Shown here: piece after piece, positions 1 through 58,222 of the stretch
Layout of the letters: each line of letters begins with the position of its first letter
How positions within the stretch are numbered: the stretch's first letter is position 1
NCBI GenBank assembly: GCA_965372715.1
Contig: CBDVDH010000018.1
Coordinates: 1-58,222, forward strand
Origin: an uncultured bacterium
GTDB taxonomy: Bacteria > B130-G9
Direction: 5' to 3'
Length of the DNA: 58,222 nucleotides
Position numbers and translations under genes: made by a program
Notes under the pieces: generated by a model
Databases searched by the model: none
The model's input: the letters and a program-made list of their open reading frames with translations, nothing else
What the model was told of the DNA's origin: nothing

Positions 1-24
1 CAGGCTGGAAAGCCCGCCCCACAC
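1..24 (-). repeat. REP-like palindrome (GTGGGG-type)
   Basis: Reverse complement GTGTGGGGCGGGCTTTCCAGCCTG matches 58085-58108 at 22/24 nt; imperfect internal palindrome. Confidence 0.65.
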
Positions 25-163
25 CGACGAGAGTCATGCCCTTGAATTATTCGGGTTGGGCAAACAGCTGATTTGCCGGTCTTGACATAGGAGCGGTTAT
101 GGCCAAAGCTTGCCATGTGCTGAACACGCTGAAGTGTTGATATGTTTTGATAATACTCTGCGC

Positions 164-261
164 GGAGGCGGATAGGTCCTGGTGGGCCTTCTGGACTTCA
201 AATCCAGCAAGGGGCGGCAGAAACCGTCTCTGGTGGGTTCGATTCCCACACGCTTCCGCCA
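164..261 (+). tRNA. selC: tRNA-Sec (anticodon UCA)
   Basis: 6-bp D stem with 4-nt UGGU loop; CTGGA-CTTCAAA-TCCAG anticodon arm (TCA at 198-200); long variable arm; GTGGG-TTCGATT-CCCAC T arm; extended acceptor stem; G discriminator and encoded CCA. Confidence 0.97.
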
Positions 262-269
262 TTTTTCAA

Positions 270-380
270 GGGGCGAAATGGGCAAAAGGGGAAAAGGCGA
301 AAGGGAGATGGAGCCTCGGTTGCGCACAGCGCGTCGCCCGCGCGTTATCGAGCGGAAGATGCTCCCTTTGGCCCACTTTT
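270..380. repeat. Purine-rich degenerate short tandem repeat with a downstream complementary arm
   Basis: Units like GGCAAAAG/GGGAAAAG/GCGAAAG at 270-311; partly complementary CTCCCTTTGGCCCACTTT at ~362-379; a related tract lies on the - strand at 49308-49349. Confidence 0.45.
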
Positions 381-427
381 AACGGCTGCTTTCGGGTCCT
401 TGGAAGCAATCGATGGTGAGTTAGGCG

Positions 428-2125
428 ATGTATCTGAACTTCTTTAACCTTGACGAGCTCCCGTTCAATCTCACGCCTGATCCCAAGTTCTTTTTCAAGA
501 GCAAGGGTCATCAAGAGGCGGTTGAGCACCTGGAGTTTGGGATTCATCAGCGCCAGGGCTTCGTCGTAATCACGGGCGAGGTCGGCACGGGTAAGACCAC
601 GGTCTGTCGGGCGCTGCTTTCCAGGCTTGACGCCGAAAAGGTCAAGACCGCGCTTATTCTCAACCCGATGCTCTCCCCGCTGGAGCTCCTTCAGGCGATA
701 AACGAGGACCTCGGCCTCGAATACGAGGACAACAGCCGCAAGCGCCTCACCAAGATTCTGAATGAATACCTGATCGAGCAATTCAAGAAGGGCTGCAACG
801 TTGTAGTTATTATTGACGAGGCCCAGAACCTGTCGGACGAGGCGCTTGAACAGATACGGCTTCTGTCCAATCTTGAGACTTCTAAGGACAAGTTGATCCA
901 GATAATCCTGCTTGGTCAGCCCGAACTTGCGAAGACGTTCTCGCGTTCAGCCATGGCGCCGCTGGCACAACGTATTGCCGTGCGATACCATTTGGGTCCG
1001 CTGGATTTCGCGCAGAGCTGGCAATATATCGCTCATCGGATGCAGGTAGCGGGGTGCTACGAGCCCGTGTTCACAAAAAAAGCGCTCAAGAGAGTGTTCC
1101 GCTATTCGGGCGGCATTCCGCGCAAGATCAACCTTCTTTGCGATAAGGCCTTGCTTTGCGCGTATGCCGTGGACGAGATGCAGGCAGGAACGGCTCACGT
1201 GAGAAGCGCGCTCTCGGAGACCGGTCAATCGGTCGGCGGAGGTTTCACAGGTTTCAAACGCGTCCTCTATGTGGCAGGCGCCGTCGTGTTGGTCTTTCTT
1301 GCGGCGTGGTATATTACAGCGAACTGGTTTAGTCCGAAGGCCGGGCGGCGTGAGTCTCCTCAGGCGCAGGCGGTAGTAACTGACGCGAGGGTTCAGGCCG
1401 CCGCTGAGGACAGTCCCGCACCCGCGTCCAATCGAAATGTCGGGCGCACGGCCACTGGCTTTGATGAAAACGGGATATACAGAGTTGAGGCGGATAGCCT
1501 CGCTTCTTTGGGCGCGGTTGTCACTTTGCTGCGGCTTTGGGGTCAGGATGTCGATGGCCTTTTGTCGAGTGAGGCGTCTGGTTCTCCTGGGGGCGTTGCT
1601 GACGTCTGGGCGATGATTGGGCGCTCAGGTTTCAGGATTGAGTCGAGGCGCGCGAGAATCGGCTCCTTGAAGCTTCTGGACGTGCCCTGTCTGATACAGC
1701 TGAGGCAGGGCGACCAGACCTCTCCCAGGTATTGCGCAGTTGTGGGGCTTGAGGGGGACGTTTTCAAGATAGCGGACTCGACTTCTGGGCTTTTAAGCCT
1801 TCAGGAAACGGATATTGACAAGCGTTGGACACGAAGGGCAATATACATCTTGCCGGACTTGGCTGGTCTCGGGCGAACGTTGCGAGTAGGCAGCAGGGAA
1901 CAGGATGTTGTTGCCTTTCGGGCGAGGCTTTTCAATTTGGGTCTCCTTGGCGAGTCCAAGAGCGACAGATTCGATGCCAAGTGCGCCCGGGCCGTGCGCG
2001 AGTTCCAGCTTCTGAGTGGGCTTGTGCCCGATGGAATCGCTGGATGGCGGACGATGGTGGCGCTCACTAGAGAGACTATGGCAAGCAAGGCGCCCAGACT
2101 TAGCACCTGGTCGCCACAGAGATAA
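428..2125 (+). CDS. ExeA/GspA-family AAA ATPase with TM helix and C-terminal peptidoglycan-binding domain
   Basis: MYLNFFNL..PF...PDP N-terminus, Walker A GEVGTGKT, Walker B IIDEAQNL, ILLGQPEL, SGGIPRKINLLCD, TM segment, C-terminal AVREFQ...GLVPDGIAG PG-binding motif. Confidence 0.9.
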   Translation: MYLNFFNLDELPFNLTPDPKFFFKSKGHQEAVEHLEFGIHQRQGFVVITGEVGTGKTTVCRALLSRLDAEKVKTALILNPMLSPLELLQAINEDLGLEYEDNSRKRLTKILNEYLIEQFKKGCNVVVIIDEAQNLSDEALEQIRLLSNLETSKDKLIQIILLGQPELAKTFSRSAMAPLAQRIAVRYHLGPLDFAQSWQYIAHRMQVAGCYEPVFTKKALKRVFRYSGGIPRKINLLCDKALLCAYAVDEMQAGTAHVRSALSETGQSVGGGFTGFKRVLYVAGAVVLVFLAAWYITANWFSPKAGRRESPQAQAVVTDARVQAAAEDSPAPASNRNVGRTATGFDENGIYRVEADSLASLGAVVTLLRLWGQDVDGLLSSEASGSPGGVADVWAMIGRSGFRIESRRARIGSLKLLDVPCLIQLRQGDQTSPRYCAVVGLEGDVFKIADSTSGLLSLQETDIDKRWTRRAIYILPDLAGLGRTLRVGSREQDVVAFRARLFNLGLLGESKSDRFDAKCARAVREFQLLSGLVPDGIAGWRTMVALTRETMASKAPRLSTWSPQR

Positions 2126-2137
2126 GAGAGTGAGGAA

Positions 2138-3352
2138 TTGAGCATTATTCACGATGCGTTGAAGCGCGCGGAGAGCGAGAAAAGGCCTCGTGGCAGCTCG
2201 CTGGCTTCCCAGAGATACGCGCCCGGGCAAAGCGGCGCCAAACGGCAGTTGTGGCAGGTTTTCGTCTCGATAGGCGCGCTCTGCCTCGGCTTTGCCGCGT
2301 TGGTTGCGGCCATTTCGCTTCTAGTTCTCCCGAGGGGGGGTTCATCCAAGCCAGAGGCGGGGACGAGGGTGGGCGATGTGGTTGCCGCAGAGAGCACGGC
2401 GCCGTCCCAGGCCGCGGGCATGCGCCCGCCGAGAACGAGGTGGGATGCGTCCGGGAAGGAGAGGGAAACCTTGGTAGCGCCGGGCCTAGTGGCTGCTCGC
2501 CAGCCAGCGCCAGAATCCCGTAAAACTGAACCGACTTTGCCGGGGGTCGATGCAAACGAGCCGGAAGATGGCGCCAAATCGCTTTCCATTTCGATGTCGC
2601 AGGATGAACTGGTAGTATCGAAGAGCGAACCGGCAAAACCTCGCGCGAAAGGGAAGATCGACATTCGGTCTGTTGGGCGTGTTAAGACTAAGCTTGAGCT
2701 TAGTCGAGAAAGGCAGGCGCGGTGCCTTTCGCACCTGGGCGAGGCCCAACGATTGGCCAACAACGGAAAGAACGAACTTGCCCGCGAGCAGTTTGAGAAG
2801 GCCCTCGCAACTGAACCGGAGAATGAGCTGGCGCTTTTGGGCTTTGGCAGTTTCTTGCTGGGCACAAATAGGCCGGTCTTGGCAGAGAGGTATCTCCGGC
2901 GAGGCATCGCGGTCGAGAGGGCCACAAAGGAGATTAGGAGTCTATTGGCCGCGAATCTTGGCTTGAGTCTCTTCGAGCAAGGTCTATTCGAGGACGCGGT
3001 GAAAGCCTATCAGGCTGCGATTGCGATCAATGACGGGAATCTTAACGCCTATAACAATCTGGCGATAGCGTATAAGAGGCTTGGAAAAAAAGAGCTTGCG
3101 AAGCGCACTTTTTCGCGGCTTCTCGTCGTAGAGACCAAGTCCCCGATGGCCTACTATGGCCTCGGTATGCTGAATGATGAGGATGGCAAGCTTGACGAGG
3201 CGATATTCCATTACTCTCGTTTTCTCGTTCTCGCCGGACGACACTATGATGATCTGCAAGAGAGTGTCAAGAAGAGGGTTGACGCTCTGAAGGCGAAGAG
3301 AGAGAGTAAGAAGAAGCGGAAGTTCGTTCGTAAGGAGCGCTACATCCCTTAG
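2138..3352 (+). CDS. ExeB/GspB-like membrane-anchored TPR protein
   Basis: N-terminal MSIIHDALKRAESE resembles the GspB-type MSxIxDALKK motif; one TM helix, low-complexity linker, several TPRs (e.g. AYNNLAIAYKRLG); directly downstream of the exeA-like gene. Confidence 0.75.
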   Translation: MSIIHDALKRAESEKRPRGSSLASQRYAPGQSGAKRQLWQVFVSIGALCLGFAALVAAISLLVLPRGGSSKPEAGTRVGDVVAAESTAPSQAAGMRPPRTRWDASGKERETLVAPGLVAARQPAPESRKTEPTLPGVDANEPEDGAKSLSISMSQDELVVSKSEPAKPRAKGKIDIRSVGRVKTKLELSRERQARCLSHLGEAQRLANNGKNELAREQFEKALATEPENELALLGFGSFLLGTNRPVLAERYLRRGIAVERATKEIRSLLAANLGLSLFEQGLFEDAVKAYQAAIAINDGNLNAYNNLAIAYKRLGKKELAKRTFSRLLVVETKSPMAYYGLGMLNDEDGKLDEAIFHYSRFLVLAGRHYDDLQESVKKRVDALKAKRESKKKRKFVRKERYIP

Positions 3353-3432
3353 GCTGGGACGCGATGCTTGCGTTCTTCCCGACGCCTGGCGAGGGAAGAA
3401 ACTCGGACGTGTGTCCTATTTGATTTTCCGCC

Positions 3433-3461
3433 TTGACGCCCGGGCGTTGAAACACTATTAG
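3433..3461 (+). promoter_or_regulatory. Possible sigma70 promoter for pheS
   Basis: TTGACG-17 nt-TATTAG upstream of pheS; weak -10. Confidence 0.3.
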
Positions 3462-3480
3462 CGGCACGGGAGCGAAACAG

Positions 3481-4494
3481 ATGATTGAGGAAATAGGCAG
3501 GATCGCAGAAGAGTCGCGGGAACAGTTTGCCTCGGTCCTCGGCGCGGAGGGGCTTGAGAAGCTCAGGATCAAATACCTCGGCAAGCGAGGCCTTTTCACG
3601 TCGTTTTTGAAGAAGATCGGCTCGCTGGATAGCGAGCTTCGCCCTGCCGCTGGGAAGGCGGTCAACGAGGCGAGGAGGGTGGTTGCCTCTTTCTTCGACG
3701 AAGCCAAACATCGTCTCGAGTCGGCCGGGGCAGCAGAGGACGTTTCTCGCTCCTTTGATTATACTCTTGTGTCGTATCCGTTTGCGAAGGGATTCCTGCA
3801 TCCATGCACGCAAGTGATGGACGAGATAATCGACATATTTGTGGAGATGGGCTTCCGGGTTGAGCTCGGCCCTGAGGTTGAACTGGAGTACTACAATTTC
3901 GAGGCGCTGAACACTCCCAGGGACCATCCTGCTCGCGACCTTCACGATACGTTCTACATATCCGGCGATGTGTTGCTTCGGACCCACACATCCCCGGTTC
4001 AGGTGAGGGTGATGGAGAAGATCGATCCGCCGGTGCAGATGATCTCGCCCGGGGCGGCTTATAGGCGCGACGCCGACGTCACTCACCTGCCGATGTTCTC
4101 CCAGGTCGAGGGTCTCCTGGTCGATCGCGGCGTAACGTTTGGGCATCTGAAAGGCGTCCTGATGGAGTTTGCGCGGCAGATGTTCGGCGAAGACCGCCGA
4201 ACGAGATTCAGGCCGCATTTCTTCCCGTTTACCGAGCCGAGCGCCGAGATGGACATCAGCTGTGGCGTGTGTGGCGGCAAAGGTTGTCGGGCCTGCAAGG
4301 GCAGTGGGTGGCTTGAGATACTAGGCTGTGGGATGGTACACCCTCACGTTCTAGAAATGGTGCACTACGATACCGAGGAGTTTACCGGCTTTGCCTTCGG
4401 AATGGGCGTTGAGCGCATCACGATGCTCAAGTTCGACATCGATGACATCAGGCTCTTTCTCGAGAACGATCTCCGCTTCCTGAAGCAGTTCTAG
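3481..4494 (+). CDS. pheS: Phenylalanine-tRNA ligase alpha subunit
   Basis: NFEALN...HPARD, LLRTHTSPVQ, FRPHFFPFTEPSAE, GWLEILGCGMVHP, GFAFGMGVER, ENDLRFLKQF. Confidence 0.98.
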   Translation: MIEEIGRIAEESREQFASVLGAEGLEKLRIKYLGKRGLFTSFLKKIGSLDSELRPAAGKAVNEARRVVASFFDEAKHRLESAGAAEDVSRSFDYTLVSYPFAKGFLHPCTQVMDEIIDIFVEMGFRVELGPEVELEYYNFEALNTPRDHPARDLHDTFYISGDVLLRTHTSPVQVRVMEKIDPPVQMISPGAAYRRDADVTHLPMFSQVEGLLVDRGVTFGHLKGVLMEFARQMFGEDRRTRFRPHFFPFTEPSAEMDISCGVCGGKGCRACKGSGWLEILGCGMVHPHVLEMVHYDTEEFTGFAFGMGVERITMLKFDIDDIRLFLENDLRFLKQF

Positions 4495-4623
4495 AGCGAC
4501 CGCCCGGCTTAGAGGTTGTCCCATAGGTCAGCTCGAACCTGTTCAAAGTGGCTTGTGGAGGCTGGGACTAAAATTCCATCGAGGTGGTCGTTGTTGTTCA
4601 TTTGCACGATGGTCATCTATCAT

Positions 4624-4797
4624 TACACTCGCCCTCTCATCGGCCGCAAGGTCTGGGCAGGGCATTGGAATAAACAACTTCGTGGCTTGATCCGATATGT
4701 ATCACGTCGCTCTGCCACTACAAGGGCGTGGGAAGCGTGGGGCTTTCGCCATCGAGCGCGCGTCAATTCAGTTGAAAACGCGATGAGGGGTAGTGTA
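4624..4797 (+). ncRNA. Putative structured RNA/element between pheS and pheT (unassigned)
   Basis: By-eye pairing: closing helix 4624-4642/4781-4797, GCAA-capped hairpin 4643-4652, helix 4656-4663/4709-4716, further hairpins ~4725-4750 and ~4761-4780. Confidence 0.3.
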
Positions 4798-4933
4798 TTA
4801 TCTTGCTTACTCTACAATATGTTGGGGAGAAGCTGGGCTGGGCTCAAGGTCAACGCTGGCAGAAGAGGCGCGAGCGTTCGGGCGCGGATGGGGCTTCAGA
4901 AGATATTGTGAAGACCGTGGGGATGGGTAACAG

Positions 4934-7066
4934 TTGAAGGTTACGGTATCATGGCTCCGGGAGTTTGTGGACTTCGATCTCGGTGTGGAGGAGCTTTGCC
5001 GAGGGCTGACTTTTCTTGGCCAGGAGGTTGAGAGCGCGTATCCTGAACGGGACGCGCCAGATGGCCAGCAGCTGCTTGAGCTTTCTCAGCAGGAGGGTTT
5101 TGAGCTTGACGACACTGTGCTCGACCTTGAGATCACGCCCAACCGCCCGGATTGTCTGAGCGTTGTTGGAATTGCTCGAGAAATCTCCCTTCTGGTTGGC
5201 CAGCCGTTGCGGACCACGAAGGTAGAGCTTAGGGAGGCCGGCCGAGGTGTTGAGACGGCGGCGGAGCTTGAGGTTTCTGAAACCGAGGCTTGCCCGCGAT
5301 ACATAGGGCGAGTGGTAACCGGCATAACGGTTCGTGAATCGCCGGTGTGGCTTAAGAGGCGGCTGCTTGCGGTAGGTCTTCGCCCCATCAACGCCATTGT
5401 TGACCTGTCCAATTACATCATGCTTGAGACCGGCCAGCCCACTCACTGCTTCGATCTTGACAAGCTCTCCGACAAGACGGTTGTTGTCCGGTTTGCTCGG
5501 GGAGGCGAGCGGCTTGTGACTTTGGACGAGGAAGAGCGAGAGCTTATTGCCGACACGCTCGTGATCGCTGACTCGCAGAAGCCGGTCGCGATCGCCGGGG
5601 TCATGGGAGGGCTTGATAGCTCGATTAGCGCATCTACTGTCAGTGTCTTCCTTGAGAGCGCTTATTTTGACCCACCGCTTATCAGGAGAGCCTCGAGACG
5701 CCTCGGCCTGTCAACGGGCTCATCGTATCGTTTCGAGCGTGGGGCCGACATCTGCGCGTTAGAGCAGGTAAGCCGGAGGGCAGCGTCTCAGATTGCCGAG
5801 CTTTGTGGCGGAAGCATCCTGGCAGGCTCGCTTGAATCCTATCCGGTTGCTTATCGGGCCAGGTCCCTGCGGCTTCGGCCCGAGCGGGTGAATCGTCTTC
5901 TTGGGACGAGGATTTCTTCTCATGCGATGGAGAAGATTCTGCTGTCGTTCGGATTCGCTATTGGAAGGGATATCGAGGAGGAAGAGGCTGACTCGATGTG
6001 GGTTGAGGCGCCATCCTTTAGGCCGGATGTGAGGCGCGAGGAGGACCTGGCTGAGGAGATCGCCAGAGCTTACGGATATGACAGAATACCTCCCGAGCTT
6101 CCGAGGGCCGGACTCTCGACTGGAAGGCTTGGCCCAGATGTCAAGTTACAGCGAAAGGTCAAGGATATACTCAAGGGTATCGGGTTATGCGAGGCGTGGA
6201 CGCTCAGCCTTGTAGGTGACGAGCTCATGGACAGATGCCGGGTCCCCGAGGGCGATCCGCTAAGAGCGGGGGTGCGGCTGATCAACCCGCTCAGCCGTGA
6301 TCAGGACACGTTGAGGACCTTTGTGTTGCCCTGCCTTTTGAGTTCTGCGTCTCACAGCGCGCGGCATAAGGAGTTGGACCGATGGCTGTTTGGCCTCGGC
6401 AACGTATTCATCGATGGTGGGGAAGAGAGGCCTGAAGAGAAGACGCGCTTGTGCATTGTCGGGTGCGGCGATCCGCTACCGGCCAACTGGGCGAGGCAGG
6501 AAGGGAAGGCGAGTTTCTATCATATCAAAGGAATCGTTGAGAGAGCATTCGACGGCCTGAATCTGCCGGCGCCCGCGATTGAGCCGCGCGAACTTCCGTT
6601 TGCGGCGCCGAACGAGGGCTTTGGATTGCGGCTCGGTTCAAGACCAATTGGCTTTTTGGGCAAACTCCATCCTGAAGTCTCGCAATCGTTTGACCTGCCG
6701 GATGATTGCTACTTTGCAGAGGTTGAGCTTGGCAATCTGCAAGAGATGATGACGCATGCTCGGGGATACGAGCAGTATTCATTGTTTCCAGCGGTGATCT
6801 TGGACCTCGCAATTACGCTTAAAAAGGGGACGCAGCACAGCGAGGTGGAGGCGATAATGCGGGAGATTGGCGGCGATTTGATAGAGAATATCGCGTTGTT
6901 TGACCGCTACGAGGGGAAGCAGATCCCCTCGGACAGGATTGGTCTCGCCTATTCGATCACATATCGAGCAAAGGATAGAACTCTAACAGTGCCGGAAGCC
7001 TTTGAGCGACATGAACAGATTATCAATAGTCTATCGAAGCGACTTGACGCGGAGTTGCGTCAATGA
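4934..7066 (+). CDS. pheT: Phenylalanine-tRNA ligase beta subunit (short form lacking the B2 OB-fold)
   Basis: SWLREFV, LEITPNRPDCLS, B3/4 (GQPTHCFD, SYRFERG), B5 (PSFRPDVRREEDLAEEIAR), C-terminal FDX-ACB (LFDRYEG...YRAKDRTL); TTG start. Confidence 0.97.
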   Translation: MKVTVSWLREFVDFDLGVEELCRGLTFLGQEVESAYPERDAPDGQQLLELSQQEGFELDDTVLDLEITPNRPDCLSVVGIAREISLLVGQPLRTTKVELREAGRGVETAAELEVSETEACPRYIGRVVTGITVRESPVWLKRRLLAVGLRPINAIVDLSNYIMLETGQPTHCFDLDKLSDKTVVVRFARGGERLVTLDEEERELIADTLVIADSQKPVAIAGVMGGLDSSISASTVSVFLESAYFDPPLIRRASRRLGLSTGSSYRFERGADICALEQVSRRAASQIAELCGGSILAGSLESYPVAYRARSLRLRPERVNRLLGTRISSHAMEKILLSFGFAIGRDIEEEEADSMWVEAPSFRPDVRREEDLAEEIARAYGYDRIPPELPRAGLSTGRLGPDVKLQRKVKDILKGIGLCEAWTLSLVGDELMDRCRVPEGDPLRAGVRLINPLSRDQDTLRTFVLPCLLSSASHSARHKELDRWLFGLGNVFIDGGEERPEEKTRLCIVGCGDPLPANWARQEGKASFYHIKGIVERAFDGLNLPAPAIEPRELPFAAPNEGFGLRLGSRPIGFLGKLHPEVSQSFDLPDDCYFAEVELGNLQEMMTHARGYEQYSLFPAVILDLAITLKKGTQHSEVEAIMREIGGDLIENIALFDRYEGKQIPSDRIGLAYSITYRAKDRTLTVPEAFERHEQIINSLSKRLDAELRQ

Positions 7067-7139
7067 AGCGTATCTCGCGCGGAGCGGTTTTGATTTCAAG
7101 GCTCAGACTGAGCTGACGAGAGGCTCTGGGGAAAAATCC

Positions 7140-7168
7140 TTGACAGAGCATACTTTGGTGCATAGTAT
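7140..7168 (+). promoter_or_regulatory. sigma70-type promoter upstream of the giant-gene cluster
   Basis: TTGACA-17 nt-TAGTAT. Confidence 0.6.
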
Positions 7169-7225
7169 TCTGAGCGATAGAGATACTTTGGGGAACCTGC
7201 ATGTTTGGCTGGTTTTGCCCAACAG

Positions 7226-7270
7226 AAGCCGCTTAACAGCGGCTTATTGTGTGCATTCTTGTGTTTTTTG
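7226..7270 (+). terminator. Hairpin in the leader of the giant-gene cluster (possible terminator/attenuator)
   Basis: Perfect 8-bp stem AAGCCGCT-TAAC-AGCGGCTT followed by a T-rich tract. Confidence 0.45.
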
Positions 7271-7383
7271 TTGACATAGGGTCACAAAGGTTGCTGTCTG
7301 CAAGATCTGAGAATTCAACTTCCTTTTTGAATACAAGTAAGGCTTTGGCTTCGCCTCAGAAGCTCAAGATAGGAGAATATGGG

Positions 7384-10300
7384 ATGCGAGGACGTATTTT
7401 TGTTCTTGTCGCTGTGCTTTCTACGTTGTGCGTTTTGGCCGCGGAGTCGGCAGAATGGGTAAACTACTCTGAAACGTGTGATGTCCGCCACATTGCGGTC
7501 CAGGGCAACAAGGTGTGGGTCGGGACAACGAATGGCAATGGCGCCGCATCGGTTGATTCGAGCGGCAACGTGGCCTTCTATATTCCATCCGATGGTCTGG
7601 CCGCTGAAGACATAACTGCGCTGGCGTGCGACAGCCTTTCTGTCTGGTTTGGGACGGATACGGGCGTCACCATGTTCAATGGTGAGCGGTTTGAGACCTA
7701 CAACAAAGACAACAGCGGGCTTCTCACCGACAACATCCGGGCGATTGCCATCGATCCGCGCACGCTCGACAAATACATCGGCACGGAGATCGGCGTCTCC
7801 GTTTACGATGGGGTCAACTGGGAATCCTACACACCTTACAACAGCGATCTCGCCTCGCCCTACGTTTCTTCGGTCTTCGTTGATGGCGACACCGACGAGC
7901 TCTTCGTCGGAACCGACCTCGGCGTCAGCGTTATGAACATAACCGACGAGACCTGGTATCAATACAGAATTGAGCATGGGCTGGTCGCCAACAGAGTATC
8001 CAGCATCACGAAGGATACTGAGGGCAATTACTGGTTTGGAACCTACCAGGGCGCAAGTCGCTTCGACGGCGCCGATTGGCATTCCTACACCGCGACGAAT
8101 GGGCGCCTGAGCTCCGACTACGTTACCGACATCGTAGCTTCTCCGGCCGGATACGTGTGGGTCTCGACGGACAGGGGCCTGAATCGAATACGTGGCTCTG
8201 AGACCGTGGTGTTTGACGTAGCGTCCTATGGCGCCGACGGCTTAATCACCGATGTGAGTTACGCTCTCGGTTGCGACGGTTCTGGCAATCTCTGGATCGG
8301 CACCGCTCGAGGTCTTTTGGTCTTCGACGGCGAGAAGTTTGAGACCTATCTTGGAGACGGGCTCCGGAGCAACTTCATAACAAGCATCGCGACGCAGGGC
8401 AGGTCGGCCTACTGGTTCGGTACCGAGAACTCTGGCGTCAATAGGCTCGACGCCACGGGAATGGACGGTTACTACAACCTCGTCTCCGATGCTATCTCTG
8501 ACATCACCTCTCACTTCGAGGCTGGCAGATGGTATGAGTGGTTTGGCGGCGAGGACGGATTAACCATCTTTGATGGCACAAACTGGTGGGACCCCGGCCT
8601 TGCCATGGCGGTTTACAGAATGGCCGTTGAGTTCGTTGACCCTGATCCGGAGGTTGTGGATGACGAATACTGGAACAAATGGATATGCACTCAAGGGCAG
8701 GGGGTATTCCTAACAGCGACGACCATGCCGGGACTACTTGGCAACTACACGGTCGGCAACAGCGGCCTCTCGTCGGACACGGTCAACGCGGTCGCGATAG
8801 ATGATGACCATGCGAAGTGGTTTGGGACCTTAATGGGCGTCAGCATTCTCAGCCCTGATGATACTTGGTCGGGCATAACGATGCTGGACGGGCTGCCCAG
8901 TAACAACGTCTCCGCGATAGATTTCGCGGACGACGGCGTCTGGTTCGGGACTGATATGGGCGTCGCGGTCCGGAGGAGCGGCTTATGGACGACGTATCAG
9001 CACATCGGCGCGGATGAGCCGATGATCCAAGACAATTTTGCTGCGATGGTCGCTGAGGATGTGGCCGGAACCTGCGTTCGCTGGTTTGGCGGCCCAGGCG
9101 GTCTGTTGGCCTACGACGGCGCCGATTGGTCGATATACAAGGAATCCAACTCTGCTCTTCTCTCCAACGACGTTAGAGACGTCGCCATAGACTCTGCCGG
9201 AACCAAGTGGGTCTGCACGGCCGGCGGCATCGCAAGCATCGACTCAAGCAGCAATTTCTGGGTGACCCAGTCAACCATCGTCGGGTTGTTGTCTGACGAC
9301 GTTCGGGCTGTTCTTATTGGCCCGGGCGACAACAAGTGGTTCGCGACGGGCGGCGGCGTCTCGATGTTCGATGGCACGAGCTGGACGAACTTCAACGTCG
9401 ATGCCGGCCTCTGCTCGAACGACGTCCGCTGCGCCGCTATCGACAGAGTGGGCCGTATCTGGGCCGGGACCGCCTACGGAATCTGCGTCATCGATGGCGG
9501 AGCTGTAACGCTCAGCTATAACACCGGCAATTCGGACATCATAAGCGACGACGTCAGGGCGATCGTTATCGACCGGAATGGCATCAAGTGGCTCGCGACC
9601 GATGCCGGCGTCTGCAAGTTCGATGGTCATTCGTGGCGGACCTACAATTCTGCCTCGACTCCTTCGGGGCTGCCCTCGGACGACGTTCTTGACCTTTACA
9701 TTGATACTGATTTCAATCTCTGGGCGTGCACCACGCTTGGGGTCGCTAAGTATGACTATGCCGAATGGCGTGTTTTTGGGCTGGACTTCGGGCCGCTCGG
9801 CTATCAGATCAGCTTTGTCGGCGAGGATTGCCTCGAGGATGTCTTCTGGTTCGGCACGCAATACGGCCTCGTCAAGTTTGAATCGGGTAATTGGCATCTT
9901 TATTCCGGTGTTGGCCTTGGTTCCAATACCGTGCACGACCTGAAGGTCGATTCGGCCGGGAAGGTCTGGGTCGCCACCAATTGGGGTGTGTCGGTGTTTG
10001 ACGATGGCCTTTGGATGACTTATAACCGCGCAACTGGCGGTCCTGCGCACGACGTCGTCAACCGCGTAACGGTCGATTCGGACGACAACAAATGGTTTGC
10101 TACAGCAGGTGGCGGCGCTAGCCTCTATCTCGAGAATCACGATCCTGGCCTCTCGGACCCCGAATTGACGCCCAAATCCGGTCTTCCGGCGCTTCCGAAG
10201 CTCGAGGGCTCCGGCACCGAGTTCGATTACTCGGTCTATTACTTCGATCCGGACGTTGATTTCGCTCCCCTGGGATACTCCACAGAAGCCTATGTACATA

Positions 10301-12945
10301 TAGATGGCATTCCTTATGACATGTCCCTTGCGTCCGGCGCCGGCTATAACGGACGGTATTCCTTCTCGATCGTGGACCTTCCTGAAGGACGGCACACGTA
10401 TTACTTCTACTTCGTGAAGGAGTCGGGCAACATTGTGAAGCTTCCCGAATCGGGTGTTTTCTCGGGGCCCGTCGTCGATGGCTCGCCGCCGGCGTCGGCT
10501 GCCTACGCGGATGAATCGATGCTACCTTACACGAGGTACACCCCGCTTTTGATTCACTACTCCGCCGAGGATATAGAAAGCGGCATCTCCTCTGTGGCGC
10601 TTTACGTGAGGCAGACTGGCGAGGATTGGTCAAATACTGGCCTGACATCAACCAAGCCCTATGGTGTCTTCAACTATTCGACCTATTCTTCTGCAACGTA
10701 TGAATTCTGCTCGATCGCAACGAATCACTCGGGCCTTGTGGAGCAGCTTCCGGACGAGGCGGACTGCACTGTTGTCTATGACCGACTGGCGCCGAGCTCC
10801 TCGATAACCGCATCCTCGGGCAGAGCGTATAGCATGCCGGTGATGAGGCTGCCGTATGGCGCAAACGATGCCGAGAGCGGCGTTGACTATGTCGAGCTTT
10901 GGCACATGCACGAGGACGACCTCGACTTCGGGCGGTTCCCCGTAGCGACGCTCCAAGGCGAAAGTGGGCTGTTTATATACACTGCTGAAAAGGAAGGGTG
11001 GCATCTGTTTTATACGATAGCGGTTGACAAGGCTGGGAATCGCGAGGCCACGCCTCCGTCCTATTACCACTTCCGGATTTCCTACGACGGCACGCCGCCC
11101 GAATCGAGCTGCTCGACGATCGAGTTTGTGCGCACTTACTTCGATGTCAACTTCACCGCTAATGATGCGCAAAGCCGCGTGAGGAGCGTTGATCTGTATT
11201 ACAGATTCGACAGCGGCGCGCTTGTCCATTACGATACGGTCTATTACGGGAATGAGGGCGCCTTCCATTTCATTGCCCCGCAGGACGGGGTTTATGAGTT
11301 CTACACGCAAGCGATCGACTGGGCCGGCAACTACGAAGAGCTGCCGGCGGTTGCGGATGCGAGGTGCACTTCTGACATCACGCCTCCAACAGCGACCGCG
11401 ACCCTCCCTGAAGCGACGAATCAGCGAACTGTCAGGGTCCCATACAGTGCGTCCGATGAGACCTCTGGTGTCGCGGAAGTAAAGCTTTGGCTCAAATACA
11501 AGACTAGCGAATGGCTTGAAACCCCACTTTCATCCGAATACCGTGAGGGTGAGTTCCGGTTCCCATTCCTCCAGGGCGAGGGGCAATACCGCATCGCGAT
11601 GGTGGCGGAGGACCGCGCAGGTAACCTCACGCCGCTTACAGAGGATTCGGGTAGTGTGGTCCATTATGAGACTGTTTCTCCCCAATCCTATTCTTGGTGC
11701 GAATCCACTGGGGAGTCCGCGCCATTCATGGTTGAGTTCTCATCGACCGACGAGGGAAGCGGGCTTGATACCGTTCTTCTCTACTATCGCTACGAGGGCC
11801 GGCTGGATTGGACACTGGCTGATGGTGTTTACTTAGGAACCCCTATGGGCGGTTCGTTCTTGTTCTTCCCGGTGGAGGGAGGCGGATACTATGAGTTCTA
11901 CACGCTTGCCGTTGACAAGGCGGGCAATATGGAGCTCCCGCCGGCGCATGCGGACTGTTCCGCGGTCATTGACCTTGCGCCTCCTACGTCAACTGCCGCT
12001 GCGCCTGTCTCTGTTATGCTGGAGCCCTTCTACGTTGATTTCCAGGCGGAGGATGACGCGTCCGGCGTGATGTGTGTTGAGTTGTGGTATGCCTATCAGG
12101 ACGGGGGCTACGCCAGATTCGATACGGTCTGGGGCAGCGAGGCGGGCAGCTTCGAGTTCATGCCGGAAGAGGGAGCGGGCCTTTATTCGTTCTACTCTGT
12201 GGCAACCGACAGAGTGGGCAGGAAAGAGGCGGTTCCAGCGGCGGCGGATGCTGTTACGGATTACAATCCGGCTGGCCCCGCTTTGTCGCTCTCTGAGGAC
12301 GAGCACGATTTCGGCATGGTGCTGGTCAATGAGAGAGGCACCTGGACTGTGCGCGTCCTGAACACGGGCGACGCGCTCGTTACGGTCGAGAGTGTTGCCA
12401 CATCGACTGCGAGGTTTGAGGCCGATTTCAGGGCGCCGACCTCGATAGAGCCTGGGGGATACATTGACGTCGCGATTACATTTGCGCCGAACATGCCTGC
12501 GTTTTTCGAGGACAGCGTGAGGGTCGCAAGCGACGATCCAAATGCATCGGAGCTTTTTGCGCGCATTACAGGTCAGGGCGTGAACGAGCTGCCGCCGACA
12601 ATCAGGCTGACGAGCACTGCATCGAACGTAACCCAAGATGACCGTCTGATAGTTTCTGCACGGTTGTCGAATCCGGGCGCCGACATAACAGTTGATGTGT
12701 ATGTCGCGACTAAGCTGCCCGGTTCGGACACGCTCTACTTCTACCCAAGTTGGGCCTCGTCGCCGCGGGCGACCACTCTAACCCTGACGGAGGGGTCCGA
12801 GTTTGGCCCCGCTCCACTTCTCGACATCTCTGTTGGCGAGGGCATCGAGAAGGGCGAGTACGTAGTGTTTGGTGCTGTGGTCGCTGTTGGCACTCAATTC
12901 GAGATTCTTTCAGATATCTCCACTTTGAACATAATCGTTGAGTAG
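7384..12945 (+). CDS. Giant secreted repeat protein 1 (~1853 aa): propeller repeats, 6 Ig-like repeats, 1 ASH-like domain, shared C-terminal domain
   Basis: ATG 7384 with AGGAG RBS; signal peptide MRGRIFVLVAVLSTLCVLAAESA; many GL.SN.V..I..D..G..WFGT..GV propeller blades; repeated SGV..V.L.Y...YEF.T.A.D.AGN.E units. Confidence 0.88.
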   Translation: MRGRIFVLVAVLSTLCVLAAESAEWVNYSETCDVRHIAVQGNKVWVGTTNGNGAASVDSSGNVAFYIPSDGLAAEDITALACDSLSVWFGTDTGVTMFNGERFETYNKDNSGLLTDNIRAIAIDPRTLDKYIGTEIGVSVYDGVNWESYTPYNSDLASPYVSSVFVDGDTDELFVGTDLGVSVMNITDETWYQYRIEHGLVANRVSSITKDTEGNYWFGTYQGASRFDGADWHSYTATNGRLSSDYVTDIVASPAGYVWVSTDRGLNRIRGSETVVFDVASYGADGLITDVSYALGCDGSGNLWIGTARGLLVFDGEKFETYLGDGLRSNFITSIATQGRSAYWFGTENSGVNRLDATGMDGYYNLVSDAISDITSHFEAGRWYEWFGGEDGLTIFDGTNWWDPGLAMAVYRMAVEFVDPDPEVVDDEYWNKWICTQGQGVFLTATTMPGLLGNYTVGNSGLSSDTVNAVAIDDDHAKWFGTLMGVSILSPDDTWSGITMLDGLPSNNVSAIDFADDGVWFGTDMGVAVRRSGLWTTYQHIGADEPMIQDNFAAMVAEDVAGTCVRWFGGPGGLLAYDGADWSIYKESNSALLSNDVRDVAIDSAGTKWVCTAGGIASIDSSSNFWVTQSTIVGLLSDDVRAVLIGPGDNKWFATGGGVSMFDGTSWTNFNVDAGLCSNDVRCAAIDRVGRIWAGTAYGICVIDGGAVTLSYNTGNSDIISDDVRAIVIDRNGIKWLATDAGVCKFDGHSWRTYNSASTPSGLPSDDVLDLYIDTDFNLWACTTLGVAKYDYAEWRVFGLDFGPLGYQISFVGEDCLEDVFWFGTQYGLVKFESGNWHLYSGVGLGSNTVHDLKVDSAGKVWVATNWGVSVFDDGLWMTYNRATGGPAHDVVNRVTVDSDDNKWFATAGGGASLYLENHDPGLSDPELTPKSGLPALPKLEGSGTEFDYSVYYFDPDVDFAPLGYSTEAYVHIDGIPYDMSLASGAGYNGRYSFSIVDLPEGRHTYYFYFVKESGNIVKLPESGVFSGPVVDGSPPASAAYADESMLPYTRYTPLLIHYSAEDIESGISSVALYVRQTGEDWSNTGLTSTKPYGVFNYSTYSSATYEFCSIATNHSGLVEQLPDEADCTVVYDRLAPSSSITASSGRAYSMPVMRLPYGANDAESGVDYVELWHMHEDDLDFGRFPVATLQGESGLFIYTAEKEGWHLFYTIAVDKAGNREATPPSYYHFRISYDGTPPESSCSTIEFVRTYFDVNFTANDAQSRVRSVDLYYRFDSGALVHYDTVYYGNEGAFHFIAPQDGVYEFYTQAIDWAGNYEELPAVADARCTSDITPPTATATLPEATNQRTVRVPYSASDETSGVAEVKLWLKYKTSEWLETPLSSEYREGEFRFPFLQGEGQYRIAMVAEDRAGNLTPLTEDSGSVVHYETVSPQSYSWCESTGESAPFMVEFSSTDEGSGLDTVLLYYRYEGRLDWTLADGVYLGTPMGGSFLFFPVEGGGYYEFYTLAVDKAGNMELPPAHADCSAVIDLAPPTSTAAAPVSVMLEPFYVDFQAEDDASGVMCVELWYAYQDGGYARFDTVWGSEAGSFEFMPEEGAGLYSFYSVATDRVGRKEAVPAAADAVTDYNPAGPALSLSEDEHDFGMVLVNERGTWTVRVLNTGDALVTVESVATSTARFEADFRAPTSIEPGGYIDVAITFAPNMPAFFEDSVRVASDDPNASELFARITGQGVNELPPTIRLTSTASNVTQDDRLIVSARLSNPGADITVDVYVATKLPGSDTLYFYPSWASSPRATTLTLTEGSEFGPAPLLDISVGEGIEKGEYVVFGAVVAVGTQFEILSDISTLNIIVE

Positions 12946-13000
12946 AACGACAATTCGATAGCAATTATGTCTTAACCAAATCAGCGTTGGAGGATTTGTA

Positions 13001-16000
13001 ATGCGAGATAGGCTAGTTGTATTGCTCATGCTGCTGTTTTGCCTCGGGGGTTCGGCGGCCCTGGGCCAGGAATGGTATGTCCGCGTCAACAGCGATGACA
13101 TCAACGCCGTCTCCGGCGAGAGCGACTCCCTTTGGGCTGTGACCAACGGCGGGGGGACTCTCCTTTGGGACATGGACTCCATGGAGCTTGACAAGTTTGT
13201 CACATCTCAGCCCGATCTTTATTCGGATGAGGAAGATATTGGCGCCACTGTGCGCGTCTGGATCAGAGATGACCTCCTGACCAACTCGTTCACATCGGTC
13301 GCCGTTGGGCCTTCAAACACTGTGTGGCTGGGTTGCAGCGAAGGCATCAACGTAGCTGACATTTCATCGGGCAACGCGTGGGAGTTCACCTTCACAACAT
13401 ACACGGTCGCCAACTCGCCGCTTCCCTCCAACCTGATTACTGTGGTCGAGGCGCGTCCTGGCACAGAGGAGGTCTGGATCGGGACACAGGACGCTGGGCT
13501 CGCAATTTACGACGTAGCGGCGGGCACTTGGGACCTTTACGATGTGTCCGCCGGGCTCGCATCGAACAGGATAAACTGCATCTACTTTGACGAGCACGAG
13601 CGGGCATGGATCGGAACCGACTCCGGGGTAACGCAGATCAATATGAACTTCGACCCGTGGGCGTATTTGACGTACACAACGACCGACGGCCTGCCGTCCG
13701 ATTTCGTGACGGGCGTGGTCGAGGTCCCGTGTTGCTGGGTGTGGTTTGCGACCAACAACGGCGCGGCCCGTGTTGACCTGAACGACAACTGGGATACCTA
13801 CGGCACGTGGACCGACGGCAACTTCGTCTCGAACGACCTGCGCGGGATCGCCCCGGTCGATAGCGAGCTCTGGATGTGGACCGAGCTCGGGATTATTGTT
13901 CACGATCTTGGCACCGAGGCCTGGTCCTGCTTCACGACTGACAACACCGGCGGCGACCTTTGCTCCGATGACGTCCGGGATGTCTTCGATACCGGCAACT
14001 ATCTCATCGCCGGAACTCAGGGCGGCCTGTGCGAATACGACGGCGATTGGGATTGTTTCTGGGAGGAACACCTCGCCTCAAACGACCTGCGTGCAATCGC
14101 CTGCCAGGACGGCCAGGTGTGGTTCGGAACGTACGGCGACGGGGCGAATCTCCTCTCAGACTGGGATGCCAATAATGACGAGCCTGGGACGTGGGAGACG
14201 TTTTCTTATGCCCCAAGCGACGCGATCGCATCCAATTATATAAATGATATAGCGCTAGACAACCGGCTCGACGAGAACGGTGTCTGGTTCGCAACCAACC
14301 TGGGGGTGAGCTACTTCGCCTATCCGTCGTTGTGGACCACGTTCGACATCAGTAACACGTCCGGCGGGCTGCCCTCGGACCGCGTGATGGCCGTTGCGCT
14401 CGACCCCAGGGGTTATGATGGCGGTGTGGCAAGGACCTGGTTCGGAACCGACAACGGTCTGGCGTGCTACACGGCGGGCGCAACGACCCATTGGGACACA
14501 TTTACAACGGCGAATAGCGGCCTTCCCTCCAATTACGTAACATGTCTCGCGGGCGAGGTCCGAGGCGACGACTACTACCTCTGGATTGGGACCAACTGGG
14601 GCGTTGCGGTTCTTGACGTCGTGAACGACTCCTGGACGGTCTATGACAAGAGCAACAGCGACATCCTTTCTGAGAACGTCCGCTGCCTTCTGGTCGATAG
14701 CGACGGGTCGATCTGGATAGGAACCACCAACGGCATCAGTATCCTCGATCTGCCCAACACGTGGACATCGATCAGGACGAGCACCCCGGGCTCGGGCCTC
14801 GGCAGCAACGCCATCAACGCGATGATCCAGGGCTCCGGCAATCTATACTGGGTTGCTACAAGCCGGGGACTCACCAAGTTCGACAAATCGACCATGACCG
14901 GCAGCCGATACTTGCCGACCAACAGCGGGCTGATCAACGGCAATGTATATGACGTCTGCTATCAGCCGTGCGTCGGCGTTTGGGCGGCAACCAGAGGAGG
15001 CGCCTCGGCGCTGAGGCAGGGGATGCCGATTCTTTCCGACGAGTCGGTTGAGCCGCCGGTGGGCGGCCCGCTTGATGACTATACGTTCAGCGTTCATTTT
15101 GAGGATTTTGACGGATTTGCGCCGTCGTCGGCGACCTTGACCGTTGGCGCGACGGCATACACGATGACACTGGCGTCCGGCACGGCGGACAATGGCTATT
15201 ATGCTACCACTGTGAGCCTTGCGCCCGGGCACTGGACATTCTTCTTTGAGTTTGTGGACAGCGACGGCTGTCAGGTTCGCCATCCCACGGGCAGCGATGT
15301 GTTCGATGGGCCTGACATTTACGATGCGTTCGAGCCTGATGACCGTTGCTTCGATGCGCGGCTTATATGGGCGGACGGGACCGCCAGCGCCTGGCACAAC
15401 CTCATCCCGCTTGGCACGGACGAAGACTGGTTCTACTTCAGGGCCGAGGCATACATCGAATATGCCGTTACCGTGTCAGCTGCATCTGGCGCCTCCGCGG
15501 ACGTGGAGATTTATCAGGGCGATTGCGCTACTCTGGCGGGGACCGGGGACTCATCGGCGCCATTTGATTTCGTGGCCGATGCTGGCGGCTATTATTTCGT
15601 CAGGATAATCGACCAGGGCTCGTCAGCTGCGAGCGCAGGCGCATACACGCTTGCGGTTTCGGGCAACCAATGGCCGATGATGGGGCATTTCTTCACGAGA
15701 GCCGCGACGATTTCGGCCATCGCGCCCCACGCCTATTGCGACGTTCTGACATATTCGACTGGACCAACAATCGCGTCGAGCCCGGCCGTTGATCCCGCCG
15801 GCAACCTCTACTTTGGCGCGTCGTATGGACGGCTCGTATCGGTTGATCCCTTGCTGGAAGAGCGATGGGTGTTTGAGTCCGGCGACTCTGACCCGGTAAT
15901 GGTCTCGCCGGCGCTTTCGCCGGACGGTTCTGCGGTCTATTTCGGCACTCAGGATGGCTACTTCTACGCTGTGAACACAACGACGGGCATCATGGATTGG

Positions 16001-19000
16001 TTCTACGGCGCCGGTTCCGAGATATTCTCCTCACCCGTTGTGGATGCCGACGGCAACATTTACTTCGCGTGTTACGACGGTACCGTGTATTCACTCGACG
16101 CAGGCGGCGGCGACAGATGGTCAACGTCTGTCAATTGCTCTTTCCTGAACTGTTCGCCGACGCTCTCACATACAGAGATTCTCTATATCGGTTCTACCGA
16201 GGGCATATTCTATGCAATTGGGTGCGCGGACGGCGTCATAGATTGGTCTTACGACGTGAGCTATCCAATCCGCTCCACACCGTCCGTTGATGGGGACGGC
16301 AACATCTATTTCGGCGCGGATGACGGGAACCTGTATTGCCTGAATCCCGCCGGCGCGCTCAGGTGGACTTTCGAGACCCAGGGAGCGATCGAGGGCCACG
16401 GCGCCTTCGGCGCCACGGGGCGCTATTACTTCGGCTCCACCGATGGCCTATTCTATGCGCTCGACTGCACCGCGACGGAGGCGGTTGTTATCTGGTCGCG
16501 CGACGCGGGCGGCGCGGTTCACGGCCCTGCTGTCGATGGCAACGGGCGAGTCTTATATGGATCCGATGGGGGCACCCTCTATTCGTCCACGTCATTTGGT
16601 GCGTTGAGCTGGTCCCAGAACGTAGGCGCCCCGATCACCTCGTCGCTGGCAATCGGTCAGGATCACCAGTTGTTCTTCGTGGCCGGCTACAACACTGTCT
16701 ATGCTCTTCGTTGCGACAACGTGGACCCCGCTCTGACCTTCCCCGAGGTCGCTCCGATGATGGGCATGGCGGGCGATACGTTTACATATTCCGTCTATTA
16801 CACGGACGTGAACGGCGACAATCCCGCCAAACGGTATGTGGTCGTCGATGGCGAGCCGATAATTCTGGAATATCAGGCCACGACAGGTAGATACATTTAC
16901 GCCACGCAGTCCACAGTCGAGGGGTCGCCCCACACCTATTACTTCTACTTCGAGGACGGCTACGGCGGCTTCGCACGCGCTCCTAAGACAGGAGTGTTCT
17001 ACGGTCCTATCGTTGATGACGCTCCGCCCAGGTCGCGGTGTTCGAGCCCGATTGGGACCAACCAACCGATCATCGAGGTTGACTTCGTTGCGGCGGATGA
17101 TGGAAGCGGCGTTTCATCCACTAGGCTCTACTACGCGTTCAGCGCGGACGATGACGCTTGGCCCCTGATTGCCGATGCTATCAACACGGGCCTCACGCTA
17201 GTGGGCGACACGGGCACATTCATGTTCCAGCCGGGCGACGGCGCGGGTTACTATGGATTCTATACGGTTGCGACCGATAGGGCTGGTTTCGTGGAGGACC
17301 CGCCGCTCTACTATTACGACACGATAACGCTTTACGACCCAGATCCACCGGATTCACGTGTCGCGAATCTCCCCTCAGCGTTCGCAAGCACGCCGTTTGA
17401 CGTTACGTTCCAGGTGCGGGACGACTTCTCAGATGAGTTCACGATCAGACTCTATTACAGGTACGATCACGGCGACTGGGTCGATTCCGGGCTCGATACT
17501 TTCGTGATAACAGGCTTTAATCCTATGAACGGATACTGGAGCGGTAGCTTCTTGTTCGACGCTACTTATGGGCAGGGCCGCTACGAGTTCTTCACCGTCG
17601 CGACCGATGAGATGGGCAACACGCAGGATTATGACGCCGCCATGGGCCTGTCTCTATACACCTATTATGACGTTATCACGCCGGAGTCTCAGGCTAGCTG
17701 CGAGCCTTATACGAGGACGCTGCCCATGAACGCTAGGTTCACGGCGAACGACGACCTGGCTGGGGTCGAAGGACTCACGGTTTATTATCGCTATAAAGGC
17801 GAGACAGATTGGACACAGGCCAACGAGTTCGATCTCGGCGGGCCCTGGCTCTCGTATTCTGGCGCCTTCACGTTTGGGCCGGATGTCACTGGGGGCTATT
17901 ATGGTGAAGGGGAATACAGCTTCCACACAATAGCGAGAGACGCGGCCGGCAACACTGAACCAGCGCCTCAGCCGGATACGGACCCCGACTGCTCGGTAGT
18001 TTACGACGCAACAGCGCCGAGGTCCCACACCTCAGCGTCCGGGTTCCTGACCGCCGGCGATATCCCGGTTGCTTACTACGCCTCGGATAACGTTTCGGGG
18101 CTTTCCGAGGTACGGCTGTTCTATAGCTACGGGGATGGCGCGTTTGTGAGAAGCGCCTACGTAGCGTCAGGCGAGGCCGGCACGTTCGATTTCAGCCCCG
18201 CGAATGGTGACGGCGTTTATCATTTCTACACTATCGCGACCGATCTATGCGGCAACGTCGAATCGCCGCCGATTACGTTTGATTCAACCACTACCTATGA
18301 CACTCTGCCGCCGACCTCGAATAGCTACTGTTCCAGGGAGAGCTACATGGTGCCGATACTGGTTTATTACAGCGCAAGCGACATCGTGAGTCATATTGCT
18401 GAGGTCACGCTTTGGTTCAGGTTTGAGGGCGGCGAGTGGGAGGACACCGGCATGTCGATGGAGGGCGACAGCGGCATGTTCGAGTTCATGCCAATGCCAC
18501 ATTTAGGCCAAGGGCGCTACGAGTTCCAGACGATTTCGACGGACACGGCCGGACACACGGAGGCCTTCAAGGACGAGGCGGACTGCTACACAGAGCTGCT
18601 CTATGTAAAGCCGAGTTCGCGCGGCTCGTGCGATCCATACACAAACGAATCGCCGATAGAGATCAGCTACACGACCACCCCCAACGCAGCCACCATACGG
18701 CTTACCTATTTCTATCAGTATGGTGATGATTGGCTGGACGTTACGGTCGCGACGGTTGGCACCCCTTACACGTTGGAGTTTGAGCCGAAGGAGGGCGAGG
18801 GGACGTATTCGTTCAGGCTTTGGGCGAGCGACATAACTGGCGATGAGGAAGGCCTCAAAGGCGTAGATTGCAGCACTATCTATGACGTTAGCATCCCTTC
18901 GTCCACTTGCTCGAGTCCCGAGGGGACCTGGCGGCACTACGTTGACATCCAATACACGACGGACGACACGTGGAGTGGTGTGGATACAGTCGCTCTTTGG

Positions 19001-20620
19001 TATAGATACGAGGACCCGGAGGACGCGACTCGAAACGTCGCTTGGCAGGATTCGGGAATGTCTCAGGGCCAGGGTCCCGGTTCCTTCAGGTTCGTGTTCC
19101 CGCATGGTCTGGGCGTTTACTATTTCTACACTCAGGCGTCTGATAGGGCGGGCAACATGGAGCCAACTCCGCTGGGGGCGAAGACGAGCGTCCGATACGA
19201 GATCGGCGCCCCGACTTCCAGGTGCTGGGTCAAGACCAGGCCGTTCTCTACTCACATGACGAACGACAAGGATGCTCCGATAGAGATACTATTCGAGTCG
19301 AGCGACGCCAATGGCAACTCCAGCGGCATTCGCGAGGTCAAGCTATACTACGCGTATCTGATGATGCCGCCTGACCCGATCGATGACTGGACCGGGCACG
19401 ACATTGAATGGCGCTTCACTGGTCAGTCGGTCGCGCCCGACGTTGGCTATTTCCACTTTTATCCGAATGACGGTAATGGCTTCTATGGGTTCTACACGCA
19501 GGCCGTTGATTTTGCGGGCAACGCGCAGGAGCGTCCGCTCCTCAAGTTTGATGTCCCGCTCGGGGTTCCTTACTGGGACGCCTACATCACCTACGATGTG
19601 ATTGCGCCGATTTCGGAGTGCTCAACGGCTGAAGGCTCGGTCGAGGACGGCCTGATATGGATCAGTTACCAGGCCGACGACGACCCGTTCCTGTCGGATA
19701 GTTGGCCGGAGCTTGACTATGACACCACGGGCATCTCAATCGTTACGCTCTGGTATCGCTTCAACGGCGGCAGCTGGACGGAAAGCCTCGACCCGAACTG
19801 TTGGGGCTACGGTGAGCAGGGGACGTTTGCCTTCCAGCCGCCTCTGGGCTTCGGGACCTACGGCTTCTGCACGATAGCCGAGGACGTCGCCGGGAACGTG
19901 GAGAACCTCCCGCAGGCGCCAGACTGCACGGTTGTATATGGTCCGTTCGAGCCGCAGATTGAGCTTTCTGCAACGAGCCATGATTTCGGGGTCCTCTCGA
20001 TCGGGGCAATCCAAGAATGGCAGCTGCGGGTATTCAACGTTGGGACAGGAGACCTCGTCGTAACGAATATGTATGTGGACAACCCAGATACATTCACGGT
20101 TGACCCAACGACGGCCCTGATTCCGGCGGGCGAGTGGTTTGATGTGATTGTGGGCTTCCAGCCCTGGCAGATAGGGGTCACGGACGCGACTTTGACGATC
20201 CAGTGCAACGACGAGGACTCGAGGATCAACGAGGTTGGGCTTACCGGGACTGCTGTCGGGCCGTTGGGGCCAACGCTGCTTTTGAGAACGCCGACCCGAC
20301 TCGTGAGGCCCGGCGATGAGATCGTGGCGTCAATCGGCCTTGCCGGCATCCACGAGGACGTCGAGGCGGACCTCTATATCGCCGTCATGCTCCCCACCGG
20401 AGAGGTGCTCTACTACCCCAATTGGTCGTTCGAGCCGACTGGCCTTCGGCTAGCGCTGCCGGCCGGATTTGACCTGCAACCGACGGAGTTCTTGAGGCTG
20501 CAATATATCGCAGGCGTCGTCCCGAAGGGCGAATATAGGCTCTTCGCGGCGCTTGTTGAACCGGGCACACAGTTTGAGTTTATAAGTTCAATCGCAGAGA
20601 CCAAATTGGTTCTGTATTAA
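13001..20620 (+). CDS. Giant secreted repeat protein 2 (2539 aa): propellers, PPC-like domain, PQQ-type propeller, 9 Ig-like repeats, ASH-like domain, shared CTD
   Basis: GGAGG RBS; signal peptide; propeller blades; DAFEPDD...DEDWF; WPMMG followed by SSPxxDxxGxxYFG blades; Ig-like repeats. Confidence 0.88.
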   Translation: MRDRLVVLLMLLFCLGGSAALGQEWYVRVNSDDINAVSGESDSLWAVTNGGGTLLWDMDSMELDKFVTSQPDLYSDEEDIGATVRVWIRDDLLTNSFTSVAVGPSNTVWLGCSEGINVADISSGNAWEFTFTTYTVANSPLPSNLITVVEARPGTEEVWIGTQDAGLAIYDVAAGTWDLYDVSAGLASNRINCIYFDEHERAWIGTDSGVTQINMNFDPWAYLTYTTTDGLPSDFVTGVVEVPCCWVWFATNNGAARVDLNDNWDTYGTWTDGNFVSNDLRGIAPVDSELWMWTELGIIVHDLGTEAWSCFTTDNTGGDLCSDDVRDVFDTGNYLIAGTQGGLCEYDGDWDCFWEEHLASNDLRAIACQDGQVWFGTYGDGANLLSDWDANNDEPGTWETFSYAPSDAIASNYINDIALDNRLDENGVWFATNLGVSYFAYPSLWTTFDISNTSGGLPSDRVMAVALDPRGYDGGVARTWFGTDNGLACYTAGATTHWDTFTTANSGLPSNYVTCLAGEVRGDDYYLWIGTNWGVAVLDVVNDSWTVYDKSNSDILSENVRCLLVDSDGSIWIGTTNGISILDLPNTWTSIRTSTPGSGLGSNAINAMIQGSGNLYWVATSRGLTKFDKSTMTGSRYLPTNSGLINGNVYDVCYQPCVGVWAATRGGASALRQGMPILSDESVEPPVGGPLDDYTFSVHFEDFDGFAPSSATLTVGATAYTMTLASGTADNGYYATTVSLAPGHWTFFFEFVDSDGCQVRHPTGSDVFDGPDIYDAFEPDDRCFDARLIWADGTASAWHNLIPLGTDEDWFYFRAEAYIEYAVTVSAASGASADVEIYQGDCATLAGTGDSSAPFDFVADAGGYYFVRIIDQGSSAASAGAYTLAVSGNQWPMMGHFFTRAATISAIAPHAYCDVLTYSTGPTIASSPAVDPAGNLYFGASYGRLVSVDPLLEERWVFESGDSDPVMVSPALSPDGSAVYFGTQDGYFYAVNTTTGIMDWFYGAGSEIFSSPVVDADGNIYFACYDGTVYSLDAGGGDRWSTSVNCSFLNCSPTLSHTEILYIGSTEGIFYAIGCADGVIDWSYDVSYPIRSTPSVDGDGNIYFGADDGNLYCLNPAGALRWTFETQGAIEGHGAFGATGRYYFGSTDGLFYALDCTATEAVVIWSRDAGGAVHGPAVDGNGRVLYGSDGGTLYSSTSFGALSWSQNVGAPITSSLAIGQDHQLFFVAGYNTVYALRCDNVDPALTFPEVAPMMGMAGDTFTYSVYYTDVNGDNPAKRYVVVDGEPIILEYQATTGRYIYATQSTVEGSPHTYYFYFEDGYGGFARAPKTGVFYGPIVDDAPPRSRCSSPIGTNQPIIEVDFVAADDGSGVSSTRLYYAFSADDDAWPLIADAINTGLTLVGDTGTFMFQPGDGAGYYGFYTVATDRAGFVEDPPLYYYDTITLYDPDPPDSRVANLPSAFASTPFDVTFQVRDDFSDEFTIRLYYRYDHGDWVDSGLDTFVITGFNPMNGYWSGSFLFDATYGQGRYEFFTVATDEMGNTQDYDAAMGLSLYTYYDVITPESQASCEPYTRTLPMNARFTANDDLAGVEGLTVYYRYKGETDWTQANEFDLGGPWLSYSGAFTFGPDVTGGYYGEGEYSFHTIARDAAGNTEPAPQPDTDPDCSVVYDATAPRSHTSASGFLTAGDIPVAYYASDNVSGLSEVRLFYSYGDGAFVRSAYVASGEAGTFDFSPANGDGVYHFYTIATDLCGNVESPPITFDSTTTYDTLPPTSNSYCSRESYMVPILVYYSASDIVSHIAEVTLWFRFEGGEWEDTGMSMEGDSGMFEFMPMPHLGQGRYEFQTISTDTAGHTEAFKDEADCYTELLYVKPSSRGSCDPYTNESPIEISYTTTPNAATIRLTYFYQYGDDWLDVTVATVGTPYTLEFEPKEGEGTYSFRLWASDITGDEEGLKGVDCSTIYDVSIPSSTCSSPEGTWRHYVDIQYTTDDTWSGVDTVALWYRYEDPEDATRNVAWQDSGMSQGQGPGSFRFVFPHGLGVYYFYTQASDRAGNMEPTPLGAKTSVRYEIGAPTSRCWVKTRPFSTHMTNDKDAPIEILFESSDANGNSSGIREVKLYYAYLMMPPDPIDDWTGHDIEWRFTGQSVAPDVGYFHFYPNDGNGFYGFYTQAVDFAGNAQERPLLKFDVPLGVPYWDAYITYDVIAPISECSTAEGSVEDGLIWISYQADDDPFLSDSWPELDYDTTGISIVTLWYRFNGGSWTESLDPNCWGYGEQGTFAFQPPLGFGTYGFCTIAEDVAGNVENLPQAPDCTVVYGPFEPQIELSATSHDFGVLSIGAIQEWQLRVFNVGTGDLVVTNMYVDNPDTFTVDPTTALIPAGEWFDVIVGFQPWQIGVTDATLTIQCNDEDSRINEVGLTGTAVGPLGPTLLLRTPTRLVRPGDEIVASIGLAGIHEDVEADLYIAVMLPTGEVLYYPNWSFEPTGLRLALPAGFDLQPTEFLRLQYIAGVVPKGEYRLFAALVEPGTQFEFISSIAETKLVLY

Positions 20621-20681
20621 GCTGAATTGGCGGCAACTTGCGAATAACGACAACTCAAATATGGGACGGAGGATAATCGGC

Positions 20682-23600
20682 ATGTTAAGGTCGCGCTTTG
20701 TTGCGGTTGGAGTAGCTTTTGCGTTGATGTCCGTTCTCGCCCTTGCTGGCGCGGGGATAACAAAGACAGGCGGAGGCGGGACGCCTCCTCCACCACCGCC
20801 AGGAGATTCAGGATGGCGTGCGTACACGGACATGAATTATACTACTTGCGCGGTCCAGGCTGGCAGCCAGGTATGGGTAGGCACGAGTTACGCGGGTCTC
20901 GCCGTGTACGATGTCACGACAGCCAACTTGCTCGCCAAGTATCACGGCGCTAAGGACGCGCTTGCGGCGCCGGAGACGATAGTCCACTTGGTGGATCTAC
21001 CGTCCGATAGTATTCTCGACATCGTCACGCAGAACGATATCGTGTGGGCTGCCACTGACGAGGGACTTGTGAGGATCAATCCGTCGGGGCCCACATTCAA
21101 GACCTATACGAGGCTCGACTGCGGGCTCTCATCCGACTACATCAGAAGGATCATGCTCGACGTGAATCCGGCTGAGCCTGACAGAATCTACTTCATGACG
21201 GATTACGGGGTTTGCTCCGCCACGTATGACTACGTGGGCGATGACTGGAACGACGACTGGGAGTATTTCAACAGCTGGCAATACCCGCCCAATGACTACA
21301 ATTGCGGCTTTGCGTCTGACAACGTCTTCTGCATAGGGTTCGAGCAGTGCGCGGACGAACGTGTCTTCTTCGGGACAGACTGCGGCGTCTTGGTCTTCGA
21401 TCCCTCTATGCCGGAAGATGATGCGATGCGTTGGTTCTGCTGGGATACCTCAAACAGTGGTCTCCCCTCGAATCTCGTCATCGATGTGGCCTTTGCCGAG
21501 TGCAGGGAGCTCTTCTTCGCGACAAACGATGGCCTCGCGGCGCTCGAGGACGGTGAATGGCGGATTTACACCCGGGCTAGCACCGCTTCGCTCGGGCTCT
21601 TGGATGACGACATCGTCAGGATGATCGTCGATCCGGACGATGACACACTTCTCTGGCTGGCAACTCCGCGCGGAGTCAACATCTACGATCGCGTGAATGA
21701 CACCTGGTCCAGATTCACCTGTGGCGACAGCGATCTCGTTTGGGACGACGTCCGGGGCATGAGTTTCTCAGGGAGCAACGCGTGTTTCGCGACTGCCTAT
21801 GGCGTAAGCCTGCGGGAGCCACCGGGGACGTTGTGGAGGACGTATTTGGACCCACTTGCGTTCAGGGGCTGCGTTTCCGCGTTGGGTTTCTATTCTTATT
21901 ACGATCTGATGTTTGTTGGCACGTATGGCGGAGGCCTGTATATCCTCGATGACGGCGATCCCGCCACACCAGATTGGGAACACTACACGGTGGGCGACGG
22001 TTCGGGGCTTCCCAGCAACTTCATTACAGCGATTGACATGGTCGATGACGAAGATTACGTCATGTTTCTCGGCACTGACGAGGGATTCGCGGTCGGCGAG
22101 GGTGACTACGATGATTTGGACTTCACGACCTACAACATGTCAAACACGAGTGGAGGACTGATATCCAACGCTGTGACCGCAGTTGCGGCATACGAGGGCG
22201 CCGATGAACTGGCGCTGATCGGCACGCAGCATGGTCTGGCTGTTTACGACAACAGGTTTCCCTCCCAGGGTTTGAGATGGACGTTCGCGACGGTCGAAAG
22301 CAGCGGCGGAGGCCTGGCTGATGACTGGGTAAATGATGTTGCTGTTTCTCGGGACGGCTCGACGTTCTGGCTGGCCACGATGTGGGGAGCTTCATCGTAC
22401 GATCCGATTGCTGATGTCTGGCAGACTTTCCGAACCACTAATTCAGGACTCATCTCGGATATCGTCTTCTGCGTAGATGTTGACCCTGAGGGGAATCCCT
22501 GGTTCGGGACGATGCGTGGGGTCTGCACGTGCGCGCCGGACGGGACGAATTGGCACAGCTATCGGAAGAACAACACCGGTCTTGCCTCGGACATCGTGCT
22601 TAGCATTGAGGTTGACTACGCGGGTTACGTCTGGGCTGGGACAGACGCCGGCCTTTCTTGTCTCAATCCCGGGTTGGGCGTGTGTGACTACAACTACTTC
22701 GTTGATGATAGCGGCCTGTTCAGCAATCGCATCTGCTCGATTGACGTTGATGCGTATGGCAACAGGTGGTTCGGAACGCAGGTTGGCGTGTCCGAGCTCC
22801 TGAACCGGGGGCCAAGCCTCTACGGCGGAATGGTGACGCCGGATTCGGGTGACAGAACCACGGTCTTCACATACTCAGTCCATTACTCCGATCCCGAATG
22901 TGAGGCGCCGGTCGAGATCTATGTAAGAATTGACAGCGGGTCGCCCATCGACTTGACACTTGTGTCTGGCGACTATTGCGACGGGACGTGGGAGTTCTCG
23001 ATAACCGGCGATGTTCTCCAGCCGGGGCCACATGATTTCAGGTTTTATGCGAATGAGGCGGAATACAACTGGGTCAACGATGGGCCTTACTCCGGGCCTA
23101 CTGTCTCCGCAGCGCCATATTCGCCCGATCCTTATGAGTGGGACGATTCGTGCACGGCTGCGACGCTTCTTCCAACGGATGGCACGTGGCACGACGGTCA
23201 CAACCTCGAGCCGCCGGGAGATGAGGACTGGTTCGCTTTCGACGCGGAATACAACATAACCTACGTCATCGACGTCGAGGATGACAACGATCCCGACTAT
23301 GCGGGCAATGTATATCTGTATGACCTGGGCGATCCCTGCCCCGGTGCGCTGCTTCGCGAGGACCTCGGCAGCGACGAGGCGCACATCGTCTTCCCCTGCC
23401 TGGTGACCGGGAGATACTACATCAAGGTAGAGCAGGCCAACCCTGCCGAGGTGGGTGCATATAAGATCAGGGTCTATGGCCCGCAGTGGCCGATGATTCA
23501 AAGAGACCTTGAGCGCGCTGGCGCCGCCGTTGGCGATGGTCCTTCAACCACGAATCTGCTGTGGATATACACGATACCTGTGGACATCATCACGACCGCG

Positions 23601-26600
23601 CCGGTCGTGGATGGTCAGGGGAACGTCTATTTTGGTACGAGCGATAACAGCCTGCTCGCCGTTGCAACCGATGGGACGCTGAAGTGGTCCTATCATACTG
23701 CCGACGCTGTTTCCGCGACCCCCGCGTTGACTTATGATGAGAAGATCATCTTTGCGACTGAAGGCGGTGAGCTTTACGCCTTAAACAGCGACGGCACGCA
23801 GGCCTGGGTCTATAACGGGGCGTTGGGCAACGCAATCCACGCCGGCGTTACTGTCAATAGAGTCGAGAACTACACGATCTACTTCGGGGCCGACAACGGC
23901 GTTCTCTACGCCGTCCACAGCAACGGAACTGGCAAGTGGCAGTATGCGCCTCCTGTTCCGGATGAGATTACCGGCACGATCATGGTCGGCGAGCTCGAGA
24001 ACATATACTTCGGCGGCGGTTGCGGCACGTTCCACGTTCTGTTCCCGGATGGGACGTTGGCGTGGAATTACGAGACTGGGCTTTACGATAACGAAATGGC
24101 GGCGGCGATGGCCACGGATGGCTCGATCTTCTTCGGAACCTCGACGAGGAGGTTCTGCTGCGTTGAGCCTCCGGCGCCGCCTGACATGCCGGGCGCAGGG
24201 ACGCTTCGCTGGGACGTCATCATGCCGGCGAGCGTCTATTCGGTACCTGTGATCGCTCCGGACGGGACTGTGTTCTTCGGCTGCGACGACGGCATACTGT
24301 ACTCGATGGGTCAGCACAGCACCGCGACGACAGTCGTGTTTGACGTGGGCGCCCCGATACGCTCGGCGCTCGTCATAGACGGCTCGGGGAAGATCTACTT
24401 CGGCGCCGACAGCAACAAGTATTATTGCATCACTTCCGACGGGACCCTCGTTTGGGACACCGACAACCTGCTGGAGCCGCCGGCCTTCTCATGTGCGATC
24501 GACAAGTATGGTACGCTATATTGGGCGAAACCCGACGGCAAGCTGGTCGCGTTCAATGACATAGTTGTGCCCGACTTCATGCCTCCGGCGTCGGACTGCT
24601 GGTCCCCGACGTTCGCCAACGCCTCAACTGTTCCAATCGTCGTAGGCTTCAACTCCTGGGACACGGGCCAGCGAAAGACCGGCGTTGCCTACACCGAGCT
24701 GTGGGTTGCTCTTGACGGAGGGTTGTGGGGGCCCAGCGGTCTGAGTGCGAAGCTCGGCACAAGCGGCGAGTTTGCGTTCATGCCGACTGTCGAGGGTGTG
24801 TTCGATTTCGCGACGGTGGCCTATGACAATGCCACGCCGCCCAACTCGGAGTTCTTGCCATTCGTGCCCAAGACGACGACGGTCTTTGATGAGACGATGC
24901 CGACCTCGCTTTGTGATGTGGAGCATTACGTAATAGACAAAGCGGACATCGAGGTTGATTACACACTGGAAGACGACCTTAGCGGGCCGGCAAAGACCAG
25001 GCTTTGGCTTCGTTTCAATGACGGGATGTGGAGCTACAGCGGCCTCGAGGAGCCCGGCGCCGCAGGGACGTTCATTATTACGCTGCCTGAGGACAACGAT
25101 GGCAGCTATTATTTCATCACTCAAGGCGTTGACAACGCGGAGAATTGGGAGCTTGCGCCCTGGGATGCGAGCGAGCCGGAGGCCTGGCTCATCTATGATA
25201 GAGTGCCGCCCACTTCGGCTTGCACGGCGCCTCTTGAGGTAGAAACCGCGCCAATCCCCGTGGGCTATACCGCCGTCGATATCGGGAGCGGGGTAGATTC
25301 TGTTTCAATCTACTATACGTATAACGACGACGGGGCAGACCTCGCTGCCTGGCGGCGCTATCCCGCGACCGGGGCAGGGCAGGTCGGCTCCCTCGAGTTC
25401 ACGCCACGACCTCAATCGCCCTGGAACGAAGGACCCGGCCAATACCTCTTTGTTTCTTGCGCTCGGGACAAATGCGGCAACGTGGAGGACTTCGCCAGAG
25501 CCATAGGCGAGGGCAATGTTGCTACAACGACTTACCGACCAGGACGTCCTACTTGCGTCGCCTCGTGCGAGCCTTACACAAACTCACTCCCGATTCTGAT
25601 TGATTACGTCGCGACGGACAGAAGCGGCATGGGGATCGCCAGCGTGAGCCTCTACTACAGCCCGCAGGGTCAGTTGGAGATGTTCACGGGGCAAATCCAA
25701 TACGGGGTGGATTCGGGCACGTTTGTTTACAGCGGGCCGGCCGGTAATCCTCTGGCAGACGGTATGTATGGCTTTAGGGTCGAGGCGCATGACATGGCCG
25801 GGTCTGTCCAAGCCGACGGGCTGGGGAGGTGCGCGATACTGCTCGACCGCAACGCGGGGATATCGAGGGCCAGCGGCCCTGCATTCTCCATAGGCGGCCC
25901 AATTAGCATTGAATACACGGCCTGGGATGACTTGTCTGGCGTCGATAGCGTTATGATACTCTGCCGGTACATAACCGGTGGCTGGGTGAGCCCGATGCTC
26001 TTTGGTGAGGGCGAGTTCGGCGTGATTGAGTTCGATGCGCTGGGCGGTGACGGTCCCTATGACTTTTACTCGATCATGCAGGACAAGGCCGGGAACGTTG
26101 AGGCAGCTCCCGACGTCCCAGATTTCACGACCATTCGCGACACGGCTGCACCGTCTTCGTATGTCATTGCGCCGGGTCTGGTCAGCGTTTCTCCGGTCGA
26201 GGTGGTATATCAGTGCGATTCCGACCTTTCGGGCGTTGCGAGGGTTGATCTGCTCGTCACGCCACCGGGCGGTGCTGAATGGATTGAGTCGGGTCTTTCG
26301 AGCACGGAGCCTTCTGGCACGTTCTATCTCCCGCTGGAGAGCGGAGAAGGGCTCTATAAGGTCGTTACAAGGGCGACGGACGGCGCCGGTAACGTTGAGC
26401 TGATTGCCTCTTGGGCGGAGGTAACGTTTGACGCGTCTGCTCCCGTCAGCACTTGTTCTGGGCCGTTCGCAACGCCGGATGCGCCAATCGACATCGACTT
26501 TTCCGCCACTGATGCAATCTCAGAGGTCCTTGATGTTGAGCTTTGGTATCGATACGCGGCCATAATTGGCCAGCTGCCGGGTGACTGGGTTGCGCTTGCG

Positions 26601-28658
26601 ACTCCGGCCACAGTGGCCAGCGGGGTTTTCGTGTTCGCTCCGCCTTTGGACGAGGGCATATACGACTTCTACACGCTTGCGACCGACATAGCGGGCAACA
26701 GCGAGCCTCAGCCCGACTTCCGCACGTTCCCCAAGGCGACGGTTCGTTACGACGTGACGCCGCCGGTCTCGAATACCCTCATTTGCGTTATCGTGGGCGA
26801 TGACGAGCGAGAGTGCTCAACGGTGCGCTTCGTGACGGAACTCCCGTTCATCGTCTCGTTTGTTGCCACCGACCGCGTCAGCGGCGTCGTCCGCACCACG
26901 ATATACTATCGCTTCAATGGCGGGACATGGAGGGACATAGGCTGGACGACGGACCTTCCCATCGGCCAGTTCGTGTTTGATATCGACCACGGTGTAGGCG
27001 CTTATGACTTCGTTAGCATAAGCCGCGATGCGGCGGGTAATCAGGAGCCGCTGGGAGACGCCAAGTGCACGGCGCACATCGACCTTGATGCGCCTTCCTC
27101 GACGTGCGCATCCGATGAGTATGTCTCTGCCGCAACGATACTTGTCAGCTACACGGCCGAGGACGACAGCGACTTCGTCGATACCGACCTCTACTACAGA
27201 GAGGACGAGGGCGTGTGGACGGATTCCGGTCTCACAGGTCACGACATGGTTGGGACACTGGAGTTTGCGCCTGACGACGACGGCATATACGACTTCTTCA
27301 CTCACGCACGCGATATGGCTGGGCGTTCAGAGATAATGAAGAACGAGCCAGAATGCACGACGATTTACGATACTACGCCGCCGTCCTCGTTCGTAGAGAT
27401 GCCGGCGTATGTCTCGACGGCGACTATTACGAACCTCGAATGTCATGGTTTGGACAACATCTCCGGCATCTTCAACATCCGCATATACTCGCGGCTCGAG
27501 GCCGGCGAGTTCACGTTTACGGGGCTAGAGACCGACGACAGCGAGGACGTGTTCACGTATTACCTGTCTGAAGGCGAAGGTAGATACGAGTTCTTCTCTA
27601 TCGCGAGAGACATGGCTGGAAACGTTCAGGCCACGCCTCCCTCGGTTACGCCTTGTTATCTTGATATGACGCCGCCGACGAGTTCCTGTGTGAGTGTTCG
27701 CATTTATGGACCACTCATGCTCATCCAGTATCTGCTAGAGGATAATCTTAGCGGTATATCTATTGGCGCCGACATTCATCTGTGGTTCAGTTTGGATGGC
27801 GGTGAGTGGCAGGAGGCCACGCGGGCCACAACTGGGTTCCCACTAGACAGGTGGTTCAGGTTCGAGCCGCCTCAAGAAAGAGGCGAGTATTCATTCTATA
27901 CGATCGCGGTAGATCGAGCTGGCAACGTTGAGCCGCCGCCGGCCGAGGCAGATGTTACCTTTACCTTCTCCGAGGTAAAGACATTCCCGGAGGCCTTGGA
28001 CTTCGGCAAGGTGTTTCTTGGCCAGTCCAGCATCGAGGACCTTCAACTGATCAACGTGGGCACCGCCGATATCAGTGTTACGGCAGTTGTGGCGGTCAGC
28101 TCTGAGGGGTATCTTTCCGAGCACTTCCGTGCGATCAGCAGCATACCGGTGACTGTCCCGGCGGAGGATTACAACACAATTGCCGTGAGGTTCACTCCCG
28201 CAACGCTGGGGACGATCACAGCGGTCCTAAGGATTTGGTGGCAGGAGATAGGTTCCCATCGCGGCGGGATAACCAACGTCGATATGGTTGGCTTCGGAGA
28301 TGAGCCGTCCCCACCCACGATTGGCATTGAGGCAAGATCATCAGCTGAGAGAGGCGATGAGGAGATGATTGTCGAGGCTTCGCTCGCCAACCCGGGTCCA
28401 AGCCGTGAGGTCGAGGCGTTCGTCGCTGTCGAAGACCCTGTGGGGAATCTCTGGTTCTGGCCGGAGTGGACGATGGATGTGTCGGGCATTCATCTTGATC
28501 TTCCTGACGGGTTTGAGCTCTCAGGCTACGAGCTCATGAGGGTCCCGCTCAGCGGCGTATTGCCGGGCAGCTACACCTTCTACGCCGCGCTTGCGGTGCC
28601 GGGCACCAGGTTTGAATTCATCGGTTCAGTATCGGTCGCTCATTTCGACGTCAATTAG
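20682..28658 (+). CDS. Giant secreted repeat protein 3 (~2658 aa): same architecture, 11 Ig-like repeats, shared CTD
   Basis: GGAGG at 20668-20672 favours ATG 20682 over 20661; signal peptide then GGGGTPPPPPPG; propellers, DPYEWDD, WPM/PQQ-type propeller, Ig-like repeats. Confidence 0.87.
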   Translation: MLRSRFVAVGVAFALMSVLALAGAGITKTGGGGTPPPPPPGDSGWRAYTDMNYTTCAVQAGSQVWVGTSYAGLAVYDVTTANLLAKYHGAKDALAAPETIVHLVDLPSDSILDIVTQNDIVWAATDEGLVRINPSGPTFKTYTRLDCGLSSDYIRRIMLDVNPAEPDRIYFMTDYGVCSATYDYVGDDWNDDWEYFNSWQYPPNDYNCGFASDNVFCIGFEQCADERVFFGTDCGVLVFDPSMPEDDAMRWFCWDTSNSGLPSNLVIDVAFAECRELFFATNDGLAALEDGEWRIYTRASTASLGLLDDDIVRMIVDPDDDTLLWLATPRGVNIYDRVNDTWSRFTCGDSDLVWDDVRGMSFSGSNACFATAYGVSLREPPGTLWRTYLDPLAFRGCVSALGFYSYYDLMFVGTYGGGLYILDDGDPATPDWEHYTVGDGSGLPSNFITAIDMVDDEDYVMFLGTDEGFAVGEGDYDDLDFTTYNMSNTSGGLISNAVTAVAAYEGADELALIGTQHGLAVYDNRFPSQGLRWTFATVESSGGGLADDWVNDVAVSRDGSTFWLATMWGASSYDPIADVWQTFRTTNSGLISDIVFCVDVDPEGNPWFGTMRGVCTCAPDGTNWHSYRKNNTGLASDIVLSIEVDYAGYVWAGTDAGLSCLNPGLGVCDYNYFVDDSGLFSNRICSIDVDAYGNRWFGTQVGVSELLNRGPSLYGGMVTPDSGDRTTVFTYSVHYSDPECEAPVEIYVRIDSGSPIDLTLVSGDYCDGTWEFSITGDVLQPGPHDFRFYANEAEYNWVNDGPYSGPTVSAAPYSPDPYEWDDSCTAATLLPTDGTWHDGHNLEPPGDEDWFAFDAEYNITYVIDVEDDNDPDYAGNVYLYDLGDPCPGALLREDLGSDEAHIVFPCLVTGRYYIKVEQANPAEVGAYKIRVYGPQWPMIQRDLERAGAAVGDGPSTTNLLWIYTIPVDIITTAPVVDGQGNVYFGTSDNSLLAVATDGTLKWSYHTADAVSATPALTYDEKIIFATEGGELYALNSDGTQAWVYNGALGNAIHAGVTVNRVENYTIYFGADNGVLYAVHSNGTGKWQYAPPVPDEITGTIMVGELENIYFGGGCGTFHVLFPDGTLAWNYETGLYDNEMAAAMATDGSIFFGTSTRRFCCVEPPAPPDMPGAGTLRWDVIMPASVYSVPVIAPDGTVFFGCDDGILYSMGQHSTATTVVFDVGAPIRSALVIDGSGKIYFGADSNKYYCITSDGTLVWDTDNLLEPPAFSCAIDKYGTLYWAKPDGKLVAFNDIVVPDFMPPASDCWSPTFANASTVPIVVGFNSWDTGQRKTGVAYTELWVALDGGLWGPSGLSAKLGTSGEFAFMPTVEGVFDFATVAYDNATPPNSEFLPFVPKTTTVFDETMPTSLCDVEHYVIDKADIEVDYTLEDDLSGPAKTRLWLRFNDGMWSYSGLEEPGAAGTFIITLPEDNDGSYYFITQGVDNAENWELAPWDASEPEAWLIYDRVPPTSACTAPLEVETAPIPVGYTAVDIGSGVDSVSIYYTYNDDGADLAAWRRYPATGAGQVGSLEFTPRPQSPWNEGPGQYLFVSCARDKCGNVEDFARAIGEGNVATTTYRPGRPTCVASCEPYTNSLPILIDYVATDRSGMGIASVSLYYSPQGQLEMFTGQIQYGVDSGTFVYSGPAGNPLADGMYGFRVEAHDMAGSVQADGLGRCAILLDRNAGISRASGPAFSIGGPISIEYTAWDDLSGVDSVMILCRYITGGWVSPMLFGEGEFGVIEFDALGGDGPYDFYSIMQDKAGNVEAAPDVPDFTTIRDTAAPSSYVIAPGLVSVSPVEVVYQCDSDLSGVARVDLLVTPPGGAEWIESGLSSTEPSGTFYLPLESGEGLYKVVTRATDGAGNVELIASWAEVTFDASAPVSTCSGPFATPDAPIDIDFSATDAISEVLDVELWYRYAAIIGQLPGDWVALATPATVASGVFVFAPPLDEGIYDFYTLATDIAGNSEPQPDFRTFPKATVRYDVTPPVSNTLICVIVGDDERECSTVRFVTELPFIVSFVATDRVSGVVRTTIYYRFNGGTWRDIGWTTDLPIGQFVFDIDHGVGAYDFVSISRDAAGNQEPLGDAKCTAHIDLDAPSSTCASDEYVSAATILVSYTAEDDSDFVDTDLYYREDEGVWTDSGLTGHDMVGTLEFAPDDDGIYDFFTHARDMAGRSEIMKNEPECTTIYDTTPPSSFVEMPAYVSTATITNLECHGLDNISGIFNIRIYSRLEAGEFTFTGLETDDSEDVFTYYLSEGEGRYEFFSIARDMAGNVQATPPSVTPCYLDMTPPTSSCVSVRIYGPLMLIQYLLEDNLSGISIGADIHLWFSLDGGEWQEATRATTGFPLDRWFRFEPPQERGEYSFYTIAVDRAGNVEPPPAEADVTFTFSEVKTFPEALDFGKVFLGQSSIEDLQLINVGTADISVTAVVAVSSEGYLSEHFRAISSIPVTVPAEDYNTIAVRFTPATLGTITAVLRIWWQEIGSHRGGITNVDMVGFGDEPSPPTIGIEARSSAERGDEEMIVEASLANPGPSREVEAFVAVEDPVGNLWFWPEWTMDVSGIHLDLPDGFELSGYELMRVPLSGVLPGSYTFYAALAVPGTRFEFIGSVSVAHFDVN

Positions 28659-28763
28659 GCCTTTTGAGAGCTAAACGTTGGCGTTGAGTAGAGGATAATC
28701 GTTCGATAATGATGATATAGAAAGCGGATTTCTATTAACGGTTGAAGTAGGAGGGATTCTATT

Positions 28764-31700
28764 ATGTTGTCTAGATGGCGGTTAGTTGTATTCGTCTCGG
28801 CGATTGCTGGTCTCTTGGCTGTCTCCGCCGTTGGCGTGTTTTGGCAGCATTTCATCAACAGCGACGACGTCAGGACGATCGTTCTAGATGGGGATGAACT
28901 CTGGGCGGGCACGCACAAAGGTGGCTTGTTGCATCTTTACGATGTTACGACCACCAGCGCGTCCTTTGAGAGGTGGACTGTCGAGGATGGTCTGCCGACG
29001 AACAGCATCTATGCGCTCGCACACACAACAGATCAGCTGTTTGGCGAGGAGCTGTGGTGGCTTGGAACTGAGGGCCTTGGTCTGCACGCGTTCGAGCCTA
29101 CTACCGCGAGTATCGTTGATTCGTTCACAACAGCTGACTCAGATATCCCTTCCGACAACGTCCGCGCGCTTGGGCCGATGATGGGCATGACACTCAGTCA
29201 CGAGCTGTGGGTCGGAACGGACGCAGGCCTCGCGCTGCTCCAGTATTTCTTCGGGTTTGACGCGTGGACTGTCTATACCACGGACGACGGCCTTCCAGTA
29301 GATGACGTTGATATCACATCGGTGTTTGCCGATGCTGCTGGCAGGACTTGGTTTGGCTCGCTCGGCACAGGCGTCATCTTCTATATGGATATGGTCTTGC
29401 CGCCTTTGTCGTACCTCGATACATCAAACAGTGAGTTGCCCAGCAACAATGTCACTGCAGTCGCTCGCTCGGACCAGCCGGGTTTAGGGGAGATAGTCTT
29501 CTGTGGGATGGAGGACTACGGACTTGTGGGGTTGTGGGTTGATGATGGCCCAATGGGCAGCGCGGGCACAATCGCCCGCTACCCGCCAGGCGATATGAAT
29601 CTTCTCGGGCTTCGCTTTAACTCGATTGACGGGAGACCCGGTTTGCCCTCCGACCGTGTTCTCTCTCTTGAGTTCGACGGTGATGGCAACCTTTGGATCG
29701 GCACCGACGCGGGTGCAGCTCGTTGGTGGGTCATAAATCCCTCCGAAAGCACGATTACACTGCTGACGGGCGTTACTCGAGTTGTGAATGACATTGCGGC
29801 CGCAGGGAGCGTGATGATTCCCGACGACACGATAGTGTATCTCGGGACAGACTGGCGCGTGTGGTCGTGCTGGCGAGAGCTGGGTGAGATCGATTATGCT
29901 GTGAGCAACTTTGAGTATGAGGACCAGATTCCTGCCAACTACGTGCCCTCAGTTCACTCTACGGCCGACGGCAGCTACGAGGACGCATGGGTCGCGACGG
30001 AGCAGGGAGTCAGCTGGTTTGACGGAACCGGCTGGACGACCTGGACTGTCGATGACGGGCTTCCCGCGACGCCAACAGTGGTCAGGCCCAACGGTTCCAC
30101 GATCTATATCGGAACAGAAGACGGCCTGGCCGTCCTCGATTCTGGGACTGGTGCAATAACGGTCTATTCCTCGCCACCACTTCCGAGCAGCTACATCAAT
30201 GATGTGGAGGTCAGTGGTGCGCTGATACTTGTGGCAACCGATAACGGCGGCGCGGGCTTCTTGGGCGCCCCACCGTTCAGCGGGTTCCTGACCGGTTACG
30301 ACCTCACGTCGATTGCAGTTGATGACGAGGGTGAGCAGTGGTTTGGCAGCGACGCTCATGGGCTCTTTAGGGGGACTAGCGGGCTGGTCTCCTACGACAC
30401 GGGCAACAGCGACATCTTGTCCGACTTCGTGAGAGACGTTGCGGCGGTCGGCGACAACGTGATCTTTGTTGCGACTGACGACGGAGTGTCCCGTTTGGAT
30501 AAGGACACCCTTATCTGGACGGATTATCAGACCCCGGACCTCCTTTCGAATGACGTGCGATGTATCGCGGTTGATCCTCAAGGCCTCCGCCCAACCGGTT
30601 ACGACATTTTCCCATTCAGCGAACACGTTTTGTTCGGGACCCCCAGCGGGGTCAGTAGGCTTTTCAGATACACCGACATGTCGGGCGTTGTTTATGCGGC
30701 TTGGTCCGAGTTCGTGTACGACCCAGATGGCCCCGTCGCGGACTCGATTCTGAGCGACAACGTCTTCGCCGCGAACGTCTTCGCGGGACGATTGACGGGC
30801 GCGGGCTTCCCGGATGAGTTCACGATTAGTTGGTTCGGACACGATTCCGGCGCGTCATATAGAGCACAGGGATTGCCGGTCCTGTCAAACGGGACTGACG
30901 TGGTCTCTGTTGAGGAGAACACCAGCTTCGACCTGAGCGTTTATTATGAGGACGACGAGGGCGAGGCGCCGGTTCTTCACAACGTCTATCTTGCGGATGA
31001 CAATGTTGATGGCCCCTACGACTGGCGGTGGGATATGTCGGCAGTCGGTCCTGATAATCCGGGCACTTGGAGCTGCACCACGAGCATGGACCGCGGCCGT
31101 TACTTCTTCTACTACTACTTCGTTGACGATGACTACACTGCCGCGTGGCTGCCTGCCGGAAACGGCTACTACAATGGTATTTACTGCCACGACGAATACG
31201 AGGATGATGGCTCCTGCGACGCAGGCAACACCCTCACGGTTCTTCAGCCTGGCGATCTTGTGGGCATTGAGAACCACAGCCTTATTTTCAGCCCTTACGA
31301 GCAGGACCGCGACTGGTATGAGACCACGGACACGCTGACCGCGGGGTGGTATTACCATATTTGGACACACAACCTGGATAGAGCGGACACGGACATAGAG
31401 ATATGGTCCGGGCCTGATTGCGACTCGGCGGTGTATGAGACGGGCGTTACCGGGGACGGCGGAGCTGTTGATATTTGGTGGGAGTGCGGTGTCACTCAGA
31501 CTCACTATATCATGGTGGTTGATGGCCATCCTTGGACACCGGGTCCCGTCCCGATATCATACAACTACGACCTGGCCATCGCTGAATATGAGGTGGACCA
31601 ATACGAGCCCGACGAGGTCTGCGACGATGCTGTGCCGATAGACCCAGACTGCGTAAGCCAACGCCACACGCTAGCGCCTCACGACGACGTTGATTGGTTG

Positions 31701-34700
31701 ACGTTCGACGCGCTTCAAGGCATAAGCTATCGTGTCTTTACGTTCGACATTGACCCTAACATAACCGATCCGGATATCTATGTGTATTCCGGTGATTGCG
31801 GCAGTCTGACGCTCGTCGGCAGCGATGACGCCGCGGGGCTCGGGCAGAGAGCGAACGTCGAGTTCTTCTGCGAGACGACCGGGACGTATTACATCGAGGT
31901 TAGGCATCACACCCCAGGCGAGATCGGGTCATACTATTACATCGCTGTTTGCAGCGAGCTCTGGCCGATGGTCGGCTGCGACAAGGGCCACAGGGGCTAC
32001 ATCAACGCTGACGGCCCGACGACGAATAAAATCGAGTGGGCACGGACGTTCGGTCAGTATGACCTCAACGCCTACATCGCCATTGACCAAACGTGCAGGT
32101 CATTCGTTGCTGCAACGGACGGTACCCTCTACGCAGTCCTGCCAAACGGGCGCCTCGACTGGGGATACCAGACAGGGACCTTGTCTGGCCTCGGTCCAGT
32201 AATCGACCATGCGGGCAACGCTGTCCTGCCTCTTGAGGGCGGCGGCCTAATCTCAATAACTCCCGATGGAGCGCTCAATTGGGCGCGTGCAGCGGGTCCC
32301 GACATTACTGCGCCGCCAACCGTGGGGGATGACGGTGTTTTGTACTTCGGCTTGGCTGACACGAGTATACAAGCTATTGATGCAGCGTCGGGCAACGCTA
32401 TCTTGGGTTACCCCTTCACTCCGCCCGCACCGGTTTTGGGTGGGATCGTCGGCAGTCCCGCGATCGATTCTGGGGGCCGTCTATACTTTACCTCCGCGGG
32501 CAACGTTGATGCCTTCAATGTGTTCTGTGTGAACCCTGGCCCGCCCCCGTCGGTCGCATGGCGCGCTTGGGCCCCGCCCTGGATAACAACGGCTGCTCCA
32601 ACTCTCAGCCACGACGAGGCCGAGCTCTATGTGGGCGGCTTGAACGGTGTCCTGTACGCGAAGGATACGTCCTCGGGGGCCGATCTCTGGAATTTCACTA
32701 CGGCGGGACCGATTGTAGGGTCCCCGGCCGTGCATCCCGCCGCTGGGCTTGTCTATATCCCGTCCGAGGACGGGTCGCTCTACTGCGTCGATCCGGTTGA
32801 CCCCAGCGCAGCTCTCTGGGAATACGCAACTGGCGGCCCGATTCGCTCTTCGCCAGCGGTTGACCTCACCGGACGCTGCTACTTCGGCAGCGATGACGGG
32901 TTCTTCTACTGCCTGAACCCAGATGGGACGCTCCTTTGGCGCTATGATTTCGTGGTTCCGGTTGATTCCAGCCCAACGCTCGATTCCTATGGCTTTGTCT
33001 ATATCACGGTCGGGCACGAGCTGTTCGTCTTTGACGAGTGGGTTCCCGATCCGAGAGCGCCTGAGTCAACGTGTGACTGCCCCAGCAAGGTAACAGACCC
33101 CCTGATTCCCGTTACCTGGGTCTGTCGAGACAACAAGAGCGGCGTGAAGTCCGTGGCGCTTTGGTATCGCTATAGCTCTGGCGATCTCTGGGGTCTATGG
33201 ATCGATTCCGGGCTCATCGGATATGACGAGACTGGGACCTTCGACTTCGTCGCGGCAGCACAGGGCATCTACGAGTTTCATACGATTGCGGAAGACTACG
33301 CGGGCAACGTCGAGGACGCGCCGGCGACCGCCGACTGCTCGTGCGTTTACAACACGGTGTTTCCTGAGTCGTCCTGCACCTCGCCTGAATACGACGATGC
33401 GATGCCGATACCGGTTCAGTTCACGAGCGATGCTGTCAACGGCATCTTCCAGACCGTTCTGTGGTATCGATACGAGGGCGGCGCCTGGACGTGCAGTGGT
33501 CTTGCCAAGCAGGCAACTGCGGGCACTATCTACTTCGGCGTCAACCGCGGCGACGGGACCTATGATTTCTATTCCGTTGCGATGGACGCGATAGGCAATG
33601 AGGAGCCGAGACCTGACGCGGCGACCGAGCCGGATACGACCACCATCTATGACACACATCGACCGGTCTCAAGCTGCTGGCTAATCAATGGAAGCGGCTA
33701 TACAAAAGAGCCGGTTATTCCGATCGAGTTCAGGGCCTACGATGGCCTGAGCGGTGTATTGGAGACTACTCTCTATTACCGTATCGGTTCTGGCGACTGG
33801 GTCGATAGCGGGCTCTCAATGACCGGGCTTTTGGGCACATTCGAGTTCGATGCGACGGCGACGGGCGAGGGACAATACGAGTTCACGACGGTCGCGGACG
33901 ACAACGCCGGAAACAAGGAGTTTGGCCCGAACGAAGCCAAGGCGTCAGTCATTTACGACGAGACTGCGCCTGACTCGACATGCACGCTCAACGGGCTGAC
34001 CGATACCCAGATTCTGCTGGATTACATCGTTTCTGATAGCAACGCGGTCACGGAGGTTCAGCTGTGGTATCGCCTCGCCTTCGGGGAATGGACGCTGCAT
34101 CCGGTGAGGGGTTCAGGTTCCTCGGGTATGTTCACGTTCGTCCCGATGCTCGGAGACGGCACGTACGAGTTCTACACGATCGCTATCGATGCCGCCGGGA
34201 ACGTCGAGGCAAGAGCGGCGCTTCCGGATGTTCTCTCAATCTACTTCGATGTTAAGGCGCCCGCGTCGTATTGTACAGGGCCCGCGCTGACGACTTCCAA
34301 TGAGATTCAGGTCGCTTTCCACGTAGTGGAGCTCAACAACGGCGTCAAGAGGGTCAAGCTCTACCAGAAGTTCAACGATGGTGAGCGGATATACACAGGG
34401 CTTTCAAGATCAGGCAAGAACAAGGGCGTGTTCGACGTTCGGCTCTATGACGGCGACGGAACATACGGGTTCCACACGATAGCCGAGGACTGGGTCGGAA
34501 ACGTCGAGGACCCGCCGGATGAGGCGGATGCCACAACGCTTTTGGACAGACAGGCGCCAACCTCTGAGTGCTCGTCAAACTGGATAGCCACTGCCTCCGT
34601 TTTGGAGATTGGCTACCAGGCGCAGGACGCCGTCTCAGGCGTCAACAGGACGAAGCTGTTCAGCAGCTATAACGGCGCCGCGTTCACCGATACAGGGCTT

Positions 34701-37700
34701 GTGGGCTATGAGCCGACCGGCACGTTCGCCTTCAACGCCCAAGGCGACGGCGAGTATGCGTTCTACACGGTCGCTGTTGATGAGGCGGGCCATCGGGAGC
34801 GAGTCCCCGACATGCCGGACGCCGTTACGATACTTGATACCCAGGCGCCTTTCTCGGAGTGCACTTGTCCGAGCCTCACGAGCGCGACTGAAGTTACGGT
34901 TACGTATTTGGCCGGTGATGAGCGGCCGGACACGGTTACGGTTAGCCTTTGGTATGCGTTCAACTCAGGCGTCGCGATTGACACCGGGCTTTCTTTGACG
35001 GCAAACACGGGCGCGTTTGACTTCGAGCTGACGCGCGGTGAGGGCGTCTATTCGTTCTTCACGCTTGCGACCGACACGGGCGGCAACGTCGAGCCGGACA
35101 AGGATTTTGAGTGCACTGTCCTTTACGACGCGACCGCGCCGATTTCGACTTGTTCAAGCGCCATCTATGCGAACAGATCGCCGCTTTCGGTTGTCTTCAG
35201 CGCCGAAGACCCTGATGTTGCGTGGTCAGTAGATGGCAGTGGCGTTAGGGGAACCAGCTTGTGGTATCGCTTCAAGAGGTACATCGACCTTGAGTTCGGC
35301 GATTGGCAGGACCCGGGCGTCAGGATGGAGCTCGATGAGGGCACGTTTAGCCTCTGGGCCAAGGAAGGTGAAGGTTTCTACGACCTCCAGACTAGGGCCG
35401 ATGACAGAGCTGGCAATCTTGAGGCGCTCAAGGACGAGCCGGATTGCAGCGTTATCTATGACGTAACGCCGCCTTCGTCGTTCTGTAGCTCGCCCCTGGT
35501 GGTCTATGAGCAGAGAATAGAGATCGATTACAACGTCTATGAGATCACTAGCGGCCTTGACCGGACCACGCTTTGGTACAAGTATGAGGACGGCGAGTTT
35601 GAGAGCACGCGAATCACTCGCCCGGAGCCAAGTGGGCAGACAGTGTTCAGGCCCAGGGATGGCCAGGGCACCTACTACTTCTATACGATCTCGGTCGATA
35701 ACGCGGGCAACGTCGAGCGGGCGCCGCTGTCTCCGGATTGTGAGACAACTTTCGCGCGCAACGAGCCGGATATCAACGTTGAGCCAATGTCGATAGATTT
35801 TGGCGTTGTGCCGCCATTTGTGCTTCAGGGCGTTAGCGCATACGTTGAGGTATCCAATGTTGGGCTCCTGCCTCTGACCGTCTCTGACGTCACGATTGAG
35901 TCGATGAGTCCTGCATTCAACACGACCGCTGGCGCGATGACTGTGCAGCCAGGCGTAAGCCAGATGATTGAGGTCAGTTTCTTGCCGCCGGGCATGGGTG
36001 AGTTTAACGGAACACTTGTCATAACGAGCAACGATCCGGACGAGCCTGAAGTCCGCGTTGCGCTGACTGGTAGCGGACAGGCGTCTGTGCAGAACCCCAG
36101 CATTCAGGTTACGCCGCAGCAGCTCGCATTTGGCAGTGTTACAGTTGGCCAGACGGACACTGGCACGTTCACGGTTACCAACGTGGGCGGCGCGGAGCTC
36201 ACGGTCTATAGCGTCCAGAATCAGCAGATATCGTCAGCCTTCAGCGACGCGCGCGGCGCCTACTTCTACCCATTTAATGTGCCCCCCGGCGGGACAACGA
36301 CCATCAGGATCAATTTCACGCCGACCGCGCAGATGAACTACAGCACCAACCTCATCATCTATCACAACGACTTTAGCGGCCCTGCAAACCCTGGCGAAAC
36401 AACGGTCAGCTGCACAGGCGCCGGCGTTGGCGGAGGGAATGGCGGGCCGGATATCGACCTTTGCGAGGGCGATTCGATTGATTTCGGCACCGTGCCAGAA
36501 GGTCGCGAGGGATATGGGCCTTTGGCGGTTTGCAACTTCGGTGACGAGGACCTTCTCATAAGCAGTCTGGAATTTGATCCCTCAGAGCACTTTTACCTGG
36601 CGGCGAGGCTGGACTTCCCTGTGACGGTCCCCCCGGGCGAGAAGAGGTTTTTGACTGTTGGTTTCTCGTGCACAGCGGGCGCTTCGGGAAGCTATGAGGG
36701 CTGGTGCGATGTGCTCTCCAACGACCCTGATGAATCAAGGGCTCGCGTCACTCTCACGGCAACGTGTGGCGGGGGTGCAGTCGGGCCGGATATTAGGCTC
36801 AGCCACGACGCCATCGATTTCGGTACCGTCGCGCCGGGCGGCGATCCGAATAACATCTACGTCCAGATCTACAATGACGGTACGGCAGACCTCGTGGTTT
36901 CGTCGGTTGACGCGGAGAATGCTGGCGGAGGCGAGGAGTTTGGCACCCACTATTGGGGCGGTTCGTTCCCAATCGTGATTGCCCCGGGAGGGAGTGACAG
37001 CATCTCTGTTACTTACTTCCCGCAATCGCCGGGTAGTCACACAGGGGCGGTGTATGTCTATAGCAACGACCCGGACGAACCCCGGGCGGACATAGTTCTC
37101 GCGGGCAAGTGTGAGACCCAGGACAACCCGCCGGGCATTGATATCGATCCTTACGTCCTGGACTTTGGCGATGTTCCTGTTGGTCTAACGACGCAGGAGA
37201 ACATCACGGTCACCAACACCGGCGGATCAGTCCTTTATATCTACGGGTTAACCGAAAGTGATACGTTTAGCGATGGTCAGGACCCGGATTTTTATCCGGC
37301 AGGCTTGCCGGCAGGCAATTCGCTTCAGATGCGCATCTGGTTCGCGCCAACCGAGGCCAAGCAATACAGTGAAGGTCTCGGAGTGAGCTCCAATGATCCG
37401 GGCGGCATTTATGCCGGGCGGTTCGAGGCTCATGGCAGAGGGGTCGGCGGCCGTGAACCACTAGTGCTCTCGCTTTCCGCGGAGAAGTCGAGCGTGAAAA
37501 CCGGCGAGGAACAGGCGCTCTCGGTAACTGCTGACAACGCTGGCACCGAACGCGCGGTCGATCTGCTTGGCGCGGTTGTTCTGCCGGATGGGACATTCCT
37601 GTTCTATCCTGGGTTCTCGATGGAGCAGCGGCCTGTGTTCGTCACGCTTGATGCGAACGCTGCGATAGGCCCGATTGAGATACTACGGGTTCCGTTTAGC

Positions 37701-37811
37701 AACGCGCTCCCGAAGGGCACGTATGTGTTTTATGTCGCGGCGCTCAATCCCTACAACTACGATATGCAGATCGAGGGCAACATCGCCTCAGTCACATGGG
37801 TGTTTGAGTAG
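28764..37811 (+). CDS. Giant secreted repeat protein 4 (3015 aa): propellers, 2 PPC-like domains, PQQ-type propeller, 9 Ig-like repeats, 5 ASH-like domains, shared CTD
   Basis: AGGAGG RBS; signal peptide; same modules as its paralogues; five P.I...P..(I/L)DFG.V...N.G...L...SNDP-type domains before the CTD. Confidence 0.88.
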   Translation: MLSRWRLVVFVSAIAGLLAVSAVGVFWQHFINSDDVRTIVLDGDELWAGTHKGGLLHLYDVTTTSASFERWTVEDGLPTNSIYALAHTTDQLFGEELWWLGTEGLGLHAFEPTTASIVDSFTTADSDIPSDNVRALGPMMGMTLSHELWVGTDAGLALLQYFFGFDAWTVYTTDDGLPVDDVDITSVFADAAGRTWFGSLGTGVIFYMDMVLPPLSYLDTSNSELPSNNVTAVARSDQPGLGEIVFCGMEDYGLVGLWVDDGPMGSAGTIARYPPGDMNLLGLRFNSIDGRPGLPSDRVLSLEFDGDGNLWIGTDAGAARWWVINPSESTITLLTGVTRVVNDIAAAGSVMIPDDTIVYLGTDWRVWSCWRELGEIDYAVSNFEYEDQIPANYVPSVHSTADGSYEDAWVATEQGVSWFDGTGWTTWTVDDGLPATPTVVRPNGSTIYIGTEDGLAVLDSGTGAITVYSSPPLPSSYINDVEVSGALILVATDNGGAGFLGAPPFSGFLTGYDLTSIAVDDEGEQWFGSDAHGLFRGTSGLVSYDTGNSDILSDFVRDVAAVGDNVIFVATDDGVSRLDKDTLIWTDYQTPDLLSNDVRCIAVDPQGLRPTGYDIFPFSEHVLFGTPSGVSRLFRYTDMSGVVYAAWSEFVYDPDGPVADSILSDNVFAANVFAGRLTGAGFPDEFTISWFGHDSGASYRAQGLPVLSNGTDVVSVEENTSFDLSVYYEDDEGEAPVLHNVYLADDNVDGPYDWRWDMSAVGPDNPGTWSCTTSMDRGRYFFYYYFVDDDYTAAWLPAGNGYYNGIYCHDEYEDDGSCDAGNTLTVLQPGDLVGIENHSLIFSPYEQDRDWYETTDTLTAGWYYHIWTHNLDRADTDIEIWSGPDCDSAVYETGVTGDGGAVDIWWECGVTQTHYIMVVDGHPWTPGPVPISYNYDLAIAEYEVDQYEPDEVCDDAVPIDPDCVSQRHTLAPHDDVDWLTFDALQGISYRVFTFDIDPNITDPDIYVYSGDCGSLTLVGSDDAAGLGQRANVEFFCETTGTYYIEVRHHTPGEIGSYYYIAVCSELWPMVGCDKGHRGYINADGPTTNKIEWARTFGQYDLNAYIAIDQTCRSFVAATDGTLYAVLPNGRLDWGYQTGTLSGLGPVIDHAGNAVLPLEGGGLISITPDGALNWARAAGPDITAPPTVGDDGVLYFGLADTSIQAIDAASGNAILGYPFTPPAPVLGGIVGSPAIDSGGRLYFTSAGNVDAFNVFCVNPGPPPSVAWRAWAPPWITTAAPTLSHDEAELYVGGLNGVLYAKDTSSGADLWNFTTAGPIVGSPAVHPAAGLVYIPSEDGSLYCVDPVDPSAALWEYATGGPIRSSPAVDLTGRCYFGSDDGFFYCLNPDGTLLWRYDFVVPVDSSPTLDSYGFVYITVGHELFVFDEWVPDPRAPESTCDCPSKVTDPLIPVTWVCRDNKSGVKSVALWYRYSSGDLWGLWIDSGLIGYDETGTFDFVAAAQGIYEFHTIAEDYAGNVEDAPATADCSCVYNTVFPESSCTSPEYDDAMPIPVQFTSDAVNGIFQTVLWYRYEGGAWTCSGLAKQATAGTIYFGVNRGDGTYDFYSVAMDAIGNEEPRPDAATEPDTTTIYDTHRPVSSCWLINGSGYTKEPVIPIEFRAYDGLSGVLETTLYYRIGSGDWVDSGLSMTGLLGTFEFDATATGEGQYEFTTVADDNAGNKEFGPNEAKASVIYDETAPDSTCTLNGLTDTQILLDYIVSDSNAVTEVQLWYRLAFGEWTLHPVRGSGSSGMFTFVPMLGDGTYEFYTIAIDAAGNVEARAALPDVLSIYFDVKAPASYCTGPALTTSNEIQVAFHVVELNNGVKRVKLYQKFNDGERIYTGLSRSGKNKGVFDVRLYDGDGTYGFHTIAEDWVGNVEDPPDEADATTLLDRQAPTSECSSNWIATASVLEIGYQAQDAVSGVNRTKLFSSYNGAAFTDTGLVGYEPTGTFAFNAQGDGEYAFYTVAVDEAGHRERVPDMPDAVTILDTQAPFSECTCPSLTSATEVTVTYLAGDERPDTVTVSLWYAFNSGVAIDTGLSLTANTGAFDFELTRGEGVYSFFTLATDTGGNVEPDKDFECTVLYDATAPISTCSSAIYANRSPLSVVFSAEDPDVAWSVDGSGVRGTSLWYRFKRYIDLEFGDWQDPGVRMELDEGTFSLWAKEGEGFYDLQTRADDRAGNLEALKDEPDCSVIYDVTPPSSFCSSPLVVYEQRIEIDYNVYEITSGLDRTTLWYKYEDGEFESTRITRPEPSGQTVFRPRDGQGTYYFYTISVDNAGNVERAPLSPDCETTFARNEPDINVEPMSIDFGVVPPFVLQGVSAYVEVSNVGLLPLTVSDVTIESMSPAFNTTAGAMTVQPGVSQMIEVSFLPPGMGEFNGTLVITSNDPDEPEVRVALTGSGQASVQNPSIQVTPQQLAFGSVTVGQTDTGTFTVTNVGGAELTVYSVQNQQISSAFSDARGAYFYPFNVPPGGTTTIRINFTPTAQMNYSTNLIIYHNDFSGPANPGETTVSCTGAGVGGGNGGPDIDLCEGDSIDFGTVPEGREGYGPLAVCNFGDEDLLISSLEFDPSEHFYLAARLDFPVTVPPGEKRFLTVGFSCTAGASGSYEGWCDVLSNDPDESRARVTLTATCGGGAVGPDIRLSHDAIDFGTVAPGGDPNNIYVQIYNDGTADLVVSSVDAENAGGGEEFGTHYWGGSFPIVIAPGGSDSISVTYFPQSPGSHTGAVYVYSNDPDEPRADIVLAGKCETQDNPPGIDIDPYVLDFGDVPVGLTTQENITVTNTGGSVLYIYGLTESDTFSDGQDPDFYPAGLPAGNSLQMRIWFAPTEAKQYSEGLGVSSNDPGGIYAGRFEAHGRGVGGREPLVLSLSAEKSSVKTGEEQALSVTADNAGTERAVDLLGAVVLPDGTFLFYPGFSMEQRPVFVTLDANAAIGPIEILRVPFSNALPKGTYVFYVAALNPYNYDMQIEGNIASVTWVFE

Positions 37812-37840
37812 CACAGCTTCCGGCCGCAGTTGAACATAAT

Positions 37841-37994
37841 GTAGGGGTGCTGCTTGCTGCACCCTAAGGCTGACGTAGGGGCGGTGCTTGCCCCGCCCTT
37901 CATATGTTCCGGTCACATCAGAGAAGGGCACGGCAAGCGGTGCCCCTACAATGGCCGTTCGTGGCGCAACGGGTGCGACAAGCAGCGCCCCTAC
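37841..37994. repeat. GTAG-family REP cluster left of RAYT (4 REPs)
   Basis: GTAGGGGTGCTGCTTGCTGCACCC (37841), GTAGGGGCGGTGCTTGCCCCGCCC (37875), and inverted copies ending CCCCTAC at 37925-37949 and 37971-37994. Confidence 0.9.
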
Positions 37995-38016
37995 AATCAA
38001 TGGATGAGGAGGTTCC

Positions 38017-38613
38017 ATGCCTGGCCTCCGGCGCTCTATCAGACTACGCGGATATGACTATTCGCGCGGTGGGGTGTATTTTGTGACGATCTGCATCCAC
38101 GACCGGCAATGTCTGCTGGAGAACCTCGAGGTTAGGCGGATGGTCCAATCTATTTGGGTTGCTCTGCCTCGGCGCATCCCGCGCGTCAAGACAGACGCAT
38201 TCGTCATTATGCCGAATCACGTGCATGGGATATTGTTTCTGGCACCCAGATTTGTGGCGGGGCGTCAAACGATTGATCATGTGGCAACGGGTGATGCTGG
38301 CGCGGAGGGCACGGCAAGCGGTGCCCCTACGGCCCCGCCCAAGATGGAAGAGGGTGCAGCAAGCAGCACCCCTACAACGTTGCCGGTTGTTGTTCGCGCC
38401 TTCAAATCCATTGGTGCCGTTCAAATCAACCGTGCGTTGGGCCGACGCGGCCGCCTCTGGCAGCGCAACTACTACGAGCGCATCATTAGGAACGACGACG
38501 AATTGCGGCGCATTCGCGAATACATAGCGAGTAATCCACGACTGTGGGACATGGACCGGGAGAATCCCGACCGAATCGGTGAGAACGAGATATACGACTG
38601 GTTGTATTCGTGA
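38017..38613 (+). mobile_element. REP-associated tyrosine transposase (RAYT/TnpA-REP, HUH Y1 family)
   Basis: RRSIRLRGYDYS..GVYFVTIC, HUH motif MPNHVHGI, FKS, LWQRNYYERIIR...YI..NP; AGGAGG RBS; flanked by GTAG REPs. Confidence 0.92.
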
Positions 38614-38623
38614 AGAGGCGGCT

Positions 38624-38741
38624 TTAGGGGCGGTGCTTGCCCCGCCCTTGATGGTTCGGTCACATCAGAGAAGGGCGGGGCAAGCACCGCCCCTACAGGC
38701 CTCGCCGAAAAGCAAATGGGCACGGCAAGCGGCACCCCTAC
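38624..38741. repeat. GTAG-family REP cluster right of RAYT (3 REPs)
   Basis: TTAGGGGCGGTGCTTGCCCCGCCC at 38624 with its inverted partner at 38672-38696; third copy at 38718-38741. Confidence 0.9.
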
Positions 38742-38785
38742 AGACGCCGGTGCCATTCTGACCCAGCCGGGCATATCGTCGTCCC

Positions 38786-39685
38786 TCACCCTCTCGGGTG
38801 GTATTTCTCGTGCAGGGCCCTGAGGTGTTCCTTGGCGACGTGGGTGTATATCTGCGTTGTTGAGAGGTCTGAATGGCCTAGCATCATCTTGATGGAGAGG
38901 AGGTCCGCGTCGTTCTCCAGAAGATGCGTCGCGAAAGAATGCCGAAGAATGTGGGGATAGATTGCTTTTGTGAGGCCGCATTCCGCCGCGTAGCGCTTGA
39001 TCATCTGCCAGACGAACTGTCTCGTCAGCCTTCTGCCCCTTGTCTGCGAGACGTAAAGGTGGGGCGACGTTCTGTCCTTCAGAAGGAGCGGTCGCCCTCG
39101 TCGCATGTACTCACGAGTCCACTTGAGCGCCTCGGTCCCGATCGGTATCAGCCTCTGCTTTGAGCCCTTTCCGGTGCAGCGGAGAAATCGCTCAGCCAGG
39201 TTGAGGCTCGTTGTCTCCAGCCCACAGAGCTCCGAGACGCGCATCCCCGTCGCATACATCATCTCGAGCATCGCCCTATCGCGGAGGCCGCGCGGCTCAG
39301 AAGTATCCGGGGCGTTCAGAAGCGTCTCGACCTCGTCCGAGGTGAGAAACGACGGCAGCCGCTGCCACTGTCTCGGCGATTCAACATTGGTGGTAGGGCA
39401 TTCTTGCAGGGTCCCCTTCAGGACGAGGTATTTGAAGAAATGCCTGAGGCAGGAGAGGGCATGACGGGAGGATGTGGGAGAAAGCCCTCTTTCCATGAGA
39501 TGCGCAAGGAACGCCTCTATGTGAGGCGCCTCGACCTCGTGAATTCGGACATCAACGTCGTCGAGATAGCATTTGAATGCGGCGAGGTCATTTCGATAGC
39601 TTGTCGCGGTGTTGATGGATAGGCCTCTTTCGGCGAGCAGATATGTGACAAATGAGCCTATTAGGGCTTCAGCGTCAGGCTTCAT
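38786..39685 (-). CDS. xerD: Site-specific tyrosine recombinase XerD
   Basis: ERGLS.NT..SY, RDRAMLEMMYATGMRVSEL, GKGSKQR, PHILRHSFATHLL, MLGHSDLSTTQIYTHV, terminal YHPRG. Confidence 0.92.
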   Translation of the reverse strand: MKPDAEALIGSFVTYLLAERGLSINTATSYRNDLAAFKCYLDDVDVRIHEVEAPHIEAFLAHLMERGLSPTSSRHALSCLRHFFKYLVLKGTLQECPTTNVESPRQWQRLPSFLTSDEVETLLNAPDTSEPRGLRDRAMLEMMYATGMRVSELCGLETTSLNLAERFLRCTGKGSKQRLIPIGTEALKWTREYMRRGRPLLLKDRTSPHLYVSQTRGRRLTRQFVWQMIKRYAAECGLTKAIYPHILRHSFATHLLENDADLLSIKMMLGHSDLSTTQIYTHVAKEHLRALHEKYHPRG

Positions 39686-39996
39686 TCGTTCTCGCGCTGG
39701 CCGCTGGAGAGACTGGACCTAACGATCTTGCCCCAGGCTGCCCCCAGCAGAGCGGCGGCGGCGAGGCAGGCGAGGATGTTCAGAAGGCTGGAAAGGCCGA
39801 TAGCCTCCGACAAGAAAGAGTAGAGGAAGTATAGGATGACGGCGAACGGGCCGAACAGCCCTATTGCGAAGCCCAGGGCTGCCCCGCGACCATTGCTCTG
39901 CCTGGTAACAAGCCTGCCCATAGCCGCGCCTGCAAACGGAAACGCCAGAGCAGGCAGGAGGTAATACGCCGACGGGAGGCTATCGCCCACAGACAA
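39682..39996 (-). CDS. Small hypothetical membrane protein (about 3 TM helices)
   Basis: Three hydrophobic stretches; its stop overlaps the xerD start (ATGA). Confidence 0.6.
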   Translation of the reverse strand: MSVGDSLPSAYYLLPALAFPFAGAAMGRLVTRQSNGRGAALGFAIGLFGPFAVILYFLYSFLSEAIGLSSLLNILACLAAAALLGAAWGKIVRSSLSSGQRENE

Positions 39997-40029
39997 ACCT
40001 TATTGGTGACATTGGTTGGAGCAGAACTC

Positions 40030-40178
40030 AGCCACGAATGAACACGAATACAGACGACTATCCGTTTTTGCCCTGTGTCTCTGTGTCTCTGTGGTTCAAT
40101 CCAGCTAGACGGGGCTCCTTTCGAGTTGCCCCCTCTTCTTCTCGCCTCATTCGTGTTTATTCGTGTGCATTCGTGGCT
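40030..40178. repeat. Miniature inverted-repeat element built of CACGAAT units, with internal CTGTGTCT tandem units
   Basis: AGCCACGAATGAACACGAATA at 40030-40050 vs TATTCGTGTGCATTCGTGGCT at 40158-40178 (one mismatch); CTGTGTCTCTGTGTCTCTGTGG inside. Confidence 0.7.
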
Positions 40179-40187
40179 GGCTCACAT

Positions 40188-41597
40188 TTAGTGGACGAGC
40201 TTCTTGTCTTTCAGCCAATCAAGAGGTCTGCTGCGCGTCACAGTGTGGCATTCCTCGCAGATTCTCAACGTTGGCTTCTTGAGGCGGATTCTGCTGTTGT
40301 CGAGATGCATGCTTGCCGGGCCGTGGCAGGCCTCGCATCGCACGTCAGCAAGATGTGGGGTCTCCTTCTGGTTGAGGTAGCCTCCTGAGTCCGTATAGCC
40401 CGTTGTGTGGCAGCGAAAGCAAGATGGGTCGTTGGTTTTTCCCATCTTGGCGAGCGTTGCCAAGGCATGGGCATGTCTGGTCTTACTCCATCTTTCGTAG
40501 ACTTCCTTGTGACACTTGGTGCAAGACTCTGAACCGACGTATCTGGGCCTGAATTCCGGAAGGCTCTTGCCGCCAGCCTTGTCGTTGGACGAAGAGAGCC
40601 TTTCCCTTCTTTTCTTGCGCGTGATTGCGTTTCCCTTTCTCTTGGCACCCTTGACCAACTTGTCGATATCCTTATCCTTTTTGAGCTTGTCGTTGATTGA
40701 TATGAGCTTGCCCGTGTGCGTCTTTACCTTGCTCGCCTTCACGTCGAACGTGAGGAGCAGTTCGCCCACTTTCTTGCCCCGGGACGCTGATTTGAGCAAT
40801 ACCGTGCCCGTGTCCCGCATGACCTCGGGCTTGTAGAGGCGCCGCATGTTGCCGGATATTACGAATAGATGAATCCCCTTGACCTGACTTGCGAGCTTGC
40901 GGGCCTCTTGCATCTCCATGTTCCCCATGCCGATTATCATGTCGCACTTTCTGCTGAGCTCCCCGACGATGCTCTCAGCGGTGGTGATTGGGTCCAGGAA
41001 CTCAACCTTCTCTTTGTCCTCAATGCTCATCGAGCGACCGGCGTCGGTTGACGCCACTCCGAATATGCCGACCTTGACGCCGCCGTGCTTGATGCCCAGC
41101 GTGCTCTTTTCACCAAAAGATTTGATGACATATCGTTCAAAGAGCGGCTCTTTGGTCGCCTTATCCACCATGTTGGCCGCAATGAACGGGAAAGAAGCTT
41201 CCTTGCTCTTCTTTTGCAGGTAGTCGAGGCCATACGTGAACTCCCTCCTGCCCAGGTTGAAGGCGTCGTAATGCAGCATGTCATACACCTTCAGGAGGAG
41301 CTCGGTGTAAACCTCGTCACGCTTGCTCTTCTTGCCGAAAGCATCCCCCGAATCCAGCACGAGGTAGTAGCTTCCTGCATTGGCTGTCTTCACGGAGTCT
41401 ATGAGGCCTGCTCGACCAGCAAGTCCACCTTCCTTGCTCTTTCACCCGCAGGGCGCAATCGCGCCCCAGGTATCGCTGGAATAAACCAGCGCGAGCTTGA
41501 ACTCATCAGGCTTCTTGTCCATTGTGGAGACGCCCAAGAGGATGCCCGCCGCCGCGATCAGTCCCAAGAACACCGGGATATACCAGTATTTGCGCAA
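40188..41597 (-). CDS. UshA-like selenoprotein (CGU motif, Sec at codon 52) fused to a C-terminal tetraheme cytochrome c domain, ~469 aa
   Basis: TTG start 41597 with AGAGGTG RBS; MRKYWYIPVFLGLIAAAGILLG signal/anchor; YSSDTWGAIAPCG-[UGA 41444-41442]-KSKEGGLAGRAG in frame with the downstream ORF; LDSGD and FNLGRREF metallophosphoesterase-like motifs; CTKCH, CFRCH, CEACH, CEECH; SECIS hairpin; selC in window. Confidence 0.9.
41405..41444 (-). promoter_or_regulatory. Bacterial SECIS element downstream of the in-frame UGA
   Basis: UGA, then 15 nt, then GG(A)CUUGCU-GGUCG-AGCAGG-CC hairpin; the apical loop starts with GG 24 nt after the UGA. Confidence 0.75.
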
Positions 41598-41649
41598 CCT
41601 TTACACCTCTTGTATGAAAGCAGATGCCCATTCAAGGCAGCCTACCACA

Positions 41650-41678
41650 AATGTAACTACCACCCTCAAGACTGTCAA
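41650..41678 (-). promoter_or_regulatory. sigma70-type promoter of the selenoprotein gene
   Basis: On - strand TTGACA-17 nt-TACATT, ~50 nt upstream of the TTG start. Confidence 0.6.
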
Positions 41679-41735
41679 CATTTTGAGAACGGGGTTGTTC
41701 CGTTGGTAGCCCTGGCTAGTCCGTATGGGGCATTT

Positions 41736-41811
41736 GTAGGGGCGGCTCACGAGCCGCCCTGGATGTTGGTTCGGTCAAATAAGACAAGGGCGGCTCGTGA
41801 GCCGCCCCTAC
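41736..41811. repeat. REPIN (inverted REP doublet)
   Basis: GTAGGGGCGGCTCACGAGCCGCCCT, 26-nt spacer, then its exact inverse AGGGCGGCTCGTGAGCCGCCCCTAC. Confidence 0.9.
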
Positions 41812-41838
41812 AAGGCTTGTCACGGATACCGAGAATGT

Positions 41839-42585
41839 TCACGCCTTATGCACGGCGTCCAGGTAGAGCCGCTCTAGGGACGTTATCCTCTCCGCGGAGG
41901 GTTTCTCGGACCCTTCTGACAGCGAACTCTCACCCACAACGCGGCCGGCATTGATTATCACTACCCGATCGCAGGTCTGGGCTACGTCGGCAAGGATGTG
42001 CGACGACACGATCAACGTCTTTGTGGCCCCAAGCGTCGAGACTAGCTCGCGAGTCTGAACGATCTGGTCCGGGTCGAGGCCGGCGGTCGGCTCGTCAAGT
42101 ATCAGCACCGACGGGTTGTGCACCAGCGCCTGGGCCAGGTTCAGCCGCTGCCCGTATCCTTTGGATAGCTTCCTTGCGAGCACGTGCCGAACGTCGCCCA
42201 GGCCCGCCGCGGTGATCGTCGTTCCCACACTCTTCTCAATCCCTCGGGCTGGGACGTCGCGGAGGCGCGCCCAGAACTTCAGATACCCAGTTACGGTCAG
42301 CTCCCGATACAGCGGCGGCCTTTCTGGCATGTAACCGATCTTCCGAATCGCGTTCTTACGCGCAGCGGCCATGTCAACGCCATCGATTGTAACCCGCCCA
42401 GAATCTTGGGCCAAGACCCCGGCGATTATCCGGATAATCGTCGTCTTGCCCGCGGCGTTGGGGCCAAGAAGGCCAACGGTTTCTGACCTCCTGACATCAA
42501 ACGTAACGTCCGACAGCACCTTTCGGTCGCCATACCACTTCGTAACGCCAGTTACCTCAACTGCCATTGACGAGTCATCTTTCAT
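41839..42585 (-). CDS. ABC transporter ATP-binding protein (GldA-like/ABC-2 type)
   Basis: Walker A GPNAAGKTT, signature LSKGYGQR, LILDEPTAGLDP, SSHIL; ATG 42585 overlaps the cas6 stop (ATGA). Confidence 0.9.
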   Translation of the reverse strand: MKDDSSMAVEVTGVTKWYGDRKVLSDVTFDVRRSETVGLLGPNAAGKTTIIRIIAGVLAQDSGRVTIDGVDMAAARKNAIRKIGYMPERPPLYRELTVTGYLKFWARLRDVPARGIEKSVGTTITAAGLGDVRHVLARKLSKGYGQRLNLAQALVHNPSVLILDEPTAGLDPDQIVQTRELVSTLGATKTLIVSSHILADVAQTCDRVVIINAGRVVGESSLSEGSEKPSAERITSLERLYLDAVHKA

Positions 42586-43346
42586 TTTGCCAACGCCTCG
42601 ACCATTCCGAATCCGATTGAGTTTTTCTCGCCAAATCCGCACTCGTATCCGACTCGGATCAGCTCCTCGCTTCCGTCAGCCGTGAACGGGCTGAACACGC
42701 CCCGAACCTTGATGCCTTTGAAATCAACGAGCTTGGTGATAGTCCTTTTCTGCGCGGTGTAGTTGGCATCGAAGTCCAACACAAAGCGGTCATCCGTCGC
42801 GCACCTGCCGAAGATCACTTGATACTTCCTTGTGAGATTCGTCCGGACCGCCTTGACGAAGTCCTCGCCCGGCTCGAGGTATCTTGTCGGGTTCCGCTCC
42901 GAGTTACAGTCCCAGATTGACGCCGTAATTGGGCATAGGCACACGAATCGCGCCGGGGCTTTGAGAGCGGGATCCGGCACGTGTTCAATCTTGTGAGCTG
43001 CGGCGCGCACGCCAGCGATTGTCAATTGAGGGTCTTTTTCGAGCCCTGCGAGGAGGTGGCCGATGAACTCCCCTCTTGCCGAACTCAGACACCAGCTGAA
43101 GCTCCTGGAATCCAGATACAGCCAATCCCCATCGACGCGCCTTTTCTTGACTTGGAGCTGTGAGAAACAGAACAGCTTGTACACGCGCTTTTCGAGGCGA
43201 TAGCCCTCGTTGTGCAGGAAATCCGCATAAGCCTGTGATGACAGCGACAGCCAGTGATAGATGGCTGAAACAAGCCAGGTGTTATAGTTGATTGGGACCC
43301 TCAAACCGGGACTGCCATTGAGGGTGAAAACGAGCCTAACTCTCAC
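42582..43346 (-). CDS. cas6: CRISPR-associated endoribonuclease Cas6 (orphan in this window)
   Basis: MRVRLVF...PINY...IY...FLHNEGY...YKLFCFSQL, NL.RKY, and C-terminal Gly-rich loop GYECGFGEKNSIGFGMV. Confidence 0.9.
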   Translation of the reverse strand: MRVRLVFTLNGSPGLRVPINYNTWLVSAIYHWLSLSSQAYADFLHNEGYRLEKRVYKLFCFSQLQVKKRRVDGDWLYLDSRSFSWCLSSARGEFIGHLLAGLEKDPQLTIAGVRAAAHKIEHVPDPALKAPARFVCLCPITASIWDCNSERNPTRYLEPGEDFVKAVRTNLTRKYQVIFGRCATDDRFVLDFDANYTAQKRTITKLVDFKGIKVRGVFSPFTADGSEELIRVGYECGFGEKNSIGFGMVEALAK

Positions 43347-43349
43347 GAC

Positions 43350-44495
43350 CTATTCCTCGGGCTGCTCGCTGTCTTTTCTCTCGTCCCTTATCTCGGCCTC
43401 TTTCCTGCCTTTCTTGACAAGACGCTTCACGAACCAGCTCTTCTTGGCGCCTCGTAAGAGGTCGGTAAGGTCATCGTAGATCGATGGGTCGTTTATCAAC
43501 TTGCCGAGCGTGCCCTGGCCCTCGTCGATCTTCCGAGCCACGCTATTCAGCTTGACAGCGGCTTCGTTGAGGCTGTTCATTGTGGAGGCGATGTCGTCGA
43601 GCATCTCGCCACTGCCCTCCTTGCTCAGCAATTTGGGCAGAACGCCCTCACCGGATTGCAGGCTAGCCAGAAGCGATTTGAGGAGGCGAGCGGATTCGCC
43701 AATGTCAACAGCCAGCCGCTCGTAAAGAGCGTCGTCCTTCACGAGCCTTCCGAGGGTTCCCCTGCCCTCCTGAATCCCCGCCATGATGCCGTCCAGCGAT
43801 GAGATGACGCCAGCCAGATTGTCTCTTGTCTGCTTGTCGTAGAGCAGCATCCCCAGCGCTCCCCGTCCCGCCCGGACCTCCTCAAGGACCAGGTCAAGCG
43901 ACTTGGTTGCGCCCATGAAGTTGTCAATGGCCCCTTTGAAATCGATTTCTTGGTTCACGAATGCCCCTGCGAGGCCCTTGCCCTCGTCGATCTTGTTGAG
44001 TATTCGCACAAGTGATCCGGATGCCTCGTCGAGCCGCGCGAGAACGCTCTGGCCACGTTTCAGCAGCGCGTTGTAGTCTATCGGGTCGATGGAATCCAAG
44101 ATGCTTCCGTCTTCAACGACGGGCTTGTCGAAACTGCCCATCGTTATCTCGATGTATTTGTCACCAAGCACGCCCATCGTCTCAATGCGAGCCCTGGAAT
44201 CTGTGCGGATCTTGTCCTGGACGCTCGCCTCGATCGAGACGGTTACTCTTACGCGTTTACCCATCGGGTCAAGCAGCAGCTCGATGTCCTCGACGGTTCC
44301 GACATCAACACCCTCAAGCATGACCGGGGCGCCGGCCACGAGCCCGCTCACGCTGCCGAAATATGCCCACAGACGGTATTTGGGCTGTAGGAGGCGACTG
44401 CGGCCGCCTATCGAGAAGACCAAACCAGCGAAAAGGGCAACAGCGACAATGACGAAGAGGCCGACTCTTATTTCACGTGCGCCAACTGATTTCAT
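43350..44495 (-). CDS. MCE/MlaD-family protein with long helical extension
   Basis: EIRVGLFV TM helix, GLVAGAPVMLEGVDVGTV, IETMGVLGDKYIEI, repeated G.GTLGKLI.D helices. Confidence 0.88.
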   Translation of the reverse strand: MKSVGAREIRVGLFVIVAVALFAGLVFSIGGRSRLLQPKYRLWAYFGSVSGLVAGAPVMLEGVDVGTVEDIELLLDPMGKRVRVTVSIEASVQDKIRTDSRARIETMGVLGDKYIEITMGSFDKPVVEDGSILDSIDPIDYNALLKRGQSVLARLDEASGSLVRILNKIDEGKGLAGAFVNQEIDFKGAIDNFMGATKSLDLVLEEVRAGRGALGMLLYDKQTRDNLAGVISSLDGIMAGIQEGRGTLGRLVKDDALYERLAVDIGESARLLKSLLASLQSGEGVLPKLLSKEGSGEMLDDIASTMNSLNEAAVKLNSVARKIDEGQGTLGKLINDPSIYDDLTDLLRGAKKSWFVKRLVKKGRKEAEIRDERKDSEQPEE

Positions 44496-44615
44496 CTGAA
44501 AACTGACCCATAGTCGATAACTTAACTACCAGCAAACGATACGCCACCAGCAATATCGTAGTTGATCGTCGGCAGATCTTCAAAGCGAACATTTGAGGAG
44601 TTTCCGTTGAAGCGG

Positions 44616-44722
44616 AAATGGGGGAATCCGTCTTTTCAGCCGACGTAGCCATAGGTTACTATGGCGAAGTCTGCCGTTCACCGGAACGTGAACTTCGGCG
44701 GACGAGAAGGCGGAATCCATTT
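44616..44722 (+). other. Multi-stem palindromic element in the divergent intergenic region
   Basis: TCCGTCTTTTC/GAGAAGGCGGA closing helix, GCCATAG-GTTA-CTATGGC hairpin, GTCTGCCG/CGGCGGAC helix capped by GTTCAC-CGGAAC-GTGAAC. Confidence 0.5.
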
Positions 44723-44972
44723 GGGGGCGTGGCCCATGTCGATGGCAGGCAACAAGACGTCGAGAAACAAACCCAAGCCGCGTAACTTGCATTCACACTT
44801 AATGGTAGAAGCTCCCTCTGCCAAGCCTGCAACTCAACCTCATCCTGATTGTTCCGGTGCAGGTCTCTTCCTCAGACAATCCAACGGACAGAACGCCACC
44901 GATGGCAGAACGCATCGCACCCTCACAGAATCGGGCTGAGAGTGCTAAAGCGATTTGGCGCAAAGAAATGAC

Positions 44973-45001
44973 TTGACATTTGTGCGGCAAAGCCATATTG
45001 T
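44973..45001 (+). promoter_or_regulatory. sigma70-type promoter of the Rrf2-hcp cluster
   Basis: TTGACA-17 nt-TATTGT. Confidence 0.6.
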
Positions 45002-45030
45002 TATACTTGAATACTTAAATGGGAGTCAAA

Positions 45031-45459
45031 ATGGCTAAACTCTTCAAAACGTCCCACGCCGCAGCGCTCGCGCTGCACGCATTGGCCTATCTGGCCCAGA
45101 CAAAGGGCAGGCTGGTCAGAACCTGCGAGATTGCCGAGCACTACAACGTATCTGAGGCGCATCTTGCGAAGGTTCTCAACCGGCTAAGCAAGCAAGATCT
45201 TGTGAACACGACGCGCGGTCCGAGGGGCGGGCTTTCGCTGCGCAAGCCAGCCGAGGAGATCACTCTGAAAGAGCTCTATGAGGCGATTGAGGGGCCGTTC
45301 GAGCTTTCAAGGTGCATGTTTGGCCTCCCCATCTGCGACGGCAGTAGATGCGTGCTTGGCGCCTTCTTCGAGAAAATCGCAAACGTGGTTGAGGAAATGA
45401 TGGCGGACACGAAGCTCTCGGAGATCTGCCTGAGCATGAAAGGGAAGCGCAATGAGTAA
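45031..45459 (+). CDS. Rrf2-family transcriptional regulator with three Cys (probable Fe-S ligands)
   Basis: SEAHLAKVL..L, RGPRGG..L..PAEEITL..LYEAIEG, C-x6-C-x4-C; GGGAG RBS favours ATG 45031 over 45019. Confidence 0.9.
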   Translation: MAKLFKTSHAAALALHALAYLAQTKGRLVRTCEIAEHYNVSEAHLAKVLNRLSKQDLVNTTRGPRGGLSLRKPAEEITLKELYEAIEGPFELSRCMFGLPICDGSRCVLGAFFEKIANVVEEMMADTKLSEICLSMKGKRNE

Positions 45460-46345
45460 GAGAGAGATCATCAGGATAGACGAAGAGAAATGCACGGGCT
45501 GCGGTGACTGCATCCCCAACTGCCCTGAGGGGGCGCTTCAGATCATCGATGGCAAGGCGCGGCTTGTTAGCGACCTCTTCTGCGACGGTCTCGGCGCCTG
45601 CATCGGTCATTGCCCGGAGGGCGCGATCACGGTCGAGGAGCGCGAGGCGGCGCCTTACGACGAGCGAGCCGTAATGAAAAACATCGTGAAGCATGGCAGG
45701 AACACGATCGCGGCGCACCTGAAGCACCTCAAGGAACACGGCGCCGATGACTACTATGACGAGGCGATTGCATTCTTGAAAGAGAGGGGCATCGCTGTCC
45801 CGCTCGATGAGGCCCCGACGGGTCCGCTGCCTTGCGGCTGTCCAGGTTCGGCTGTCAAGGATTTCTCAGCCGATGTGGCCTCCTCGGAGCATGAGCCTAT
45901 GCAGTCGGTTAAGCGTCGCTCGCGGCTCGGTCATTGGCCTGTTCAGATCAAGCTCGTCCCGGTCAACGCACCGTATCTGAACGGCGCCGACATCCTCATA
46001 GCCGCTGACTGCGTCCCGTTCGCCTATCCCGACTTCCACGAGGATTTCTTGAAAGGGAGGGTTCTGCTGGTGGGATGTCCCAAGCTCGATGACGCCGAGT
46101 ATTATCGCGAGAAGCTGGCAGAGATATTCTCCAAGAACCACATCCGCTCGATAACCTGTGTCCACATGGAGGTTCCGTGCTGCTTTGGCTTTAGGCGGAT
46201 CATCTCCTCGGCGCTTGACCGTGCCGGGAAGGCAATGCCGATTCGCGACGTAACCATAGGCGTCCGGGGCGAGGTTCTCGACGATATCGTTGTTGCCTCA
46301 GCCCCGCGCGATGGGGGCAGCGCCCCCGCAAGCACTGCTGAATGA
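45452..46345 (+). CDS. 4Fe-4S ferredoxin-domain protein (hcp-associated type)
   Basis: CTGCGDCIPNCP, CDGLGACIGHCP, CGCPGS, WPVQI.LV, AADC, GCPKLD, MEVPCC. Confidence 0.88.
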   Translation: MSKREIIRIDEEKCTGCGDCIPNCPEGALQIIDGKARLVSDLFCDGLGACIGHCPEGAITVEEREAAPYDERAVMKNIVKHGRNTIAAHLKHLKEHGADDYYDEAIAFLKERGIAVPLDEAPTGPLPCGCPGSAVKDFSADVASSEHEPMQSVKRRSRLGHWPVQIKLVPVNAPYLNGADILIAADCVPFAYPDFHEDFLKGRVLLVGCPKLDDAEYYREKLAEIFSKNHIRSITCVHMEVPCCFGFRRIISSALDRAGKAMPIRDVTIGVRGEVLDDIVVASAPRDGGSAPASTAE

Positions 46346-46447
46346 CTTTGTACGACGACGTGATAACCCGAAGCGTGCCAGTTTCCAGATTGCCGCTCGA
46401 AATCGTATAACCTGAGCAAAGAACCATAATAGACAAAGGAGACAACA

Positions 46448-46792
46448 GTGATTAGAACTGCGAGGCTTCAAGATGCTCCAAAGACGGACAACCCCCACGG
46501 CATAGACGCTCGCAAGCTGCACGACAGCGAGCACGCGCAGGTGATGCACATCGAGCTCGCGCCCGGCGAAGGACTGATAAGGCACTCGACACCCGTCGAT
46601 GTCGTTTTCTTCGTCCTTCAGGGAAGCGCGGTCATCGAGATCGGTGAGGAACGTGTCGTTGTACCTGCGGACACGCTCGTCGAGAGCCCCGCGAGAGTTC
46701 CGCATCGGGTGATGAATGATGGCCAGACACCCATGCGGTTCCTAGTGATCAAAACCCTAAGACCGACAGAGCCGACTCGTCTGCTGGATTGA
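46448..46792 (+). CDS. Cupin domain protein
   Basis: L.PGE...HSTPVDV.F.VL.G...IG.E...SP..VPH; AAGGAG RBS. Confidence 0.85.
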   Translation: MIRTARLQDAPKTDNPHGIDARKLHDSEHAQVMHIELAPGEGLIRHSTPVDVVFFVLQGSAVIEIGEERVVVPADTLVESPARVPHRVMNDGQTPMRFLVIKTLRPTEPTRLLD

Positions 46793-46870
46793 TGCGATGA
46801 AACGCACAACAATGAACGCAAGAAAGCGTATAACCCAATATAACAACATCGTAAAACGGAGGTATAAGAG

Positions 46871-48520
46871 ATGAGCATGTTCTGCTACCAGTGTGAACAG
46901 ACAGCGAAGGGGTCGGGATGCACTGTCGCAGGCGTCTGCGGCAAGGATGCCACGACCGCGACGCTTCAGGACCTTTTGCTCCACGCGACGAAGGGCATAT
47001 CCATGTTCGCCCACCGCGCGAGGGAGCTCGGCGTCAAAGACCACGAGATCGACGTCTTCGTGGTTCAGGCGCTTTTCACAACCATCACGAACGTCAATTT
47101 CGACCCCGAACGGCTTCAAGAGCTCATAATGAAGGCCTCGGAGCTTCGCGACAAGGCCAAAGGCCTCTATGAGGCTGCGTGTGCCCAGGCAGGCAAGGTG
47201 CCTGAGAAGCTGGGCGGCCCGGCGGACTGGGTTCCCGCGAGCGACGTTGAGGGTCTCGTTAAGCAAGGCGATGAGGTCTCGATCTCGAAGGAGAAGGCAA
47301 GATATGGAGACGACATAGCCGGCCTTATGGAGCTCTACCTATACGGCCTCAAAGGCGCAGCAGCCTACGCCGACCACGCGCAGATACTGGGCGTCGAGAG
47401 CGATGAGGTCTATGCGGCGTTTCACGAGGCGCTGGATTTCCTGAGTAAGCAGTCATTCACGGTTGAGAAGCTTCTCGGCAGATGCCTGGCCGCGGGAGAG
47501 CTCAACTTGACAGTAATGGAGCTTCTGGACAAGGCCAACACCGGTGTTTATGGCCATCCGGAGCCGACGAGCGTCCGTGTAACCCCCCTCAAGGGTAAGG
47601 CAATCGTCGTATCGGGCCACGACCTGAAGGACCTGGAGGAGCTCCTCAAGCAGACCGAGGGCAAGGGCGTCAACGTCTATACGCACGGCGAGATGCTACC
47701 CGCGCTGGCCTATCCGGGCCTCAAAGGATACAAGCGCCTCGTCGGCAACTACGGCGGCGCGTGGCAGGAGCAGGTGAGGGAGTTCGCCGCGTTCCCAGGC
47801 GCGATCCTGATGACGACCAACTGCATCCAGAAGCCGCGCGACAGCTACAAGGACCGCATATTCACGTGCGGCCTCGTCGCCTGGCCGGGCGTTAGGCACA
47901 TCTCCGACCGCGATTTCACGCCCGTGATTGAGGCGGCGCTTGCGGCGCCCGGATTTGCTGAGGATGCGCCTGAAAAGACGATCACGATCGGCTTCGGACA
48001 CAAGGCCGTCATGAACGTGGCTGGCGCCGTGATCGATGCGGTCAAGGCGGGCAAGATACGCCACTTCTTCCTCATCGGCGGCTGCGACGGGGCAAAGCCC
48101 GGACGCAACTACTATACGGAGCTCGCAAAGGCCGTGCCCGACGACTGCGTCATCCTGACGCTCGCCTGCGGCAAATACCGGTTTAATAAGCTCGAGTTCG
48201 GCGACATCGGAGGCATCCCGCGCCTCCTCGACATCGGTCAGTGCAACGATGCGCACTCGGCCATTCAGATAGCCGTCGCGCTCGCCAAAGCGTTTGACTG
48301 CGGCGTCAACGACCTGCCGCTTTCCATGGTCCTCTCGTGGTACGAGCAGAAGGCGGTCTCGATACTCCTGTCGCTTCTGCACCTCGGCATCAAGGACATC
48401 CGCCTCGGACCCACGCTCCCCGCGTTCGTAACGCCAGCCGCGCTGAACGTCCTGGTGGACAAGTTCAATATCATGCCGATCACCACGCCCGAGGCTGACC
48501 TGAAGGCCATCCTGGGCTAA
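46871..48520 (+). CDS. hcp: Hybrid cluster protein (hydroxylamine/NO reductase)
   Basis: MFCYQCEQT...GC...[48 protein letters not shown]. Confidence 0.97.
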
Positions 48521-48684
48521 TCGCGGAAGTAATAAACTGTGGGGGGATAATTCGCCGCCCGGCACCCCCCACACCTCTTGCTGCCGGAGCGCCTCCACCG
48601 AGGCGACCAGCTAGTTCGACAGAAAGAGGATGAGTGCGGAGCTTCTCCGCTCGAGCGCATTGCATGCCCCGGCGGCTGTTATGC

Positions 48685-49086
48685 TCAGGGTCTTCTGCGC
48701 TTTGTCCTGCTTCCATTAACCACGCAATCACCGGGTGTGCCTCGGCTGCCGTATCCGATGGGCCATGGCATATCTACACTTTTGAGAATCCAATGCCCGA
48801 TCAAGCCTGTGGCGAACATATACAAGGTCGTTCGCAGGATATCTCGCCAGTCCCGAAGTTCGACGCCTCTCCAGAATGCGCACTCAAAAGGGCTTAAACC
48901 GTCAGGCCATTTCATTCCTATAGAAATGAGAAGGAGGGCTGCAGAGGCCCAAATAATGACCCGGACGAGTCTCCGGCGCCTCCTTAGCAGATACAGGATG
49001 AGCCACAAGACCCCCAACACGGAAAAACCGACGAACGGTAACCACCAAGCGTCTGCCATATCCATCTCAGACCATCCCGGAATCAA
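48685..49086 (-). CDS. Possible small membrane protein
   Basis: Trp-rich hydrophobic segments separated by an RRRRR stretch; start uncertain; no family recognised. Confidence 0.35.
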   Translation of the reverse strand: MIPGWSEMDMADAWWLPFVGFSVLGVLWLILYLLRRRRRLVRVIIWASAALLLISIGMKWPDGLSPFECAFWRGVELRDWRDILRTTLYMFATGLIGHWILKSVDMPWPIGYGSRGTPGDCVVNGSRTKRRRP

Positions 49087-49307
49087 TCATGGATAATGTC
49101 TCTCATACCTCATCGCATGTGATTAGAGCGAGTTTTCATATCGAGACTTCACTCATTCTCCCAGAAGAGGAAGATATGTCAAACGTGCTTCTGGCTTGAC
49201 AACCGACATTGCAGCACAGGCTCACTTCACAGCTGGCTCGCATTTTGCGCATGTGCTGCCAACCAAACAGAATCAGACTAAGACAACTGCTGCCGAATCC
49301 CTTCGGG

Positions 49308-49349
49308 CCCAATTCCCTTTTCTCCTTTTGCCCCCGTTTCCCCATTGGG
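49308..49349 (-). repeat. Purine-rich degenerate tandem repeat related to 270-311
   Basis: Reverse complement reads CCCAATGGGGAAACGGGGGCAAAAGGAGAAAAGGGAATTGGG. Confidence 0.4.
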
Positions 49350-49439
49350 AGAACTCCTCCCCTCCGCACGGTTGACAATACGCATTCATCTGCGCTAAGT
49401 TAGTCGTCGGCTTTTGAAATGCACTGTAAGGGGAGATAG

Positions 49440-49700
49440 ATGGGTAAGTTTGAAGACTCGATGACGCGGCTCGAGGAGATAGTCAGCCAGATGGAATCTG
49501 GCGACCAGCCTCTTGAGGACACGTTGCGCCTCTTCAAGGAGGGGATGAGGCTCTCTGAGTATTGCTCGGGGGCACTCACGGAGGCGCAGCGGAAGGTGGA
49601 GGTATTGGTTAAGAGGGCCGACGGCACGTATGACAAGGAGCCGCTAGATGAGGGCGAAGAGCCTGAGGAGCAGGGCTCGGTCGAGGAGGGGCCTCAATAG
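49440..49700 (+). CDS. xseB: Exodeoxyribonuclease VII small subunit
   Basis: FEDSMTRLEEIV..ME.G..PLE..L..FKEGM.L...C...L..A..KVE; context upstream of ispA-dxs. Confidence 0.95.
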   Translation: MGKFEDSMTRLEEIVSQMESGDQPLEDTLRLFKEGMRLSEYCSGALTEAQRKVEVLVKRADGTYDKEPLDEGEEPEEQGSVEEGPQ

Positions 49701-49778
49701 CGGACGGCCCTGCCGGAAGCGATGCGCGCCGCAGGCCCTGTGCGACGCCGCCGGGCTGATAAACGATAAGTAACGGCT

Positions 49779-50666
49779 ATGGATATCCAATCGTATCTTT
49801 CCGAGACAAAGCAAAGAGTTGACGGCTGGCTGAGCAAATGCTTGCCGGAACCGGAAGGGCTTTCGCGGACACTGTTCGACGCGATTCGATACAGCCTTCT
49901 GAGTGGTGGGAAGCGGCTTCGGCCGATTCTTCTGGTCTCGACGGCCGAGCTTCTCTCAAACGGAGATAAGCCGCTGATTCGCGATTTTGCGTGCGCGATC
50001 GAGTGTATTCATACGTATTCTTTGATTCACGACGATCTTCCGGCGATGGACGACGATGACCTCAGACGGGGCCGTCCCACGTGCCATATACAGTTCTCTG
50101 AGGATATAGCAATTCTCGCCGGCGACGCGCTTCTGACGCTGGCGTTCGAGCTGATGTCAAGACCGACTGCGCCGGAGAACGCAGCACGCCAGATGCGAGC
50201 GCTCAACGAGGTCGCCGTCAAATCAGGCTGCCTGGGCATGGTCGGGGGTCAGACTGCGGACGTTTTGTCGGAAAACACCGATGGCAGCGAAGAGCTGGTG
50301 CGGTTCATCCATTCCCGAAAGACGGCGGCACTCATCTCGGCGCCTATAACAGCAGGCGCGATACTTGCCGGCGCCTCAAACAGCGAGCTCGAAGCATTGT
50401 CCAGATTTGGCCAGAGAATTGGTCTGGCGTTTCAGATCGCTGACGATCTCTTAGAGATGGAGGGCGATACTGGAACGCTTGGCAAGAGCGTTGGCAGCGA
50501 CGTGAAGAACAACAAGGTTACGTATCCGGGCGTCGTTGGCAGAGACAGCGCGCGGTTAGACGCGCAGAGATATGTTGACGAGGCGCTCTCGTATCTCGTG
50601 CCGTTTGGGCAAAAGGCTGTGGTCTTGAACGACATCGCCAAGTTCTTTATAAGTCGCGTGAACTAG
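49779..50666 (+). CDS. ispA: Farnesyl/geranylgeranyl diphosphate synthase
   Basis: GGKRLRP, HTYSLIHDDLPAMDDDDLRRGRPT, GMVGGQ, KTAAL, FQIADD. Confidence 0.95.
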   Translation: MDIQSYLSETKQRVDGWLSKCLPEPEGLSRTLFDAIRYSLLSGGKRLRPILLVSTAELLSNGDKPLIRDFACAIECIHTYSLIHDDLPAMDDDDLRRGRPTCHIQFSEDIAILAGDALLTLAFELMSRPTAPENAARQMRALNEVAVKSGCLGMVGGQTADVLSENTDGSEELVRFIHSRKTAALISAPITAGAILAGASNSELEALSRFGQRIGLAFQIADDLLEMEGDTGTLGKSVGSDVKNNKVTYPGVVGRDSARLDAQRYVDEALSYLVPFGQKAVVLNDIAKFFISRVN

Positions 50667-50698
50667 CCGCGCATAAGGAGCGATACAGGGGCCAGGAC

Positions 50699-52630
50699 AT
50701 GGTACTCGATAATGATTACAGCAGGTTCAAGTTCTTAGGAAAGGTCAACAGTCCCCGGGATCTGAAGAATCTCGAGCTCAAGGACCTGAAGCAGCTCTGT
50801 GAGGAGGCGCGGGAGCGGATCATCGAGGTTGTTGCGGAGAACGGCGGTCATCTATCATCCAATCTTGGAGTGGTCGAGCTCACGGTCGCGCTTCACTACG
50901 TATTCAACACACCTCGGGACAAGCTAGTGTGGGATGTTGGCCATCAGACCTACACCCACAAGCTACTGACGGGTCGCGCCAAGGATTTCCACACGCTGAG
51001 ACAGGCGGGCGGTCTGAGCGGGTTCCCGAAGCGCGATGAAAGCGAGTTTGACGTTTTCGACGTCGGTCACAGCAGCACGTCTATCTCTGCCGCAGTCGGC
51101 TTTTGTGAGGCGCGTGACCTCAAAAAAGAGCACTACAAGGTAATAGCGGTCATCGGCGACGGTTCTATGACGGCCGGCGTCGCGTTTGAGGGGCTGAATC
51201 AGGCTGGTCACCTTCACAAAGACCTGATCGTGGTTCTGAACGACAACGAGATGTCGATATCGAAGAACATTGGAGCGCTATCCAAGTATCTCAACAACAT
51301 CATTACCGGGTCGTTGTACACCAGCGTGAAAGAGAAGGTGTATAACTTCGCCAAGTCGTTCCAGGACATGGGTGAACAGGCGATAAAAATCTCGCGGCGC
51401 ATCGAGGAGGGTCTCAAGAGCCTGATCGTTCCCGGCGTTCTGTTTGAGGAGCTAGGGATGCAATATGTCGGTCCTGTTAAGGGCAACGACCTGCGCACTC
51501 TTATCGATACGTTTGACCGGATAAAGAACTGGAGGTTTCCGGCCCTGGTTCACGTCGTAACCAAGAAAGGCAAGGGCTATGTCCCTGCCGAACTCAGGCC
51601 GGCCGAGTTCCACAGCGCTCCGAGGTTCGACATAAAGACCGGCGAGCCAAAGACGCCGGGCAAACGGAGTTACACCTCCGTGTTCGGTGACGCTATGCTC
51701 AAACTCGCCGAAGAGGACAAGCGCATCATAGCGATAACGGCTGCGATGCCGCTGGGGACCGGTCTTGACAAGTTCGAGGAGCGATTCCCGAAACGGTTCT
51801 ACGACGTCGGCATCGCGGAACAGCATTCTCTGATCTTCGCGGGGGCCCTTGGGCTTTCGGGCTTCAAGCCAGTAACCGCGATCTATTCCACGTTCATTCA
51901 GAGGGCGTTCGATCAGATACTCCACGATGTCTGCTTACAGAAGGCGGACGTCGTGCTCGCGCTGGACCGAGCGGGCATCGTTGGGGACGATGGGCCAACG
52001 CACAATGGAACGCTTGACTTGTCGTTCCTTCGCTCGATGCCAAACATGGTCATAATGGCCCCGAAGGACGAGAACGAGCTTCAACACATGCTGAAGACGG
52101 CTATTGCCGTTGAGGGCCCCGCCGCGCTGCGATACCCACGTGGTCAGGCGATAGGCGTCCCGCTTGATGAAGAGCTGAAGACGCTCGATGTCGGCAAGGC
52201 AGAGTTGCTAAGAAAAGGCTCGGACGTGGCCATTTTCGCGATTGGCGCAATGGTCTATCCCGCGCTTGAGGCGGCAGAGGTTCTATCGAAGGACAAAGGC
52301 ATAGACGCAGCCGTCATAAATGCAAGGTTTGCCAAGCCGATAGACGTCGAGATGCTCTCTTTGTGGGCCAAAAAGACCGGTCATATAGTCACAGTTGAGG
52401 AAAACGCTCTCGCGGGGGGCTTTGGGTCCGCTGTGCTCGACGCGCTGAGCGACAACGGAATTCATAACGTGGCCGTCAAGCGCCTGGGGATAGGTGATTT
52501 CTTCGTAGAACATGGGTCGGCGCCTGCTATCCGCGCTGAGCTTGGGCTAGACGCGGCAGGCATAACCAACGCGACTGCGGAGTTTCTCGAAAGCTCACTC
52601 ACCGAATCCGATGAAGAAGCGAGTGGATAG
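50699..52630 (+). CDS. dxs: 1-deoxy-D-xylulose-5-phosphate synthase
   Basis: GGHLSSNLGVVELT, WDVGHQ, GHSSTSIS, GDGS..G...E, LNDNEMSIS, GIAEQH, DRAG.VG.DGPTH, RYPRG. Confidence 0.98.
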   Translation: MVLDNDYSRFKFLGKVNSPRDLKNLELKDLKQLCEEARERIIEVVAENGGHLSSNLGVVELTVALHYVFNTPRDKLVWDVGHQTYTHKLLTGRAKDFHTLRQAGGLSGFPKRDESEFDVFDVGHSSTSISAAVGFCEARDLKKEHYKVIAVIGDGSMTAGVAFEGLNQAGHLHKDLIVVLNDNEMSISKNIGALSKYLNNIITGSLYTSVKEKVYNFAKSFQDMGEQAIKISRRIEEGLKSLIVPGVLFEELGMQYVGPVKGNDLRTLIDTFDRIKNWRFPALVHVVTKKGKGYVPAELRPAEFHSAPRFDIKTGEPKTPGKRSYTSVFGDAMLKLAEEDKRIIAITAAMPLGTGLDKFEERFPKRFYDVGIAEQHSLIFAGALGLSGFKPVTAIYSTFIQRAFDQILHDVCLQKADVVLALDRAGIVGDDGPTHNGTLDLSFLRSMPNMVIMAPKDENELQHMLKTAIAVEGPAALRYPRGQAIGVPLDEELKTLDVGKAELLRKGSDVAIFAIGAMVYPALEAAEVLSKDKGIDAAVINARFAKPIDVEMLSLWAKKTGHIVTVEENALAGGFGSAVLDALSDNGIHNVAVKRLGIGDFFVEHGSAPAIRAELGLDAAGITNATAEFLESSLTESDEEASG

Positions 52631-53432
52631 GCTCATTGTCGAGCGCGGGCTTGCGGAGAGCCGGCAGAAAGCAGTTGCCCTTCTAATGGCCGGTCTTGTA
52701 TCCATCGACGGCACGAGAGTCTCAAAGCCCGGAACGCAGGTGCCAATCGATTCCGAGATAAGCGTCCGGCAGCCTGCCTACGATTTCGTAAGCCGTTCAG
52801 GAGAGAAGCTGAGAGCCGCAATCGACCGATTCGAGATCGATGTTTTGGGCAAGGTATGCATTGACATCGGAGCATCGACTGGAGGATTCACACAATGCCT
52901 GCTCGAGCGAGGCGCAAGGCTGGTATATGCGGTCGATGTTGGGTATGGCCAGCTTGCATACGAGCTGAGGACCCGCCCGGACGTTGTGCTTCTGGAGCGG
53001 ACGAACATCCGGTACCTCGATGGCAGCCGCCTCGAGAGCACGCCCGATTTCGCCACGATCGATGTCTCGTTCATCTCACTTCGGCTTGTGTTGCCGAAGG
53101 CCTATGAGCTACTATCCGACGCCGGTGAAGTGGTTGCCTTGATAAAGCCCCAGTTCGAGGTGGGCAGGGGCCAGGTGGGCAAGGGCGGCATCGTTCGGGA
53201 GGCCGACCTTCATCGATGCGTGCTTCGTGAGATACTCGGTTTCTCCTGCCAACTGCGGCTCGTGCCCGTCGGAGTCATGCCGTCACCGCTTCTTGGCCAA
53301 AAGGGCAACCAAGAATACCTGATGTTGGCTCGAAAGCAGGGAAGCGACACCAAAACCGACTTCTCGGAGGAGATTGAGAATGCCATTCGGCAAGCGGCGC
53401 AGCCAGGGAGCGAATCATGTTCAAGACAATAG
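52611..53432 (+). CDS. tlyA: TlyA-family rRNA methyltransferase
   Basis: S4 domain, FVSRSGEKL, DIGASTGGFT, VDVGYGQL, DVSFISL, LIKPQFE, GNQEYL. Confidence 0.95.
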   Translation: MKKRVDRLIVERGLAESRQKAVALLMAGLVSIDGTRVSKPGTQVPIDSEISVRQPAYDFVSRSGEKLRAAIDRFEIDVLGKVCIDIGASTGGFTQCLLERGARLVYAVDVGYGQLAYELRTRPDVVLLERTNIRYLDGSRLESTPDFATIDVSFISLRLVLPKAYELLSDAGEVVALIKPQFEVGRGQVGKGGIVREADLHRCVLREILGFSCQLRLVPVGVMPSPLLGQKGNQEYLMLARKQGSDTKTDFSEEIENAIRQAAQPGSESCSRQ

Positions 53433-54286
53433 CGATTGCCGCTAAGCCGCACGCCCACAACATCGTTCGTGTCTTGAATGAAACGTGCGAGTGGCTCCTG
53501 AGAAAGGGCCTCAATGTGCGAGTAGATGAGCAGGTCGCGCACATGGTCTCATCGGCCGTGGAGGGGATGCCCAGGGAGCAGGTCCTCAACGGCGCCGACA
53601 TGGTCATCGTGTTCGGCGGGGACGGTACCTTGATAAGCGTGGCCAGGATAGCCCCAGAGCTCTCGGTCCCGATTCTTGGGGTCAACGTCGGCGGTTTGGG
53701 CTTCTTGACCGAGCTTACGCTCGAGAAGCTGTTCAGTTCGCTCTCGGAGATACTCGACGGCAAGTTCGTGCTTGAGGAACGGATAGCCATTCGCGCACGG
53801 GTGTCGGGCGCAGAGCGAAAGCCGAAGACATTTTTCGCCGTCAATGATTTCGTGATCAACAAATCAGCAATAGCGAGGATGATCGACATCAGGACCTACG
53901 TTGACGACTCGTTCGTAGCCAAATACCGGGGTGATGGCCTCATAATCTCCACCCCGACGGGTTCCACAGCATATTCTCTCGCAGCGGGCGGGCCCATAAT
54001 TCAACCGACTACAAACGTCCTAGTCCTTTCACCTATATGTCCACACACGCTTACGAATCGGCCCATCGTTGTCCCGGACAGCGTAGTCATCAAGACTCAA
54101 CTGCTCAGCAAAGGCCAGGAGGTCACACTAACCATCGACGGCCAGGAAGCGGTCCCTCTGTTCGACGGCGATGAGATACTCGTCTTCAAGGCGATGGAGA
54201 AGCTCAGGCTGGTCCAGAGCCTCAAGAGCAATTACTACTCGATACTCCGCAAGAAGTTCTCGTGGGGAAAGAACCTTGGGCAGTAG
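53417..54286 (+). CDS. nadK: NAD kinase
   Basis: GGDGT, GVNVGGLGFL, AVND, DGLIISTPTGSTAYSLAAGGP, PICPHTL, DGQ. Confidence 0.97.
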   Translation: MFKTIAIAAKPHAHNIVRVLNETCEWLLRKGLNVRVDEQVAHMVSSAVEGMPREQVLNGADMVIVFGGDGTLISVARIAPELSVPILGVNVGGLGFLTELTLEKLFSSLSEILDGKFVLEERIAIRARVSGAERKPKTFFAVNDFVINKSAIARMIDIRTYVDDSFVAKYRGDGLIISTPTGSTAYSLAAGGPIIQPTTNVLVLSPICPHTLTNRPIVVPDSVVIKTQLLSKGQEVTLTIDGQEAVPLFDGDEILVFKAMEKLRLVQSLKSNYYSILRKKFSWGKNLGQ

Positions 54287-56213
54287 TAAGCGTTCTACGG
54301 CCGAGAAAGACGCGATCTCAATTATATACCCGACCGAGGGCGAGACAATAATCGGTCGGAACGTTGAACTGGTCGGCTGGGTGCGAGGAGCGCCCAGAGG
54401 GGCCGGCCAGGCTCGACTGGCTTTTGGAATCAATGGCCGGCTGCACTCATCATTGAGCGTTCTGCCGCAGGCGCGCTCGCCGTTCAAGCAGCAGCTCCCT
54501 CTTGAGGAAGGCAAGAACGAGATACTCCTTGAGCTTATGCTTGGCGTGAGACTGGTTGACCAGAAGAAGGTTACCGTAGATGCCGTGCCGGACCAAGAGC
54601 CCATCTCATACGAGTCGCTTTACAGGAACAGCTGGGCGCTCTTAATAGGCATAGACAACAGCCCCGCCGCTCAGCCCCTCAAATACGCCGTCAAGGATGC
54701 GAAGTCCCTGGAGCAATTCCTTAGGACCAAGACCTTCTTCGACGAAGACAGGACATTTACACTTCACAATCAACAGGCGACAAAGAAGCGCATCTTGGAG
54801 CTGATGAACGATTTCATGGGCGCGAATCCGGCTCTCACCTCAGATGACCGCGTGCTTATCTTCTTTGCGGGCCACGGCCAAAGACGGAGGGTGCAAAAGG
54901 GTAAGAGAAAGAGCGACTACCGAGGCTACCTGGTTCCCTATGACGGCAACCTTCAGAAAATCCACAGCACCTGCATATCGATGGAGGAGATTAAGGAGGC
55001 CGCAAGCGTAATATGTGCCAAACACACTCTGTTTATACTCGATTGCTGCTTCAGCGGTCTTGCGGGTTTGCGCCCGCGGGCGGCGATCGCGCCGAGGCCA
55101 AAGCTCAAGACCCTGAACGACCCTTGTGTGAGAATCATAGCCGCGGGCAAATCGGACGAGGAGGTATTTGAGGGCAAGGAGAGCTGGGGTGGCAACAGCC
55201 TGTTCAGCAGGTATTTGCTCAAAGGATTAGAAGGCTTCGCCGATCATGACAACGATGGCATCATAACTTCTGACGATCTGTTCTTCTTCGTTCGAGACCG
55301 TGTAGCTGAGGAATCCGGCAACCGCCAAACGCCTCAGGCGCGACATTTTGTGGAGTACGGCGAGGGCCAATTTGTGTTCTTCGTTCGAGACCATAAGCAG
55401 ACGAGCGAGAAAAAAAATGTGCCCACGGTTGAGCTAGCTGAAGAACACGCGGACGCGACGGACTCGCGCGAGCCAATCCAGACTTGCCCAGCAAGAGCAG
55501 CCATCGCTTCACTGGACACAATCACAATTCCCGGCGGTGAGTTCCGGATGGGCTCAACCGATGCCGCCGACGAATCGCCGATTCACGCGGTGAACCTGAC
55601 GGCCTTCGAGATTGACATCTCCCCTGTTACTAACAGGATGTATTGGGAGTTTTTGGAAGCTACAGGCTATGATGGTCGGGTCGAGGCCGACGACAATTAC
55701 CTGGCGGATTGGTCGTCCGGCGGCTATCCGCCCGGTCAGGAGGGTTATCCGGTTACCTGCATTTCGTGGTTCAATGCGGCGGCATATTGCCTTTGGCGGG
55801 GTTGCCAGCTCCCGACCGAGGCGCAGTGGGAGATGGCGTGCAGGGGCGGCCTCAGCGGCAAGAGATTCCCCTGGGGCGACGCGCTGCCCGATGAGCTCGT
55901 GAAAAGGTCTAAGTCAGGCCGACGCAAGACGCTCGTGGGTCAACTGCCTCCAAATGGCTTTGGGCTTCTCGACATCTACGGCAACGTCTCCCAATGGTGT
56001 CGCGACTTCTACGACAGGGACTACTACTCAACAGGCCCAAGTCTCAATCCCGGTGGGCCGCAAAGCGGCAAGCTGCGAGTTGTGCGAGGTGGGTCTTTTC
56101 TCGCCGGACCGGGGCTGCTCCGATGCGCCGCACGGTTTGCTGCGGACCCCAAGACGACGAGCCGAACCATCGGCTTCAGATGTGTCAAGTGCAAAGATGA
56201 CCGGGTTCAATAG
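54276..56213 (+). CDS. Caspase-like (peptidase C14) domain plus FGE/SUMF1-type domain protein with N-terminal Ig-like segment
   Basis: Probable TTG start 54276 overlapping the nadK end (ORF is open from 54171); WALLIGID, FFAGHG, ILDCCFSG, QTPQ; then IPGGEFRMGS, VTN, LPTEAQWE.ACRGG, PNGFGL.D..GNV..WC.D, RVVRGGS, IGFRC. Confidence 0.85.
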   Translation: MGSSKRSTAEKDAISIIYPTEGETIIGRNVELVGWVRGAPRGAGQARLAFGINGRLHSSLSVLPQARSPFKQQLPLEEGKNEILLELMLGVRLVDQKKVTVDAVPDQEPISYESLYRNSWALLIGIDNSPAAQPLKYAVKDAKSLEQFLRTKTFFDEDRTFTLHNQQATKKRILELMNDFMGANPALTSDDRVLIFFAGHGQRRRVQKGKRKSDYRGYLVPYDGNLQKIHSTCISMEEIKEAASVICAKHTLFILDCCFSGLAGLRPRAAIAPRPKLKTLNDPCVRIIAAGKSDEEVFEGKESWGGNSLFSRYLLKGLEGFADHDNDGIITSDDLFFFVRDRVAEESGNRQTPQARHFVEYGEGQFVFFVRDHKQTSEKKNVPTVELAEEHADATDSREPIQTCPARAAIASLDTITIPGGEFRMGSTDAADESPIHAVNLTAFEIDISPVTNRMYWEFLEATGYDGRVEADDNYLADWSSGGYPPGQEGYPVTCISWFNAAAYCLWRGCQLPTEAQWEMACRGGLSGKRFPWGDALPDELVKRSKSGRRKTLVGQLPPNGFGLLDIYGNVSQWCRDFYDRDYYSTGPSLNPGGPQSGKLRVVRGGSFLAGPGLLRCAARFAADPKTTSRTIGFRCVKCKDDRVQ

Positions 56214-56227
56214 AGATTAGACAGTAG

Positions 56228-58078
56228 ATGAGAGACTTCCTCGACGATCTTCATTCAAGGGTGCTGGTCTGCGACGGCGCGATGGGCACGATGCTCTATG
56301 CAAAAGGCATCTACATCAACCAGTGTTTCGATGAGCTAAACATCTCCGCGCCTGACCTAGTCTCCCAAATCCACGCCGAATACCTAAAGGCCGGGGCCAT
56401 GATTCTAGAGACGAACACGTACGGCGCCAACAGGCATAGGCTCGCCCCGTTCGGCCTTGAGGCCCAAACCAAGGAGATTAACGACAAGGGCGTAGCCGTC
56501 GCCAGACAAGTCGCTCGCGACCGCGCTTATGTGGCTGGCTCTGTGGGAAGACTCAAGAGCACCGTCCTTTTGAGAGACATGCTCACCCCTGATGACATCC
56601 GATCGATCTACGCAGAGCAAATAGCCGCGCTGGCCAACGCCGGCGCCGACCTGATACTGATTGAGACTATCTCGAGCTTCAAGATGATGTCGCTCGCGAT
56701 AGAGGCCGTTCGACTCGTCTGCGACCTGCCAATCGTTGCGCAGATGACAGTGACTGAGGAAGGCTCTACAATCTATGGCGACGAGCCGGAGGAGATCGCT
56801 GCTTTTCTGAAAGAGCAAAGGGTTGACGTGGGCGGACTCAATTGCTCCGTCGGCCCACATCAGATGCTGCTGGCAATCGAGAGGATGGCTAGGACAGAGG
56901 GGCTGGCCCTGTCCGCTCAGCCAAACGCAGGTCTGCCGAAACTCGTCGATGGACGCTACATGTACCTCTGCTCACCCGAGTACATGGCAGAATACGTAAA
57001 GCGATTTATCGCCAAGGGCGTCTCAATCGTCGGTGGGTGCTGCGGAACGACGCCGGCGCACATAAGAGCGATCGCGGCAGCGGTCAAGTCAACGACGACC
57101 GGCGCAGTCGAGGTATATGACTTTCAGCTCGAGGAAGAACCCGAGGAATTCCAGAGGATTGAGGTCGAGCGGACGCCCACGCACTTCGAGCAAGCCATCA
57201 AGGAACGTTTCCTCCTGAGCATCGAGCTGAATCCGCCGCGAGGCATCGGAATCGACGGCGTCCTGCAAAAAGCAACGATGATAAAAGAAGCGGGCGCAGA
57301 CGCAGTGAACATCGCCGACGGGCCGCGCGCCTCGGCCAGGATGAGCCCGATAGTGCTTGGCCAGATCATTGAACGAGAGGTGGGGATCGACGCCATCGTC
57401 CACTTCTGCTGCAGGGATAGAAATCTCGTGGCTCTCCAGGGCGATCTCATGGCTGCGTATGTTGCAGGGCTGAGAAACGTTCTGCTCGTAACCGGCGACC
57501 CGCCCAAGGTGGGCGATTACCCGCTGTCAACGGCAGTGTTCGACGTCGATTCAATTGGCCTATCCAAGATTGCGCGCAACCTCAATTTCGGACTCGACCT
57601 GGCCGGCAAGGCGATCAGCAAGCCAACCGCCTTCTTCATCGGCGTCGGCGTCAATCCCGGCGCAATCGACCTGGAAGAGGAGCTCAGCCGCTTTGCAGCC
57701 AAGAGAGATGCTGGCGCTCAATTCGCGATGACCCAGCCTGTCTATGAGCCCCGGCTTCTTGCGGACTTCCTTGCGAAATCCAAGGACGTTGACCTGCCGA
57801 TCTTCGTTGGCATACTGCCGCTCATCTCATATCGCAACGCAGAATTCATGCACAACGAGGTCCCCGGAATGGCCGTGCCCAAAGAGGTAAGAGAACGCAT
57901 GAAGCGGGCCAAGAGCGGCGATGAGGCCAAGCAGGAGGGCGTTGCGATAGCAAGCGAGGCGCTTCAATCCGTCATCGGCATGGACCGCGTAGTGGGCGCC
58001 TACCTCATCCCGCCGCTCGGCCGTGTCGAGCTCGCGCTCCAAGTCATCGAACGCGTCAATCTGCCCTCGCACGGATAG
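56228..58078 (+). CDS. Bifunctional homocysteine S-methyltransferase / 5,10-methylenetetrahydrofolate reductase (YitJ-like)
   Basis: DGAMGTML, ETNTYGAN, GLNCSVGP, PNAGLP, GGCCGTTP; then IELNPPR, NIADGPRA, CRDRN, TGDPPKVGDYP, TQPVY, HNEVPG. Confidence 0.93.
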   Translation: MRDFLDDLHSRVLVCDGAMGTMLYAKGIYINQCFDELNISAPDLVSQIHAEYLKAGAMILETNTYGANRHRLAPFGLEAQTKEINDKGVAVARQVARDRAYVAGSVGRLKSTVLLRDMLTPDDIRSIYAEQIAALANAGADLILIETISSFKMMSLAIEAVRLVCDLPIVAQMTVTEEGSTIYGDEPEEIAAFLKEQRVDVGGLNCSVGPHQMLLAIERMARTEGLALSAQPNAGLPKLVDGRYMYLCSPEYMAEYVKRFIAKGVSIVGGCCGTTPAHIRAIAAAVKSTTTGAVEVYDFQLEEEPEEFQRIEVERTPTHFEQAIKERFLLSIELNPPRGIGIDGVLQKATMIKEAGADAVNIADGPRASARMSPIVLGQIIEREVGIDAIVHFCCRDRNLVALQGDLMAAYVAGLRNVLLVTGDPPKVGDYPLSTAVFDVDSIGLSKIARNLNFGLDLAGKAISKPTAFFIGVGVNPGAIDLEEELSRFAAKRDAGAQFAMTQPVYEPRLLADFLAKSKDVDLPIFVGILPLISYRNAEFMHNEVPGMAVPKEVRERMKRAKSGDEAKQEGVAIASEALQSVIGMDRVVGAYLIPPLGRVELALQVIERVNLPSHG

Positions 58079-58084
58079 CCCTCG

Positions 58085-58108
58085 GTGTGGGGTAGGCTTT
58101 CCAGCCTG
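58085..58108 (+). repeat. REP-like palindrome (GTGGGG-type)
   Basis: GTGTGGGGTAGGCTTTCCAGCCTG; 22/24 identical to the reverse complement of 1-24. Confidence 0.65.
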
Positions 58109-58222
58109 CCGATGCCCTGTAGCGGCGGCTCCTAGAGGCTGGGTCATAAGTCGTTGCGGTTGTGCACGGGCGTGGTCTCAGACCCGCCCTTTCGAATTGA
58201 TGGTCGCATAAGATGCCTCGTA

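Follow-up and report, generated by a model that had tools for sequence, protein, structure and literature searches.

The four giant proteins encoded in the DNA analyzed here (a 58,222-nt contig of an uncultured bacterium, below called the window) all end in copies of one domain, and this tail is a real, autonomous domain whose large family is unnamed in both Pfam and NCBIfam. We tentatively favor, with a probability of about 0.4, reading the tail as a portable address or attachment module which would be kept on mature exoproteins and recognized by a common receptor. In poorly known phyla, the tail family picks out a group of exported proteins. Because neither Pfam nor NCBIfam has a model for it, the proteins that carry it are annotated as hypothetical or by their passenger domains only, and a name for the family would improve secretome annotation of Coatesbacteria-like organisms. 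Phylogenetic profiling with a single tail HMM would also offer a direct way to study how giant proteins and enzymes of these bacteria come to sit on the cell or outside it.

Giant proteins of the window and their shared tail

Four giant ORFs of 1850-3015 aa lie on the + strand of the window, with a homologous tail at every C-terminus. Their features are given below; bit scores are those of an independent HMM, which represents 161 domain copies and excludes the window sequences and their close orthologues.

7384..12945, + strand: giant 1, 1853 aa from the ATG at 7384 (ORF open from the GTG at 7249)
13001..20620, + strand: giant 2, 2539 aa
20661..28658, + strand: giant 3, 2665 aa, order of parts as in giant 2
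28764..37811, + strand: giant 4, 3015 aa, order of parts as in giant 2
12262..12543, + strand: choice-of-anchor D / HYDIN-type Ig domain of giant 1, directly upstream of tail 1
~19937-20218, 27972-28235 and 37146-37391, + strand: choice-of-anchor D equivalents in giants 2-4
12589-12942, + strand: tail copy 1, 118 aa, to the last residue, 96.7 bits
20264-20617, + strand: tail copy 2, 97.0 bits
28308-28655, + strand: tail copy 3, 98.8 bits
37455-37808, + strand: tail copy 4, 97.2 bits

The ATG at 7384 is also where the database cluster P0005 (1853 aa) begins. Giant 1 is composed of a Sec signal peptide, a Reg_prop propeller region, about 4-5 OmpL47/Big_13-type modules of ~100 aa each, a choice-of-anchor D/HYDIN Ig domain, and, after a linker of ~15 aa, the tail. 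Giant 2 runs from a signal peptide through Reg_prop, a PQQ/BamB-like propeller, repeated modules, and choice-of-anchor D to the tail, and giant 4 has five choice-of-anchor D domains ahead of its tail. The choice-of-anchor D family is named for its occurrence ahead of varied C-terminal anchors. The possibility that the tail is a diverged copy of this upstream domain was ruled out (hhalign probability 1.3%).

The four window tails are 115-118 aa long (~117 aa in the family overall), share 25-31% identity with tail 1, and have seven invariant columns in an alignment of the four. They matched one another in pairwise BLAST (E 2e-10 to 4e-22) and the independent HMM at E about 1e-29. Both methods agree with the initial annotation, which had described a homologous domain at the end of all four giants. 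The tail bounds given above lie within 3 nt of those originally drawn, and the strands it had named as terminal (LNIIVE, TKLVLY, AHFDVN, and VTWVFE) are the true last residues of the proteins. Six-frame translation of the window and three short related loci (L001-L003) gave 611 ORFs with a length of 60 aa or more, among which the independent HMM found nothing beyond the four tails and the orthologous tails of those loci. The loci were obtained from a scan with a 6-sequence alignment and the pattern PDG[TS][LFY]LFYP, which returned giant 4 orthologues in all three cases and is no measure of distribution. Their tails are 69-72% identical to tail 4. One of the records, L003, is labeled Candidatus Coatesbacteria, and the same label appears in the NCBI names of P0123 and P0164, which supports this lineage label and agrees with the initial annotation, where similar tails had been linked to that group.

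Besides the Sec signal, searches of Pfam and NCBIfam gave no known export route across the outer membrane for the giants. The same searches on giants and tails gave no TM anchor, LPXTG, PEP-CTERM, SLH, autotransporter, or T9SS CTD, as had been noted from the sequence. No secretion machinery was found near the giant genes in the 58-kb window or in the three short loci, nor were the T9SS core genes (PorK/L/M/N, Sov/SprA, PorU, PorV). The window also contains an MlaD gene, which hints at a diderm envelope.

A large family without a model

A profile of the four tails matched 553 cluster representatives at E ≤ 1e-3 and 74 at E ≤ 1e-10 in a search of 1.84 billion representatives, so the family comprises more than 550 clusters at 50% identity. 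The domain thus extends beyond the giant paralogues, as the initial annotation had supposed, to many unrelated proteins with Sec signals. Pfam (E ≤ 10) and NCBIfam (E ≤ 1) returned 0 families on the four tails, and no family model lay over the tail in 34 aligned family members or in the 142 matching proteins scanned (99 at E ≤ 1e-3 and 43 at E ≤ 1e-6). Searched against PDB sequences, the tail profile gave no match below E 0.2. The ESM Atlas had no entry for the window tail, and the homologues P0017 and P0010 retrieved unnamed “hypothetical” clusters alone and no model there, with the leads Ceramidse_alk_C and SlaA-like remaining below 0.9. The accessible portions of the literature on Coatesbacteria and choice-of-anchor sorting yielded neither the tail domain nor secretion in the phylum; the available excerpts of PMC12343361 and PMC11878542 mention neither.

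The passengers of the tail fall into more than 20 unrelated families. These include giant propeller/Ig-repeat proteins, C25 and S8 peptidases, multihaem cytochromes, redoxins, FGE-sulfatase-fold proteins, and beta-helix proteins; other partners are pectinesterase-like, BNR/sortilin, and esterase domains and sensor-type propellers. Most of the matched representatives have Sec signal peptides, and a hydrophobic N-terminal segment is present in 90 of the 115 matches that begin with M and reach 200 aa or more. Many of the matches belong to a single Reg_prop+tail family of ~450 aa, of which P0049 is a member. No known anchor was seen on the scanned tail-bearing matches.

The tail is probably an all-beta module with a putative beta-sandwich fold. 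Most of its conserved positions hold hydrophobic residues, Gly, or Pro, much like those of a fold core, and the conserved aromatics (Y14, Y38, F50, W54, Y92, and W/F94) alternate with hydrophobic residues, as in buried core strands. In 12 orthologue pairs, the tail showed no higher conservation than the remainder of the protein, and in two of them it was among the least conserved parts. This lack of excess conservation means that there is no sign of a strongly constrained interface.

The aromatics and the partner list also bear on the suggestion that the tail binds substrate as CBMs do, with an environmental polymer as its target instead of the cell's own envelope. The presence of the domain at either end of proteins, its tandem copies, its conserved aromatics, and its beta-helix/pectinesterase-like, BNR/sortilin, esterase, and peptidase partners would all suit such a role. 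However, redoxins, multihaem cytochromes, FGE-sulfatase-fold proteins, and sensor-type propellers have no polymer substrate, the aromatics follow the alternation of buried strands, and no CBM family matched the tails or the scanned tail-bearing matches. We regard this explanation as quite improbable.

Position, copy number, and role

We counted positions in the best 150 of the 553 matches. A copy stood at the extreme C-terminus in 121 of them (C-terminus only in 117, both ends in 4), and 94 of these 121 copies ended 0-2 residues ahead of the stop codon. The domain was N-terminal only, immediately behind the signal peptide, in 11 of the 150 and truly internal in about 8, and 26 had 2-3 copies, with up to three in tandem. 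The expectation that the domain would be strictly C-terminal therefore described the majority and broke down on the N-terminal-only, internal, and multi-copy matches: it is not strictly a C-terminal signal. Copies away from the C-terminus are unable to serve as a cleaved C-terminal export signal, and the domain therefore also has a role in the mature protein. Preference for either end combined with multi-copy use is a pattern typical of attachment modules.

A tree of 186 copies showed ~33 position switches, versus 51-57 in the five listed of 200 shuffles, and the non-C-terminal copies were scattered among C-terminal ones in 14 small clades and 14 singletons. In the lineage of the window, we saw a single C-terminal copy on all four giants and on one C25 peptidase and no other use; N-terminal and tandem copies may be a feature of other lineages.

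The ends of the C-terminal copies were also compared with two classes of known C-terminal element. The last residue among the 121 was most often E (47), followed by K (15), P (14), and R (12), with Y (3) as the sole aromatic. The beta-signal of outer-membrane proteins has a terminal aromatic residue. An autotransporter or outer-membrane barrel, which takes at least 250 aa, was rejected given the tail's 117 aa, the absence of a Pfam match, and an aromatic last residue in just 3 of 121. A short TM-type sorting signal (PEP-CTERM, LPXTG, or GlyGly-CTERM) was rejected as well, as the proteins finish with an alternating stretch that resembles a beta-strand, and they match none of these families. In nine matches, of 16 listed, that extend 8-44 aa past the domain, no anchor was recognizable by eye in the extension.

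The C25 peptidases provided a case of exchange. The tail lies immediately behind the catalytic domain in 9 of 42 homologues (at least 46% identity), and more distant homologues carry FlgD_ig, Por_Secre_tail, or Dockerin_1 at that same C-terminal end; in P0171, a dockerin also directly follows the catalytic domain. In this one enzyme family, the tail behaves like a part interchangeable with a T9SS CTD, FlgD_ig, or dockerin.

Such a slot also fits a second explanation, put forward in the initial annotation, in which C-terminal copies act as a genuine secretion or sorting signal, perhaps cleaved, for a dedicated outer-membrane translocon or attachment machine. The machine would be a divergent T9SS or an undescribed system, with N-terminal and internal copies as relatives that do not act as signals; FlgD_ig is similar in that it takes in the internal domain of FlgD as well as CTD-like tails. 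The 94 of 121 chains that stop 0-2 residues past the last strand fit a C-terminal recognition signal as well as they fit an attachment module. Also consistent with a signal are the extreme C-terminal copies in 121 of 150 matches, the diversity of passengers with signal peptides, the C25 peptidases in which the tail takes the place of Por_Secre_tail or FlgD_ig, the giants of 1850-3015 aa with a Sec signal only in a possibly diderm cell (MlaD), and the tail's location directly behind a choice-of-anchor D domain. The 11 N-terminal-only, ~8 internal, and 26 multi-copy proteins argue against it, as do the absence of any conserved linker or cleavage motif found ahead of the tail, the lack of secretion machinery near the genes, and the differences from T9SS CTDs given below. 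On balance, we consider a dedicated sorting signal conceivable but doubtful.

We return to the attachment module as our preferred reading. After Sec export, the tail would stay on the mature protein, and exoproteins with nothing else in common would be tethered through it to a shared receptor, located either on the cell envelope or on a partner protein. The features that point this way are the absence of a family model, the >20 passenger families, the either-end placement and scattered tree positions, the C25 slot, the lack of a known anchor, and a likeness to DUF11 (below). Those that weigh against it are the linkers, the absence of excess conservation, and the exclusively single, C-terminal copies in the window lineage. 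The tail has no long flexible linker ahead of it, unlike many dockerins and CBMs.

Comparison with known systems

At the level of sequence profiles, we showed the tail to be without homology to T9SS-type CTDs, in line with the initial annotation, which had seen no obvious CTD pattern. The models TIGR04183, TIGR04131, PF18962, PF13585, and PF13860 did not match the tails, the type A Por_Secre_tail model was found in none of the 34 family members and 142 scanned tail-bearing matches, the type B models were absent from the 34 members and FlgD_ig from the tails of the 142 matches, and hhalign against 11 T9SS-type CTDs, FlgD_ig-type tails among them, gave a probability of 0.7% (positive control, 91.5%). 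T9SS CTDs are compact Ig-like sandwiches of seven strands (3+4). The two also differ in size, with CTDs of 58-81 aa as delimited in PMC11285876 versus 115-118 aa for the tail. They are alike in forming the extreme C-terminus, beta-rich in CTDs and probably so in the tail, of unrelated Sec-exported cargo, with the chain ending at the last strand, and in using the same slot in C25 peptidases. A single copy that is always at the extreme C-terminus describes T9SS CTDs and the window tails but not the wider tail family, which also has N-terminal, internal, and tandem copies.

The tail bears a partial likeness to the DUF11 (PF01345) repeats of cell-surface proteins. The hhalign probability was 84.1%, or 78.5% with a profile lacking the window sequences, over ~46 N-terminal columns only; one CARDB sequence reached 54%. 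Both domains start with a Y-x-(P)G-D/E stretch followed by a strand ending in N-x-G, whereas the motifs L-P-D-G..F-Y-P-x-W and P-x-G-x-Y in the C-terminal half distinguish the tail. DUF11 forms long internal arrays, while the tail domain is mostly single and terminal. Neither Pfam DUF11 nor Pfam CARDB was found on any tail scanned. The DUF11 giants P0041 and P0133 gave weak, multi-stretch matches to the tail profile, and P0133 had 0 matches in a PDB sequence search.

This likeness is part of a further proposal, in which the tail has a generic structural role as an Ig-type beta-sandwich that caps or spaces, similar to DUF11/CARDB and with no common partner or address function, whose C-terminal bias reflects descent within a few expanded paralogous families. 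The partial 78-84% match, the weak matches of P0041 and P0133, the fold-core-like conserved positions, and a rate of change equal to that of the rest of the protein are compatible with a spacer, and so are the tandem and internal copies and the concentration of matches in the ~450-aa Reg_prop+tail family. However, a spacer would not be expected at the chain end in 121 of 150 proteins or right behind the signal peptide in 11 more, nor joined to >20 unrelated passenger families or swapped with known address modules in C25 peptidases. We find this proposal rather doubtful.

The DUF11 and T9SS comparisons meet in a broader scenario, in which Coatesbacteria and further uncultured lineages would have an undescribed pathway for outer-membrane export and surface attachment, with the tail as its cargo tag. 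The tag would be a functional analogue of the T9SS CTD that arose independently, out of a DUF11-like surface-protein repeat. We judge this scenario unlikely; if true, Sec-exported proteins of 2000-3000 aa would get to the cell surface by this pathway.

Many members of both families, the tail and Y_Y_Y (PF07495), follow Reg_prop propellers. In hybrid sensors, Y_Y_Y has a membrane helix and a kinase after it, whereas the tail ends the protein and also occurs on non-propeller proteins. P0028 has one marginal Pfam Y_Y_Y match within a tail copy (E 1e-3). That the tail is a Y_Y_Y domain was not demonstrable (hhalign 8.7%).

Attachment modules are the final comparison. SLH and CWB2 modules, which anchor proteins to the envelope, are portable terminal tags, sometimes repeated, that are kept in the mature protein. 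Dockerin, SLH, and LysM-type families were not found on the giants (E ≤ 0.01) or on the tails (E ≤ 10). Type I dockerin (PF00404) is a Ca-binding helical pair with a cohesin type of receptor, while the tail is probably a beta-sandwich with short linkers and has no sequence relation to it. The two are nonetheless alike as portable tags, mostly at one end of unrelated exoproteins and sometimes repeated, and the logic of the tail would be that of dockerin, SLH, or CWB2 modules.

The four giants and their shared tail

The window encodes four giant proteins in tandem on the + strand, separated by gaps of 40–105 nt. Their lengths are 1898 aa (1853 aa if translation starts at 7384, the likely ATG), 2539 aa, 2665 aa and 3015 aa. 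Judged from the sequence, all four have a Sec-type signal peptide at the N-terminus. A Reg_prop propeller region comes first in all four, followed in giants 2–4 by a PQQ/BamB-like propeller, then by a run of OmpL47/Big_13-type modules of ~100 aa each, and then by choice-of-anchor D / HYDIN-type Ig domains, of which a giant has between one and five. Pfam and NCBIfam matched the ~100-aa modules weakly as Big_13 or OmpL47-type, and each is closed by a D-x-A-G-N-x-E motif at a spacing of roughly 100 aa (e.g. at residues about 1700–2420 of the database protein P0003). The giants end in the following tails.

Tails of the giants
12589-12942, +, tail 1
20264-20617, +, tail 2
28308-28655, +, tail 3
37455-37808, +, tail 4

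The last 115–118 residues are mutually alignable, with 25–31% identity to tail 1 and seven invariant columns. Pairwise BLAST between tails gave E-values of 2e-10 to 4e-22, and an independent HMM, built from 161 copies in other proteins with the window and its close orthologues left out, scored the four tails at 96.7–98.8 bits. The shared C-terminal domain noticed in the initial annotation is therefore real, far beyond chance. Among 611 six-frame ORFs from the window and three related loci, this HMM otherwise found orthologous tails only.

Tail 4 has orthologues of 69–72% identity at three loci in a genome scan. One is labelled Candidatus Coatesbacteria bacterium and has the same downstream gene order as the window (XerD, a small membrane protein, a UshA-like cytochrome protein). 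Another of the three, L001, encodes two consecutive giants, both ending in a tail. Other metagenomes contain tail matches at 80–85% (P0006-8), 71% (P0009), 69% (P0015) and 55–69% (P0017, P0023 and P0019); judged by these, each giant appears to have orthologues there, in which case the paralogues would be old. The rest of the window holds housekeeping genes (pheST, dxs, ispA, NAD kinase, hcp), and an MlaD gene hints at a diderm envelope. The window contains no T9SS, sortase or exosortase gene and no PEP-CTERM cargo, and the portion of the sparse Coatesbacteria literature available to us yielded no account of secretion in the phylum.

Other features of the window
164-261, +, tRNA-Sec gene (Rfam 75.6 bits, also ARAGORN)
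428-3352, +, ExeA-like AAA ATPase with C-terminal peptidoglycan-binding domain, TPR protein next; 298.6 bits on TIGR03015 (XrtA/PEP-CTERM-associated ATPase; cutoff 324.5)
37926-38744, 27-nt GC-rich hairpin repeat, six copies in three pairs, spacing 45 nt
38017-38613, RAYT (REP-associated tyrosine transposase) gene
40188-about 41600, −, UshA-like gene
42582-43346, −, lone Cas6 gene, flanked by ABC ATPase and MlaD genes
54171-56213, +, caspase (C14) domain fused to FGE-sulfatase-fold domain

The UshA-like gene best matches the NCBIfam '(seleno)protein' model UshA_like_PCGU (248.9 bits; cutoff 275). With TGA read as U, its frame extends upstream as far as a segment of membrane or signal type, crossing one TGA that lies within a P-C-G-U motif at about 41442-41444; the product is likely a selenoprotein, and ORF callers would cut the gene short at 41393. 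Hairpin pairs lie before, inside and after the RAYT gene, the internal pair coinciding with a low-complexity insert that divides the NCBIfam match into two stretches; the same 198-aa gene is encoded in the related locus L002. No CRISPR-like array was found within 37800-50000. The weak GldK/PorK score of the C14 fusion (87 vs a cutoff of 350) stems from the FGE fold only; elsewhere this fold is a tail partner (P0038, P0051, P0101, P0153).

A family with varied passengers and flexible position

None of the four tails is assigned to a family by Pfam at E ≤ 10 or NCBIfam at E ≤ 1, and no family covers the tail region in an alignment of 34 diverse members. A PDB sequence search returned nothing below E 0.2, and the ESM Atlas look-alikes of two stored tail homologues were unnamed clusters. 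The domain extends beyond these paralogues: among 1.84 billion cluster representatives, the four-tail profile matched 553 with E ≤ 1e-3, of which 74 reach E ≤ 1e-10 and 6 reach E ≤ 1e-30.

Pfam was surveyed on 142 of the 150 listed best matches (99 + 43), leaving out the 8 longest or remaining proteins. Partners comprise Reg_prop and PQQ propellers, PKD, AhpC/TSA redoxin, the FGE-sulfatase fold, multihaem cytochromes, beta-helix/pectinesterase-like domains, sortilin/BNR, S8 and C25 peptidases, DUF3160, DUF4932, DUF6345, DUF362, FG-GAP, arylsulfotransferase, a PHB-esterase-like domain, He_PIG, Temptin_C and several Ig types. Among tail-bearing proteins from the best 150 that start with M, a hydrophobic N-terminal segment is present in 90 of 115 (at least 200 aa) and a possible lipobox in 12 of 112 (at least 250 aa). 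The expectation of many unrelated signal-peptide proteins was thus borne out. The N-terminal part of one tail-bearing protein, P0097 (220 aa), has a weak likeness to PamT, a pilus protein of CPR type (32.6 bits vs a cutoff of 240), which hints that lineages other than diderms may have the domain as well.

Domain position in the best 150 of 553 profile matches
C-terminus alone, 117
Both ends, one copy each, 4
Immediately behind the signal peptide and nowhere else, 11
Elsewhere, 16
Full-length copy absent, 2 (P0032 and the DUF11 giant P0133)

In 94 of 121 C-terminal cases the domain ends 0–2 residues from the protein end, and 47 of the 121 proteins have E as their final residue. The 16 proteins placed elsewhere include 7 with a 17–44 aa extension after the domain, two of which (P0077, 112 aa; P0109, 110 aa) start inside it and may have an incomplete N-terminus; one further protein, the DUF11 giant P0041, matches weakly. 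By eye, no recognisable anchor was seen in the 8–44 aa extensions of nine listed matches. In the remaining 8 of the 16 the domain is truly internal, and 26 of the 150 carry two or three copies, so that the domain is not strictly C-terminal as initially envisaged, and the internal placement held to speak against a sorting tag occurs in a minority of proteins. A FastTree of 186 copies requires at least 33 position changes, compared with 51–57 in the five values printed out of 200 random reassignments of the labels, and non-C-terminal copies fall among C-terminal ones as 14 small clades and 14 singletons. From these counts and the tree, the C-terminal preference is strong, not obligate.

The C25 slot and the role of the tail

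The C25 peptidase P0123 has a C25 propeptide, a catalytic domain ending at 956 and a tail at 964-1078. Its NCBI entry is that of a hypothetical protein from a Candidatus Coatesbacteria MAG, which agrees with the similar tails mentioned under that name in the initial annotation. The tail lies at the exact C-terminus in 9 of 42 homologues (E ≤ 1e-10), these nine being at least 46% identical. More distant homologues end in other modules according to precomputed Pfam, with positions checked for five of the set plus P0171.

C-terminal modules of more distant C25 homologues
FlgD_ig: P0185, P0187, P0188, P0191, P0193, P0201
Por_Secre_tail: P0196, P0197, P0200
Dockerin_1: P0171

Judged by these assignments, and in this one enzyme family only, the tail takes the place of two kinds of address module: one kind directs secretion, the other attaches non-covalently. 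Six tail-less homologues (P0170, P0172, P0173, P0176, P0180, P0182) share a short C-terminal ending that may be another sorting motif; it is of the type Y/F-L-P-L/I/M, after which come a few residues and then a basic one.

A true secretion or sorting signal, as first proposed, is kept alive for the window's own lineage, where only single C-terminal copies are seen; overall we consider it rather doubtful. Copies that follow the signal peptide, lie internally or are repeated in tandem must act in the mature protein, because a cleaved C-terminal export signal cannot account for them. A retained address or attachment module is the most economical single role given that the domain favors either terminus, occurs in one to three copies, has a wide range of passengers and is exchanged with dockerin and CTDs, and we tentatively favor it at a probability of about 0.4. 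Against this retained module count the lack of a known receptor, the short linkers before the tail, the finding of no excess conservation and, for the window's own lineage, the restriction to single C-terminal copies among those seen. A generic structural sandwich is an unlikely reading of the same domain, and a substrate-binding module quite improbable.

Relation to known domains

The tail is inferred from profile comparison to be an Ig-like beta-sandwich, a distant ally of DUF11/CARDB surface repeats with a C-terminal half of its own. Its key conserved positions are Y14, N28, D36, Y38, P44, F50, P52, W54, L67, G90, Y92, W/F94 and F/W115. Against 34 DUF11 repeats, mostly from P0041 and P0133, hhalign gave 84.1% (E 7e-6), or 78.5% without the window sequences, the confident part covering only ~46 N-terminal columns in both cases. 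Pfam confirmed these two proteins as DUF11 arrays, which explains their weak multi-stretch matches to the tail profile. The giants' own choice-of-anchor D copies (1.3%) were rejected as relatives, and kinship with three Y_Y_Y domains (8.7%) was not demonstrable.

Compared with 11 T9SS-type CTDs cut from C25 homologues, the tail gave a probability of 0.7%, while a control in which four tails of FlgD_ig type were compared with four of Por_Secre_tail type gave 91.5%. Neither T9SS CTD model is matched by the tail. At 115–118 aa it exceeds the 58–81 aa of the T9SS CTDs mapped in PMC11285876, which are seven-strand 3+4 sandwiches.

Follow-up and report, generated by a model that had tools for sequence, protein, structure and literature searches.

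What does a cas6 gene do when it lies between a gene for an MCE-domain protein and a gene for an ABC transporter ATPase, outside any CRISPR–cas locus? The question is raised by a contig of 58,222 nt (hereafter the window) from a metagenome-assembled Coatesbacteria genome (G000). The initial annotation of the window left two roles for the gene product, that of a trans-acting processor for distant arrays and that of a domesticated RNase acting on cellular RNAs. The first of these gains support from a type III-D-like effector module that lacks cas6, found on another contig (C1) of the same genome, together with the finding that the window holds the sole Cas6 gene of the assembly. We propose that cas6 moved out of a CRISPR–cas locus and became fixed as the middle gene of an MCE–cas6–ABC ATPase unit, that its product would be a catalytically competent Cas6 endoribonuclease (as sequence and predicted fold suggest), and that this enzyme may work in trans as the guide-RNA processor of the module on C1. 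We consider this role probable, by a modest measure.

The three-gene unit and its Cas6

The three genes of the unit follow each other closely on one strand (Table 1). Read directly from the sequence, the MCE gene ends in ...GAGGAATAG, followed by GTC and then by the GTG of cas6, which leaves a gap of 3 nt, and a GAGGA Shine–Dalgarno sequence for cas6 lies inside the end of the MCE gene. The cas6 gene itself ends in ...GCAAAATGA, where ATGA is common to the cas6 stop codon and the ATG of the ATPase gene. Both the spacing and the overlap are as the initial annotation had described them. The element upstream of the MCE gene may act as a promoter, and TTTGAA and TAnGAT (columns invariant) are the only conserved blocks in six aligned MCE upstream regions. 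The cas6 gene is presumably co-transcribed with its MCE and ATPase neighbors, and the inverted REP pair possibly forms the end of the transcription unit. A listing of sequencing runs gives 19 DNA runs containing this DNA, with no RNA run among those listed; the habitats with this DNA include salt marsh, cold seep and sediment.

Table 1. Features of the MCE–cas6–ABC ATPase unit and its flanks (positions in the window).
Feature	Position	Strand	Description
promoter-like TTGAAG-17 nt-TACGAT	44555..44583	-	putative; ~60 nt upstream of MCE start
MCE/MlaD-family gene	43350..44495	-	381 aa; first of three genes; Pfam MlaD 79.6 bits (cut-off 25.1)
cas6	42582..43346	-	254 aa; GTG start; putative catalytic Y30/H45/K57; Gly-rich loop residues 237-247
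ABC transporter ATPase	41839..42585	-	248 aa from ATG at 42585; ABC-2/GldA/DrrA-like
inverted REP pair (REPIN-like)	41736..41811	.	just past ATPase stop; 24-nt REP copies at 41736 and 41788

By family, predicted fold and active-site residues, the product of the middle gene is a genuine Cas6. It matches NCBIfam TIGR01877 with 110.3 bits (cut-off 58.65; E 1.6e-31), Pfam Cas_Cas6_C (PF01881) with 85.3 bits (cut-off 23) and the N-terminal Pfam family Cas6_I-A (PF21350) with 47.5 bits (cut-off 27), and the top PADLOC model is Cas6b (181 bits). Sequence matches in the PDB include 5yi6 (E 1.9e-22) and P. furiosus Cas6 (3pkm/3i4h; E 1e-15). The AlphaFold2 model (pLDDT 88.3, pTM 0.86) can be overlaid on Cas6 structures with TM 0.79–0.86. 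The model and its Foldseek matches indicate two tandem ferredoxin-like (RRM) domains, and Foldseek ranks 1–9 are all Cas6 or Cas6-related structures (5yi6, 3ufc, 3qjj, 3i4h and 3pkm; TM 0.77–0.90). The catalytic residues of P. furiosus Cas6 are Tyr31, His46 and Lys52. The Tyr, His and Lys of this enzyme (3pkm/3i4h) align with Y30, H45 and K57 of the window protein, the His of ...YLHE falling on H45 of FLHNEGY. Across an alignment of 18 sequences, neither H45 nor K57 varies, and conservation of Y30 reaches at least 90%. The C-terminal glycine-rich loop of Cas6 proteins has the form GhGxxxxxGhG; the corresponding GFGEKNSIGFG is invariant in the same alignment, including all of G237, G239, G245 and G247. 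Profile matches, fold and alignment thus bear out the earlier description of an intact Cas6 with a His-containing FLHNEGY motif and a Gly-rich loop. With these residues in place, the protein is apparently active as an RNA-cutting enzyme and would be expected to cleave RNA. The dN/dS of cas6 is 0.18–0.34, which on sequence comparison means that purifying selection acts on it.

The initial annotation had also placed cas6 in an "envelope-transport operon", which overstates what the neighboring genes support. No permease was found among the window ORFs. The MCE protein scores 92 bits against the NCBIfam MlaD equivalog, below the cut-off of 135. The ATPase matches Pfam ABC_tran with 97.7 bits; its best NCBIfam model is GldA (237.9 bits, under the cut-off of 402.6), and it is 24–32% identical to the ATPases adjoining outgroup MCE genes. 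Three outgroup MlaF queries find their best matches in G000 on contigs C54 and C19, not on C18; two mlaF-type genes lie on C19 and C54, and two mlaE genes on C26 and C89. In the outgroup loci (n = 24), an MlaF-type ATPase gene stands just before the homologous MCE gene, with a recognizable mlaE ahead in 19 of them. Judged by gene content, the three genes depart from a canonical Mla unit. The unit shares with Mla (MlaFEDB) operons an MlaD/MCE domain and an N-terminal membrane anchor in its first gene, but it is led by the MCE gene, has no permease and carries a GldA/DrrA-like rather than MlaF-like ATPase.

These neighbors bear directly on the second of the two roles, in which Cas6 would be a domesticated RNase or RNA-binding protein that serves its operon partners or cellular RNAs and has no tie to the type III-D-like module, for example by processing its own operon transcript or REP-containing RNAs. 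In keeping with this role, cas6 junctions of 3–4 nt recur in all genomes that have the junctions on a contig, the promoter-like element is conserved upstream of the MCE gene, with another such element for the gene downstream, and a REP pair directly follows the ATPase stop codon. Yet the three genes form no recognizable transporter, and we know of no biology that connects a cytoplasmic Cas6 to a periplasmic MCE protein. Among the papers listed, none joins Cas6 with MlaD or MCE, and the available passages on Coatesbacteria make no mention of CRISPR. Nor are the hairpins near the operon conserved outside the genus. This holds for the sequence of the region 44616–44722, which had been put forward as a local Cas6 substrate. 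The 24-nt REP has 71 copies in the genome at up to three mismatches, spread over 37 contigs, and the pair after the ATPase gene, present in G000, is partial in locus L123 and absent from the G002-like, G003 and G005-like loci. The same genome holds a type III module without cas6, a simpler client, and a role for Cas6 apart from it seems to us quite improbable.

A type III-D-like module without cas6

On its own contig, cas6 does stand alone. Tandem Repeats Finder, k-mer scans and Rfam detected no CRISPR array in the window, and searches of its 26 large ORFs turned up no further cas gene, so that repeat and ORF searches uphold what had first been noted. The accompanying claim that the contig has no transposon needs qualifying, since the window contains REP elements, a weak IS200-like/RAYT-type ORF (38017–38613; Y1_Tnp 22.9 bits, narrowly missing the cut-off of 23) and a tyrosine recombinase (38786–39685), the latter two ~3–4 kb downstream of the three-gene unit. 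Across the assembly, the window gene is the sole Cas6-family gene found (TIGR01877, PF01881; no CasE), and a type III-D-like effector module lacking cas6 lies at positions 5776–13509 of C1. "Orphan" therefore holds for the contig and not for the genome.

The module encodes a putative degenerate Cas10, a Cas7–Cas5 protein (Csx10), a Cas11/Csm2-like protein, two Cas7 proteins of the Csx7 type, a Csx19-like protein and a Cas7 with an insertion. Four of its ORFs pass the Pfam RAMPs cut-off. The top NCBIfam and PADLOC models are Csx10/Cas5-IIID, Csx7/Csm3, TIGR03986, Csm2 and Csx19, and the type III-D labels are best matches, all NCBIfam scores being below the equivalog cut-offs. With PADLOC, Cas5_IIId (1.1e-29) and Csm3 (3e-32 and 5e-27) are matched, as is Cas7_IIId, and matches to Csx19 (5.5e-5) and Csm2 (3.2e-6) are weak. 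The candidate for Cas10 is the first gene, of 494 aa, which has no sequence-family match in Pfam, NCBIfam or PADLOC. Its AlphaFold2 model reaches only pLDDT 69 and pTM 0.72, and Foldseek gives 56 matches with E ≤0.001 (best E 3.5e-7); those listed are all entries containing Cas10, Csm1 or Cmr2, among them chain C of the type III-D complex 8s9u, at a low TM of 0.30–0.40. The candidate has a CxxC...CxxC motif, and neither a GGDD nor an HD motif was seen in its alignment. A SagB-type nitroreductase gene is always attached to the module. The functional link between Cas6 and this module would be that of a processing enzyme and its client.

Such an arrangement has precedent. Most type III systems apparently draw on Cas6 provided in trans, according to the available part of one report (PMC12669027). 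Among the wider relatives of the window Cas6, 75 of 80 loci of close homologs have no array nearby, and a large clade of solo Cas6 proteins was considered on this ground. It was rejected: in a Pfam survey of neighbors (69 of 122 neighboring ORFs, 14 loci), genes for Cas3, Cas7, Cas10, Csm2 or RAMP proteins adjoin cas6 in at least 11 of the 14 array-less loci sampled. More distant relatives (at most 45% identity) occupy ordinary type I or III loci, unlike the window Cas6 with neither array nor cas genes adjacent to it. Such neighbors are a matter of genomic context and do not define a protein as Cas6.

Conservation across Coatesbacteria and the search for arrays

Both parts of the proposed system recur in every genome of the phylum sample, which comprises seven Coatesbacteria genomes (G000–G006) from four genera of one family: Cas6 is present in 7/7, and so is the type III-D-like RAMP cluster. 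The gene order MCE–cas6–ABC is complete in five of the six other genomes, the sixth having a partial contig, and MCE orthologs (59–95% identity) stand upstream of cas6 in G001–G005. The earlier suggestion that tight coupling reflects stable integration is supported by this order and by 4-nt overlaps in the same five of six. Co-occurrence of Cas6 and module is statistically uninformative, because seven genomes of one family inherit nearly everything together. A comparison of synteny with CRISPR-free relatives, as the initial annotation had envisaged, finds no such relatives among the seven, since all have Cas6 and module. In G003, Cas6 is 60% identical and the module proteins 41–58%, and by these identities Cas6 is the slower-evolving.

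Conservation also weighs on the idea that a lost CRISPR locus left cas6 behind as a remnant without function, hitch-hiking on the operon. The failure to find an array or adaptation genes in G000 would fit a remnant, but the reading frame is intact in 7/7 genomes with Cas6 identities of 60–93% across the four genera, the dN/dS is low, and neither the catalytic His and Lys nor the Gly-rich loop varies. A remnant was already disfavored and is highly improbable.

No RNA substrate of Cas6 came to light, be it an unassembled CRISPR array or some other RNA. At 95.9% completeness, G000 yielded no CRISPR array; the k-mer matches are protein-coding repeats or dispersed REP-like hairpins. A first scan for exact k-mers of 12–20 nt (at least three copies, spacing 45–110) returned coding repeats of the beta-helix, HEAT or LRR type and a tRNA-like duplication. 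A second scan, restricted to sequence outside long ORFs, looked for repeats of 20 nt or more in two copies and left 10 candidates, of which the four inspected were rejected as dispersed REP-like hairpins. The type I-E repeats of G001 and G003 have no match in G000 at up to six mismatches, and cas1 was not found in G000. No array stands beside the type III-D-like module on the contigs examined from G000–G006, with more than 20 kb of contig in four genomes. No conserved structured RNA was found near the operon or the module, whose upstream regions share only promoter-like blocks and a small ORF, and Rfam matches nothing but a tRNA-Sec in either the window or the type III-D locus. The lack of an array is nonetheless weak evidence, as arrays break these draft assemblies: those of G001 and G003 lie at the ends of contigs, and in G005 cas genes are present with no array assembled. 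The initial annotation had set against domestication a cas6-less type I-B or III locus with arrays, plus loss of the gene from CRISPR-free relatives; a type III locus lacking cas6 does exist in G000, but no array was found there.

Other CRISPR systems vary among the relatives. Among them are a complete type I-E system with Cas6e in G001 and, in G005, a type I-B-like cassette carrying its own cas6; cas1 is patchy (four of the seven genomes). The variable type I systems thus have their own processing enzyme and do not need the conserved Cas6.

This contrast raises another reading, in which Cas6 and the type III-D-like module would be a domesticated, array-independent pair. A non-CRISPR RNA from the chromosome would then be cut into a fixed guide, which we think unlikely, and the Cas10-degenerate complex would regulate host genes at the RNA level instead of serving adaptive immunity, a proposal that we hold equally doubtful. 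Its appeal lies in the vertical inheritance of Cas6 and module at fixed loci in 7/7 genomes of four genera, against patchy type I-E and I-B-like systems and cas1, and a type III-D module at one fixed chromosomal site throughout a phylum is unusual for a defense system. The absence of any array beside the module, or anywhere found in G000, the short Cas10 candidate with no visible GGDD or HD motif, and the higher identity of Cas6 than of the module proteins in G003 point the same way. However, no candidate locus for a fixed guide was found in the upstream regions or among the two-copy repeats, missing arrays count for little in assemblies that arrays break, and the sample is small, consisting of seven related genomes. 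We retain processing in trans for the type III-D-like module as the preferred role of the window Cas6.

Implications and relation to known systems

Under either reading, cas6 and a likely client module are vertically inherited in all seven Coatesbacteria genomes examined. If arrays exist, this would be an extreme case of a class 1 system that is dispersed and yet stable, and labels such as "orphan" for a cas6 gene or "array-less" for a type III locus would have to be read against the whole genome. If they do not, we would have a naturally occurring case in which the host has co-opted a multi-subunit CRISPR effector, along with its processing nuclease, for a function of its own. There is some small chance that Coatesbacteria core genes form an RNA-guided machine independent of arrays, with a Cas6 from a housekeeping operon, a type III-D-like complex with a degenerate Cas10, a fixed chromosomal guide and host gene regulation, not immunity, as its output; in that case a class 1 CRISPR effector would have been exapted throughout the phylum, together with the nuclease that does its processing.

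The closest comparisons differ for each part. With the Cas6 enzymes of P. furiosus and Methanocaldococcus (3pkm/3i4h, 5yi6), the window Cas6 shares family, fold, the Tyr/His/Lys positions and the Gly-rich loop, but it is only 24–29% identical to them and is encoded between MCE and ABC ATPase genes rather than in a CRISPR–cas locus. The module on C1 resembles type III-D and III-Dv systems, as far as the available text on the Synechocystis III-Dv complex goes (8s9u; PMC11026444), in its gene set, which includes a candidate Cas10 of ~500 aa, a Csx10-type Cas5 and Csx19, several Cas7 proteins of the Csx7/Csm3 type and one Cas7 with an insertion. It differs in the fusion of Cas7 to Cas5, with Cas11 encoded separately, in the attached nitroreductase gene, in the lack of an array and cas6 at the locus, and in its sub-cut-off NCBIfam scores. 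Type III systems with a trans-acting Cas6, in the passages of PMC12669027 at hand, likewise combine an effector module that lacks cas6, an array and adaptation genes with one Cas6 encoded at a different place in the genome. There, the Cas6 comes from another CRISPR–cas locus, whereas here the likely lender is a solitary cas6 that overlapping codons tie into a non-cas operon. A further difference from those systems is that no array was found here, and both parts, Cas6 and module, are conserved across a whole small phylum.

Cas6 and its transcription unit

The middle of three minus-strand genes in the window, which makes up all of contig C18 of the source MAG (G000; 112 contigs, 3.56 Mb, 95.9% complete), encodes a Cas6 protein, and an ordinary one. 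It passes the NCBIfam Cas6 equivalog (110.3 bits, cut-off 58.65) and both Pfam Cas6 domains, and its top PADLOC model is Cas6b. By sequence, it matches the solved Cas6 proteins 5yi6 (E 1.9e-22) and P. furiosus Cas6 (E 1e-15), and its AlphaFold2 model (pLDDT 88, pTM 0.86) fits both structures with TM 0.79–0.86. Y30, H45 and K57 align with a Tyr, His and Lys that we take to be the catalytic triad of the P. furiosus enzyme; across an alignment of 18 homologues, no variation occurs at H45, at K57 or in the Gly-rich loop, and hardly any at Y30.

The junctions described in the initial annotation were borne out by reading the sequence: the MCE gene stops at TAG, 3 nt before the cas6 GTG (with GAGGA just upstream), and an ATGA is common to the cas6 stop (TGA) and the ATPase start (ATG). 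Because the promoter-like TTGAAG-17-TACGAT is the only element conserved upstream of MCE, and the UshA-like gene downstream has a separate conserved TTGACA-type element, the three genes look like one transcription unit. If its in-frame TGA is read as Sec, the frame of this multihaem selenoprotein gene extends upstream through an APCGU motif; the truncated ORF scored 248.9 bits against NCBIfam UshA_like_PCGU, slightly below the cut-off of 275. A tRNA-Sec gene lies on the same contig, half of which is taken up by four consecutive giant genes for beta-propeller and Ig-like repeat proteins. Allowing up to three mismatches, the REP family GTAGGGGCGGCTCACGAGCCGCCC has 71 copies spread over 37 contigs; the genome contains 388 instances of its 9-nt core, where about 27 would be expected.

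Features of the window and of the C1 locus of G000
Feature	Location	Strand	Remark
MCE/MlaD-domain gene	43350-44495	-	first of three genes
cas6	42582-43346	-	middle gene; 254 aa
ABC ATPase gene	ATG at 42585, to 41839	-	third gene
UshA-like gene	40188-c.41597	-	follows ATPase
In-frame TGA of UshA-like gene	c.41442-41444		
tRNA-Sec gene	164-257	+	
REP sites	41736-41811, 37875-38688		
IS200-like/RAYT-type ORF	38017-38613		weak; REP cores on flanks
Giant genes	7249-37811	+	1898, 2539, 2665, 3015 aa
Caspase (Peptidase_C14) + FGE-sulfatase protein	54171-56213	+	680 aa
Type III-D-like locus	C1:5776-13509		genes below, in order
494-aa protein			first
Cas7-Cas5 (Csx10)			second; 621 aa
Csm2-like protein			third
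Csx7/Csm3			two proteins
Csx19-like protein			
TIGR03986-type RAMP			414 aa
Csx21-like protein			small
SagB-type nitroreductase			last

Conservation and the Mla comparison

Cas6 was found in all seven Coatesbacteria genomes sampled (species-level, one family, four genera) at 60–93% identity. The MCE–cas6–ABC order and the 3–4-nt junctions are unchanged in G001–G005; the available contig of G006 (1.7 kb) holds only the end of cas6 and the ATPase gene, and the MCE query found no match in this genome (87% complete). Five close metagenome contigs, which in part probably duplicate MAG DNA (L124 agrees with L017 in extent and coordinates), all carry cas6 and ABC; four carry MCE and the fifth begins at cas6. 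Purifying selection acts on Cas6, with a dN/dS of 0.18–0.34 versus 0.12–0.16 for its neighbours. Given this selection and the conserved active site, it is highly improbable that Cas6 is a dead remnant.

Among 87 Cas6 homologues, the top 12 are of the Coatesbacteria type (54–100% identity; all others at most 45%), and these form one clade in a quick tree (SH-aLRT 99). MCE and ABC neighbours occur only in Coatesbacteria loci (L016–L018, L074 partly) among 80 genome loci. In at least 11 of 14 sampled loci from elsewhere (69 of 122 neighbouring ORFs run against Pfam), cas6 adjoins Cas3, Cas7, Cas10, Csm2 or RAMP genes; the Coatesbacteria gene is therefore a branch of the usual type I/III-associated Cas6 that has moved away from such loci. 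The cas neighbours in these sampled loci rule out a general solo-Cas6 clade.

The initial annotation had placed cas6 within an envelope-transport operon, a description that goes too far. In each of the 24 outgroup loci retrieved, the MCE homologue stands directly after an MlaF-type ATPase gene (itself preceded by a recognisable mlaE in 19), whereas in G000 the MCE gene leads the unit. The window ATPase is GldA/DrrA-like and shares 24–32% identity with the outgroup MlaF-type ATPases in 23 of the 24 loci, the match in L229 being weak (44.7 bits only). No permease was found in the unit. Mla parts are scattered in G000 on separate contigs beside unrelated genes: two mlaE (C26 and C89), two MlaF-type ATPases (C19 and C54) and, besides the window's own, a second MCE gene (C51). 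For these reasons, the unit housing cas6 is a lineage-specific three-gene set and not a working Mla operon, and the MCE–ATPase partnership is only putative. A role for Cas6 tied to these neighbours or to REP RNAs, for which gene order is the one argument, is improbable.

A type III-D-like module lacking cas6

A RAMP search gave four matches on contig C1 of G000 and four per genome in the other six. The locus is called type III-D-like because its NCBIfam assignments are best matches under the equivalog cut-offs. Its 494-aa protein had no match in a family search, and its 12 homologues are Coatesbacteria-type records only. The protein's structural model (pLDDT 69, pTM 0.72) matches only entries containing Cas10, Csm1 or Cmr2, the type III-D complex 8s9u included; the best match has E 3.5e-7 but TM is just 0.30–0.40. 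A CxxC...CxxC motif is present, GGDD and HD motifs are not visible in it, and a Cas10 palm-2 search of G000 had no match. Where contigs allow, the module is syntenic from lysS to the nitroreductase in G000–G006 (41–98% identity) and, as far as contigs reach, contains no cas6. The nitroreductase gene always ends the module (C1:5776-14150, locus L108, in G000; syntenic loci L111–L119), and in three genomes (G002, G005, G006) it overlaps the gene before it. A conserved divergent ORF of 86–97 aa and no assigned family precedes the module; both could be accessory or regulatory parts. Searches of G000 for the Cas6 family turned up no gene besides the one in the window; CasE was not found there, in a possibly insensitive search (positive in just 1 of 14 control genomes). 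Thus 'orphan', as cas6 was initially termed, is right for the contig and wrong for the genome, as C1 encodes a cas6-less module.

Neither cas1 nor, over cut-off, Cas3 was found in G000; several k-mer scans found no CRISPR array there, and none adjoins the module in G000–G006. The absence of arrays from G000 is weak evidence, because arrays end or escape these assemblies: the 10-repeat array of the complete type I-E system of G001 (Cas3 through Cas6e, Cas1e, Cas2e; C51, L120) lies right at the beginning of its contig, and a similar array with a type I-E-like repeat in G003 (C160, L121) lies at a contig end. G005 (C164, C326; L206, L207) has a type I-B-like cassette, its own cas6 cut by the contig end, and both G005 and G006 (C440, L102) have a contig with a Cas4–Cas1 fusion and Cas2, without an array. 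The distribution of these extra systems is patchy, and G000 has none of them. The type I systems of the relatives come with processing enzymes of their own; therefore, the type III-D-like module is the sole remaining candidate client for the conserved Cas6. Cas6 and the module might instead be a domesticated, array-independent pair, as both behave as core genome and the putative Cas10 is degenerate, but no guide locus was found, and we consider this unlikely.

A Cas6 probably supplied in trans

The simplest account, and the more probable one, is that of a dispersed type III-D locus whose Cas6 is kept in trans as guide maker. The ancestral locus would have dispersed, its cas6 landing between the MCE and ATPase genes, and the gene may have been retained there since because the module needs Cas6 for making guides. 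The use of Cas6 in trans by type III systems is known already, and stand-alone effector modules are reported to be common (PMC6452270). The novelty lies in the setting: a non-cas operon holds a translationally coupled cas6, the genome also encodes a type III-D-like module with no array, and each of the two is fixed throughout a candidate phylum; no account of such a setting was found in open-access text without supplements. The account agrees with PMC12669027, according to which most type III systems apparently use Cas6 supplied in trans; the donor described there is another CRISPR-cas locus, whereas in Coatesbacteria it would be a gene outside any such locus.
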